A stretch of DNA of 64,000 nt from positions 1,415,937 through 1,479,936 of the forward strand of contig JBLDXI010000023.1 in NCBI GenBank assembly GCA_047495785.1, given 5' to 3'. Source of the DNA: Lepidodermella squamata (taxonomy: Eukaryota; Animalia; Gastrotricha). Positions 1-64,000 of this stretch are shown here, in pieces. The notes below the pieces were generated by a model, which was given only the letters and a program-made list of their open reading frames with translations, had not been told where the DNA came from and ran no database searches. Every line of letters begins with the position of its first letter. The stretch's first letter is position 1. Both the position numbers and the translations under genes were made by a program.

Positions 1-400
1 AATAACTCGTATTGCTGAAAGACTGGAAATCCCTTTTGATACTGTAAAACGTTTCTTCAAAATCCACCGTGCTAAAGGCACTGGCCGTGGTAAAATTCGG
101 GTGACCTGGGAGCAGCGGCTTATTCTAGAAAAGGTGACTGACTAGATTATTTTGAATATTGCTTTGTTACATATTTGTGATTCAATCGGTTCAGGAGTTT
201 CGAAACTCCAAATTCGCAACACGCGAGCAAGCTGAACGCCTAGCTACATCGATGGGGTTTTCGACCGAGAAGGCAAAATATAGCTTGCACTGATTTTTGC
301 TGAAAAATCTTTTAAATCAATTGTTTAGATAACGAGGTGGTTCGCTTGGAAACGGTCGTTCGAAAAACAGAAACCGAAGAAAGAAGCAATCGCTTCATGA
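1..400 (+). CDS. Multi-homeodomain gene copy A, 3' end only (exons 5-7; runs off the window)
   Basis: Exons <1-133, 195-272, 329-400 splice in frame to ...WEQRLILEK|EFRNSKFATREQAERLATSMGFSTEK|ITRWFAWKR...AIAS*; paralogous to the complete copies. Confidence 0.8.
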
Positions 401-2265
401 TCATCATTGTTTCTCGTGCTATACTGTTGTTAATTTCACATCTCACGCTAAATGACTACCAGGCGCGAGTTGTAAGTTGTAAGTTGTAAGCAACTTGATC
501 TCTTTTTTATTTGAGATTTAGGAATTCGTTTGACTATATACCCATATTCACGACAATTATTTGGAAAGAATGTGGGCTTGCAGCAATACAAATCTAGCAA
601 CAGGTAAATATTAGAAAGCATCTACAGAAAACATCTCAAATAAAAAAGGAAAATGGTCGCAAATTCTTCGCGCTATTGTTCATACAGTGTGTCCGCGAAA
701 TACGCTTATTTTGTCCCTTGTCCCCTTATTCATCAATGAACAATAAATGTTTGAATTTAGAATTTACGCACCTATTTTTAGACTTGCAAGGCTAGTCACA
801 GATGTTGCTCAAGGCGTGTGACTTTTACGGCTAGTTTTCAAATATAACGGTTTTCTCGCACGTGCCACTTTGAAAAAAGCAGGATAGTTTTTACGAGTGT
901 GCTATTATTTGCACCCACACGCGGGTGCATCCGATTTGCTAGCTACACCCTGAAGGTGCAACCATTTTGCTCGCTACACCCTATACAAGCAATAAGGAAT
1001 TGGGGAAAAGCCGGCTGTCGGTGCGGCGAGGTGTACAGAAGCACTTAAACAACGGCAATTGCGATTAAGCTAGATTACGCACCTGGGATGACTTAGCAGT
1101 TAACACAATGGGGGTGACTTTGACGTGCCAGAATTGGGTGACTTTTGGCATGCCAAAAATCGGAGATAGTAAGATAAGAACCCCGTGAGCAGGGTACCAT
1201 TGGATAACCCGAAGAAAGGCCAGCCTGGATGTGCATAATGCGCATCTTAACAACCTTGTCTGGGAAATGGAAGAAAAGTCGTGAAATTTTTTAATTTCTA
1301 TATTAATATTAATTAAGTTTTTCGATTTGCACTGGAAATCAGCTTGCGTGCGCGCATTCAGCCCTATGTTCAAGGCCTCGAAAACGCGACTCATGACACT
1401 GATCAGCGGCACCGGGCAGATTAGTAACTCATTAGCGCGCAATAAATGGCTCTTTAGCCGCCGCGCGCGGTCAAGTGGGTGTAGCATAGCGCAGCCTGTT
1501 TTTCCTACAAAAGTGGGTTTTATTTTACGCAAATTTTTGTTAATCAAGTCGCTGTTAATTCTTAAAGATAATTTTATCTCATCTAAATAGTTATCGGAAA
1601 AATAAAATAAGAGTAACGCGACCTTGACTAGCCGTTGCCATGGTAACGGGCGACGCCGCCGTAAACATTTCTCGAGTTCTAGATTCAACCAGCAAACCAA
1701 GGTCTGAACTCGGGTTTTGATGCATTTTAATGCTGTTTTTTCTTGGCAGCAATCGGAGATACGCTCATTCTACCTGCTTGTCACTTCAAACCAGGTTACG
1801 GAAGGTTCTAAAATGGAACTAACAGGTTCCAGCGATCAAGAATAACTGAAAACTGAAGGAAATGAACCCAAGTGATGTTTCATGCAAGAATTTGCTAAGG
1901 CTTCATAGAGCAAAGTCGAGGCTTTTTGAAGGCAATTGAGTAAAATTATGAAAACTTTATTGATAGTCATGTTTAAAAGCAGTTCGAGCTAAAAAGGATC
2001 ACAATCAAACGAGGGTTGCGAGATGAGCTACGAAGCAACGAACAATCGAGTTTGAAGTTCGACAAAGTCTGAGAAACTTCGGGCGGACGTGCAGCATAAT
2101 TTGTGATGTAACAAGACGAGGGATTACACTACTTGCTGGTCTTCGAAGCTGGGCGAATCGAGTTAGATCCACTTTCGGCAGATTCCTCAAGATAGCTCTG
2201 GGTGATCGAAGGTTCGAATAAAGCTTAAACTGATTTTTTCATCGAAAATGTTCTTGATTGTTCAG

Positions 2266-2340
2266 GTAAAGATGTGGTTCAATTTGAAACGGTTCTTTGA
2301 AAAGCAGAAACGGAAAAAAGAAAGATCGGTCGACTCACTC
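2266..2340 (+). pseudogene. Copy B: isolated exon 7 remnant of the multi-homeodomain family
   Basis: TTCAG acceptor followed by VKMWFNLKRFFEKQKRKKE, similar to exon 7 of copy K (VRMWFKLKR). Confidence 0.6.
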
Positions 2341-2682
2341 GAGAAATGGCTCGAAGAATCTCACTGGAGGTTCGATGACCCCTGGGTTCACATTTGGTTC
2401 CGAGCAAATCGGAGAGAAGTTCCTCATTTAGAATTCCTTCAACAATTTAGGAACTGGTGGCATTTAATGTTTTGGTAGGGTAATAATTGAAAATTTCTGT
2501 TGTCTCTGATTTTTGGCCTTTACAGATGCGAATGATTCAATTTGAATCATTCGCATATCAATGCGCATATCAATGGACAATAAATATTTGAATTTAGAAT
2601 GATTAAAGGAAAGTTTCGGCTAAGTTTTCTATAGGTGAATTTCTTATCTGTACACTTTGAGTAATCAATTCTGTTTAACAAC

Positions 2683-4752
2683 ATGTCTCCAACCCAACTT
2701 ATAGCCGGTCAGCGTCAGAGACTTTGATTTGATTGTGATTTGATTTGATTTAGGTCATTTTTGGATGATTTGACTTACTGATGATTTGATTTACAAAATT
2801 TCAAGATGATTTGATTTGCAAATGATTTAGCCCGCTTAATTTACTGATGATTTAGAGTATTCAACACTCTCGGAACTCCCCCTGTTGCTAAACATGAGAA
2901 CTGATATTTGACTCGAAAACCTTTTTTCCAAAATGTCTGGAGCAATTCAACTACTTGTAGACGCATTCTGCTATAACCAACCTTAAAATGTGAAAGAATC
3001 TCTCGAAAATACCCTAATACTCATATTTCGCTGGGCGAAAGATTTGATTGATTTACCATGGATTTTTGGGTGATTTGATTTTAAATGATTGATTTTACAA
3101 GACCTGTGATTTACTGAAGAAATCAAATCAAATCAAAGTCACTGGTCAGCGTTCTTACTTGTTGAAGGTACCGCCAAGAACAATATTATTATATTTTTAT
3201 ACTGTTATTACTAATTTCAACTCTTGATAAGTGCTTTGATTTGTTGCAAAATCGCAACCCTTCAAAGGATATGGCCGAGCTCATCGCGAAGACGATTGGC
3301 ACATCAGTTGTTCAAAATTGGTTTTACACCAGAAGAAAAAATATATTTAAAGAGAAAACTTCGAAGATTTGGCGATTTGAAGATATTCTCGGCGAAAAAA
3401 AAAACGAAATGTTGATGCTGGAAGTGAAAAATGATCATAAACTGAGCAAAGGTAGAAGGCAGATGCTGGCGCGACGATTCGGCTTGACAGAGAAGCAGGT
3501 TGATGGGTTCTTCTGCAAGCATCGAAGCCAACGAAGGGCATACGTTCGCTTGAAGTTGACATCCCAGCAAAATGAAAACTTTGAGAAGGTTAAACTGAGA
3601 AGTGCTATTTGCCTAATCTGGTGATGATTGATTTTCTAAAGGAATTTGAGCTGAATCCTGCCGCTTCAGATCAAAGATGCCGCGAAGTGGCTGAAGCTGT
3701 TGGCATATCATTCAGTCAGGCCCAACGCCTTATTTTAAAACGGCGAGCCAAAGGTGGAATCCGCAGTTATACAGCGAAATCTGAGTCCTTTCGAGTCACG
3801 GATCCTCAACTCGCAAATCTAGAGGAAGCATTCCTGTCAACAGTAATGAATGACGATAGGTTTGACAATGCTCTCTTTCAAAGATTGGCCAATAAAACCG
3901 GATTGAGAAAGTACGTGGTCAGGAATTGGTTTATTACCCGGCGCAAATCTTTTGGACTCGGGAAGAAACGATTAAATCTCGATCAAGCCAGTGTCTGCGT
4001 TTTAAATGCCGTGAGTTTACCTTTGATGGAAAGTTGAAATGTTTCAGAAGTATTGTTCTTCAGGAGTTCGCTGAATCGAGCCGACTGGAGGACGGCAGAG
4101 CGCTAGCGATTGCGGAAAAGTTGGGATTAACATCAGAAGTGGTTAAAAAACTTTTCGTTATGAAGCGGAATCTACTGAGAACTGCGACAAATAAGCCGTC
4201 CCGTCGTCCGAGACTGAAACTTGACCAGCGAAATGCCCTGAATGAGGTGAGAAAAGGCCGTTTTCAAATCTATAACGTTTAATGATCATTTTTTGTTCAG
4301 GAATTCAATAACAATCCAGATCTACAGCAAGCTGAGAAAATTCGTTTGACTGAAAGACTGGGAATCGCATTAAATACTGTGAAACGTTTCTTCAACCGTG
4401 CTAAAGCTCGAGGTTCAGGAAAAAGTCGGAAAAAAATCGACCCGACCTGGGAGCAGCGGCTTCATCTAGAAAAGGTATTGGCTCGAAAAGCTTGAAAATT
4501 GAGCTGGTTCCTTTGCTTAATGACTGTGATTCAATTTATTTAGGAGTTTAAAACCTGCAAATTCGTAACTCACCAGCAAGCTGAGCGCCTATCGACTTCA
4601 ATTGGATACCCAACTGTGAAGGCAATAAAGCTTCCCTTCCATTTCTGAGATCATTTTTATTTCTCTTCCTTTTTGTATAGATAAAAGAGTGGTTCAGGTC
4701 GAAGCGGAAGCATGGAAAAACGAAACAGAAGGAAAATGCACTCGGTTCATGA
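2683..4752 (+). pseudogene. Copy C: seven-homeodomain gene, exon 1 interrupted by a MITE, exons 2-7 open
   Basis: Exons 2683-2715+3153-3167, 3232-3588, 3642-4010, 4064-4246, 4301-4474, 4544-4621, 4681-4752; all phase 0; repeated helix-turn-helix motifs (FGLTEKQVDGFF, TGLRKYVVRNWF, IGYPTVKIKEWF). Confidence 0.8.
2716..3144. mobile_element. hAT-like MITE with (GATTT)n subterminal repeats
   Basis: TIR CAG(A/T)GACTTTGATTTGATT; exact 8-bp TSD GTCAGCGT at 2708-2715 and 3145-3152. Confidence 0.85.
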
Positions 4753-4984
4753 TGTTTTTCTTATGTTGTAATTTTAATTAGCCTGACTTCCCTAGCTATT
4801 TCCTCTGATATTGGGTTGTTCACCCCGCTGATATGACATTAGTTTTGAACTTTGAACAACACAAAGCCGTTAATTTCAGAATGCCAGAGAATCGTGGTTT
4901 GAAGTTTAGTGAATTTACTTTTTAAATTTATCGAAATTGGAAAGACCTTAACCCTATTATTTGAAGCCGATGATTCCCACCTTA

Positions 4985-5425
4985 GCATGGCGAAGTCATC
5001 GGGATCGTCAAGTCGTCGTCAATTGCGTGGTGCCGCAAGGTACCTCGTTGTCGTCGCTTCTTTTTATACTATACACCGCCGATTTGCTGTCCGCCCCAAG
5101 CGTGGATGGCCCGTTGCTGCAGGCCTACGCGGACGATCTAACTGTCGTCGGCGAGAGTGGCACGTTCCCTGCTGCTCAGCGTCGCCTCCAATTGGAGATC
5201 ACCGTATTTCAGGTTGTGCTACGAAGTGGCGCCGGCAGTTTAATCTCGCGTAGAACGAAATTATGCTCTTTGGTAATGCGTCCGTCGATGTTCGGCTCAA
5301 CGGAGCCATGATCCCGCAAGTCGGGTCGATACGTGTTCTCGGTGTTCACTTGGACCCTAAACTGACGTGGAAAGTTCATTTGGACATGATCTCTGACCGC
5401 TGCCGCAGGAATCTGGGTATTTTCA
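4985..5425 (+). mobile_element. Decayed LINE family-2 RT fragment
   Basis: VPQG..LS..LF.LYTADL..YADDL motif; closely similar to 41500-41935; frameshifted. Confidence 0.85.
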
Positions 5426-5532
5426 ACTTTGAGAAATGGCGATTTTAATCGTTCAATTTTGGGATTCGCTTGTAGATGATTTACTGGAATTTTCCAATAC
5501 CCGACTTAAACAACTAAATTTTCTTTGGCATC

Positions 5533-6724
5533 ATGTCGAATACTAAATTTAATGCAGATCAGGTCTCTTACTTGAACAAGGTAACGCCAAGACCATGCTT
5601 TGAACAGATATTTTCATTTCAATTACTTACTCAGTGGTTTAAGTTTATGTGAAAGCGCAAACTTACCAGGGATATCGCTGAGTTGATAGCGAAAAAGATT
5701 GGCACATCGGTTGGTAAAGTTCAAAACTGGTTCCGCACAAAAAGAAGTAAAGAAGTTGAAGAGAAGATGATTGTGCGATTTAAAGATATTCTCGGGGAAG
5801 AAAAAAACGAGTTGCTAGCGTCGGAGGTGAAACATAATTCCAAGTTGGTCAAAGAGAGAAAACAGCTGCTCGCACGAGAATTTGGCCTTACAGAGCGCCA
5901 GATTGAAAATTTCTTCCGCAAGCATCGCGTCCAACAGAACACATGCGTTCGCACGAAGTTAACACAGCAGCAGAAGGAAATATTCAAGAAGGTTTGTTGC
6001 AAAGCGATATGCCAGAAACAAGCCAAAGTTTTCAGTTCATTTATAGTTTATTTCTTTACCCTTTATTTTCCCAGATACTTTGGTACAACTATTTTTAATT
6101 TGATATTTTTTCATCAGGAATTCCTGCAAAATGCAAGCGCGTCACGTCATAGATTCCGAGAAATCGCCGGGATTGTTGGCATAACATTAAATCAGGCCAG
6201 ATATCTTGTCGCTACAGGACGAGCGCAAGTGGGAATCCGCTGTAGAAGAACAAAATCTGAATCCATCAGATTCACTGATTGCCAACTGGCAGAACTACAG
6301 GAAGCATTCCAGTCAACAATGGTGAGGGGCGACAGCTTTGACGATGTCCTCTATAGAGGTTTGGCAAAGAAAACTGGATTGCAAAAGACTGTGGTCAAGA
6401 ATTGGATTTCTAACCGGCCTAAATCAGCTGGCTTCACAAAGAAACAAGAAACTCTCGATCACAGCAGTATCTGCGCTCTAAATGCTGTGAGTTTCGATGA
6501 AATGACGTTTTAGTGATCGATATAAGCTTTGTCCTAATAGGAATTTGCTGTGTCGAGTCGAATGGAAGACGGCAGAGTGTAAGCAATTGCTGAAAAGCTT
6601 GGATTGACTTTCAGACAGGTTAAAAATTTCTTTGCTACTAAGCGAAGGCACTTAAGGACTGCGAGAAATGAGCAATCCCGTTGCCGCAAACTGAAACTTG
6701 ACCAACGAAATGCTATTCCTGAGG
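5533..6724 (+). pseudogene. Copy D: multi-homeodomain pseudogene (exons 1-4)
   Basis: MSNTKFNADQVSYLNK|GT exon 1; in-frame stops near 5650 (TGA) and 6580 (TAA); cut off after exon 4 by the TE nest. Confidence 0.8.
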
Positions 6725-8971
6725 TATGAGGATTTTCCCGCTGATTCCGAATATCTAATTTGTTTTTTGGAAGTCTGAATAACTGGTGATGGCGACATAA
6801 GTGTGCGCGGGAAGTCGTGAATGTTTTGCAGCCCTGGGTTTTTAACCAATTGGACCATGATGATCACGAATTAAAAATGCGCCGACCTCGGGTCCTTGTT
6901 TAAACACTTTAATCCCCTTAACAACCAAACTGCTTAATCAAAAGTGCATAAATTCAAAGTCGTCTACATTATGCGCACTGTTACAACGTAACCACATGGA
7001 TTAGCGCGCGCAACTGAGTATTGCTTGGAGTAATAGTACATGGGGTGAGGACTCGCTTTATCAGCGCCCACTATCAGTCAGCAAAGGGTGAGTGGCGCAG
7101 TGGGGCGCCCGCATTGTTCTCGCTGCATTGTTACCTTGTGCGCGCGCGCATTTTTTAAACATTAACGCGTTGTTTCTCCGGAACCGTGCATCGCATTGAC
7201 ACCGTTTTTTGATGTAGGGATAGAGTTAATGAATAACTATCACTATACAAATTTTTATGACGGTAGGATTTACCGTTGAGAAATAAACGGTACCACAAGT
7301 TTTTGCATTGCGCGGCAGCATTGAAATCACAGGCGCGCGCGTATTTTCACATTTGCTCCACAGTCCTGGGTCAGGATAAAATAATTTTTAGATGTAGGGA
7401 TGCGTCACATTCTCTATTACCTTCATTCCAAAGCCCAACTCACTATCATAAAAATTGGCTGAAAAATGGTACCAACGTGCTGTCGTTTCTTCATCTCGCG
7501 CGCGCGAGTGAGGCAGGCGGCGGGCCCCCGTCGTGCGCGCGATATGATCTCTATAATAGGCGAGTCCTCACTCCATGTCTATTCCTCCAAGGAGTATTGG
7601 CTCAATTCCGGACCCCGCTTAGTTTCGTGCGCGACGCCCACAATGATTGCGCAATCAGACGGTAAAAGTGGATTGTGCGCGAACGCCGAGTCGAAATTAA
7701 TGTAAATTTCAGTGCCGCGCGCGCTACTGTCAAAAGGTTAGTTTTTATAATTTAGGCGGTTTTTATACCAAAATAAAGGTCAGACCAGTGACTTTGATTT
7801 GATTTGATTTGATTTATTCAGTAAATCACAGGTCTTTGTAAATCAATCATTTCAAATCAAATCCCCCAAAAATCGATAGTAAATCAATCAAATCAAATCA
7901 TCAGGCCCGTTTAAATCAAATCAAATCAAATCTTTAGCATAGGGCAGTGGTTCCCAAACTTTTTGTCTGGTAGGACACAGTACACTCACAGGCAATTTAC
8001 GCTTAATCTCTATTTACGGGTAAAATTTGAGCGCGTTTACGGGTAAAACCTCTCAATAAAAATGACGCGTAAATATTGCCTAATTTTACGCTTAAATATC
8101 TTTTACGCTTCAATATTGACCTAAATTTACGCGTTAATATCCCGACTAGGCAGACATTAACGCGTAAACCCTCAATCAAACGTTATTATTGATATTATTC
8201 TGAAATGAATCTCGGGAAAATTCCTCTACTTGCGCACATGAGGAATAAACTCAACAAAAAGACCATTGATTATACGAAGCGTGTTTTATTTCAGGTTAAA
8301 CGTGGTATTTGAATTTTTTCTTAATTAATTTTCCAGCGAGTTTCTAGGTTTAATTAATATGTTGTTTTGTTTAATAAAAATGCATTAAAATACAAGAGAG
8401 ATTTTTTACATTTTTGCTTCATAATTTGAAATCCTTCGATGAGCGCACGTTTCATACAAAATATAGGTGATGATACACGAAATCAAAGGAAGAATGAGAA
8501 AGAATGAGGAGAAGTCACAACGGGAAGAAGAAGACACATGTAGTAGTATACAGAGATATTATTATTCTCGATTAAAAAATTGAATATTTACAATTTGAAT
8601 TTTTCCCTAACAAAAAGGCTTATATAATAACAGCATAAATACAGTATGATACAATAATATTATGGAGGAGACGCGACCACATGGAAAATACACCGCTCAA
8701 AACAGAAAAATATTTACACTAGACGCCATAAAACATAAAGCATGAAACGGAATAACAATGTTTATTGTCACTGGATAAATTAAGGCGTTGAATTTCGTTG
8801 AATATAGTTTGAAGAGGAGTGTTCGGAAGATTATTTTGCAAAAACGATTCGAGCTAACAACTAATAAATTGGAAGCAACGAGAGTTTAGAAATCAGCGAA
8901 ATTATTTTGAACTATCGGATGTATGTTGTGTACTATTTGGATAATATGAGACGAACATGAGGCAAAAACAG

Positions 8972-10447
8972 CTACTGCTTACGCTGCCGAGTTGCTCGCG
9001 GAGCCGCTTCAGCCGTATCTTGTTTCGACGCTCCTCCACGTTTACGGCAGCCAATTTTGATTACGGGGGTACTGCTGGTATTTGCCTTCTGGCCGTCGCT
9101 GCTGCCAGGAATCTCGGCTAGAATCATCTCCGTAGCTGTGTTGAGCGACTCGGGCAAGTTATTATCCACAGCTGGCATATTCTTCTCCAAGCCAGGCGTT
9201 GGCATTGAAATTGGAGCCAGGCGACGCACAGCGTAGTCTACGGGGGCCATTTGAAAAGTTGGCTGCTGGTAGGTCTGAGGGTTGATCGGGGTGAGAACGG
9301 CGTAGGTGGGCGTGGAAGAACTGTTAGACTGCACGAGGTCCGCCGGCACGTGTTGATAAGGCGCTTGCGGATGAAATTCCGAGAATTCACCCATTTCCGG
9401 CATTTCGGCGGCTGTCGGAAAGATTCCGCTCACGTTGCCGCTGAGAGAATCAGCGCGATTTTCATCACCCGAGGGTGCTCGCTGGATTGAAAAAGCTGGC
9501 TGTTCTGGTGTCGAAATAGCCGGTGTTTGAGATGTAGGTGTTGACTGGAGAAATAGGGTGGGCGGAGGCTGCAAGGGAGTCAGAGTAGGGCGCTGGTGGC
9601 GAGTATTGAACCCGCAATTTTCCCGCATGCGTATGGCAGAGGTAATCTTGTCGAATACCGGGGGCTGGAAAAATAGAAAAATGACTATAAATTCACTATC
9701 CAAGTTGTAGGCGAACTCACCCTTGCATTCGAGCGACCGTCCGTAAGCACCGGAATCCCGGGGATTGCTGGGTAGTTGAGGAGCAGGGTGTCGAAGAAAT
9801 TGGCGAACATAATTCGCCGTTGCACTGGGTTGCCAACATTTCGAGGAACAAATTTCCTGTAATAAAAAATGCATATAAAACAAAATTCAAAAATTCAAAA
9901 TTATTACACAATTTTAAAATTTATCATAATAATTAATTAGTGATTACCAAAATTTTATTTCGAAAAATTTCTCAAATCTTTCAATCAAAATTTCTAAATC
10001 AAAAGCTTCAATTTTTTACAGATGATCCATGATTAATCCCCACATTTTACATTTTAATAAAAAATTCAGAAAATAAACAAAATATATAATAATTTCCATA
10101 CAATTGCTACGATTTTATAATCAATTTTCTAAAAATTTCTGAAACATTTCTATCGAAGAAAACTATTTTTACATTTTAAATAAATTGAAAATAAAATTAA
10201 AAATTAAAAATTGATTTCCATGATAAAAAAAATGATGAAAAAATAGTACTTACCATAGGTAATTCGTGATTTCGTTGCGAAACGATTTTTGAGCCTTCAC
10301 TGAAACGTCGTGGCCATCAGCGAAAGCGCGGCCCAGTTCAGAAAGCTCGTCAGGTCGTGGAAAACACGTGGGGAAGTTGAAATCGCGCAATTCAGGCGGC
10401 AAAAGCGCTGCGTGTTGCTTCTGTTGCTTCTTCGTATAACGATCCAT
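8972..10447 (-). CDS. Accessory protein of the CMC element, 3 exons, 340 aa, Pro/Ser/Thr-rich C-terminus with basic tail
   Basis: Exons 10447-10254, 9856-9721, 9664-8972 with GTAAGT/GTGAGT donors and CAG acceptors join in frame (1023 nt): ...ITNYLWKFVPRNVG...LLLNYPAIPG...NARPPVFDKITSAIRMREN... Confidence 0.7.
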
Positions 10448-10498
10448 GACAAAAAAAATGAAATTAACAATCGACTCCTAAAAAAATAATTTATTAAA

Positions 10499-13400
10499 TT
10501 ATTCGGTTTCGATTAAAAACAACACCCTTGGGGTTGCTAATAACAATAAGCGGTCTGCCTTACGCAGTACCGGCCAAGGGAAGCTAATTTGAGACAGAGG
10601 AGCTAAGATGGATTTGCCACCATAAGACACAATTTGATACGAATTAGTTCCCATAAAATAATTGCAATTCGCTTCCAGTAGTCGAACTAAAATTTCACCG
10701 TCGCTGCGGTTATATACAAAGTGTTCAATTTTAAAAAAAATAAGCTCGCAGCCGTTAGCCAGGACGATGTCATTCGAGTTGAACGTCGATCCGCGCCAGG
10801 TAACCGATTCGATTACAGCGTGATCGATTCCCAGCATAGCCACGTCCTTTCGACCATCCACAGCTTTTCCAATGGACTCGATTTCTCGGATTTGATTTTT
10901 CGATTCGAGGCCGAATTTGACCAGACGATACGCCAAGAAATCGGCCACTGATTTTGGCATATTAACGAAATTTCGCCAAGGTTTTAGCGAAATCGGCGCG
11001 TATGTGGCTTCCCACCTAAAAAATGGAGCAGGCAAATTAAAGTAAAATACAATGATGACCGATATTATTTTCAGTTTGATAAAATTGGGCAGTTTCCACA
11101 CGGGCATTGAGGACAGAATGATAACAGTAGAAATTCGCGCCCAAGTTTTGAAACGGCAATTAATTTTAGAAATCGAGAAAAAATTCGTAAAATGCCACCT
11201 TAACTTCTCGTTCAATAAAATACATGCAAAATGCGATCGTAAAAGTTTTTCCATGTAAAAGTTCGGGGAAATAAGAATAACCATGGTTATTAATGATCCC
11301 GCTTCTCTACACGTTTCATTTCATCGCTGACTGGAATCGCTGGATTTTGTTTGAATATTCCCGAATTTCAGTTATATTCTCGAATGATGTAGATATTTTT
11401 GTCTGGAAAAAATCCATCGAAAAAATGAAGAAATCCAGTAATGACACCACAAATTTCGAATAATGAAAAATCAAATAATTTTAAAAGGGCCAGGCAAATT
11501 TAACAAAATATTTAGCTAATCTCGAAGAACTAGCGAATAATTGTAAACTCAACATTAGAAATAACCTTACCTCATGGCCCAGTAATTTCGAGCCGGGCCG
11601 AATTCCAACATTTGTGGAACGAAGTGTAGACTCCAGTGATGCTTGGCGACTTGTTTCGATTTAGGGTAGGCTTTCTTGAACGCGATGTGATGAGCAGTAG
11701 TTAGAGCTTTGACTTGCTCAATTGATTTCTGATCAATGATGGGCGAAAGAATGAGTTGAACCATCAAAGCCAGCTGGAGGATCGACGCGAATTGAACGCA
11801 GTCGGTTGGTAGGACTCGTTCAAGGGCGAGTGGCAGGTAGACCAGCAGTAGCAGATGCTCGATTCCTTTCCCGATTGGGGAGTAATCCGTCTTCTTGACC
11901 AACGGCAACTTGTGCTTGGCGAGAAACGTCTTGAACGAGGCCAATTTATCGGCGAGTTGCTGGAAATTGATCACTTTCTCGACATTGATTAGCCAGTTGA
12001 AAAGCAGGCGAATTTCTCGAACGACAACGCCCTATATAAGCTTATCATTAGAAACCAGCATAATATTAATATTTTATTGAACTGGTACCTGCAAGAATAC
12101 ATGAAAAGCATCAAAGAGATGCTGCTTGAAGCTGAAAATCGGCATGTCGAACAGCGCACTTCGGAAGTGCAAGCCGAAAATGCTCCTCAGCCTTTCACGT
12201 TCTTTTGGATTGCGGGCATTTTGGATACGCCTCAGCTGCGCGATGATGCTTCCGCGAGTTCGCACGAATTTATCGGCAACACAAACATGAGCTGATGATT
12301 CGAAAATAATTTCAATCAATTTTCAATCAATTTTAAAAATTTGGAATATCACAGATTTTGATAAATTTGAATAGTTTAAACAAAATTCACCAAAAATAAA
12401 GGAGAATCGAGCTTTAATTTGATATAAATAAACCGTAGTTCTGAATTCATAGGGAAATATTTGGGAATTTAAAATTATTGAAAATAAAAGGAAAATTCAT
12501 AACTTACGTATTTGACTGCCGCCGATCATGCATTGCGAGCATAAGGACTTCATGTAGAAACCGAATGATGCGAACATGCCAAGGATTTCGTGGCAAGCCT
12601 TGCCGTCACCCAGAAGGGCGAGGAACTGCACACCCACTCTGATCTTGCAACCAGGAATTTCAATGCCGTTGAGACAAAGGTCACGCATCGCTTCCAGAAA
12701 ATCGGACAGAACCACACGCCAAGGTTTGTCGCCGCCAAACTTGAATTCTTTCGCGTTAGCTATGGCTAGCGGCACGTGCGAAGTGATTCGCGAACGGATA
12801 TACTGCCAGAGGTTAGAAGGTTGCCATTGAATTATTCGCATCAAGTTGCTTCCGCGGCGGGCACCTGAAAAAAGTCGTAAAAGTTTCGTAAAAGTCATAC
12901 CTTCTGGCCAGAAAAATTTCAGAAAAATTCGAAAAAATCACGAAAAAAGTAATTAGGTATGTCACTTCTTAATGAGATTAAAAACGTTCGGAAAAATTTG
13001 AATTTGTTGACGGAAAATTACCGAATCAGTTATCGTCGGGGTTTTCCGGCTTTTCTCCGGTAAATTTTCTATTTCTTCGGTTAAATCGCGGATAAAAGAT
13101 GGAATTTTCTCTCGGTAGGTTCAATTGTAAAAAATTGTTGAATTTCCTACAACAAGCTGGCAAATTAAAAAATTGTTGCACAAATTCTGGGACACTACAT
13201 AAAAAAAATGCGAGGTGTTCAACTAAAACAATCATCTCAAATTCACTGAACCGGAACCCCGATTTAAAATAGACCCTGTAATACATATCAAGCCAAATTT
13301 GATCGTGAATAACTCATATAATAGTTCAGAAATTTTATCGAAATGCAATTTATCAATTTTAGAATTTATTGGAGATTATTTTCTATTTTTAAGGAATTTG

Positions 13401-14361
13401 TTTAAAAAAATGACAGATTTTAGAAAATATATAAATCGAAAATACACTCACCTAAAGCGTTTGTCATCCCAAGATCATCGAGGTGAAGCATTATTCCGAT
13501 GCAAGTGTCAAAGCCACTCTGCTTTTGAATGTCTTGAAAAAATGGAGCGTGACAGAAGTCGGTCATTGCTCCATCGACTGGCGGTTTCACCGGGTTGAAA
13601 ATTTGCTGTTGAACAGCAGGCATTTTGAGAACAGCTTTCAGCGTGGGCAGAAAAGGTATGACGTAGCCTTTGTTTTTCGACGGGAATACAACCGGCACGG
13701 GCTTGATCAGTTGGCCGGTGTTGCTGAAATACCGCTCTCTGCTACGCTCGGTTTTCATCGGGCCGAGTAGTTGTGCCGCAGGGAAGTGGCCGTATCGACG
13801 AAGTTGATTCAATCGACCCGCGACGTATCGGTCGATTTCCGTCAACATGCTTCCGCTGATGCGCATGTCAAGGCAATCTGACACAACTTCATTAAAGTTT
13901 TCAGTATCGACATCTCGACGCTCGAGTTGATTTCGGGTGTATCGCACAGGTAGATTCGACGTAGGAACAAAGTTCGACGTGGGCACAACCAAGGGCGCGA
14001 GGTCATCTTCAGGTGAATCGGGCACGGAAATATCCGGAACGCCGACCGGAAACATCTGATCACCCTGAAGCGATTGCGGCAGAGGCGGCATAGGTAGAAC
14101 GACCGAGTCGATTTTTTGCAATTTAACCGGGGCATCGCAGTTGCTTACGTGGATTTTGAAGTCGTGCAAATAACTGATGCTTGATGTCTGATTGCAATCT
14201 CGGGGACAACGAAAATTCAGAGCCAGCCGAAACGAATCGGGATGCTGTTGCCGCAGATGACTTTCCAAAGTCGACATCACATGATGAGCAAATTTACAGC
14301 CTGAAACCGGGCAGATGAACTGGATAGAAAAGTCCGGGAGTCGTCTCTTACGACCCGCCAT
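10499..14361 (-). CDS. CMC/EnSpm-type transposase, 5 exons, 815 aa, N-terminal C2H2 zinc finger
   Basis: Exons 14361-13452, 12864-12508, 12291-12089, 12031-11571, 11015-10499 (2448 nt, GT-AG introns, open frame). Motifs LHLDD..TNALG, GDGKACHE..G, CxxC, DAFHVFLQGV, KHH..LH....FGP...WAMRWE; CPVSGC..HLRQQH finger. Confidence 0.85.
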
Positions 14362-14850
14362 TATAGTGAAAATTCTCTAGCATGCGAATATAAAAATTAA
14401 GCATTTAAATAAATTCACGAAATAATTGTGCTTAGAAAAAAATCAAGTATATGAAATTTTTTTTCAAAAAGTTGGGTATCTTAAGGTGGCTGTGGGAAGC
14501 TAAGGTGGTCCCTGAAGAAAAATTATAGGAACGCCTGTTATGCTTTTTTCAAAGCCCGAAATTTTCACAAAAATTATGTAAATTAAATTAAATAACGTCG
14601 TCTTGATAGCTTTGTTTGGCCGTATGAAAGCGGTAAAAAATCAGGCCGGCTTTCTATAGCAGCCGACGCCGTGAAAACGACAAATTGAAAAGTGAGAAAA
14701 TAACCGTAAATTATTAAAAAATGATATAAAACTTTACGTGCTTACATGCTTAAAAATTTTCCGAAATATCAACTTCAAAATTGTTATTAATAAAAATGAA
14801 CGACGGCAGCATTACCTACCCAACTTGATTATAGCAAAAGTAAACAGAAC

Positions 14851-15045
14851 ATTTTTACCAGCTTTTAGCGGAGCCGAATTTCGGTGAAAAATTAAAAATA
14901 TGCAATAATTTGAGACAACTCATCCGCGGCAGAGCGGCCGGGCGGGACAAGTTGCAACCGGATGATTCCGCTCAAAATGTAATTCGCTGCAATTTTCAAA
15001 TTTTTTACTGAAATTTGGTTCCGCTAAAAGCTGGTAAAAAAATTC
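14851..15045. repeat. Imperfect ~50-bp inverted repeat upstream of the transposase
   Basis: TTTTTACCAGCTTTTAGCGGAGCCGAATTTC (~14852) versus GAAATTTGGTTCCGCTAAAAGCTGGTAAAAA (~15010); followed by three copies of ATAAGGAGAG at ~15071-15104. Confidence 0.7.
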
Positions 15046-18000
15046 TGCAAAAAGCAAATTTGGTACCGCTATAAGGAGAGATATAAGGAGAGATATAAGG
15101 AGAGAATAGAGCCAAATGTGTCTCTCTTACCAGCAAAATCATGCGGGCGAAAAATAATCTGAGCTAAAACATGTAAATACAACCGAGCTAAAAAAAATTT
15201 CCAGTTGGATTTCGGGAACGAAACTGCAACCCTGAAATTTGAAGCAGTATACCTTAAAAGCTATTAAGAAAATTTTGGCGAAATTGAAACGTGATAAAAT
15301 TCAGATGTTTGTCAAAGAATTAATTAAAAATCCTGATTTTCAAGAAAGAAATCAGAAGCACGTAACAACGGCGCAGGCCGAATAACGCGAAAACCTAGAA
15401 ATAAACATGGTGAAATAATAATGATATGCATTGATGAGCATGCAATCTGGGGATACACAGCCGAGGGGAGAGCAATAACGTTTCAGGTCATAATGTCTAA
15501 TAATGTAATGAAAACACCGGTCAGGTAGTTCGGCGTTAAATTAGGCATTGCAGCCAGCAACCGGAGGGCAGCAGTTCAGCTCCGCCCATCCGCCGGCTGC
15601 AAGGCAGAACAAGGTGTCCACATTTTGGCGCCAATATTTTGAATTCGAATTTGGCGCCTAGATTTTACGATAAAACGACGCGCGCATTGGGCTGGGCGCG
15701 CCGAACCACAACTTCACGCCTCCGCAGTTTTTCACGCCGCGCACGTGGCAACAACTTCACGCTGCGTGTGACTCGCGCGACCCGAGCGACGTGTACACTC
15801 TCATTAAATGTCAATTACTTGCCGTGAAGTACTGATCCAGGTTTTGCAGGTCAACACCGTCAGCCACCTGTTAAATTAACAGCGGCCGCTTTGCGGCTCG
15901 TTAAAAGACCGGCGGCTAACACGCCCTGCAATCAAGACTTTTCATCTCTCCGTTGCAAACAGGTATTGCAGGTGTTGCCCTTTTCCTATTATTGTAGTCT
16001 GTTTTTATTTCCGGCCGCAGTGATAAAGGCTGGTGAAATGATGTGATAAAAAGTGATGAAAAAAATGGGTACAGGTTGAGTGGCGCATTAGGAATACCGC
16101 GCATCAAATCAAATTTGCCAGCGCCTCAGTTTGTTGCATCATAAAGGACGAGCCGCCGCGCGCGCACAAAGGCGCCGCTTTTAGCCGCGCGTCAGTTACA
16201 AAGGCTGTGCGCTGCCAGCATTTGAAATTTTGAACTTGTCGAGCGTTCATGTTTTATTCACTATTTTCATCGTGTTTGAATCTCGTTACCATCAGCTCTA
16301 ACCAGATTAATTTACAAATTAATATCTCTGATATCATCATCATCATCATCGCCATCATCGGACGGTTGGTTATTTTATTGCCCTATTTTATTTTATTGCC
16401 TCGTATTCGGCTTGTTTAATACAGGAAAAATAACACAGCGACAAGGTTAGCCATCATTAATTCAAAACGTGTATTACAACAATTTTCATTATTCGTTTAT
16501 CACTTCATGCACCGCTAATACTTGATACACCTATTTGCACTGTTTCGTCACTTATCTATCACTTTATATCTATTGCTTTATTGCACGTTTTCGCAAGGCG
16601 GCAACAGCGCGGATTAAAGCCGCGCCGCGCTTTTGAAGTTTATTGTGCTGTTATATGCGGCGCGACCGTCTCATTATGTTAAAATTGATGGCATTTGAGA
16701 TGTTTCCTGATAGCTTTTATCGAAAAACAATTCAATTATTACTGAAAATTCAGCGTTGCTCAATCATCGTTGAATTTGATTTAATTTGAATTAATGGGGA
16801 AAATGACAAAATTACCAAAATTCAGAAAAATTTAGGAAAACACTTTTGCATACCGAATGTTCGCCCTAGATTTTGCGTTATAGTAAATTTTAGCAAATAA
16901 ATACTACCTAATAAGTCGCGGCGCGCCTACCTAATAAGTCGCGCGCGCGCGCGCTTGTAAAACTAAGTAATTTAGACGCGCGCAAAAATATAGGCCGAAT
17001 AGCGCACGTTATTATCATCACTTCCACGCAATAAATCCTGAATTTATTTATTCTCCGGCGTTTCATTTCCAAACAGCAATGTTTTATTTCTTTTTATCAC
17101 TTTCTATGACTGTTTTCTGTTTCTCTCATCAGAGGAAAATAAGATAAGTTTTGATGAAGTCATCGCTCATCTTCAATTACCAGCGCCAGGTCGACAGGCG
17201 CGTGCGGCCGCACGAACGATTAATAGAGGAACGCCGCGCTAAAACCTTCCTGTTGAAAAAACATAAATGATGAAAATGATGATAATGATGAAAAAGTGGG
17301 AAAGCGAGAGATAATGATGATATAAATTACGTCAGCGATAATAATGACCTCGAATAATTAATGCGTAAAACGAATGATAATTAGACCCACATTTTCTGCG
17401 TAAAATTTGCCGAGTTTACTCGTAAAATTGAAACTAATTTTACGCTTAAAATATTAATCTTATACGCGTAAAGCTTGAACGATTTACGCTTAAACATTTT
17501 CGCGCAATTTTACGGGTAAAATCACGCACCTACGATTTTAAGCGTAAAAGCAAGACAATTTAGGGGTAAAATATTCGAAATACGCTTACGCTTAAAATTA
17601 TGCGCATTTACGCCTAAAAAGCCTCTCAGTGTAGAGTCCTATCAGAATGGCTCGTAGGACACCTTGCTAAAATGAATGAAATTTGGTTTGGAATGGGTAA
17701 AAATTGTTGAGCTACAAATTGATTGCTTGTTTATATTGGTTTTTGATGGCTACCGAGCTCGAAATAGATGAAATCCCGGATAAAATTCAAACTAAAAGCG
17801 AGCCAAGCGAGAACATTTTTAGAATTCGACACTGAAAAACGACGTATAACATCTTAAAATTGAGGCTATGCCTTGGGGTTTTCCCAGAAATTCACTCATC
17901 ATTTGTCATAATCATGAATATCTATCATAATCATTTATTTAATCACGTCGTAAGGTGCAATCTGTAACGTCCTTAAAATAACAAGGGATATGGGTCAGTT

Positions 18001-18094
18001 TAAAAAATTGATTCTATCATTTATCGTCTCAGAGATTCAGTCAAACCACGCGGAAAGTACCGGTTCCCGTCCGATCGGAGGTTTTCATAAACTA

Positions 18095-18965
18095 CAGGGT
18101 GACTTTTTTATAGTGGCAATAATCCATGTTAGCGTCTAGTACTGAATCATCTTTGTATGGCGAGTACTTGCATGTCGATTTCTCCAAACTTAACGAACTC
18201 GTGCTAGCAATAAAATTTTATGAATGGCCTGGTATTACGCGATAATTATCAGATAGAGTTTGAAGAGTTTGGAGAAATCGACTTTAGTGCAGTGCAAGTA
18301 CTCGCAATACTAGACAGTACTAGTCCCGATTAATGCTAATGTTGGGACCCGAGTCCGAATTCTGCCCGTACGCGTTCGGGCCGGCCCGTACGCAGACGGG
18401 TAACATTGATTTGCCACTCCGCGTTCGGGCCGCTTTGAAACATGCCCGTATGCGACGTTTACTGTAAATTTAACAAATTCGATGAAATCACGCTTCACCG
18501 CACACGGGCCGGCCAAGGTGTTGGCCCAAGCACGGCGGAGAACAATGGGACCCAGCGCTATTGTTCAGCGCCGCACTCGGGCCGCCGGGCTCGGCCCTCT
18601 GGAATCAATCGCCGGGCTTGGGCCACCGGGCTCGGGTCATCCTACAACCAAAGCCCTACCCGGTAACTGTATCAAGTCCCGGCCCAAACCCGACGGCCCT
18701 AGTACGGCGCGCGCGAATGCCTAATAATAGCGCTGGATCCCATTGTTCTCCGCCGTGCTCGGGCCAACACCTTGGCCGGCCCGTGTGCGGTGAAGCGTTA
18801 TTTCATCGAATTTGTTAAATTTACAGTTAACGTCGCGGCCGGAGCGCGGAGTGGAAAATTGCTATTACCCGGTCGCACACGGGCCGTCCCGAACGCGTAC
18901 GGGCCGAAATCGGGCTCGGGCCCCAACACTAACAAAGATTATTTCCACTAAAAAAAGTCACCCTG
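18095..18965. mobile_element. Tc1/mariner-like MITE with nested palindromic elements
   Basis: TA-CAGGGTGACTTTTTT...AAAAAAAGTCACCCTG-TA; contains a ~590-bp near-perfect palindrome (18337-18931) and a smaller one (~18160-18305). Mirror at 60202-61072. Confidence 0.8.
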
Positions 18966-19342
18966 TATTTCATAAATAGGCAACTCGCGAGCGTAGCGAG
19001 CTTTAGCTGACGGTTTTTTTCCCGATTTTGAGTCTGAAAATGGTCCAAAAATGGCTTGTGGATCTACCTATTTTTGTCCTTCTGTCATTTTGAGGCCCAT
19101 AGGACACCAGTGTCCTACAGGACACTTGAAAGTTGGCTTAGTACACGAGTGTCCTATAGGACACGGTTTGGGAAACGCTGGCAGAGGGAAACATGAGTAT
19201 TATGGTAAATTTCTGGGTATTCTTTCAAATTTCATGCTTGGTTTTGGCAGAATGAGTATGCAAGGGCATGAATAGCTCCAGGCTTTGGAAAACAGTTGTT
19301 TTCAAGGCAAATATGAGTTCTCATGTTTAGTAACTGGGGGAA

Positions 19343-19875
19343 TTTTTTGCATTAACTTTTTCGCGCGAGAACACCATTATCAATCGAAAGAGAATTGTCT
19401 GAATTATTTTTTAGTATAAAAACCGACGCGATGTTTGAAAGTATTCCTTTAGCATCATCGCGCGCGGTCTTGAAGTTGATAAAAATTTAGACTCCGAGTG
19501 CGAATGCCGCGCGCTAGCTAAGCTCTGATTTTTAACCTTTCCGAGACCGCGCGCAATGGGCAGACCGCCATAACAGCGAATACCCGAAACAGCGAACACG
19601 ACAAAACAGCGAAAAATCTAATTTGCGACATAACAGCGATTTTAATATAGGACATTACACAGCATTTTGGGGAGGATTTTTCGCTGTTTCGTCGCTTTCG
19701 CTGTTATGTCGGTTTCGCTGTTCTGCGCTTTCGCTGTTTTGACGTCCTACCCGCGCAATGATGTTAAAGGATTACTTTCAAATATCGCGTCGGTTTTAAT
19801 ACCAAAAAAATAATTCAGACGATTCTCTTTCGATTAAATATGGTGTTCTCGCGTGAAAAAGTTAATGCAAAAAAG
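19343..19875. mobile_element. Foldback-type element with a nested ACAGCGAA-repeat MITE (19559-19751)
   Basis: Arms TTTTTTGCATTAACTTTTT...GAGAACACCAT inverted at 19838-19875; inner element has GG..CC termini flanked by CGCGCAATG on both sides. Mirror at 59292-59824. Confidence 0.7.
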
Positions 19876-20308
19876 TTTTACGCGCACTCCAAATTTCTGG
19901 TAATGAGTGCGCGCAAAACTCAAAATGTACGTAATACTTTTTTGTCATGAATTGTTTACGTGAGATATCTATATCTATCTAACTTTCGTAAAAATTTAGA
20001 CTTAGCGTTCGCGCTTAAGTCCACTTTTACCCTCTGATTGCGCAATCATTGTTGGCGTCGTGGACGGGGTCCGGAATTGAGCTGAGTTTTGTGGCATTAG
20101 CGCGCGCGCACCTGAAACACTACGCGCACACTGACCAATAGGCGCGCGCGCGCATTATTAGGCATTATTAGGTGCGCACGTTGGCCAATGAGCAGGCGCG
20201 CACATTATAGAGATCGGTTTCTATTTTGCCATTTTGACGCGGCCAATTTGACGCAGTCAAAAAGTCTGAGTTTTCTGCTCATCTACACTTTATTGTATCT
20301 ATTGATAC

Positions 20309-20523
20309 CAGTGTGCGATCCCCGAGCTGCCTGGGATGAAATTTTTTTTTTTGCTGTATTTGCCAAAATGACTAGTTATTTCGGCGAATAACCGATTTTT
20401 TACTAAAACACGCTCCGGAACCTTCAAAAATTAACAAAACAGTGGGATAATTTCTCGTTTTGTCGTCTGGCCCGGCCGAGCTGGGGGGATGATCCCCCCA
20501 TCCCCCCTGGAAGTCGCACACTG
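20309..20523. mobile_element. hAT-like MITE
   Basis: TIR CAGTGTGCGA; TSD ATTGATAC / ATTGATAT (7/8). Mirror at 58644-58858. Confidence 0.75.
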
Positions 20524-20670
20524 ATTGATATCAAAAACAAAAATACCGGCCCAATGGAAGGCTGAAAATATATTGCATTTAATTGCGTCCAATCAGATGT
20601 CGCGAATTCAAATTTCAGCCGTTGAGGACCTTCTTCGTTTAGAATTATAGATTAAGGTTAATCCTTCGTA

Positions 20671-22042
20671 GGATCTCAGCCTGCTCGCTGACAACCAGTA
20701 CGCGTTCCGTGCTCACCGATCCGCTCCGGACGTACCGCTGCGAGTCGCGCACCGCGTCCACCTCGGCCGGTCGCGTAACCGTAAGGTCGTCGTCGTCGGC
20801 CTTGACGTACAAGCGGCGTACGATTCCGTGTGGAGTGTCGGCCTTGCCTTCAAACTCGCCGAACTGCCTCTACCTCGAAACCTGGCCGCCTGGCTGACCG
20901 ATTTCCTGCGAGACCGGAAGCTTCAAGCGCGCGTCGCCGGCTTCCTCAGCCAGCAGCGGACTGTGAACTGCGGGGTACCGCAAGGCTCGCTCCTGTCGCC
21001 CCTACTGTACATCATGTACACTGCTGACCTTCTAACTGCGCCGACTGCCCCCGGCTGTTCCCTAGACGCCTATGCTGACGATCTCACAGTCGTCGGCGAG
21101 GGTGGAATTTCCAGGAGGCCGAACGCTGCACCCAGGCAGAGATCGATCGCAGTGGGCCCGCGAGTGGCGCCAGAAGTTTAATGCGTCGAAAAGCGAAGCA
21201 ATGCCGTTTGCCTGGCGCTCGTACCAGACCCGTCTGCACCTCGACGGCTCGACGATCCCTCAAGTTGCCGTGATTCGTGTCCTCGGCGTGCACCTTGACG
21301 CCAAGCTGACTTGGAAGTCGCACGTCGACCAGGTCATCAACCGCTGCACCCGGAACCTGTCCCACTTTCGCCGTATTGCCTGCACCCCTGGCCTCTCTCG
21401 CCGATGGCGTCGCACCGCCTACCTCAGCCTTGTCCGCTCCGCCGCCACTTACGGCAACGTCGTGTTTTGTACCGCGCCCAAGAGGCAGCTGAAGCGGCTT
21501 GATGTGTTGCAGAACGACTGTCTGCGCAGCCTGCTAAACATCCGCCGCGATGACCGGGTCCGTGTCTCGGAGCTGGAACGCCGCTGTGGCGTGAAGAGCC
21601 TTCCTGCCTTTTTCGAACAGACCCAGCGCCGTTATGCTGCGAATGCAGTCCGGTTCGTCCTCCCTCTTAGAGAAGAAGTTGAGCGACTCCGCCTCTCCGC
21701 GAACCCGGTGCCCCGTTCCCCGCTGGCCTCGATCGCCAGCAGGCTTCCTCGGGGTCCTTTGCCCACTTTCGATGTCTGATCTTGCCGCCTCTCCCTCTCC
21801 CTCTATCCTTTGCTTTCTCTTCTCTCTACCCTTCTTCTCCCTCCCATTCTCCCTCGCTGTGTTTACGTGTCTGTCTGCCTTCGATAAATCATCCATCATC
21901 CCGCCCACTTGCGTCCACAGCGCACTGCCGCCGGCAAGCGCATGTAATCTCGCGACCCCGCGTCGTTGATATCTCTCAATTATTTCGTCTCCCCTGTTTA
22001 TATGATGTCAACGAACAATAAATATTTGAATTTAGAATTTAG
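20671..22042 (+). mobile_element. 5'-truncated LINE family-1 copy (RT C-terminal half + 3'UTR)
   Basis: GVPQGS, YADD; pyrimidine-rich 3'UTR; ends AATAAATATTTGAATTTAGAATTTAG. Confidence 0.92.
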
Positions 22043-22251
22043 TAGCATGATGAGTTGGCATCGCTCAAAATTCAAAGCTTCAGACAAGCAGTATTATTGA
22101 TTATTTCCGGTAATGTTTGCAAAGAATTTGTAGTTTAATGAATGTTTCTGTTGATGTAGTACTTACGAATCGTTGCAGATCGGTCGAATTATACTCATTG
22201 AATGCCTCGAAGAATCTCACTGTAGGTTGGCATGTCTATTCTCCATGTTGA

Positions 22252-22490
22252 GCAGAATTGGCGACATAACGGCATTTCCAGCTCCGACACGCGGACCCGG
22301 TTGTCCCGACGAACGTTGAGCTTTGCTCGCAGGCAATCATTTTGGATGACAGCGAGTCGATTAATCTATTGCAGTCCGGGACAGTCCCATAAAGACAGCG
22401 CGAACGGACAAGGGTCAAGTAAAGAGTGTGGCGCCAGCCCGCCAGCGGCGCGACAGCCCAGGGGTGAACACGAGATGTTTGAAAAAACAT
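22252..22490 (-). mobile_element. Decayed LINE family-2 fragment
   Basis: Reverse complement resembles 41925-42215 (WRHTLYLTLVRS). Mirror at 56677-56915. Confidence 0.7.
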
Positions 22491-23151
22491 AACTCCGCTC
22501 TTCGCGGGATTAAACTACCGGCGCAACTACTTAAGGCATCCGGTAATGAGGGTTAGCTGCAATGTTTCAATGTTCTTAATATATCACAATGATGTTCGCA
22601 TGTGTGTGAGAGGATCGCTATGTTCCCTGTCCCAATTATTAGTTCATTAGTCCACTCTTATTATTCTAGCTAGCGCTCGTGACAGTAATATCACGTGACG
22701 CACTTCATTACAACTCATCTAATTTGGCGTCCTCTTGGCTATATAAGCCCTAAATAATGACAATAAAGTTATCAGTTGATCTGCTTTACTGATTATTCAG
22801 TCTAATTGCTGTTATTAATTTACCCCCGAACCAGGTCAGGGATATCAACCCTTCAGTGTGTGAATGCAAATTGTTGGCTCCGCTTCTCTGCACGGTCGCA
22901 GTCCCATTGCACATCACTCGCTTTAATCCAATTGATTGTTAATACTTATCGCTTATCGCTTGTAATTTCTACACTTTATTACTTGATTACTTTATTCAGA
23001 ATTTTTTGATGAAATATCCCTCCGAACGAAGCAGATCAGATGTTTACGCAAAGCTGAAAAAGCAACAGCCGGTTAGTTTCATGATGCTTTTGTGTTGCTT
23101 ATTGAAATATCTAGGCATTCTTAAAAGCAATTACTAATTTTGGTTGGCATC

Positions 23152-24483
23152 ATGTCGCCAACGCAATTTAACGCCGATCAAGTCTATTATTTGATGAAGG
23201 TAACGTAATAACAACGTTTTTTGAGCAGCTCTTTTTATTGTAAATGACTATTATTCTCCACTTGCTCAGTGCCTTGAGTTGATTCGAAAGCGCAACCTTA
23301 CAGAGGATATTGCTGAGTTAATAGCGAAAAAGATCGGCACAACGGTTGTTGAAGTGCAAAAATGGTTTTGCACAAGAAGAAAGAGAAGAGTTACAGAGAA
23401 AACTAAGAAAACTTGGCGTCTTGAAGATATTCTGGGGAAAGAAAAAAGCAAATTGTTGACGTTGGAAGTGAAACGTGATCCCAAGTTGTTCAAGGCGAGA
23501 AAGCAGCTGCTAGCTCGAAAATTTGACCTTACCGAGCGTCAAGTTGAAAGATTCTTCATCGGTCATCGCGTTCAACGAAAGACATATGTTCGTTTCAAGC
23601 TAACTTCTCAGCAAAATGAAATATTCGAGAAGGTATAACTGAGAAGCAATATTTGCTTAAGATTATGACTGACTGTTATAGGAGTTCAAACAGAATCCTG
23701 CCGCGTCGCTGCAAAGATTTAGAGAAGTGGCCAAAGCCGTGGGCGTAACATGTTATCAGGCTAGGCGTCTTGTTGGAGAACGAAGAGCTCAATTGGGAAT
23801 CCGCGGTAGAACAGGGACATTGGAATTTGTTGGATTCACGGATTTTCAACTGGCTGAACTACAGGAAGCATTCCAAGCAACAGTGGTTAGGGGCGACAGG
23901 TTTGACGATGCTCTCTATCGAAGTTTGGCCGAGAAAACAGGATTGAAAACGACCGTAGTGCGGAATTGGCTCTATAACCAGCGTAAATCAGCTGGCCTCG
24001 GAAAGAAAAGAGAAACTCTTGATCATACTAGTGTCTGCTCTCTAAATGCTGTGAGTTGCACCCTTGATCTTAAAGTTACAATTATCCAACATGATTGTTT
24101 CTCAGGAGTTCGCTAAATCGAGCCGTATGGAAGGAGACAGTATGCAAGCTATTGCGAAAAAGTTGGGATTAACTTTCAGACAGGTTAGATGCTTTTTCGC
24201 TACGAAGCGGAAACGATTGAGTGCTGCGATAAAAAATAATCAATCCCTTCGTACACTGAAACGTAACCAGCGAAATGCCTTGACGAAGGTGTGATGAAGC
24301 TTACAATTCCAGTCTATACAGTTCTCAGTTTTTTTTGTTCAGGAATTCAATGAGAATCCAAATCTACAGGAAACTGGAATAACTCGTCTTGCTGAAAGAC
24401 TGGAAATTCCATTTGATATTGTGAGACGTTTCCTCGACATCCACCGTCGTGTTAAAGCCAGATGTCCTTGTAAAATCGAGTGA
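23152..24483 (+). CDS. Copy E: multi-homeodomain gene truncated after the sixth homeodomain
   Basis: Exons 1-4 open with GT-AG introns; exon 5 reads EFNENPNL...RRFLDIHRRVKARCPCKIE then TGA at 24481-24483; exon 6 missing, exon 7 decayed. Confidence 0.65.
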
Positions 24484-24893
24484 CCTGGCAGCAGCGGATT
24501 CTTTCTAGAAAAGGTAAATGACTTGACAAGTTTGAAGGTTTCCTGTTTCCTGTTTAAAGGAATTGCTTTGTTTCATTCGAAATGCTTTTTTGAAAAAAAG
24601 AAATAGAAGAAAGCAGCAATCGGTTCATGAACATCATTCTGTCTCCTGGTAAACTGTTTAAACTGTTCCGAGTTAACAGAAAATTGAAAAGAATGCAGAT
24701 ACCTCCTCGGTTGATTTTCATTGAAAAAATCAGGATCAGTGTAAAAAAAATGACTCAGTTGTCTCTGATTTGTCATCCCCTTGTGCAAATGCGAATACGA
24801 ATGATTAACAGGAAGTTACGGTTATCTGTAGGTGAATTTATTATCTGTTATCTGTACTAGTACATTTTGAATGATCAATTTATGTTCGACAAA

Positions 24894-25362
24894 ATGTTGC
24901 CCACCCAGCTTAAAGCCAGTCAGCGCTCTTACTTGTCAAAGGTAATGCCAGGAAAAATTATTTGTAATTATCTGTTATTCACTATTTCAACTCTTACGCA
25001 GTTGAGAAAACTTTCAATGTCACGCGACATGCGTAGCCTGCTCGAAAGGAAACGGATTCTTGAACGTGGGCTCGGAAATCGAGTTGATAGGATCAACGCT
25101 TTGCACGCCCAGTTCCGCGCTGCGAAAGCGGCTCAGAAGTTAAGGCGGGATGTTTCCAACCTGCGACATGTTGAAGCTCTGTCGTTCCAGCACCGCTACC
25201 GTGAGGCTTATGCCCGTCTCCGTCGTCTCGATAAGTTTCGCCCTACCCCTGTTGATCGCCTGACCTACATGAAGCTCGATGATGGAAGTGTCCTGCTGCC
25301 GTCTACTGCCCTTGCTGATGCACTGCTTTATCATTTCGTCAAACCGATGTCGCCATACGTAG
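24894..25362 (+). pseudogene. Copy F: exon 1 remnant followed by a divergent LINE ORF2 linker fragment (~25000-25362)
   Basis: MLPTQLKASQRSYLSK|GT then MSRDMRSLLERKRILERGLGN...HRYREA...FVKPMSPY, homologous to but distinct from family-1 ORF2. Mirror at 53805-54273. Confidence 0.75.
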
Positions 25363-25583
25363 GAATCAAAGGTAGAACAATTGGTAGAACAATTGAGGAA
25401 CTGGTGGCATTTATTGTTGGGTAAGGTAATAAGGAAAAATTGTGTTGTCTCTGATTTGTGGCCCTTACGAATGACCTTAAAAATGCGAATTCCATATGAA
25501 CGATTAACAAAACGTTTTGGTTTTGTTATATGTAGGTGAATTTTTCATCTGTACACTTTGAGTAATCAATTCTGTTGGACAAC

Positions 25584-28229
25584 ATGTTTCCAACCCAACT
25601 TAAAGCCGGTCAGCGGTCTTACTTGGTGAAGGTAACGGCAAGAACAATGTTCATATTGTTCAGACTCGGTTCACAGACTCGGCGACACGGCGACACTGTC
25701 GCGCACTTGTCGCGCTGTAACGGCCGAGCGACTCACATAGACAGTCACGGTTGAGGGTTGAGACTTGAGACACGCTGTCGTGCGACAAATCCATTTTGCG
25801 AAATAATACGAAATGGTAATGGAAGCAGCCAGTGTGCGAAGTAGGATCCGGGAGCTGAGATGTTTTCTAGGAACCAGCCTAAGAAACCAAAGGGTCCCCC
25901 CTTTTGTTTTTTTTAGCCTTTCTCTGGCTGGAGTCCCGTAGCTGGGGTGTTGCGACACCCCAGCACCCCTGTACTTCGCACCCTCGAAGCAGCCCTATTT
26001 TATTGCTCCTCGTCGTAGTACTTAATTTTTTCATTATAATATAAACATGCTTTTTCATTCTGCCACGGAACTTTGCCCACGCTAACAAACCAATCAGCTA
26101 ATGTAAGTCGCCTAAGTCAACAGCAACATCTCGAGGTAACCGAGCTAAATTTAAAACAGTATTAAGTCCCAATAATCCTGTGTTCTTTGTGTGCGGTTGT
26201 TTATCGGCTCTTTGAGTGAGGATTAGGATTGAAACAAATATTAGTAATTAACCGGACACTCTGATCCTTGTCGCCTTGTCGCGTCGCGAGGTCGAAAATC
26301 CCCTATTTTCAAGCTAGTTGCTGCGTCAAGCGACAACATCCATTGTTTTCGACGTCGCCAGCTGTTACGCAACGCTATTGTTAGAGCGCGCGACAGATCG
26401 CCCAAGCTGGGAACACCCTCGCGATAATAGCGCGCGACATTCTAGTTGTCGCGTCGCCACCCTGTCGTGTCGCCGAGTCTGTGAACCCACATTTACTGTT
26501 ATTTTTTACTAATCTCAACTCACTAATCTTAGTGCTTTGATTTGTTGGGAAATCGCAAGCTTCCCAAGGATACGGCTGGGTTCATAGCGAAAAAGATTGG
26601 CACATCGGTTGTGAAAGTTCAAAACTGGTTCCGCATTAGACGGAGGAAAGGAGTTGAAATGAATACTAAGAAGATTTGGCGATTTGAAGATATTCTTGGG
26701 GAAGAAAAAAACGAATTGTTAATGCTCGAAGTGAAAAATGATCCTAAACTGAGCAAGGGCAGACAGCAGATGCTGTCACGACGATTCGGCTTGACGGAAA
26801 GCCAGGTTGAACGATTCTTCTGCAAGCATCGCAACCAACGAAATGCTCGGTTGGAGTTAACATCCCAGCAAATTGAAACATTTGAGAAGGTTAAACTGAG
26901 AAGTGCTAAATCTCTAATCTGGTGATTGATTTTTACAGGAATTCAAACAGAATCCTGGCGCTTCAGAAAAAAGGTGCCGCGAAGTCGCTGAAGCTATGGG
27001 CATAACAGTTAATCAGCCCACACGTCTTGTCTTGAAACGGCGAGCTGAAGTGGGAATCCGCAGTAGAACAGCGAAATCTGAGTCCTGTCAATTCACAGAT
27101 TCTCAACTGGCTGAACTACAGGATGCATTCCAGTCAACAGTTGTGAATGGCGATAGCTTTGACTATGCTCTCTTTCAAAGATTGGCCAAGAAAACCGGAT
27201 TGAGAAGGTACGTGGTCAGGAATTGGTTTGTTACCCGGCGCAAATCTGTTGGGCTCGGAAAGAAACGACTAAATCTCGATCAAGCCAGTGTCTGCGTTTT
27301 GAATGCCGTGAGTTCACCCTTTTGAAATGGAAAGTTGACATGTTTCAGAAGTATCAATGAAATCGCTAAGGTTGTAGTAGTGGTTTTCCATTTTATCGAC
27401 TCGGATAAATCAATAATATGACAACATTTTGGCGAACTCGAGTCATTTAGTCATTTATTCCGACAAAGTGTGGAATTGTGGGATGTTTGGAAACATATTA
27501 TTGTTTCAGAAGTATTGTTCTTCAGGAGTTCGCTGAATCCAGCCGACTGGAGGGCGGCAGAGCGCTAGCGATTGCGGAAAAGTTGGGATTGACTTTTGGA
27601 CATGTTAAGAAATTTTTCGCTATGAAGCGGAAACTACTGATAACTGCGACAAATAAGCCGTCCCGTCGTCCCACACTGAAACGTGACCAGCGAAATGCCC
27701 TGACTGAGGTGAGATGAGGCCGTTTTTAAATCTATGACGTCTATCTATCTATTATCTATCATTCATTCGATTATTTTTTGTTCAGGAATTCAATGAGAAT
27801 CCAGATCTACAGGGAACTGGAATAACTCGTTTGGCTGACAGACTTGAAATCCCATTAGAATCTGTGAAACGTTTCTTCAACTGTGCTAAAGCTCGAGGTT
27901 CCGCTATAACTCGGAAAAGAAGCGCCCCGACTTGGGAGCAGCGGCTTCATCTAGAAAAGGTGATTGATCCGATAGGCTTGCGAATTAAGCGTTTTTTGCT
28001 TCATTACTGTGGTTCAATTTATTTAGGAGTTTAAAACCTGCAAATTCGTAACACACCAGCAAGCTGAGCGCCTAGCAACTTCAATTGGATATCCCAAGGC
28101 AATAAAGCTTACCCTTCCTTTCTGAGTTCCTTTTTATTTGTCTTCCTTTTTACATAGATAAAAGAGTGGTTCAGGTCGAAGCGGAAGCATGAAAAACAGA
28201 AACAGAAGGAAGAAGCATTTGGTTCTTGA
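25584..28229 (+). CDS. Copy G: intact seven-homeodomain protein gene, 7 exons, 424 aa
   Basis: Exons 25584-25631, 26533-26889, 26939-27307, 27526-27708, 27786-27959, 28027-28098, 28158-28229; all phase 0, no internal stop; helix-3 motifs VQNWFRIRR, VERFFCKHR, PTRLVLKRR, VRNWFVTRR, VKKFFAMKR, VKRFFNCAK, IKEWFRSKR. Confidence 0.85.
25668..26488. mobile_element. MITE in intron 1 of copy G
   Basis: TIR GGTTCACAGACTCGGCGACACG / CGTGTCGCCGAGTCTGTGAACC with GCGAC-rich subterminal repeats; TSD not clear. Mirror at 52679-53499. Confidence 0.75.
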
Positions 28230-28559
28230 GCATCCTGTTTCCTTTTGTTGTATAATTTGAAATCTAACAACGCAGGGCCCTAACTATTTTCTATGATTTT
28301 GGGTTTTTCAACCCGCATTGATATGACTTCAGTTTTGAACAGCACAGCATTTTCGTTCATTTTCGGTAGAGCAAATGCCTGTGAATCGTGATTTAAATAG
28401 TAGTGAACATACCTTTTTTATTTTTATGATTTGAAGCCGAGGATTCCCTACATATTCCCTCCGATTCAAAGATTCACAGTTTCAGACTGGTAGTTTGATT
28501 GTTTGTTACAGGTAATCTTTGAGATGAATTATAAATATGATGACCGATTCTATTAATTC

Positions 28560-29180
28560 AGACTTTCAATTTCTGTCAATCGATTGACTTACTCAGGAAA
28601 AGGCACATGAAATCTCAACGGAGATTGGTTCCAAGAAAGGAGAAGATCAGAGAAAATTAGATTCGCCTCATGAAAGATGTAAATGTGTTTTGATTAGGCA
28701 ATTTTTATCTTTCAAATCACTACGTTAGCAGGTGAAGAAGCATTACGTGCTATCAAAAAATGAGATATTGCCGCTTGTTTCAGAAACTGTACCAAGTTCA
28801 CATCAAGTTGGATCGGTTTATCATCGCGCTTCAACGAAAAAGAAGCATTGTTAGGTATCAGTTATCAAGCTCCGCGGAACAGGGTTGTGTTACTGCTTTT
28901 TTTATCCGAACTCTTGCAATGGTCGGCGATCGGTTTGATAGGTACTTGTGTGAAATCCCTTTTTGAAGATATTCAAACTGAACCCTTATGCAGCTTACAG
29001 TTACGGTGAACTCGCTAAGACTTTGAAATTAACTTATGGACACTCATCGCTCTAAAGCACGCCGAGCTGGGAATTCGCTCGAGGAAAACTAAGACGAAGA
29101 AGTTATTCAGATTAACACAAGCTGCAAGAGCTTCGAGAAGCCCTTCAATCATTGGCATTGAGGAGTGAGCGGTTGAACTA
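28560..29180 (+). pseudogene. Copy H: strongly decayed multi-homeodomain paralog
   Basis: Residual TGGTTCCAAGAAAGG, GAGCTGGGAATTCGCTCGAGG (ELGIRSR) and GAGCTTCGAGAAGCC segments collinear with exons 2-3; many lesions. Confidence 0.45.
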
Positions 29181-29918
29181 ACGACGCTTTGCTAATAAAA
29201 GGCACATTTTAATCTCACTTCGAAATGTTCATTGTTCATAGCTAGCTTTAACCCATATTGACCTATTCGGTCATCCTGTTTCCTCCTTCTGTCTTTTGTC
29301 TTTCTTCCTCATGTACCGGTTCCCCTTGCACGCCCCCTCTCCCCTTCTGCTGACGATAACTAATCATCCATCCTCCATGTTCTACCTAGAGCCTTTTGGT
29401 GACCTAGCGGTGACCTTTTCGCTCTCTGTGTTCTTAATTTTGCTTTAATTCCTAACGTCACTTGAATGAAAGAAATAAACCTCGAATTTAGATTAAAGAT
29501 GTTAAATACATACTCAAGTATTGCTTGTAATTTGTATTTGTTGCCCTTCAGCTTTCTGAATTCTAATGAATCTTTGCGTGGGGAGATATCCTTTCGGACG
29601 AAGCAGATCAGATGTTCATGCAAAGCTGGCAAAGCATCGGGGTTGATGCAGGGTGTATGGTTGAACTGTGACGAAGGGTAGAAACTCCGATGAAGCTCTT
29701 TGCAGAAACGTAGCTGATAATTTTAAATGGAAATGGACAGCTGTTAAACGCCGGTTCTCCCAGCTCGTTTGTCAGTTGATCAGTTGTTTTACCGAACAAG
29801 TAATGTTCGGGAATATTTGAAAATTTGCATTTTCCCTGATTTGAGTGCCCTCAATTTGAATTTTATGATTCTATAGTCATTGTGAATTTGAACTATTTAC
29901 TCATTTTGTTTCGACATA

Positions 29919-30176
29919 ATGTCGCCAACCCCACTCAATGGAGATCAGATCTCTTCCTTGATGAAGGTAACGCCAAGACTACGCTTTTAACAAGTTCTTT
30001 ATATTGTAATTACTATTTGTAAACTTCTGCTCAGTGCTTCGAATCAATACGGAATCGCGAGCGGCGAAAGATTTGAAGTCGCCTTCTTTCAAAGTTTGGC
30101 CAAGAAAACCGGTTTGAAAATGACTGTGGTAAGGAAATGGTTCTCTAACCAGCGCAAACGGCTGGCCTCGGAAAGA
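29919..30176 (+). pseudogene. Copy I: internally deleted paralog, cut by the full-length LINE
   Basis: MSPTPLNGDQISSLMK|GT; start of exon 2 fused to exon 3 (LAKKTGLKMTVVRKWFSNQRK). Mirror at 48991-49248. Confidence 0.75.
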
Positions 30177-30259
30177 TACGAATTTTCTGAGGTTTTTACA
30201 CGTATTTGTGTTTCTGCTTGCGCTACTGCAGCGGTACACTTACTTAACTACTTCTTACG

Positions 30260-31862
30260 ATGGCCGGCAATAAAGGCGGGAAGAAGAAGAAGAAGGCAGC
30301 TCCTACACTTTCCCTGTTTAAGGCTCTGAGGGGCCTGGACGCTGCTGACATCGCCAATGTGCTGAAGATGATCGCGGCGCTCAAGGCCGCAAAGGGTTGC
30401 CCGGAGACTCTCTCGGTTAGTGGCGAGGTCCACATGGACTCGGCTGACGAGAGTGGCGACGAGCCACCTACGCTCACCTATGCTGGCGCGGCCACGTCCA
30501 CGGCCTCGTCTCAGCGCCCGTCGTCGCACCCGGCGACCCCTGACTCTCGTGTTAAGCCGCCGCCTCAAGGCGCTCCTCCTGCGGGCTGCGGGTGCTGCCC
30601 CTGCTCCGTCCACTGCTGCCAACACCGGTTCTTTTCGCACTGTCATAATCGATGGAATACACGGCATTCGACGGCACGAACTTGAGCCCAAACTCTACGA
30701 GGCTGTCGCCTGGCTTCGGCCCGAAACCGTTGTTGTCATGGCTAGTGGTGGCTTGCGTATCATCTGTAAAACCCCCGCTGATGCTCAGCGCCTTCTCGAC
30801 CGCGATGGGTTCGCTCCTGAGGCCTTTCGCGGCTCCGCATTTCGCGTCCACCGCCCCGGCCAGCCAGACCCTAAGGCTGCTAAGTCCAAGCAAGCTGACA
30901 AGGACAGTCGTTCGGTGATCACTGCCCGGCTGCCTGGGTTCTATACCACCGACCAGCTTCTGAAGCACCTGACGAACGTCGTCGAAATTCGTGACATGCC
31001 AGTTCACACCCCCGGCGATGACCCGCTCCGCGTCGTCGTCCTCAAGACACAAGCGTTACGCGACGAGGCTCTCACCCTCGGCCTCGAGTTCCTGAATCGC
31101 CGTATCAAGTGCCGCCCTCTCAAGGACGGCCTCCTTCCGCCTAAGTGTATGCGCTGCGCCCGGTTTGGGCACGTCGAAGTTGACTGTGCTGCGGCAGAGA
31201 AAGACCTCCTGTGTGGTCGCTGCGCCTCGCCGAACCACAAAACCGCCCAGTGCGAAGCGCCGCGCGAATCCCTCGCCTGCGTCAACTGTCCGGACGGTGG
31301 CTCGCCTCGCCACTCCAGTCTCTGGCGCGGCTGTCCTCAGTTCAAGGCCGCTAAAGTGCAGGAGGCCGAGTCCCGTGCTGCCCGCGCCGAGGCGAGGCGT
31401 GCTGGTGTCGCTCGACAAAAGAAGGTCACGCCACCGACCGCGCCGCCTCAGCCCCCTCCGGGCCGCGTCTTCCGGGTTGCCACTCGCGATCTTGTCGGCT
31501 CCGCGCCGCCGCCCCCACCGCAACTCCCGCCTGTTAACCCTGCTATCCGTAACCAGTTCCAGACGCTCGACGGCGCTCGTTTGTTCGAAATGATGGACGC
31601 CCGCCTGAAGAAGTTCGAGGAAAAGGAGGTTGCCTACGGCCAGCGTCTTCTACGGCTGGAGAACGCCTTCGTTGAGATCACGGGCCTTGTCAAGGCGGTC
31701 GTGCATGCGCCTCCCGTTCGCGCGGCTGGTGGCCCGCCGCCCCCTGCCTCAGCTCCTCCGCCGTCTCCCGTCTCGGCCCCGCGCGGGTCGTCTCGTGGCT
31801 TGCTGTTTCATATGTCCCCGGCTGCCGCGTTGCCCCCGACCGAGCCTGGATCAACATGGTAG
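30260..31862 (+). pseudogene. LINE ORF1, gag-like with three Cys/His knuckles; frameshift near 30583
   Basis: MAGNKGGKKKKK start continues in the +1 frame as AAGAAPAP...; CMRCARFGHVEVDC, CGRCASPNHKTAQC, CVNC...H...C. Confidence 0.85.
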
Positions 31863-34719
31863 ACTGTGACTTTCTGACGCAATGGAACTGCCGTGGTGGT
31901 AATGACAAAACGTTTGAATTTTATTGTGTTATTGATGATTTTAATCCGGTTGCTTTTCTGATTAACGAGTCTTTCTTCTATTCTCTTACCTCTGTCTCCC
32001 TCGACGGGTACGCGATCTTTCGTTGTGATAGGGCACAGGACTCTGCAGAAGCCTTGCTTGGTGACGCGCATGGCGGGTCGGCGATCCTGGTTCGCGAAGG
32101 GGCGGTTGTCGTCTCCGAGCGGAAGCTGGCCTTGACTGGGGCGAAGAGAAGCGAGTGGATACGCCTCGACCTGCTGCCTGGTCGCCGTTGTGAAGCAGTA
32201 CGTGTGTTTACCGGCTACTGTCCGCCGTCGTCCCGTCTCGACCTGCGCTGGTTTGAGGAGGAGTTCGCTGAAGCTGCTCGTCTGGCTGTCCCGTGTTTCT
32301 TTGGCGGCGACCTGAACGCGAAATCACCACTGTGGGGGAAGGGCGACCTCTGAAACGCCAACGGCTTCTCCCTCCACCACGCCGCGACTCGGCTCGGTCT
32401 TACCGTCCTTCCGTCTCCGAAGCCGACTCATCTGCATCCCTCCTCCGGTTCGCTATCCACGCGCGATGTATGGGTGCTTAACGACGCTGCCATGCGCCTT
32501 CTGCGCGGCGGCGCTCACGTTGGCGATCGATATACCAGTGACCATTTCGTGACCTCAGTCGCTGTCGCCTTCCCAGTTGGCCGGCGGCTGCCTGCAGTCG
32601 ACCCTCCCGCTCCGGATCCGTTTCCGCGGTACGACGTCTCGCGCGCCGATCGTCTGGGTTTTTCCCGCACCTTGACTGCTAAGCTCCTTGCCATTCAGAT
32701 GCCAGCTCCCGGGGACCCCTTCCCACGACTTGCCGCTTATCGCCGAGAAGTCACCAGCGCTATCGCCGAGTCCCGCGACCTTCACGTGCCCGTCTGTGCG
32801 CCGGGGCAGCTGCGACGCATCGCCATGAGCCTGGAGATGCGCAGGCTTCTTCAGGAGAAGCGGGTTCTGGAACGTGCTCTGGGCAACCACGTCGACCGCG
32901 AGCTATGCGCCCGGCTCAAAGATCTCGACGCCCGGTTCCGCGCTGCGCAGCACGCTCATCTTCTCCGTCGCGACATCGCCAATCTTCGAATGGTGGAAGC
33001 GCTATCTGCCCAGCACCGTTACCGAGAAGCGTGAGAGCGCCTCCGCCGTCTCGACCGACACAGGCCGCCGCGTTCGGCTGGGCCCATGATACTGGATGAC
33101 GGCCGCGTCTTAGCGCCATCGCCTGAGCTCGCAGATGCTCTCCTGAGTCAGTTCGTCAAGCCGATGACGCCGTATGAAGACCCGGCTGCCGATGCTGCGA
33201 CCAGACAACGTTGGGCCGATATAGAGCGATTCGTTTCCACCGATCCTGATCTTCAGCGTACCGATACCCTGCAGCTACCCGGCCCGGGTGAGTTCTCCGT
33301 CAGCCAGCGCATGGTGGCTGATGCAGTCGGGCGCCTCAAGCCGTTTAAGGCGCCTGGGCTGGACGGCATCAGTCCTCTATTCTACAAATGGGGCGGGCCG
33401 CCGCTTCAGCGCCACCTTCGCCATCTGTTTAACCTCAGCCTCGGCTCCCGATGCGTTCTGCCGGAATGGAAGGAGGCTGCCGTCATCCCTGTGCCTAAAG
33501 CCGGTAAACCGCATGGCGCCGTCTCGTCTCAGCGGCCGATCTCGCTGCTCCCAGTTGACGGCAAGCTACTCGAATCGATCATCGCGCGCTGGTTGGGTGG
33601 GTTCCTGGAGGATCTCAGCCTGTTGCCTGACAACCAGTACGCGTTCCGTGCTCACCGATCCGCTCCGGACGTACCGCTGCGAATCGCGCACCGCGTCCAC
33701 CTCGGCCGGTCGCGTAATCGCAAGGTCATCGTCGTCGGCCTTGACGTACAGGCGGCGTACGATTCCGTGTGGAGTGCCGGCCTTGCCTTCAAACTCGCTG
33801 AACTGCCTCTACCTCGAAACCTGGCCGCCTGGCTTACCGATTTCCTGCGCGACCGGAAGCTTCAAGCGCGCGTCGCCGGCTTCCTCAGCCAGCAGCGGAC
33901 TGTGAACTGCGGGGTACCGCAAGGCTCGCTCCTGTCGCCCCTACTGTACATCTTGTACACTGCTGACCTTCTAACTGCGCCGACTGCCCCCGGCTGTTCC
34001 CTAGACGCCTATGCTGACGATCTCACAGTCGTCGGCGAGGGTGCGAATTTCCAGGAGGCCGAACGCTGCACCCAGGCAGAGATCGATCGCAGTGGGCCCG
34101 CGAGTGGCGCCAGAAGTTTAATGCGTCGAAAAGCGAGGCAATGCCGTTTGCCTGGCGCTCGTACCAGACCCGTCTGCACCTCGACGGCTCGACGATCCCT
34201 CAAGTTGCCGTGATTCGTGTCCTCGGCGTGCACCTTGACGCCAAGCTGACTTGGAAGTCGCACGTCGACCAGGTCATCAACCGCTGCACCCGGAACCTGT
34301 CCCACTTTCGCCGTATTGCCTGCACCCCTGGCCTCTCTCGCCGATGGCGTCGCACCGCCTACCTCAGCCTTGTCCGCTCCGCCGCCACTTACGGCAACGT
34401 CGTGTTTTGTACCGCGCCCAAGAGGCAGCTGAAGCGGCTTGATGTGTTGCAGAACGACTGTCTGCGCAGCCTGCTAAACATCCGCCGCGATGACCGGGTC
34501 CGTGTCTCGGAGCTGGAACGCCGCTGTGGCGTGAAGAGCCTGCCTGCCTTTTTCGAACAGACCCAGCGCCGTTATGCTGCGAATGCAGTCCGGTTCGTCC
34601 TCCCTCTTAGAGAAGAAGTTGAGCGACTCCGCCTCTCCGCGAACCCGGTGCCCCGTTCCCCGCTGGCCTCGATCGCCAGCAGGCTTCCTCGGGGTCCTTT
34701 GCCCACTTTCGATGTCTGA
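31856..34719 (+). pseudogene. LINE ORF2: AP endonuclease + reverse transcriptase, disrupted
   Basis: QWNCRG, INES, GGSAIL, GDLNA, SDH (APE); KAPGLDG, RPISLL, GVPQGS, YADD, LGV (RT). In-frame TGA at 32351 and 33032, frameshift near 34090. Confidence 0.92.
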
Positions 34720-35944
34720 TCTTGCCGCCTCTCCCTCTCCCTCTATCATTTGCTTTCTCTTCTCTCTTCCCTTCTTCTTCCTCCCATTCTCCCTCGCTGT
34801 GTTTACGTGCCTGTCTGCTTTCGATAAATCATCCATCACCCCGCCCACTTGTGTCCACAGCGCACTGCCGCCGGCAAGCGCATATAATCTCGCGACCCCG
34901 CGTCATTGATATCTTTACTTATTTTGTCTCCCATATCAATGAACAATAAATATTTGAATTTAGAAAAAAAAAATTGAGCACTATCACACCTTAGTCAAGG
35001 CATTTCGTTGATCATGCTTCAGTGTGCGAAGACGGGATTGCTTATTATTAACAGTTCTCAATTGTTTCCGCTTCATATAGAAAAAAGTTGTGACCTTTCC
35101 GAAAGTTAATCCCAACTTGTCCGCAATTGATCGCGCTCTGCCGTCTTCCAGTCGGCTCGAAACAGCGAATTCCTGAGACACAACATTTTAAATACATTTT
35201 AAACTATGATCAGAAGTTGAACTCACGGCATTCAGAAAGCTGATACTACTTTGAGTGAGACTTTCGTAATTCCTTACGAGGCCAGCAGATTTGCGCCGGG
35301 CTGAGAACCACTTCATGACCGCGGTTCTTTTCAACCCGGTTTTCTCGGCCAAACTTTGATAAAGGGTGACGTCAAAGCTTCCGCCCCTGGAAACTGTGGA
35401 CTGGAATGCTTCCTGCAGTTCGGCAAGTTGAGAATTCGCGATTCCAATTGTTCCAGCTCTACCGCGGATTCCCAATTGAGCTCGCCGTTCTAAAACAAGA
35501 CGCCTGGCTTGATAAAACGTTATGCCCACGGCTTTGGCCACTTCGCTCAATCTTTGCAGCGAAATGGTAGGATTCTGCTTGAATTCCTATAACGATCACT
35601 CCTAATATTAAGCAAATATCACATCTTGGTTATACCTGCTCGAATGTTTCATTCTGCTGAGATGTCAGTATGAAGCGAGCCTTTCGGTTAGTGCTATATT
35701 TGCTGAAGAATCTTTCAACCTGACCCTCGTTAAGTCCAAATTCTCGTGCCAGCAGCTCCTTTCTCGCCTTGGGCAACTTGTTATCATGTTTTACTTCCAA
35801 TTTCAACAGTTCGTACTTCTCTATCCCAATAATATCTTGAAATCGCCGACTATTCTTGGTCATCTTCACAACACTTTTTCTCTTCCTTGTGTGAAACCAG
35901 TTTTTTAAGTTTAAAAACAGATGGGCCAATCTCGATATGACGCA

Positions 35945-37072
35945 CTAAATTCTAAATTCAAACATTTATTGTTCATTGATATCATATGAACAGGGGAGAC
36001 GAAATAAGTGAAAGATCGTCGTCGGTGCGGCCAAAAGTAATATGTCCAAGAGTGATAATTTTGAGATAAATCGTAAAAACAGCTTTATTTTCGAAATTTT
36101 CAGTAAAATATGTCACCGAGCCGAATAAAGGGGTAGTTGATCACGGCGGATCGAATGGCGCCGGCCATTTCTACCGGTGATGCACCGTTTTTGCGCCATT
36201 GAGACATTCGTTGGACATATTACTGTTTTGTACTTTTTTTGTTATTTTGTTATGGGGTTTTAACATAGGGTGGTTCGATTCCTCGTGCGTGCATCCACTT
36301 TTTTGGCGATTTTATTTTTAAGCGCGAAGAAAGAGCATTATTTTTTACTTGGCATCAACATCGCGCTGCTGTGGTTCGATTCCTCCCGCAAGCATATATT
36401 TTTTCGGCGATTTTTACGCCACCATTTTGCTCGCGATTGAGTGATTTTTTGCTGGACTTATTATTTTTGGTGCCCTTTTCGAACTCGTGCCATGGACATA
36501 TTACTGTTGATTCTGCCGACAAATTGACCTGGTAAAATAGTCACGAAAGTGGACATATTACTTTTGATCCCTGGCGAATTTTGAGATGCGGTTTTCAGAA
36601 TAATGACCGGCGTTAAATTCCGAGTTCGGAACTGTAAAAATCTCATTTTCGATTTTGGATGGACATATTACTTTTGGCCGCACCGACGACGAGATATCAA
36701 TGACGCGGGGTCACAAGATTATATGCGCTTGCCGGCGGCAGTGCGCTGTGGACACAAGTGGGCGGGGTGATGGATGATTTATCGAAAGCAGACAGGCACG
36801 TAAACAAAGCGAGGGAGAATGGGAGGAAGAAGAAGGGAAGAGAGAAGAGAAAGCAAAGGATAGAGGGAGAGGGAGAGGCGGCAAGATCAGACATCGAAAG
36901 TGGGCAAAGGACCCCGAGGAAGCCTGCTGGCGATCGAGGCCAGCGGGGAACGGGGCACCGGGTTCGCGGAGAGGCGGAGTCGCTCAACTTCTTCTCTAAG
37001 AGGGAGGACGAACCGGACTGCATTCGCGGCATAACGGCGCTGGGTCTGTTGGAAGAAGGCAGGCAGGCTCTA
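35945..37072 (-). mobile_element. Short 5'-truncated LINE family-1 insertion with TSD, itself interrupted by a MITE
   Basis: 3' end of ORF2, 3'UTR and GAATTTAGAATTTAG tail; 6-bp TSD (plus strand GACGCA at 35939-35944 and 37073-37078). Confidence 0.88.
36017..36691. mobile_element. MITE with perfect 32-bp TIRs and 4-bp TSD (possibly Sola-like)
   Basis: TIR CGTCGTCGGTGCGGCCAAAAGTAATATGTCCA; AGAT on both sides; internal GGACATATTACT repeats. Confidence 0.85.
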
Positions 37073-37196
37073 GACGCAGCGATATCCTTTTTGTTGGTTG
37101 CGCTAAGATTGCGCCAACGCAACAAATCGAAGCACTGAGCAAGAGTTTGAAAAGTTGCTGTTAACAATATAAAGAAGCCTAAAAAAAGCTTTATCT

Positions 37197-37840
37197 CAGT
37201 GCTTCTCAACCTTTTTCCGTAGTGGGCCATTTTTTAATTCATTTTCCATCCCTGCGGGCCGCATGACTTAGGCCCTCGCCGGCGGGCCGCTACCACTGTA
37301 TTGTAAGAACACAGTGGGCCGCAAGTTTGTAATGTGAGCGAAATTCAATAGATATTGTTGCTGTTTAGTCGCTTATTTTATTGCCATGAAAATTGAAACA
37401 CAAAAAATTTAACAAATCTGGGCATTCACTAGTTAGTATTAATGAATTATTAATAAGTATTTTTAATAAGGGAATGGATGACTTTATTAATGGTATAAAC
37501 TGCGTTAAGCCCAGTGGCGTAGCCAGGATTTTTGTTTGGGGTCTGAGCTACATTCGGCCCAAAAAGTAACTATCAATTCGCGAGCGAAGCGAGCTTTAGT
37601 TGACGCTTTTTTGAGCATTTTCAACCCGAAAATGGTCTTAAATTGCTTTAAATTTGGAGGATTCATAGGAACCCTGTAGTTGGACTTCTCGGCATCAATT
37701 GGACCTTAAAGCTATAAAAAATGATTGACTACAACGCTTGCGGGCCGCAACCAATACAAGTTACCTATTTGAGTGCCGGGCCGCACAAAATCGGGCTGCG
37801 GGCCGCATGCGGCCCGAAATATGAAGGTTGAGAAGCACTG
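37197..37840. mobile_element. hAT (Charlie-like) MITE
   Basis: TIR CAGTGCTTCTCAACCTT; exact 8-bp TSD CTTTATCT; GCGGGCCGC subterminal repeats. Confidence 0.9.
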
Positions 37841-38727
37841 CTTTATCTACATCGAGAAGAAAGGCAACTTCCGAAGAATCAAATATTTTCCGATTATCTA
37901 GTAAAACTCATTCACCTCGTGAAAACTCGTCTCCACTCGCCTGCCGGCTCGTTCCGCCTCGATTTCACTCGTTTCATTCGTTTTACTCGATCTATATTCT
38001 ATATGAAAAACGACTTTTTAACTTGAATGAAGAAGCAAAAGCAAAAAACTTTTTACTTGTCACCCATCACCTTGAACTTGATGTAAACAAGCCTAAATCC
38101 GAGCTATTCAACGACGCTAACGATATCATACAAATATACACACGAATTCCAACAAATTTCTGAGCGAGTTTTCAGCATTGGAGTGCTGTCAGCGTGCACA
38201 GTAGTGGAGCACATCATTTACATGTCGGTTTTCAGTAGCCTGGGCTGCTCTAGGAACTAATATTACATTTTTTCGTTCTCCATCGACCAAAAAACTCAAA
38301 ACAAGTTGAAACTTACGAATGATGTTGGAAATAGCTCAGTTCGCGAAATATTCTGCATGTTCAGCTTCCGTTGAATGTGTTCACATTTCATTCGATCTCC
38401 ATTTCAAATTTGAAGCTCATATTGATAAATACTTTGGGGAAGAAAGTTATAGCTGCATTTCAAATCTGTTTGCCATTGGTTGGAGATTATTAGACGAATC
38501 AGGTGTGGATTTTATTCCTCAAGTTTCCACAAAATCGCCGTGAAATGACGTTCATGACATCAGAGCTTCAAATGACGTATGTACCTATATTCCAATTCGA
38601 ATCACGATTACCGGTCGTTTTTTCTACTCCGATGGGTCATTCAAAACTGATGCCATCTATTAGGGAACCAATTCCCAAATCAGAGTAAGTTGCTGATAAG
38701 CTGTGATAACAGGTGAAATCATGATTT

Positions 38728-39196
38728 TCATGGACCGATTGTTTCTCTTTTCTGATTCCTTTTTTTATACAGCCGTTTCAACTTGAACCACATTCGTACC
38801 TGAAGAAGAGAAGAATTTTTAAAAGGAACTCGGGTATGAAGTGTAAGCTTTATTGCCTTCTCGGTAGGATGTCCGATTGAGGTTGCTAGGCGTTCAGCTT
38901 GCTCACGTGTTATGAATTTGGAGATATTATATTCCTGAATAAATTGAATCACAATAGTGAGAGGATTCAAACAGTCCTTTGAATCTTAGAGCTTGAATCT
39001 TGAATCAATCACCTTTTCCAGAATGAGCCGCTGTTCCCATGTCAATGCTCTTCTTATTCGATGTCTATCAGGACCTCTCACTTTAGCACGGTGCTTTTCA
39101 AAGAAACGTTTCACAGTATCAAAAGGGATTTCCAATCGTTCAGCCAGACGTGTAATTCTGGTTCCCTCTAAATCTGAATTCTCATTGAATTCCTCC
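38728..39196 (-). pseudogene. Copy K: exons 5-7 only
   Basis: EFNENSDL...TWEQRLILEK|EYNISKFITREQAERLATSIGHPTEK|VRMWFKLKR...IGP*. Confidence 0.75.
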
Positions 39197-39245
39197 TACG
39201 TGAGGTGTAAAATTAACAACAGTATAACGCAAGGAAAATTGATGT

Positions 39246-40735
39246 TTATGGAGCGCTTGCTTCTTTCTTCTGTTTCTGTTTTTCGAAGGACCGTTTCCAC
39301 ACGAACCACCTTTTTATCTAAAGCGTTGATTTAACAGATTTTTAAAGGGAACATGCTTTATTTTGCCTTTTTAGTCGAAAATCCCATCGATGCAGCCAGT
39401 CGTTCCGCTTGCTCGCGTGTTGCGAATTTCGATTTTCGAAACTCCTGAACCGATTGAATCACAATTATGTCGCAAAGCAATCCAATTTAATCAAATATTT
39501 AACCTTTTCTAGAATAAGCCGCTGCTCCCAGGTCACTCGAATTTTACCAGGACCTCTGCATTTAGCTCGCTGAATTTTGAAGAAACTTGTTACAGTATCT
39601 GAAGGGATTCCCAGTCTTTCAGCAATTCGAGTTATTCCACTTTCCTTAAGATCTGGATTCTCATTGAATTCCTGAGCAAATAATGAAAAACCACATTGAT
39701 TGAAATGTCAAGCCCCAGCAAACCGGAGTCGACAGTTTTCGTTGGCCACGTTTCAGTATGGGGCAACGGGATGGCTCATTTCTCGCAATCCTTAGCTGCC
39801 TTCGCTTCATAGCGAAGAAATTTGTAACCTGTCTGAAAGTCAATCCAAACTTTTCAGCAATTGCTTGCCCTCTGCCGTCTTCCATTCGGCTCGATACTTC
39901 GAATTCCTGAGACAAAGCTTATTTCCACTATTGGAAGGTTTCATCAAAACTCACAGCATTTAGAGCGCAAATAATATTGGGATCGAGAGTTTCTTGCTTC
40001 TTTGCGAGGCCAGCTGATTTTCGCCGGTTAGAGAGCCAATTCTTGACCACGGTTCTTTTTAATCCAGTTTTCTTTGCCAAACCGCTATAAAGGGCATTGT
40101 CAAAGCTTTCGCCTCTCACCATTGTCGAATGGAATGCTTCCTGCAGTTCTGCCAGTTGGCAATCAGTGAATGCAAAAGATCCAGACTTTGCCATTCCGCG
40201 ACGGATTCCAATTCGCTCGCGTCCTATAGCGACAAGACGTCTGGCTTGATTTAATGTTATACCCACAATCTCGGCAATTTCTCGAAATCTATGATGTGAC
40301 GCAGTTGCATTCCGTAGGAATTCCTGATGAAAAATCAAATAAAATAGATTATTTCTGCTTTTCGGTTGATATCTGGCCCCACGTCGCTTCACAACTAACT
40401 TTCTCGAACATTTCCTTCTGCTGCTGTGTCAACTTCGTGCAAACGAATGTGTTTCGGTTGATACGATGCTTCCAGAAGAAATTTTGAACTTGGCGCTCTG
40501 TAAGGCCGTATTCTCTTGCCAGCAGCTGCTTTCTCGCTTTGAACAACCTAGGATCACGTTTCACCTCCGACACTAACAAGCTGTTTTTATCTTCCCCGAG
40601 AATATCTTCAAATCGCCAAATCTTCTTAGTTTTCACTCCAACTCCTTTTTCTCTTCTCTTGTGAAACCTGTTGGGTCTTGGCGTTACCTTCATCAAGTAA
40701 GAGACCTGATTGGCATTCAATTTAGTATCAGACAT
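39246..40735 (-). pseudogene. Copy L: multi-homeodomain pseudogene with internal deletions
   Basis: MSDTKLNANQVSYLMK exon 1; deletion removes the intron-1 acceptor and most of HD1; exon 4 lacks its normal 3' end; exons 5-7 present; closest to copies D and A. Confidence 0.8.
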
Positions 40736-41342
40736 GATGCCTAACAAAGCTAGTAATCCAAATAAGATGTGCAGTTAATAATCTACAAGAGAATCACAAA
40801 CGCGAACAATTTTATAGCTTATTCAACATCAATTAGATTTTTCCAGTTTTCAAGGAACTCATGGTCATTGTGATTTAGAGAAAATGGGTGAAAATCCATA
40901 AAAACAGGGTGCGAAGTACAGGGGTGCCGGGGTGTCACGACACCACAGCTCCGGGACTCAAACCAGATAAAAATGCATGAAAATTGCCATTGAAGCAGAT
41001 GCCATAGGCCTCAGGCACTCAGTGCTCTGGTTATAGGAAAACAACCTCGAACTTGAGAAATTGAGAAGTTCCATCGCAAGCCATCTCAAGCTTTCGAGGA
41101 GGGCCAATTTTGAACCTGCTGAATTGACATGGCAACCTACGATAAGATTCCATGAGCCATTTTGACGTTATACTATCGTGAAGGTTACCTTTGATAAGCA
41201 TTAGAAACGCTCGTATGAAATTATTTGATGCGAATTCAGATGTCATCATGCTTCAAATGATTACACCGAAGAAATCAAATACCAGCGTTTGAATCATTTT
41301 AATGTCAATCAAGAACTGTATAGGTATTTATTCCAATTATAT

Positions 41343-42730
41343 CAAGAAGACTGTCGTGGCCGGCTTGGATGTTCAGGCGGCCTACGATTCCGTGTGGCAC
41401 GCCGGGCTGATCCATAAGCTGGCCCAGCTGCCTCTCCCGCGAAATTTGGTCGGCTGGCTGGCCGACTATCTTCGCGACCGTCGTCTGCAGGCTCGCGTGG
41501 CGGGCTCGCTGAGTCGTCAAGTCGTCGTCCATTGCGGGGTGCCGCAGGGTTCCCCGTTGTCGCCGCTTCTCTACATTCTGTACACCGCCGATTTGCTGTC
41601 CGCCCCAAGCGTGGGTGGCACGTTGCTGCAGGCCTACGCGGACGATCTAACTGTCGTCGGCGAGGGTGGCACGTTCCCTGCTGCTCAGCGTCGCCTCCAA
41701 TTGGAGCTCACTCGTATTTCCGACTGGGCCAAGAAATGGCGCCAGAAGTTTAATCCCGCGAAGAGCGAAGTTATGCCCTTTGGTAACGCGTCCGTTGCTG
41801 TTAGGCTCAACGGAGCCGTAATTCCGCAAGTCGAGTCGTTACGAGTTCTCGGTGTTCACTTGGACCCTAAACTGACGTGGAAAGTTCATGTGGACAAGGT
41901 CTCTGACCGTTGCCGCAGAAATCTGGGTTTTTTCAAACATCTCATGTTCACCCCTGGGCTGTCGCGCCGCTGGCGCCGCACCCTTTACTTGACTCTGGTC
42001 CGTTCGTGCTGGTCTTATGGGACCATTTGTCTGGCTAGCGCCTCGAAGCAACAGCTTAATCGTCTCGCAGTCATCCAAAATGATAGCCTGCGTGCAATGC
42101 TCCACATTCGTCGGGACGACAGGGTCCGCGTGTCGGAGTTGGAATCTCGTTGCCGCATCCCGAGCGTCCCTCGGTTTCTGGAACAGTGCCAGCGCCGTTA
42201 TGTCGCCAAAGCCGCTCAGTTTGTCCTGCCGCTGCGCGAGGACCTCGAGAGCGTCCGCCTGATGGCCCGCCCCCCTCCGCGCTCGCCCTTCGTTCTGTTG
42301 AGCAGCAGACTTCCTCGTGGTCCTCTGCCCGACTTCATAGGCTAGGCTGTTATTCTCTTTTCTCCCATCTTCTCTCCTATATCTTCCCTCTTTTTTCTTC
42401 ATCTCTTCTTTCATGTTGTTTTTTTTCCTCTACAGGCTGCCTTGCTTTTTTATAAAATTCCTCCGTTAGCTACCGTTGTCTCCGCCATATTTTCTCTTTC
42501 TTACCTATACCGCAATTCTCTGTAATGTGTTTCTCTCTGCTGTCGATAACTACCCTGCAACTGATAAAACCCTCGCCATCTCCCTCTCCGTCTCTTACGT
42601 GCCCCATCAATATGATGAGCATGGATACATCTTACTCGCACGCGCCTCTTGTTCCATAGTCTTATTAGAGAGTTATTTTGTCTATTTTTTATTTGGAAAG
42701 AGGACAACAATAAAGATTTTTATGTTTTTT
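41343..42730 (+). mobile_element. 5'-truncated LINE family 2 (open RT C-terminal half + distinct 3'UTR)
   Basis: Uninterrupted frame to 42345 with LDVQAAYD, GVPQGS, YADD; related to but clearly diverged from family 1; 3'UTR ends AATAAAGATTTTTATGTTTTTAT. Confidence 0.9.
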
Positions 42731-42876
42731 ATCCACACACGATTCACGGTCACTTTGCTGTACTGAAAATTAATAATGTTAATATTAATAATGTTTAACA
42801 GAATCCCCAGAGTGAATTGCTCAGGTAATTATCCGTTGTTAGGTTCAAAATATGAACAGGAGAAAGCATGATGTTC

Positions 42877-43620
42877 ACGAACCTGATGCTTCTCCCTTCT
42901 GCTTCTTCTTATCATTTAACCTTTTGGCTTTTGGAGCAGAACCACCTCTTTATCTACCAAATGGAAGAATGAACTCGGAAATGAAGGCGAGCTGAAGCTT
43001 GCCTTTTCAGTCGGACATCCGATTGATCCAGCTAGGCGTTCGGCTTGCTCGTGCTTAACGAATTTCGACGTTTCATACACCTAAATTATTTGGAATCTCA
43101 ATGATGAAGCGAATCAACATTTCCAACTCTTAAAACTTATACAATCACCTTTTCCAGAACAAGTCGCTGTTCCCGCAAACGCCTGAAAAACTCCTGAAGA
43201 ACAATACCTACTACTGAAACATCTTAACTTTGCATCAAGGGTGAACTTAGGACATTTGGAAAGCTGGTACTGAATTGATCGAGAGCTAATCGCTTCTTTC
43301 CGAGACCAACAGATTTGCGCTTGGTAATGAACCAATTCCTGAGCACGTACTTTCTCAATCCGGTTTTCTCAGCCAAGCTTTGATAGAAAGCATCGTCAAA
43401 TCTATCGCCTCTAGCCATTGTTGATTGGAATTCTTTTTGTAGTTGTGCCAGCTGAGAATTTGTCAATCGAATGGGTTCGGATTTTGCTTTTCTACCGCGG
43501 AGTCCTACTTTAGCTCGTCGTTTTAAGATAAGATGTGTGGCCTGATTAACGGTTATGCCCAAGGCCTCAGCCACTTCACGGTATCTGTGTTCCGAAGCGC
43601 CCGGATTCAGTTCGAATTCC
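42877..43620 (-). pseudogene. Copy M: multi-homeodomain pseudogene (exon 3, exons 4-5 mostly deleted, exons 6-7)
   Basis: EFELNPGASEHRYREVAEALG...LRNWFITKRK; closest to copies C and G. Confidence 0.75.
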
Positions 43621-44197
43621 TGTGAAAATTAATCAACATATTTAGCACTTATCAGTCGGACGTTGCAACGGACGTTGACAAATCAGACACTACTGACAGT
43701 TTAGATTCTTTATTACAAAACATTTGATGCAGCCAGTACCGTAATTCGGTACAACTTTGAACAGGTACAACTTTGAACATTTCACGCAAATCAGGTTTTC
43801 TCTGTAATCATGGGGATCTACCGCTTAGGAATTTTACTGAATATAGGTCTCGTTGAGATCTAACATTTTGCCAAGTTTCATCAACACAGCCCCCACAGTC
43901 TCTTCCCTAAAAATTCCCGAAAAAACAACGTTTTTGGTCTACTTTGAAGTGTTGCCCTGCGATAACCGTAGCAGGTATTCGCGAGGTCCAACTTGGTGAA
44001 TTCATGCTTATAATTTTCTGAAGAAGTAGCCAAAAAGGCACGCCCTTCTATAGAGTGGTTTTCGCGTGGCATGCGCTCAAAGTTGCAAGGGTAGCCGGTA
44101 CAACTTTGAACACTCGAAAGTACAACTTTGAACACGATAGAAATTCATTATTTTTACTTCGAGGAGAAAGTTTCAAGTTTTTTATCGACTTTTTTCG

Positions 44198-47100
44198 CTA
44201 AATTCTAAATTCAAATATTTATTGTTCATTGATATGGGAGACAAAATAAGTAAAGATATCAATGACGCGGGGTCGCGAGATTATATGCGCTTGCCGGCGG
44301 CAGTGCGCTGTGGACACAAGTGGGCGGGGTGATGGATGATTTATCGAAAGCAGACAGGCACGTAAACAAAGCGAGGGAGAATGGGAGGAAGAAGAAGGGA
44401 AGAGAGAAGAGAAAGCAAAGGATAGAGGGAGAGGGAGAGGCGGCAAGATCAGACATCGAAAGTGGGCAAAGGACCCCGAGGAAGCCTGCTGGCGATCGAG
44501 GCCAGCGGGGAACGGGGCACCGGGTTCGCGGAGAGGCGGAGTCGCTCAACTTCTTCTCTAAGAGGGAGGACGAACCGGACTGCATTCGCAGCATAACGGC
44601 GCTGGGTCTGTTCGAAAAAGGCAGGCAGGCTCTTCACGCCACAGCGGCGTTCCAGCTCCGAGACACGGACCCGGTCATCGCGGCGGATGTTTAGCAGGCT
44701 GCGCAGACAGTCGTTCTGCAACACATCAAGCCGCTTCAGCTGCCTCTTGGGCGCGGTACAAAACACGACGTTGCCGTAAGTGGCGGCGGAGCGGACAAGG
44801 CTGAGGTAGGCGGTGCGACGCCATCGGCGAGAGAGGCCAGGGGTGCAGGCAATACGGCGAAAGTGGGACAGGTTCCGGGTGCAGCGGTTGATGACCTGGT
44901 CCACGTGCGACTTCCAAGTCAGCTTGGCGTCAAGGTGCACGCCGAGGACACGAAGCACGGCAACTTGAGGGATCGTCGAGCCGTCGAGGTGCAGACGGGT
45001 CTGGTACGAGCGCCAGGCAAACGGCATTGCTTCGCTTTTCGACGCGTTAAACTTCTGGCGCCACTCGCGGGCCCACTGCGATCGATCTCTGCCTGGGTGC
45101 AGCGTTCGGCCTCCTGGAAATTCCACCCTCGCCGACGACTGTGAGATCGTCAGCATAGGCGTCTAGGGAACAGCCGGGGGCAGTCGGCGCAGTTAGAAGG
45201 TCAGCAGTGTACATGATGTACAGTAGGGGCGACAGGGGCGAGCCTTGCGGTACCCCGCAGTTCACAGTCCGCTGCTGGCTGAGGAAGCCGGCGACGCGCG
45301 CTTGAAGCTTCCGGTCTCGCAGGAAATCGGTCAGCCAGGCGGCCAGGTTTCGAGGTAGAGGCAGTTCGGCGAGTTTGAAGGCAAGGCCGACACTCCACAC
45401 GGAATCGTACGCCGCTTGTACGTCAAGGCCGACGACGACGACCTTACGGTTACGCGACCGGCCGAGGTGGACGCGGTGCGCGATTCGCAGCGGTACGTCC
45501 GGAGCGGATCGGTGAGCACGGAACGCGTACTGGTTGTCAGGCAGCAGGCTGAGATCCTCCAGGAACCCACCCAACCAGCGCGCGATGATCGATTCGAGTA
45601 GCTTGCCGTCAACTGGGAGCAGCGAGATCGGCCGCTGAGACGAGACGGCGCCATGCGGTTTACCGGTTTTAGGCACAGGGATGACGGCAGCCTCCTTCCA
45701 TTCCGGCAGAACGCATCGGGAGCCGAGGCTGAGGTTAAACAGATGGCGAAGGTGGCGCTGAAGCGGCGGCCCGCCCCATTTGTAGAATAGAGGACTGATG
45801 CCGTCCAGCCCAGGCGCCTTAAACGGCTTGAGGCGCCCGACTGCATCAGCCACCATGCGCTGGCTGACGGAGAACTCACCCGGGCCGGGTAGCTGCAGGG
45901 TATCGGTACGCTGAAGATCAGGATCGGTGGAAATGAATCGCTCTATATCGGCCCAACGTTGTCTGGTCGCAGCATCGGCAGCCGGGTCTTCATACGGCGT
46001 CATCGGCTTGACGAACTGACTCAGGAGAGCATCTGCGAGCTCAGGCGATGGCGCTAAGACGCGGCCGTCATCCAGTTTCATGGGCCCAGCCGAACGCGGC
46101 GGCCTGTGTCGGTCGAGACGGCGGAGGCGCTCCCACGCTTCTCGGTAACGGTGCTGGGCAGATAGCGCTTCAACCATTCGAAGATTGGCGATGTCGCGAC
46201 GGAGAAGATGAGCGTGCTGCGCAGCGCGGAACCGGGCGTCGAGATCTTTGAGCCGGGCGCATAGCTCGCGGTCGACGTGGTTGCCCAGAGCACGTTCCAG
46301 AACCCGCTTCTCCTGAAGAAGCCTGCGCATCTCCAGGCTCATGGCGATGCGTCGCAGCTGCCCCGGCGCACAGACGGGCACGCGAAGGTCGCGGGACTCG
46401 GCGATAGCGCTGGTTACTTCTCGGCGATAGGCGGCAAGTCGTGGGAAGGGGTCCCCGGGAGCTGGCACCTGAATGGCAAGGAGCTTAGCAGTTAAGGTGC
46501 GGGAAAAACCGAGACGATCGGCGCGCGAGACATCGTACCGCGGAAACGGATCCGGAGCGGGAGGGTCGACTGCAGGCAGCCGCCGGCCAACTGGGAAGGC
46601 GACAGCGACTGAGGTCACGAAATGGTCACTGGTATATCGATCGCCAACGTGAGCGCCGCCGCGCAGAAGGCGCATGGCAGCGTCGTTAAGCACCCATACA
46701 TCGCGCGTGGATAGCGAACCGGAGGAGGGATGCAGATGAGTCGGCTTCGGAGACGGAAGGACGGTAAGACCGAGCCGAGTCGCGGCGTGGTGGAGGGAGA
46801 AGCCGTTGGCGTTTCAGAGGTCGCCCTTCCCCCACAGTGGTGATTTCGCGTTCAGGTCGCCGCCAAAGAAACACGGGACAGCCAGACGAGCAGCTTCAGC
46901 GAACTCCTCCTCAAACCAGCGCAGGTCGAGACGGGACGACGGCGGACAGTAGCCGGTAAACACACGTACTGCTTCACAACGGCGACCAGGCAGCAGGTCG
47001 AGGCGTATCCACTCGCTTCTCTTCGCCCCAGTCAAGGCCAGCTTCCGCTCGGAGACGACAACCGCCCCTTCGCGAACCAGGATCGCCGACCCGCCATGCG

Positions 47101-48990
47101 CGTCACCAAGCAAGGCTTCTGCAGAGTCCTGTGCCCTATCACAACGAAAGATCGCGTACCCGTCGAGGGAGACAGAGGTAAGAGAATAGAAGAAAGACTC
47201 GTTAATCAGAAAAGCAACCGGATTAAAATCATCAATAACACAATAAAATTCAAACGTTTTGTCATTACCACCACGGCAGTTCCATTGCGTCAGAAAGTCA
47301 CAGTCTACCATGTTGATCCAGGCTCGGTCGGGGGCAACGCGGCAGCCGGGGACATATGAAACAGCAAGCCACGAGACGACCCGCGCGGGGCCGAGACGGG
47401 AGACGGCGGAGGAGCTGAGGCAGGGGGCGGCGGGCCACCAGCCGCGCGAACGGGAGGCGCATGCACGACCGCCTTGACAAGGCCCGTGATCTCAACGAAG
47501 GCGTTCTCCAGCCGTAGAAGACGCTGGCCGTAGGCAACCTCCTTTTCCTCGAACTTCTTCAGGCGGGCGTCCATCATTTCGAACAAACGAGCGCCGTCGA
47601 GCGTCTGGAACTGGTTACGGATAGCAGGGTTAACAGGCGGGAGTTGCGGTGGGGGCGGCGGCGCGGAGCCGACAAGATCGCGAGTGGCAACCCGGAAGAC
47701 GCGGCCCGGAGGGGGCTGAGGCGGCGCGGTCGGTGGCGTGACCTTCTTTTGTCGAGCGACACCAGCACGCCTCGCCTCGGCGCGGGCAGCACGGGACTCG
47801 GCCTCCTGCACTTTAGCGGCCTTGAACTGAGGACAGCCGCGCCAGAGACTGGAGTGGCGAGGCGAGCCACCGTCCGGACAGTTGACGCAGGCGAGGGATT
47901 CGCGCGGCGCTTCGCACTGGGCGGTTTTGTGGTTCGGCGAGGCGCAGCGACCACACAGGAGGTCTTTCTCTGCCGCAGCACAGTCAACTTCGACGTGCCC
48001 AAACCGGGCGCAGCGCATACACTTAGGCGGAAGGAGGCCGTCCTTGAGAGGGCGGCACTTGATACGGCGATTCAGGAACTCGAGGCCGAGGGTGAGAGCC
48101 TCGTCGCGTAACGCTTGTGTCTTGAGGACGACGACGCGGAGCGGGTCATCGCCGGGGGTGTGAACTGGCATGTCACGAATTTCGACGACGTTCGTCAGGT
48201 GCTTCAGAAGCTGGTCGGTGGTATAGAACCCAGGCAGCCGGGCAGTGATCACCGAACGACTGTCCTTGTCAGCTTGCTTGGACTTAGCAGCCTTAGGGTC
48301 TGGCTGGCCGGGGCGGTGGACGCGAAATGCGGAGCCGCGAAAGGCCTCAGGAGCGAACCCATCGCGGTCGAGAAGGCGCTGAGCATCAGCGGGGGTTTTA
48401 CAGATGATACGCAAGCCACCACTAGCCATGACAACAACGGTTTCGGGCCGAAGCCAGGCGACAGCCTCGTAGAGTTTGGGCTCAAGTTCGTGCCGTCGAA
48501 TGCCGTGTATTCCATCGATTATGACAGTGCGAAAAGAACCGGTGTTGGCAGCAGTGGACGGAGCAGGGGCAGCACCCGCAGCCCGCAGGAGGAGCGCCTT
48601 GAGGCGGCGGCTTAACACGAGAGTCAGGGGTCGCCGGGTGCGACGACGGGCGCTGAGACGAGGCCGTGGACGTGGCCGCGCCAGCATAGGTGAGCGTAGG
48701 TGGCTCGTCGCCACTCTCGTCAGCCGAGTCCATGTGGACCTCGCCACTAACCGAGAGAGTCTCCGGGCAACCCTTTGCGGCCTTGAGCGCCGCGATCATC
48801 TTCAGCACATTGGCGATGTCAGCAGCGTCCAGGCCCCTCAGAGCCTTAAACAGGGAAAGTGTAGGAGCTGCCTTCTTCTTCTTCTTCCCGCCTTTATTGC
48901 CGGCCATCGTAAGAAGTAGTTAAGTAAGTGTACCGCTGCAGTAGCGCAAGCAGAAACACAAATACGTGTAAAAACCTCAGAAAATTCGTA
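44198..48990 (-). mobile_element. Full-length LINE family 1, inverted copy, defective
   Basis: ORF1 48907-47305, ORF2 47311-44449; shares the ORF1 frameshift and the first TGA; has TGG where the left copy has its second TGA; two small deletions in the RT; tail GAATTTAGAATTTAG. Confidence 0.92.
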
Positions 48991-50937
48991 TCTTTCCGAG
49001 GCCAGCCGTTTGCGCTGGTTAGAGAACCATTTCCTTACCACAGTCATTTTCAAACCGGTTTTCTTGGCCAAACTTTGAAAGAAGGCGACTTCAAATCTTT
49101 CGCCGCTCGCGATTCCGTATTGATTCGAAGCACTGAGCAGAAGTTTACAAATAGTAATTACAATATAAAGAACTTGTTAAAAGCGTAGTCTTGGCGTTAC
49201 CTTCATCAAGGAAGAGATCTGATCTCCATTGAGTGGGGTTGGCGACATTATGTCGAAACAAAATGAGTAAATAGTTCAAATTCACAATGACTATAGAATC
49301 ATAAAATTCAAATTGAGGGCACTCAAATCAGGGAAAATGCAAATTTTCAAATATTCCCGAACATTACTTGTTCGGTAAAACAACTGATCAACTGACAAAC
49401 GAGCTGGGAGAACCGGCGTTTAACAGCTGTCCATTTCCATTTAAAATTATCAGCTACGTTTCTGCAAAGAGCTTCATCGGAGTTTCTACCCTTCGTCACA
49501 GTTCAACCATACACCCTGCATCAACCCCGATGCTTTGCCAGCTTTGCATGAACATCTGATCTGCTTCGTCCGAAAGGATATCTCCCCACGCAAAGATTCA
49601 TTAGAATTCAGAAAGCTGAAGGGCAACAAATACAAATTACAAGCAATACTTGAGTATGTATTTAACATCTTTAATCTAAATTCGAGGTTTATTTCTTTCA
49701 TTCAAGTGACGTTAGGAATTAAAGCAAAATTAAGAACACAGAGAGCGAAAAGGTCACCGCTAGGTCACCAAAAGGCTCTAGGTAGAACATGGAGGATGGA
49801 TGATTAGTTATCGTCAGCAGAAGGGGAGAGGGGGCGTGCAAGGGGAACCGGTACATGAGGAAGAAAGACAAAAGACAGAAGGAGGAAACAGGATGACCGA
49901 ATAGGTCAATATGGGTTAAAGCTAGCTATGAACAATGAACATTTCGAAGTGAGATTAAAATGTGCCTTTTATTAGCAAAGCGTCGTTAGTTCAACCGCTC
50001 ACTCCTCAATGCCAATGATTGAAGGGCTTCTCGAAGCTCTTGCAGCTTGTGTTAATCTGAATAACTTCTTCGTCTTAGTTTTCCTCGAGCGAATTCCCAG
50101 CTCGGCGTGCTTTAGAGCGATGAGTGTCCATAAGTTAATTTCAAAGTCTTAGCGAGTTCACCGTAACTGTAAGCTGCATAAGGGTTCAGTTTGAATATCT
50201 TCAAAAAGGGATTTCACACAAGTACCTATCAAACCGATCGCCGACCATTGCAAGAGTTCGGATAAAAAAAGCAGTAACACAACCCTGTTCCGCGGAGCTT
50301 GATAACTGATACCTAACAATGCTTCTTTTTCGTTGAAGCGCGATGATAAACCGATCCAACTTGATGTGAACTTGGTACAGTTTCTGAAACAAGCGGCAAT
50401 ATCTCATTTTTTGATAGCACGTAATGCTTCTTCACCTGCTAACGTAGTGATTTGAAAGATAAAAATTGCCTAATCAAAACACATTTACATCTTTCATGAG
50501 GCGAATCTAATTTTCTCTGATCTTCTCCTTTCTTGGAACCAATCTCCGTTGAGATTTCATGTGCCTTTTCCTGAGTAAGTCAATCGATTGACAGAAATTG
50601 AAAGTCTGAATTAATAGAATCGGTCATCATATTTATAATTCATCTCAAAGATTACCTGTAACAAACAATCAAACTACCAGTCTGAAACTGTGAATCTTTG
50701 AATCGGAGGGAATATGTAGGGAATCCTCGGCTTCAAATCATAAAAATAAAAAAGGTATGTTCACTACTATTTAAATCACGATTCACAGGCATTTGCTCTA
50801 CCGAAAATGAACGAAAATGCTGTGCTGTTCAAAACTGAAGTCATATCAATGCGGGTTGAAAAACCCAAAATCATAGAAAATAGTTAGGGCCCTGCGTTGT
50901 TAGATTTCAAATTATACAACAAAAGGAAACAGGATGC

Positions 50938-53583
50938 TCAAGAACCAAATGCTTCTTCCTTCTGTTTCTGTTTTTCATGCTTCCGCTTCGACCTGAACCA
51001 CTCTTTTATCTATGTAAAAAGGAAGACAAATAAAAAGGAACTCAGAAAGGAAGGGTAAGCTTTATTGCCTTGGGATATCCAATTGAAGTTGCTAGGCGCT
51101 CAGCTTGCTGGTGTGTTACGAATTTGCAGGTTTTAAACTCCTAAATAAATTGAACCACAGTAATGAAGCAAAAAACGCTTAATTCGCAAGCCTATCGGAT
51201 CAATCACCTTTTCTAGATGAAGCCGCTGCTCCCAAGTCGGGGCGCTTCTTTTCCGAGTTATAGCGGAACCTCGAGCTTTAGCACAGTTGAAGAAACGTTT
51301 CACAGATTCTAATGGGATTTCAAGTCTGTCAGCCAAACGAGTTATTCCAGTTCCCTGTAGATCTGGATTCTCATTGAATTCCTGAACAAAAAATAATCGA
51401 ATGAATGATAGATAATAGATAGATAGACGTCATAGATTTAAAAACGGCCTCATCTCACCTCAGTCAGGGCATTTCGCTGGTCACGTTTCAGTGTGGGACG
51501 ACGGGACGGCTTATTTGTCGCAGTTATCAGTAGTTTCCGCTTCATAGCGAAAAATTTCTTAACATGTCCAAAAGTCAATCCCAACTTTTCCGCAATCGCT
51601 AGCGCTCTGCCGCCCTCCAGTCGGCTGGATTCAGCGAACTCCTGAAGAACAATACTTCTGAAACAATAATATGTTTCCAAACATCCCACAATTCCACACT
51701 TTGTCGGAATAAATGACTAAATGACTCGAGTTCGCCAAAATGTTGTCATATTATTGATTTATCCGAGTCGATAAAATGGAAAACCACTACTACAACCTTA
51801 GCGATTTCATTGATACTTCTGAAACATGTCAACTTTCCATTTCAAAAGGGTGAACTCACGGCATTCAAAACGCAGACACTGGCTTGATCGAGATTTAGTC
51901 GTTTCTTTCCGAGCCCAACAGATTTGCGCCGGGTAACAAACCAATTCCTGACCACGTACCTTCTCAATCCGGTTTTCTTGGCCAATCTTTGAAAGAGAGC
52001 ATAGTCAAAGCTATCGCCATTCACAACTGTTGACTGGAATGCATCCTGTAGTTCAGCCAGTTGAGAATCTGTGAATTGACAGGACTCAGATTTCGCTGTT
52101 CTACTGCGGATTCCCACTTCAGCTCGCCGTTTCAAGACAAGACGTGTGGGCTGATTAACTGTTATGCCCATAGCTTCAGCGACTTCGCGGCACCTTTTTT
52201 CTGAAGCGCCAGGATTCTGTTTGAATTCCTGTAAAAATCAATCACCAGATTAGAGATTTAGCACTTCTCAGTTTAACCTTCTCAAATGTTTCAATTTGCT
52301 GGGATGTTAACTCCAACCGAGCATTTCGTTGGTTGCGATGCTTGCAGAAGAATCGTTCAACCTGGCTTTCCGTCAAGCCGAATCGTCGTGACAGCATCTG
52401 CTGTCTGCCCTTGCTCAGTTTAGGATCATTTTTCACTTCGAGCATTAACAATTCGTTTTTTTCTTCCCCAAGAATATCTTCAAATCGCCAAATCTTCTTA
52501 GTATTCATTTCAACTCCTTTCCTCCGTCTAATGCGGAACCAGTTTTGAACTTTCACAACCGATGTGCCAATCTTTTTCGCTATGAACCCAGCCGTATCCT
52601 TGGGAAGCTTGCGATTTCCCAACAAATCAAAGCACTAAGATTAGTGAGTTGAGATTAGTAAAAAATAACAGTAAATGTGGGTTCACAGACTCGGCGACAC
52701 GACAGGGTGGCGACGCGACAACTAGAATGTCGCGCGCTATTATCGCGAGGGTGTTCCCAGCTTGGGCGATCTGTCGCGCGCTCTAACAATAGCGTTGCGT
52801 AACAGCTGGCGACGTCGAAAACAATGGATGTTGTCGCTTGACGCAGCAACTAGCTTGAAAATAGGGGATTTTCGACCTCGCGACGCGACAAGGCGACAAG
52901 GATCAGAGTGTCCGGTTAATTACTAATATTTGTTTCAATCCTAATCCTCACTCAAAGAGCCGATAAACAACCGCACACAAAGAACACAGGATTATTGGGA
53001 CTTAATACTGTTTTAAATTTAGCTCGGTTACCTCGAGATGTTGCTGTTGACTTAGGCGACTTACATTAGCTGATTGGTTTGTTAGCGTGGGCAAAGTTCC
53101 GTGGCAGAATGAAAAAGCATGTTTATATTATAATGAAAAAATTAAGTACTACGACGAGGAGCAATAAAATAGGGCTGCTTCGAGGGTGCGAAGTACAGGG
53201 GTGCTGGGGTGTCGCAACACCCCAGCTACGGGACTCCAGCCAGAGAAAGGCTAAAAAAAACAAAAGGGGGGACCCTTTGGTTTCTTAGGCTGGTTCCTAG
53301 AAAACATCTCAGCTCCCGGATCCTACTTCGCACACTGGCTGCTTCCATTACCATTTCGTATTATTTCGCAAAATGGATTTGTCGCACGACAGCGTGTCTC
53401 AAGTCTCAACCCTCAACCGTGACTGTCTATGTGAGTCGCTCGGCCGTTACAGCGCGACAAGTGCGCGACAGTGTCGCCGTGTCGCCGAGTCTGTGAACCG
53501 AGTCTGAACAATATGAACATTGTTCTTGCCGTTACCTTCACCAAGTAAGACCGCTGACCGGCTTTAAGTTGGGTTGGAAACAT
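50938..53583 (-). CDS. Copy G': mirror of the intact seven-homeodomain gene
   Basis: Exon translations identical to copy G. Confidence 0.83.
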
Positions 53584-54683
53584 GTTGTCCAACAGAATTG
53601 ATTACTCAAAGTGTACAGATGAAAAATTCACCTACATATAACAAAACCAAAACGTTTTGTTAATCGTTCATATGGAATTCGCATTTTTAAGGTCATTCGT
53701 AAGGGCCACAAATCAGAGACAACACAATTTTTCCTTATTACCTTACCCAACAATAAATGCCACCAGTTCCTCAATTGTTCTACCAATTGTTCTACCTTTG
53801 ATTCCTACGTATGGCGACATCGGTTTGACGAAATGATAAAGCAGTGCATCAGCAAGGGCAGTAGACGGCAGCAGGACACTTCCATCATCGAGCTTCATGT
53901 AGGTCAGGCGATCAACAGGGGTAGGGCGAAACTTATCGAGACGACGGAGACGGGCATAAGCCTCACGGTAGCGGTGCTGGAACGACAGAGCTTCAACATG
54001 TCGCAGGTTGGAAACATCCCGCCTTAACTTCTGAGCCGCTTTCGCAGCGCGGAACTGGGCGTGCAAAGCGTTGATCCTATCAACTCGATTTCCGAGCCCA
54101 CGTTCAAGAATCCGTTTCCTTTCGAGCAGGCTACGCATGTCGCGTGACATTGAAAGTTTTCTCAACTGCGTAAGAGTTGAAATAGTGAATAACAGATAAT
54201 TACAAATAATTTTTCCTGGCATTACCTTTGACAAGTAAGAGCGCTGACTGGCTTTAAGCTGGGTGGGCAACATTTTGTCGAACATAAATTGATCATTCAA
54301 AATGTACTAGTACAGATAACAGATAATAAATTCACCTACAGATAACCGTAACTTCCTGTTAATCATTCGTATTCGCATTTGCACAAGGGGATGACAAATC
54401 AGAGACAACTGAGTCATTTTTTTTACACTGATCCTGATTTTTTCAATGAAAATCAACCGAGGAGGTATCTGCATTCTTTTCAATTTTCTGTTAACTCGGA
54501 ACAGTTTAAACAGTTTACCAGGAGACAGAATGATGTTCATGAACCGATTGCTGCTTTCTTCTATTTCTTTTTTTCAAAAAAGCATTTCGAATGAAACAAA
54601 GCAATTCCTTTAAACAGGAAACAGGAAACCTTCAAACTTGTCAAGTCATTTACCTTTTCTAGAAAGAATCCGCTGCTGCCAGG

Positions 54684-56015
54684 TCACTCGATTTTACAAG
54701 GACATCTGGCTTTAACACGACGGTGGATGTCGAGGAAACGTCTCACAATATCAAATGGAATTTCCAGTCTTTCAGCAAGACGAGTTATTCCAGTTTCCTG
54801 TAGATTTGGATTCTCATTGAATTCCTGAACAAAAAAAACTGAGAACTGTATAGACTGGAATTGTAAGCTTCATCACACCTTCGTCAAGGCATTTCGCTGG
54901 TTACGTTTCAGTGTACGAAGGGATTGATTATTTTTTATCGCAGCACTCAATCGTTTCCGCTTCGTAGCGAAAAAGCATCTAACCTGTCTGAAAGTTAATC
55001 CCAACTTTTTCGCAATAGCTTGCATACTGTCTCCTTCCATACGGCTCGATTTAGCGAACTCCTGAGAAACAATCATGTTGGATAATTGTAACTTTAAGAT
55101 CAAGGGTGCAACTCACAGCATTTAGAGAGCAGACACTAGTATGATCAAGAGTTTCTCTTTTCTTTCCGAGGCCAGCTGATTTACGCTGGTTATAGAGCCA
55201 ATTCCGCACTACGGTCGTTTTCAATCCTGTTTTCTCGGCCAAACTTCGATAGAGAGCATCGTCAAACCTGTCGCCCCTAACCACTGTTGCTTGGAATGCT
55301 TCCTGTAGTTCAGCCAGTTGAAAATCCGTGAATCCAACAAATTCCAATGTCCCTGTTCTACCGCGGATTCCCAATTGAGCTCTTCGTTCTCCAACAAGAC
55401 GCCTAGCCTGATAACATGTTACGCCCACGGCTTTGGCCACTTCTCTAAATCTTTGCAGCGACGCGGCAGGATTCTGTTTGAACTCCTATAACAGTCAGTC
55501 ATAATCTTAAGCAAATATTGCTTCTCAGTTATACCTTCTCGAATATTTCATTTTGCTGAGAAGTTAGCTTGAAACGAACATATGTCTTTCGTTGAACGCG
55601 ATGACCGATGAAGAATCTTTCAACTTGACGCTCGGTAAGGTCAAATTTTCGAGCTAGCAGCTGCTTTCTCGCCTTGAACAACTTGGGATCACGTTTCACT
55701 TCCAACGTCAACAATTTGCTTTTTTCTTTCCCCAGAATATCTTCAAGACGCCAAGTTTTCTTAGTTTTCTCTGTAACTCTTCTCTTTCTTCTTGTGCAAA
55801 ACCATTTTTGCACTTCAACAACCGTTGTGCCGATCTTTTTCGCTATTAACTCAGCAATATCCTCTGTAAGGTTGCGCTTTCGAATCAACTCAAGGCACTG
55901 AGCAAGTGGAGAATAATAGTCATTTACAATAAAAAGAGCTGCTCAAAAAACGTTGTTATTACGTTACCTTCATCAAATAATAGACTTGATCGGCGTTAAA
56001 TTGCGTTGGCGACAT
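54684..56015 (-). CDS. Copy E': mirror of the six-homeodomain truncated gene
   Basis: Exon translations identical to copy E. Confidence 0.63.
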
Positions 56016-57124
56016 GATGCCAACCAAAATTAGTAATTGCTTTTAAGAATGCCTAGATATTTCAATAAGCAACACAAAAGCATCATGAAACTAACCGGCT
56101 GTTGCTTTTTCAGCTTTGCGTAAACATCTGATCTGCTTCGTTCGGAGGGATATTTCATCAAAAAATTCTGAATAAAGTAATCAAGTAATAAAGTGTAGAA
56201 ATTACAAGCGATAAGCGATAAGTATTAACAATCAATTGGATTAAAGCGAGTGATGTGCAATGGGACTGCGACCGTGCAGAGAAGCGGAGCCAACAATTTG
56301 CATTCACACACTGAAGGGTTGATATCCCTGACCTGGTTCGGGGGTAAATTAATAACAGCAATTAGACTGAATAATCAGTAAAGCAGATCAACTGATAACT
56401 TTATTGTCATTATTTAGGGCTTATATAGCCAAGAGGACGCCAAATTAGATGAGTTGTAATGAAGTGCGTCACGTGATATTACTGTCACGAGCGCTAGCTA
56501 GAATAATAAGAGTGGACTAATGAACTAATAATTGGGACAGGGAACATAGCGATCCTCTCACACACATGCGAACATCATTGTGATATATTAAGAACATTGA
56601 AACATTGCAGCTAACCCTCATTACCGGATGCCTTAAGTAGTTGCGCCGGTAGTTTAATCCCGCGAAGAGCGGAGTTATGTTTTTTCAAACATCTCGTGTT
56701 CACCCCTGGGCTGTCGCGCCGCTGGCGGGCTGGCGCCACACTCTTTACTTGACCCTTGTCCGTTCGCGCTGTCTTTATGGGACTGTCCCGGACTGCAATA
56801 GATTAATCGACTCGCTGTCATCCAAAATGATTGCCTGCGAGCAAAGCTCAACGTTCGTCGGGACAACCGGGTCCGCGTGTCGGAGCTGGAAATGCCGTTA
56901 TGTCGCCAATTCTGCTCAACATGGAGAATAGACATGCCAACCTACAGTGAGATTCTTCGAGGCATTCAATGAGTATAATTCGACCGATCTGCAACGATTC
57001 GTAAGTACTACATCAACAGAAACATTCATTAAACTACAAATTCTTTGCAAACATTACCGGAAATAATCAATAATACTGCTTGTCTGAAGCTTTGAATTTT
57101 GAGCGATGCCAACTCATCATGCTA

Positions 57125-58496
57125 CTAAATTCTAAATTCAAATATTTATTGTTCGTTGACATCATATAAACAGGGGAGACGAAATAATTGAGAGATATCA
57201 ACGACGCGGGGTCGCGAGATTACATGCGCTTGCCGGCGGCAGTGCGCTGTGGACGCAAGTGGGCGGGATGATGGATGATTTATCGAAGGCAGACAGACAC
57301 GTAAACACAGCGAGGGAGAATGGGAGGGAGAAGAAGGGTAGAGAGAAGAGAAAGCAAAGGATAGAGGGAGAGGGAGAGGCGGCAAGATCAGACATCGAAA
57401 GTGGGCAAAGGACCCCGAGGAAGCCTGCTGGCGATCGAGGCCAGCGGGGAACGGGGCACCGGGTTCGCGGAGAGGCGGAGTCGCTCAACTTCTTCTCTAA
57501 GAGGGAGGACGAACCGGACTGCATTCGCAGCATAACGGCGCTGGGTCTGTTCGAAAAAGGCAGGAAGGCTCTTCACGCCACAGCGGCGTTCCAGCTCCGA
57601 GACACGGACCCGGTCATCGCGGCGGATGTTTAGCAGGCTGCGCAGACAGTCGTTCTGCAACACATCAAGCCGCTTCAGCTGCCTCTTGGGCGCGGTACAA
57701 AACACGACGTTGCCGTAAGTGGCGGCGGAGCGGACAAGGCTGAGGTAGGCGGTGCGACGCCATCGGCGAGAGAGGCCAGGGGTGCAGGCAATACGGCGAA
57801 AGTGGGACAGGTTCCGGGTGCAGCGGTTGATGACCTGGTCGACGTGCGACTTCCAAGTCAGCTTGGCGTCAAGGTGCACGCCGAGGACACGAATCACGGC
57901 AACTTGAGGGATCGTCGAGCCGTCGAGGTGCAGACGGGTCTGGTACGAGCGCCAGGCAAACGGCATTGCTTCGCTTTTCGACGCATTAAACTTCTGGCGC
58001 CACTCGCGGGCCCACTGCGATCGATCTCTGCCTGGGTGCAGCGTTCGGCCTCCTGGAAATTCCACCCTCGCCGACGACTGTGAGATCGTCAGCATAGGCG
58101 TCTAGGGAACAGCCGGGGGCAGTCGGCGCAGTTAGAAGGTCAGCAGTGTACATGATGTACAGTAGGGGCGACAGGAGCGAGCCTTGCGGTACCCCGCAGT
58201 TCACAGTCCGCTGCTGGCTGAGGAAGCCGGCGACGCGCGCTTGAAGCTTCCGGTCTCGCAGGAAATCGGTCAGCCAGGCGGCCAGGTTTCGAGGTAGAGG
58301 CAGTTCGGCGAGTTTGAAGGCAAGGCCGACACTCCACACGGAATCGTACGCCGCTTGTACGTCAAGGCCGACGACGACGACCTTACGGTTACGCGACCGG
58401 CCGAGGTGGACGCGGTGCGCGACTCGCAGCGGTACGTCCGGAGCGGATCGGTGAGCACGGAACGCGTACTGGTTGTCAGCGAGCAGGCTGAGATCC
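57125..58496 (-). mobile_element. Mirror of the 5'-truncated LINE family-1 copy
   Basis: ORF translations identical to 20671-22042. Confidence 0.9.
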
Positions 58497-61400
58497 TACG
58501 AAGGATTAACCTTAATCTATAATTCTAAACGAAGAAGGTCCTCAACGGCTGAAATTTGAATTCGCGACATCTGATTGGACGCAATTAAATGCAATATATT
58601 TTCAGCCTTCCATTGGGCCGGTATTTTTGTTTTTGATATCAATCAGTGTGCGACTTCCAGGGGGGATGGGGGGATCATCCCCCCAGCTCGGCCGGGCCAG
58701 ACGACAAAACGAGAAATTATCCCACTGTTTTGTTAATTTTTGAAGGTTCCGGAGCGTGTTTTAGTAAAAAATCGGTTATTCGCCGAAATAACTAGTCATT
58801 TTGGCAAATACAGCAAAAAAAAAAATTTCATCCCAGGCAGCTCGGGGATCGCACACTGGTATCAATAGATACAATAAAGTGTAGATGAGCAGAAAACTCA
58901 GACTTTTTGACTGCGTCAAATTGGCCGCGTCAAAATGGCAAAATAGAAACCGATCTCTATAATGTGCGCGCCTGCTCATTGGCCAACGTGCGCACCTAAT
59001 AATGCCTAATAATGCGCGCGCGCGCCTATTGGTCAGTGTGCGCGTAGTGTTTCAGGTGCGCGCGCGCTAATGCCACAAAACTCAGCTCAATTCCGGACCC
59101 CGTCCACGACGCCAACAATGATTGCGCAATCAGAGGGTAAAAGTGGACTTAAGCGCGAACGCTAAGTCTAAATTTTTACGAAAGTTAGATAGATATAGAT
59201 ATCTCACGTAAACAATTCATGACAAAAAAGTATTACGTACATTTTGAGTTTTGCGCGCACTCATTACCAGAAATTTGGAGTGCGCGTAAAACTTTTTTGC
59301 ATTAACTTTTTCACGCGAGAACACCATATTTAATCGAAAGAGAATCGTCTGAATTATTTTTTTGGTATTAAAACCGACGCGATATTTGAAAGTAATCCTT
59401 TAACATCATTGCGCGGGTAGGACGTCAAAACAGCGAAAGCGCAGAACAGCGAAACCGACATAACAGCGAAAGCGACGAAACAGCGAAAAATCCTCCCCAA
59501 AATGCTGTGTAATGTCCTATATTAAAATCGCTGTTATGTCGCAAATTAGATTTTTCGCTGTTTTGTCGTGTTCGCTGTTTCGGGTATTCGCTGTTATGGC
59601 GGTCTGCCCATTGCGCGCGGTCTCGGAAAGGTTAAAAATCAGAGCTTAGCTAGCGCGCGGCATTCGCACTCGGAGTCTAAATTTTTATCAACTTCAAGAC
59701 CGCGCGCGATGATGCTAAAGGAATACTTTCAAACATCGCGTCGGTTTTTATACTAAAAAATAATTCAGACAATTCTCTTTCGATTGATAATGGTGTTCTC
59801 GCGCGAAAAAGTTAATGCAAAAAATTCCCCCAGTTACTAAACATGAGAACTCATATTTGCCTTGAAAACAACTGTTTTCCAAAGCCTGGAGCTATTCATG
59901 CCCTTGCATACTCATTCTGCCAAAACCAAGCATGAAATTTGAAAGAATACCCAGAAATTTACCATAATACTCATGTTTCCCTCTGCCAGCGTTTCCCAAA
60001 CCGTGTCCTATAGGACACTCGTGTACTAAGCCAACTTTCAAGTGTCCTGTAGGACACTGGTGTCCTATGGGCCTCAAAATGACAGAAGGACAAAAATAGG
60101 TAGATCCACAAGCCATTTTTGGACCATTTTCAGACTCAAAATCGGGAAAAAAACCGTCAGCTAAAGCTCGCTACGCTCGCGAGTTGCCTATTTATGAAAT
60201 ACAGGGTGACTTTTTTTAGTGGAAATAATCTTTGTTAGTGTTGGGGCCCGAGCCCGATTTCGGCCCGTACGCGTTCGGGACGGCCCGTGTGCGACCGGGT
60301 AATAGCAATTTTCCACTCCGCGCTCCGGCCGCGACGTTAACTGTAAATTTAACAAATTCGATGAAATAACGCTTCACCGCACACGGGCCGGCCAAGGTGT
60401 TGGCCCGAGCACGGCGGAGAACAATGGGATCCAGCGCTATTATTAGGCATTCGCGCGCGCCGTACTAGGGCCGTCGGGTTTGGGCCGGGACTTGATACAG
60501 TTACCGGGTAGGGCTTTGGTTGTAGGATGACCCGAGCCCGGTGGCCCAAGCCCGGCGATTGATTCCAGAGGGCCGAGCCCGGCGGCCCGAGTGCGGCGCT
60601 GAACAATAGCGCTGGGTCCCATTGTTCTCCGCCGTGCTTGGGCCAACACCTTGGCCGGCCCGTGTGCGGTGAAGCGTGATTTCATCGAATTTGTTAAATT
60701 TACAGTAAACGTCGCATACGGGCATGTTTCAAAGCGGCCCGAACGCGGAGTGGCAAATCAATGTTACCCGTCTGCGTACGGGCCGGCCCGAACGCGTACG
60801 GGCAGAATTCGGACTCGGGTCCCAACATTAGCATTAATCGGGACTAGTACTGTCTAGTATTGCGAGTACTTGCACTGCACTAAAGTCGATTTCTCCAAAC
60901 TCTTCAAACTCTATCTGATAATTATCGCGTAATACCAGGCCATTCATAAAATTTTATTGCTAGCACGAGTTCGTTAAGTTTGGAGAAATCGACATGCAAG
61001 TACTCGCCATACAAAGATGATTCAGTACTAGACGCTAACATGGATTATTGCCACTATAAAAAAGTCACCCTGTAGTTTATGAAAACCTCCGATCGGACGG
61101 GAACCGGTACTTTCCGCGTGGTTTGACTGAATCTCTGAGACGATAAATGATAGAATCAATTTTTTAAACTGACCCATATCCCTTGTTATTTTAAGGACGT
61201 TACAGATTGCACCTTACGACGTGATTAAATAAATGATTATGATAGATATTCATGATTATGACAAATGATGAGTGAATTTCTGGGAAAACCCCAAGGCATA
61301 GCCTCAATTTTAAGATGTTATACGTCGTTTTTCAGTGTCGAATTCTAAAAATGTTCTCGCTTGGCTCGCTTTTAGTTTGAATTTTATCCGGGATTTCATC

Positions 61401-61535
61401 TATTTCGAGCTCGGTAGCCATCAAAAACCAATATAAACAAGCAATCAATTTGTAGCTCAACAATTTTTACCCATTCCAAACCAAATTTCATTCATTTTAG
61501 CAAGGTGTCCTACGAGCCATTCTGATAGGACTCTA

Positions 61536-64000
61536 CACTGAGAGGCTTTTTAGGCGTAAATGCGCATAATTTTAAGCGTAAGCGTATTTCGAATATTTTA
61601 CCCCTAAATTGTCTTGCTTTTACGCTTAAAATCGTAGGTGCGTGATTTTACCCGTAAAATTGCGCGAAAATGTTTAAGCGTAAATCGTTCAAGCTTTACG
61701 CGTATAAGATTAATATTTTAAGCGTAAAATTAGTTTCAATTTTACGAGTAAACTCGGCAAATTTTACGCAGAAAATGTGGGTCTAATTATCATTCGTTTT
61801 ACGCATTAATTATTCGAGGTCATTATTATCGCTGACGTAATTTATATCATCATTATCTCTCGCTTTCCCACTTTTTCATCATTATCATCATTTTCATCAT
61901 TTATGTTTTTTCAACAGGAAGGTTTTAGCGCGGCGTTCCTCTATTAATCGTTCGTGCGGCCGCACGCGCCTGTCGACCTGGCGCTGGTAATTGAAGATGA
62001 GCGATGACTTCATCAAAACTTATCTTATTTTCCTCTGATGAGAGAAACAGAAAACAGTCATAGAAAGTGATAAAAAGAAATAAAACATTGCTGTTTGGAA
62101 ATGAAACGCCGGAGAATAAATAAATTCAGGATTTATTGCGTGGAAGTGATGATAATAACGTGCGCTATTCGGCCTATATTTTTGCGCGCGTCTAAATTAC
62201 TTAGTTTTACAAGCGCGCGCGCGCGCGACTTATTAGGTAGGCGCGCCGCGACTTATTAGGTAGTATTTATTTGCTAAAATTTACTATAACGCAAAATCTA
62301 GGGCGAACATTCGGTATGCAAAAGTGTTTTCCTAAATTTTTCTGAATTTTGGTAATTTTGTCATTTTCCCCATTAATTCAAATTAAATCAAATTCAACGA
62401 TGATTGAGCAACGCTGAATTTTCAGTAATAATTGAATTGTTTTTCGATAAAAGCTATCAGGAAACATCTCAAATGCCATCAATTTTAACATAATGAGACG
62501 GTCGCGCCGCATATAACAGCACAATAAACTTCAAAAGCGCGGCGCGGCTTTAATCCGCGCTGTTGCCGCCTTGCGAAAACGTGCAATAAAGCAATAGATA
62601 TAAAGTGATAGATAAGTGACGAAACAGTGCAAATAGGTGTATCAAGTATTAGCGGTGCATGAAGTGATAAACGAATAATGAAAATTGTTGTAATACACGT
62701 TTTGAATTAATGATGGCTAACCTTGTCGCTGTGTTATTTTTCCTGTATTAAACAAGCCGAATACGAGGCAATAAAATAAAATAGGGCAATAAAATAACCA
62801 ACCGTCCGATGATGGCGATGATGATGATGATGATATCAGAGATATTAATTTGTAAATTAATCTGGTTAGAGCTGATGGTAACGAGATTCAAACACGATGA
62901 AAATAGTGAATAAAACATGAACGCTCGACAAGTTCAAAATTTCAAATGCTGGCAGCGCACAGCCTTTGTAACTGACGCGCGGCTAAAAGCGGCGCCTTTG
63001 TGCGCGCGCGGCGGCTCGTCCTTTATGATGCAACAAACTGAGGCGCTGGCAAATTTGATTTGATGCGCGGTATTCCTAATGCGCCACTCAACCTGTACCC
63101 ATTTTTTTCATCACTTTTTATCACATCATTTCACCAGCCTTTATCACTGCGGCCGGAAATAAAAACAGACTACAATAATAGGAAAAGGGCAACACCTGCA
63201 ATACCTGTTTGCAACGGAGAGATGAAAAGTCTTGATTGCAGGGCGTGTTAGCCGCCGGTCTTTTAACGAGCCGCAAAGCGGCCGCTGTTAATTTAACAGG
63301 TGGCTGACGGTGTTGACCTGCAAAACCTGGATCAGTACTTCACGGCAAGTAATTGACATTTAATGAGAGTGTACACGTCGCTCGGGTCGCGCGAGTCACA
63401 CGCAGCGTGAAGTTGTTGCCACGTGCGCGGCGTGAAAAACTGCGGAGGCGTGAAGTTGTGGTTCGGCGCGCCCAGCCCAATGCGCGCGTCGTTTTATCGT
63501 AAAATCTAGGCGCCAAATTCGAATTCAAAATATTGGCGCCAAAATGTGGACACCTTGTTCTGCCTTGCAGCCGGCGGATGGGCGGAGCTGAACTGCTGCC
63601 CTCCGGTTGCTGGCTGCAATGCCTAATTTAACGCCGAACTACCTGACCGGTGTTTTCATTACATTATTAGACATTATGACCTGAAACGTTATTGCTCTCC
63701 CCTCGGCTGTGTATCCCCAGATTGCATGCTCATCAATGCATATCATTATTATTTCACCATGTTTATTTCTAGGTTTTCGCGTTATTCGGCCTGCGCCGTT
63801 GTTACGTGCTTCTGATTTCTTTCTTGAAAATCAGGATTTTTAATTAATTCTTTGACAAACATCTGAATTTTATCACGTTTCAATTTCGCCAAAATTTTCT
63901 TAATAGCTTTTAAGGTATACTGCTTCAAATTTCAGGGTTGCAGTTTCGTTCCCGAAATCCAACTGGAAATTTTTTTTAGCTCGGTTGTATTTACATGTTT
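61536..64000 (+). mobile_element. Mirror of the CMC/EnSpm element, non-coding end only
   Basis: TA-CACTGAGAGGC terminus with subterminal TAAGCGTAAA repeats; reverse complement of 15167-17631. Confidence 0.85.

Follow-up and report, generated by a model that had tools for sequence, protein, structure and literature searches.

The 64,000-nucleotide stretch of DNA analyzed here (the window) probably holds a family of multi-homeobox genes that is confined to one lineage and whose copies come and go over time, in which copy D (25584-28229, forward strand) would be a complete gene for a protein of seven homeodomains (HDs) and copy G a six-unit derivative. A single homeodomain is what almost every homeobox gene encodes, and multi-HD proteins made only of homeodomains are rare and of unknown function.

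Seven exons of copy D, whose splicing is predicted from the genomic sequence, join into a single 424-amino acid reading frame, and this reconstructed gene model gives the same protein as a preliminary description of this DNA had claimed. The product would be about 49 kDa, with a pI of 10.4 and a net charge of +43. All six introns are in phase 0; five are of the GT-AG type and the last is GC-AG (AAG/GCAA), with the GC donor kept in all six copies that carry this intron. On the forward strand, exon 1 (25584-25631) encodes Met and helix 1 of HD1 (HD positions ~3-18) and ends at the donor AAG/GTAACG; both the exon and this donor have been preserved in seven copies, which include B, C, C2, E, and G. 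Exon 2 (26533-26889) encodes helices 2-3 of HD1, the entire HD2, and helix 1 of HD3, and exon 3 (26939-27307) encodes helices 2-3 of HD3, the entire HD4, which has a TALE-like loop extension of 3-4 residues, and helix 1 of HD5. Exon 4 (27526-27708) supplies helices 2-3 of HD5 and helix 1 of HD6, with domain 5 aligning across the junction at residues 258/259, and exon 5 (27786-27959) supplies helices 2-3 of HD6 and helix 1 of HD7. The last unit is completed by exon 6 (28027-28098; HD7 positions 19-44, ending at the GC donor AAG/GCAATA) and exon 7 (28158-28229; helix 3 of HD7, then a basic tail and the TGA stop). Exon 6 of D differs from that of the other copies by an in-frame 6-nt deletion, which removes two residues from the turn between helices 2 and 3 of HD7. 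Five of the seven units share an intron at HD position 18/19, in phase 0.

Homeodomain content was assessed with an independent profile made from 28 canonical homeodomains of unrelated proteins. This profile found exactly seven HDs in the spliced D protein (123.5 bits, versus 8.8 for the best of 1000 shuffles), which span residues 7-415 of 424 in alignments that cross the splice junctions. In an exon-by-exon Pfam scan, D exons 2 and 3 scored 36.3 and 34.0 bits with PF00046, above the gathering cutoff of 22.9; exons 4 and 5, each of which holds two thirds of a unit, scored 16.0 and 19.2 bits, below it. Exon 3 of six other copies also exceeded the cutoff (26.8-32.1 bits). The scan detected no other Pfam family, zinc fingers included, on any D exon, and the HOCHOB double homeodomain (PF17943; an HD-cysteine loop-HD module) gave no match to the D exons at E ≤ 1. 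Seven homeodomain units and no other domain, as proposed earlier, were thus recovered, and the PF00046 check that had been suggested was passed on D exons 2 and 3.

AlphaFold models of exons 2 and 3, each modeled singly, had pLDDT values of 80-86 for HD2 and 86-92 for HD4. In Foldseek comparisons, units 2 and 4 superposed on solved homeodomains with an rmsd of 1.0-1.3 Å over about 50 residues, and the exon 3 model, which contains unit 4, matched the homeodomains of DUX4, engrailed, and ALX4. The models thus show a predicted three-helix homeodomain fold for units 2 and 4, and the recommended structure prediction, carried out exon by exon, bore out the homeodomain fold for these two. For units 1, 3, 5, 6, and 7, the assignment is based on helices inside single exons and on the profile register across junctions. 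When PDB sequences were searched with phmmer, exon 3 had no match at E ≤ 0.01 and exon 2 had one weak match, to an engrailed design.

Asn51 is needed for the canonical base contact of homeodomains, and specificity is classically assigned to positions 50 and 54. With the Antennapedia homeodomain sequence as the numbering ruler, position 51 of D units 1-7 reads I, K, R, T, M, C, and S, so that Asn51 is found in none of the seven; six of seven units retain W or F followed by F at positions 48/49, and R/K53 is likewise retained in six. The only Asn51 residues of the family lie in unit 4, in copies B, C, E, and G. Unit 4 has the TALE loop extension together with a W-x-S-N-R-R helix 3, and the other six units lack the extension. 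In copy G, unit 4 gives an ungapped alignment with MATalpha2 (E = 0.005). With PF05920 (Homeobox_KN), copy E scored 26.7 bits, above the cutoff of 24; copies A, C, D, F, G, and H scored 16.5-22.4 bits, below it, and copy B had no match at E ≤ 0.01. By these features unit 4 is TALE-like and a candidate member of the TALE class, the sole such unit among the seven. The earlier statement that the family could not be assigned to a named class therefore holds insofar as no named orthologue was found, but it needs amending for unit 4.

The window contains 10 clear loci (R0, A, B, C, D, E, F, G1, G, and H) and two tiny relics, an isolated exon 1 (C2; 24894-24941, forward), which has its donor and no downstream exons, and a 28-codon relic at 15281, which makes about 12 where the preliminary description had counted about 13 copies or remnants. 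Only D is complete. Copy G (39246-40735, reverse) has an open frame and is short of one unit: helices 2-3 of HD1 are deleted, six HDs are encoded, and HD4 has Asn51. In the rest, transposons, stop codons, or deletions have cut or broken the gene, and nine or ten of the about twelve loci are visibly broken. On the forward strand, R0 (2-400) is cut by the window start, comprises exons 5-7 only, is open so far, and is nearest to copy G. Copy A (2683-4752), the closest paralog of D (76% amino acid identity), has exons 2-7 open, but a ~430-bp MITE (2716-3144), flanked by an intact 8-bp target duplication (GTCAGCGT), splits exon 1, so that copy A was inactivated recently. Copy B (5533-6723) is a pseudogene of exons 1-4, with an in-frame stop in exon 4 and nothing after that exon, and copy C (23152-24438) is a truncated pseudogene of exons 1-4 and half of exon 5, with a degenerate 3' end. 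Copy E (29919-30212) consists of exon 1 and one TALE-type HD remnant (WFSNQRK) in a broken frame; a LINE starts directly downstream, at about 30.25 kb. Besides G, the reverse strand carries copy F (34990-35941; part of exon 2 and exons 3-4, truncated at both ends), G1 (38734-39192; a partial duplicate, exons 5-7 only), and copy H (42878-43619; a remnant that comprises just exons 3, 6, and 7, the last of which has a 7-nt insertion).

The cluster lies amid transposons, and the closest relatives of the LINE in the window are on metagenome contigs. Intron 1 of D itself holds an 820-bp transposon-like insert (25668-26487) with perfect 22-nt terminal inverted repeats, the inner part of which (25782-25969) has a depth of 15,000-19,000, versus about 89 in flanking unique contigs, and is thus of very high copy number. 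The assembly also contains an inverted repeat with no mismatches across 17.5 kb (15167 to 32634), whose mirror arm (45124-64000, reverse) carries the reverse complements of E (48955-49248), D (50938-53583), C2, and C (54729-56015). The mirror copies reported earlier for C, C2, D, and E are therefore present in the assembly, but as one perfect inverted duplication rather than as independent copies. This repeat may be an assembly foldback. In the only public run that contains this DNA, a genomic one, depth was about 89 for contigs identical to D and 110-119 for those of variant paralogs, a comparison with paralogs rather than with a single-copy baseline, which weakly suggests that D is not at double dose.

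The paralogs are 52-84% identical in amino acid sequence, with dN/dS values of 0.3-0.6, which together with the about 12 local loci agrees with the earlier characterization of the family as fast-evolving and locally amplified. The paralog dN/dS comparison that had been recommended gave, over three independent pairs, 0.53 overall (Fisher p = 2e-10) and 0.22 at fold-core positions; several of the copies compared are pseudogenes, and a value of 0.5 is constraint of moderate strength only. The entire cluster, D included, might then be the decaying relic of a once-functional multi-HD gene and inactive today, a reading that we regard as unlikely. It would fit the nine or ten broken loci, the setting amid transposons, recognition positions that evolve neutrally (see below), and three features of D that, along with the moderate dN/dS, speak against its being functional, namely the lack of Asn51 in all seven units, the two-residue deletion in the HD7 turn, and the non-canonical GC donor. 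However, D keeps 424 open codons, and under neutral evolution after D and A diverged, a stop-free frame would have a probability of 0.014, counting substitutions alone. The exons of D and A are 85.5% identical and every indel in them is a multiple of three, whereas the introns are 83.6% identical and rich in indels, with gaps in 41% of aligned columns. Moreover, copy A was intact until its young MITE insertion. The open frame of D, the in-frame exon indels, the core dN/dS, and the young MITE in A together argue for selection until recently at least.

Variation is greatest where specificity would be expected to reside. In all seven units, no other position from 28 to 58 varies as much among paralogs as 50 and 54 do (pairwise identity 0.17 and 0.29, versus 0.80 for the core), whereas the backbone-contact positions 52/53 are conserved among paralogs, and dN at 50 and 54 combined is 0.39, versus 0.18 elsewhere (p = 0.002). 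These features, with a fast turnover of copies in a region rich in transposons, would be expected of an array like those of KRAB zinc-finger proteins, in which each unit reads a few bases and recognition residues diversify under positive selection to track transposons or satellites. We nevertheless find such an array quite improbable: dN at positions 50 and 54 does not exceed pooled dS (0.36; p = 0.79) and is thus at about the neutral rate, so that relaxed constraint explains the variability equally well, Asn51 is absent from all D units, and there is no repressor domain. For the seven-HD proteins to be the homeodomain counterpart of KRAB zinc-finger arrays, with positions 50, 54, and 47 reshuffled among paralogs and DNA recognition independent of Asn51, is very doubtful. 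Near-neutral base-contact positions and a D protein without Asn51 are a serious hurdle for the poly-zinc-finger-like action that the preliminary description had suggested; they fit lost specificity as well as they fit diversifying specificity, and since the base-contact positions evolve neutrally, sequence-specific DNA reading by D remains putative. Judged by the substitution pattern, the fold core and Arg/Lys 52/53 are under purifying selection, and the paralog comparison supports real, selected genes.

For the lineage-restricted gene family that we favor, the ancestral gene would have encoded a small, very basic protein of just seven tightly packed, divergent homeodomains. The intron placement shared by five of the seven units suggests that the array grew by duplication of exon-sized units, which may have happened long before the present paralogs split. 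The gene would then have been copied locally, in tandem and inverted orientation, after which LINE and MITE insertions, deletions, and stop codons would have ruined most copies. We infer a nuclear D protein whose helix 3 and basic linkers provide multivalent nucleic-acid binding; because Asn51 is absent from every D unit, low or unconventional sequence specificity would be expected. Canonical reading would be left to the TALE-like unit 4 alone, in those copies where it still has Asn51. Our guess at the most likely role, drawn from the analogy of other young homeobox arrays, is a fast-evolving regulator in the germline or early embryo. The anatomy of the family is informative: exons mostly correspond to single units, an intron position is shared, one unit is TALE-like, Asn51 has been lost, and variability peaks at the classic specificity positions. 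If expressed, the family would be a convenient system for nucleic-acid binding by tandem homeodomains that lack Asn51 and also for zinc-finger-style evolution of specificity in homeodomain arrays; if not, it is merely a decaying gene cluster.

No orthologue of D was found among 1.84 billion representative proteins when the exons were searched separately; the best match, a 10-HD protein of Caenorhabditis nigoni (E = 2.5e-10), reflects generic HD similarity. The 276-amino acid read-through ORF of copy B (5683-6513), used as a query for homologues, had no match. A transposase origin of the family was considered and rejected, given the lack of a transposase domain, the introns and conserved 5' exon, and spacing that fits tandem duplication. 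The searches also found unnamed proteins with 8-10 HDs in other eukaryotes, one tandem array among them. In that array (L001, with proteins P0013, P0162, and P0164; ENA ERZ26273096), head-to-tail genes encode proteins of about 510 amino acids that contain only HDs and align collinearly with D over 380 residues, but identity to D is 22%, the genes are intronless, and there are eight units. Its origin from the same genome as the window was rejected, as there is no nucleotide match and the GC content differs (37% in L001).

Orphan, tightly packed multi-HD proteins are already on record, including C. elegans CEH-100 (12 HDs), CEH-99 (4), and CEH-83 (5) (Hench et al. 2015, PMC4448998; Bürglin and Affolter 2016, PMC4901127) and amphioxus Muxa/b (PMC4448998, PMC6118893); with these and the 8-10-HD proteins, the family is not the undescribed system for which it had been named the best candidate. 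Like D, the three CEH proteins have little beyond tightly packed divergent HDs, some shorter than 60 amino acids, are of unknown function, lack orthologues even in close relatives, and arose by local duplication in duplication-rich regions. No specific sequence relationship to them emerged from the search of representative proteins, and the D family differs in its seven units, the 18/19 phase-0 intron shared by five, the TALE-like central unit, and its about 12 loci. ZHX1-3/HOMEZ and ZFHX proteins have four to five HDs each, several without canonical DNA-contact residues and with a role in protein-protein contacts (PMC7144352), but they also have C2H2 zinc fingers, of which D has none, long linkers, and vertebrate-wide conservation. 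DUX4/Dux genes are likewise young and tandemly amplified, and double-HD crystal structures of their products rank first among the structural matches to the models of both D exons; however, they encode two PRD-class HDs with Asn51 and an activation domain, lie in macrosatellite repeats, and are confined to mammals. The non-canonical spiralian SPILE/TALE-IV genes encode TALE-type HDs, which unit 4 resembles, and likewise form fast-evolving, lineage-restricted expansions, some with two homeoboxes, but two HDs are the most reported (PMC6118893), whereas the D family has seven units, one of them TALE-like. The seven-HD design is thus rare but of an already known kind, to which the D family adds a clear case.

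Joining seven exons on the forward strand in copy D of this family (25584-28229) gave a 424-codon open frame, which reproduces the 424-amino acid length given in the preliminary description. The exons lie at 25584-25631, 26533-26889, 26939-27307, 27526-27708, 27786-27959, 28027-28098 and 28158-28229. All six introns are phase 0 and five have GT-AG borders; the last begins with a GC donor (AAG|GCAATA). All six copies with this last intron have AAG|GCAA at the corresponding site, and we therefore took it to be a genuine GC-AG intron rather than a lesion. Four lines of evidence, detailed below, support the exon splicing that we infer for copy D: the comparison with copy A, the open frame, the dN/dS values and the conserved 5' end. 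With 90 Lys and Arg residues versus 47 Asp and Glu, the predicted protein is strongly basic (pI 10.4). The surrounding DNA is eukaryotic in character, with a GC content of ca. 40%, short introns and numerous transposons. Intron 1 (901 nt) itself holds a transposon-like element of 820 bp (25668-26487) bounded by perfect 22-nt terminal inverted repeats. In one genomic read set, the k-mer depth of its inner ca. 190 nt (25782-25969) was 15,000-19,000, versus ca. 89 for the unique flanks; thus, the element is a very abundant genomic repeat.

Several comparisons identify the units of this protein as homeodomains (HDs). Exons 2 and 3, the only ones with whole units, scored 36.3 and 34.0 bits against the Pfam homeodomain profile PF00046, above its gathering score, and exons 4 and 5, each carrying two thirds of one unit, scored 16.0 and 19.2 bits. 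We also assembled an independent profile of 28 canonical homeodomains that have Asn51; their source was unrelated multi-HD proteins from other organisms, matched by the exon 3 search described below. In spliced D it recognised seven domains, neither more nor fewer, at 14.8-27.2 bits each (123.5 bits in total), with alignments crossing the exon junctions at residues 16/17, 135/136, 258/259, 319/320 and 377/378; the best of 1000 shuffled controls reached 8.8 bits. The seven domains cover residues 7-415 and no other domain was found in copy D, just as the preliminary description had it. That description had named PF00046 and structure prediction of the spliced protein as checks. The profile check succeeded on exons 2 and 3; the structural one was carried out on these two exons singly, from paralog alignments. 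In the AlphaFold models, units 4 (pLDDT 86-92) and 2 (pLDDT 80-86) form confident three-helix bundles, and partial helices of the adjacent units lie on either side, as expected. The top Foldseek matches of both were homeodomains only (the DUX4 double HD, engrailed, ALX4 and others), with an rmsd of 1.0-1.3 Å over ca. 50 residues and target-normalised TM-scores up to 0.92; the E-values of 0.008-0.03 were weak, as is to be expected with so short a fold (50 residues).

Positions within the units are numbered on an Antennapedia homeodomain, used as a ruler only. At position 51, units 1-7 of D have Ile, Lys, Arg, Thr, Met, Cys and Ser, so that none keeps Asn51; Trp or Phe at 48, Phe at 49 and Arg or Lys at 53 are kept in six of the seven. 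In unit 4, Asn51 is retained by copies B, C, E and G within a W-x-S/Y-N-R/Q-R motif and replaced by Thr in A, D and H and by Ala in F. This unit has a loop extension of 3-4 residues, and that of copy G aligns ungapped with the TALE homeodomain of yeast MATalpha2 (E = 0.005). Unit 4 therefore looks TALE-like, with the cutoff of the TALE-class profile PF05920 (24 bits) reached in copy E only (26.7 bits); A, C, D, F, G and H scored below it (16.5-22.4 bits), and in copy B PF05920 had no match. Comparison of positions 28-58 among the paralogs, in each of the seven units, showed the greatest variability at position 50 (mean pairwise identity 0.17), followed by position 54 (0.29); the core mean was 0.80. 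In three independent pairs of copies, dN at these two positions was 0.39, twice that of the rest (p = 0.002) and not above the pooled dS of 0.36 (p = 0.79). Thus, the classic specificity positions can vary freely, with fold and backbone contacts retained. Diversifying specificity and a loss of base-specific reading would fit this freedom equally well, and the proposed analogy to zinc-finger arrays is weakened by the missing Asn51.

A search of the window by tblastn, exon-by-exon alignment and family profile gave 10 clear loci and two tiny relics, slightly fewer than the ca. 13 copies first reported. On the forward strand, R0 (2-400), cut by the window edge, has exons 5-7 only. Copy A (2683-4752) is open in exons 2-7 and is inactivated by a recent insertion into exon 1 of a ca. 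430-bp MITE (2716-3144) that has 19-nt terminal inverted repeats and an 8-bp target duplication, GTCAGCGT, and is hAT-like. Copy B (5533-6723) is truncated and has a stop in exon 4, copy C (23152-24438) is truncated within exon 5, and a relic of 28 codons lies at 15281. C2 (24894-24941) is an orphan exon 1; it continues into a 185-amino acid ORF (24867-25424) with no family match, probably a piece of a transposon that has taken the place of the remainder of C2. Copy D is complete, and E (29919-30212) has exon 1 and one HD in a broken frame, with a LINE starting directly downstream. On the reverse strand, F (34990-35941) retains part of exon 2 and exons 3-4, and G1 (38734-39192) exons 5-7. G (39246-40735) is open with six HDs, helices 2-3 of unit 1 having been deleted; H (42878-43619) has exons 3, 6 and 7, the last with a 7-nt insertion. 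Contigs from the genomic run include variants matching no copy in the window, and further paralogs or a divergent haplotype must therefore lie outside it.

The pairs A/H, B/G and C/F lie in opposite orientation at 76-85% nucleotide identity; thus, an older inverted segmental duplication underlies the cluster. Another inverted repeat has arms at 15167-34043 and 45124-64000, the outer one reaching the window end, separated by a unique 9.2-kb spacer and extending inward to 34965 and 44203. Its first 17,468 nt (15167-32634) contain no mismatch, 32635-34043 contain 23, all within a LINE, and the extension adds six and one 1-nt indel, so that all 29 mismatches and the indel are confined to the inner LINE copies. 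This repeat represents a very young palindrome or else a foldback of the assembly through two LINE copies in inverted orientation, and whichever applies, the mirrored C, C2, D and E do not count as independent copies. The mirror copies of the preliminary description are thus present in the assembly, as one duplicated or misassembled block, the second arm. A non-LTR retrotransposon with reverse transcriptase occupies 30250-34965, with fragments at 20670-21975, 36690-37080 and 41300-42400; its GC content is ca. 60% versus the 40% background. The closest protein relatives share 53-68% identity and all come from short metagenome contigs; the full-length ones among them also have an endonuclease domain. 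Several long ORFs at 8972-14361 (-) gave no Pfam match. One of them, of 313 amino acids (13420-14361, -), has a C2H2-like motif at its start; in the ESM Atlas it resembles transposase clusters of the Plavaka/KDZ type (score 0.93), a lead only.

We consider it quite probable that this family gains and loses copies and that D is a functional gene within it. Its product would be a basic nuclear protein that binds nucleic acid multivalently. That the cluster as a whole is now dead is the main rival reading and seems unlikely to us. Had D been evolving neutrally after it separated from A, a distance of 0.081 substitutions per site, its 424 codons would have stayed free of stops with a probability of 0.014. 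Identity between D and A is 85.5% in exons versus 83.6% in introns; the exons differ by only three indels, each of 6 nt, whereas gaps make up 41% of aligned intron columns. Exon 1 and its donor are conserved in seven copies. Pairwise Nei-Gojobori dN/dS among all copies was 0.17-0.62, which, with the number of loci, bears out the fast evolution and local amplification first proposed. Pooling the independent pairs D-A, B-G and C-F gave dN 0.187, dS 0.357 and omega 0.53 (Fisher p = 2e-10), with omega 0.22 at the fold-core and backbone-contact positions (34, 38, 40, 45, 48, 49, 52 and 53). For most of its history the family has evolved under moderate purifying selection. Most of its present copies are nonetheless pseudogenes. 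A block of ca. 55 nt upstream of the ATG is common to D (25520-25583), A (2625-2682) and C2 (24835-24893); it includes TAG|GTGAATTT, ca. 50 nt ahead of the start codon, which could be a trans-splice acceptor.

A phase-0 intron at positions 18/19, ahead of a conserved Glu-Phe, interrupts each of units 1, 3, 5, 6 and 7; unit 7 has a second intron at 44/45, and units 2 and 4 have none. Local alignments between units gave z-scores up to 8 and grouped HD1-HD4-HD7 and HD2-HD5-HD6, HD3 being the most degenerate. The units are old duplicates of one another, which makes the seven-unit design older than the paralog expansion, and the common intron position suggests that the array grew by exon-sized duplication.

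An exon 3 profile of seven paralogs, searched against 1.84 billion representative proteins, had 26 matches at E <= 0.001 (best 2.5e-10); no orthologue of the family, named or otherwise, was among them, in agreement with the preliminary description, which could not assign it to a named class. All eight matches scanned with Pfam are themselves multi-HD proteins (4-10 HDs), and the matches include a 10-HD protein of Caenorhabditis nigoni, a 6-HD Peromyscus prediction and proteins from ENA and Logan assemblies. One of these matches, the unnamed protein P0013, aligns collinearly with D at 22% identity. It is encoded in a head-to-tail array of four genes, one fragmented, at 10001-18479 of a 32-kb contig from another eukaryote (L001; ENA ERZ26273096, ctg154794), adjoining ordinary housekeeping genes. 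Unlike D, the array genes are intronless and encode ca. 510 amino acids with eight HDs each; GC differs and nucleotide similarity is absent. P0013's own family is confined to unnamed assemblies, plus a distant Heterodera match. The multi-HD design recurs in several lineages. Known multi-homeobox genes in a 2018 survey are Hdx, dve/Compass, Zfhx, Zhx/Homez, amphioxus Muxa/Muxb and Dux, and spiralian TALE genes with two homeoboxes have been reported (PMC6118893). The preliminary description's undescribed system does not hold, the rare HD-only design being already on record in CEH-99 (four HDs) and CEH-83 (five), which have no orthologues in sister species (PMC4448998; PMC4901127). The family adds one more example of this rare, already known design and does not represent a new type of system.
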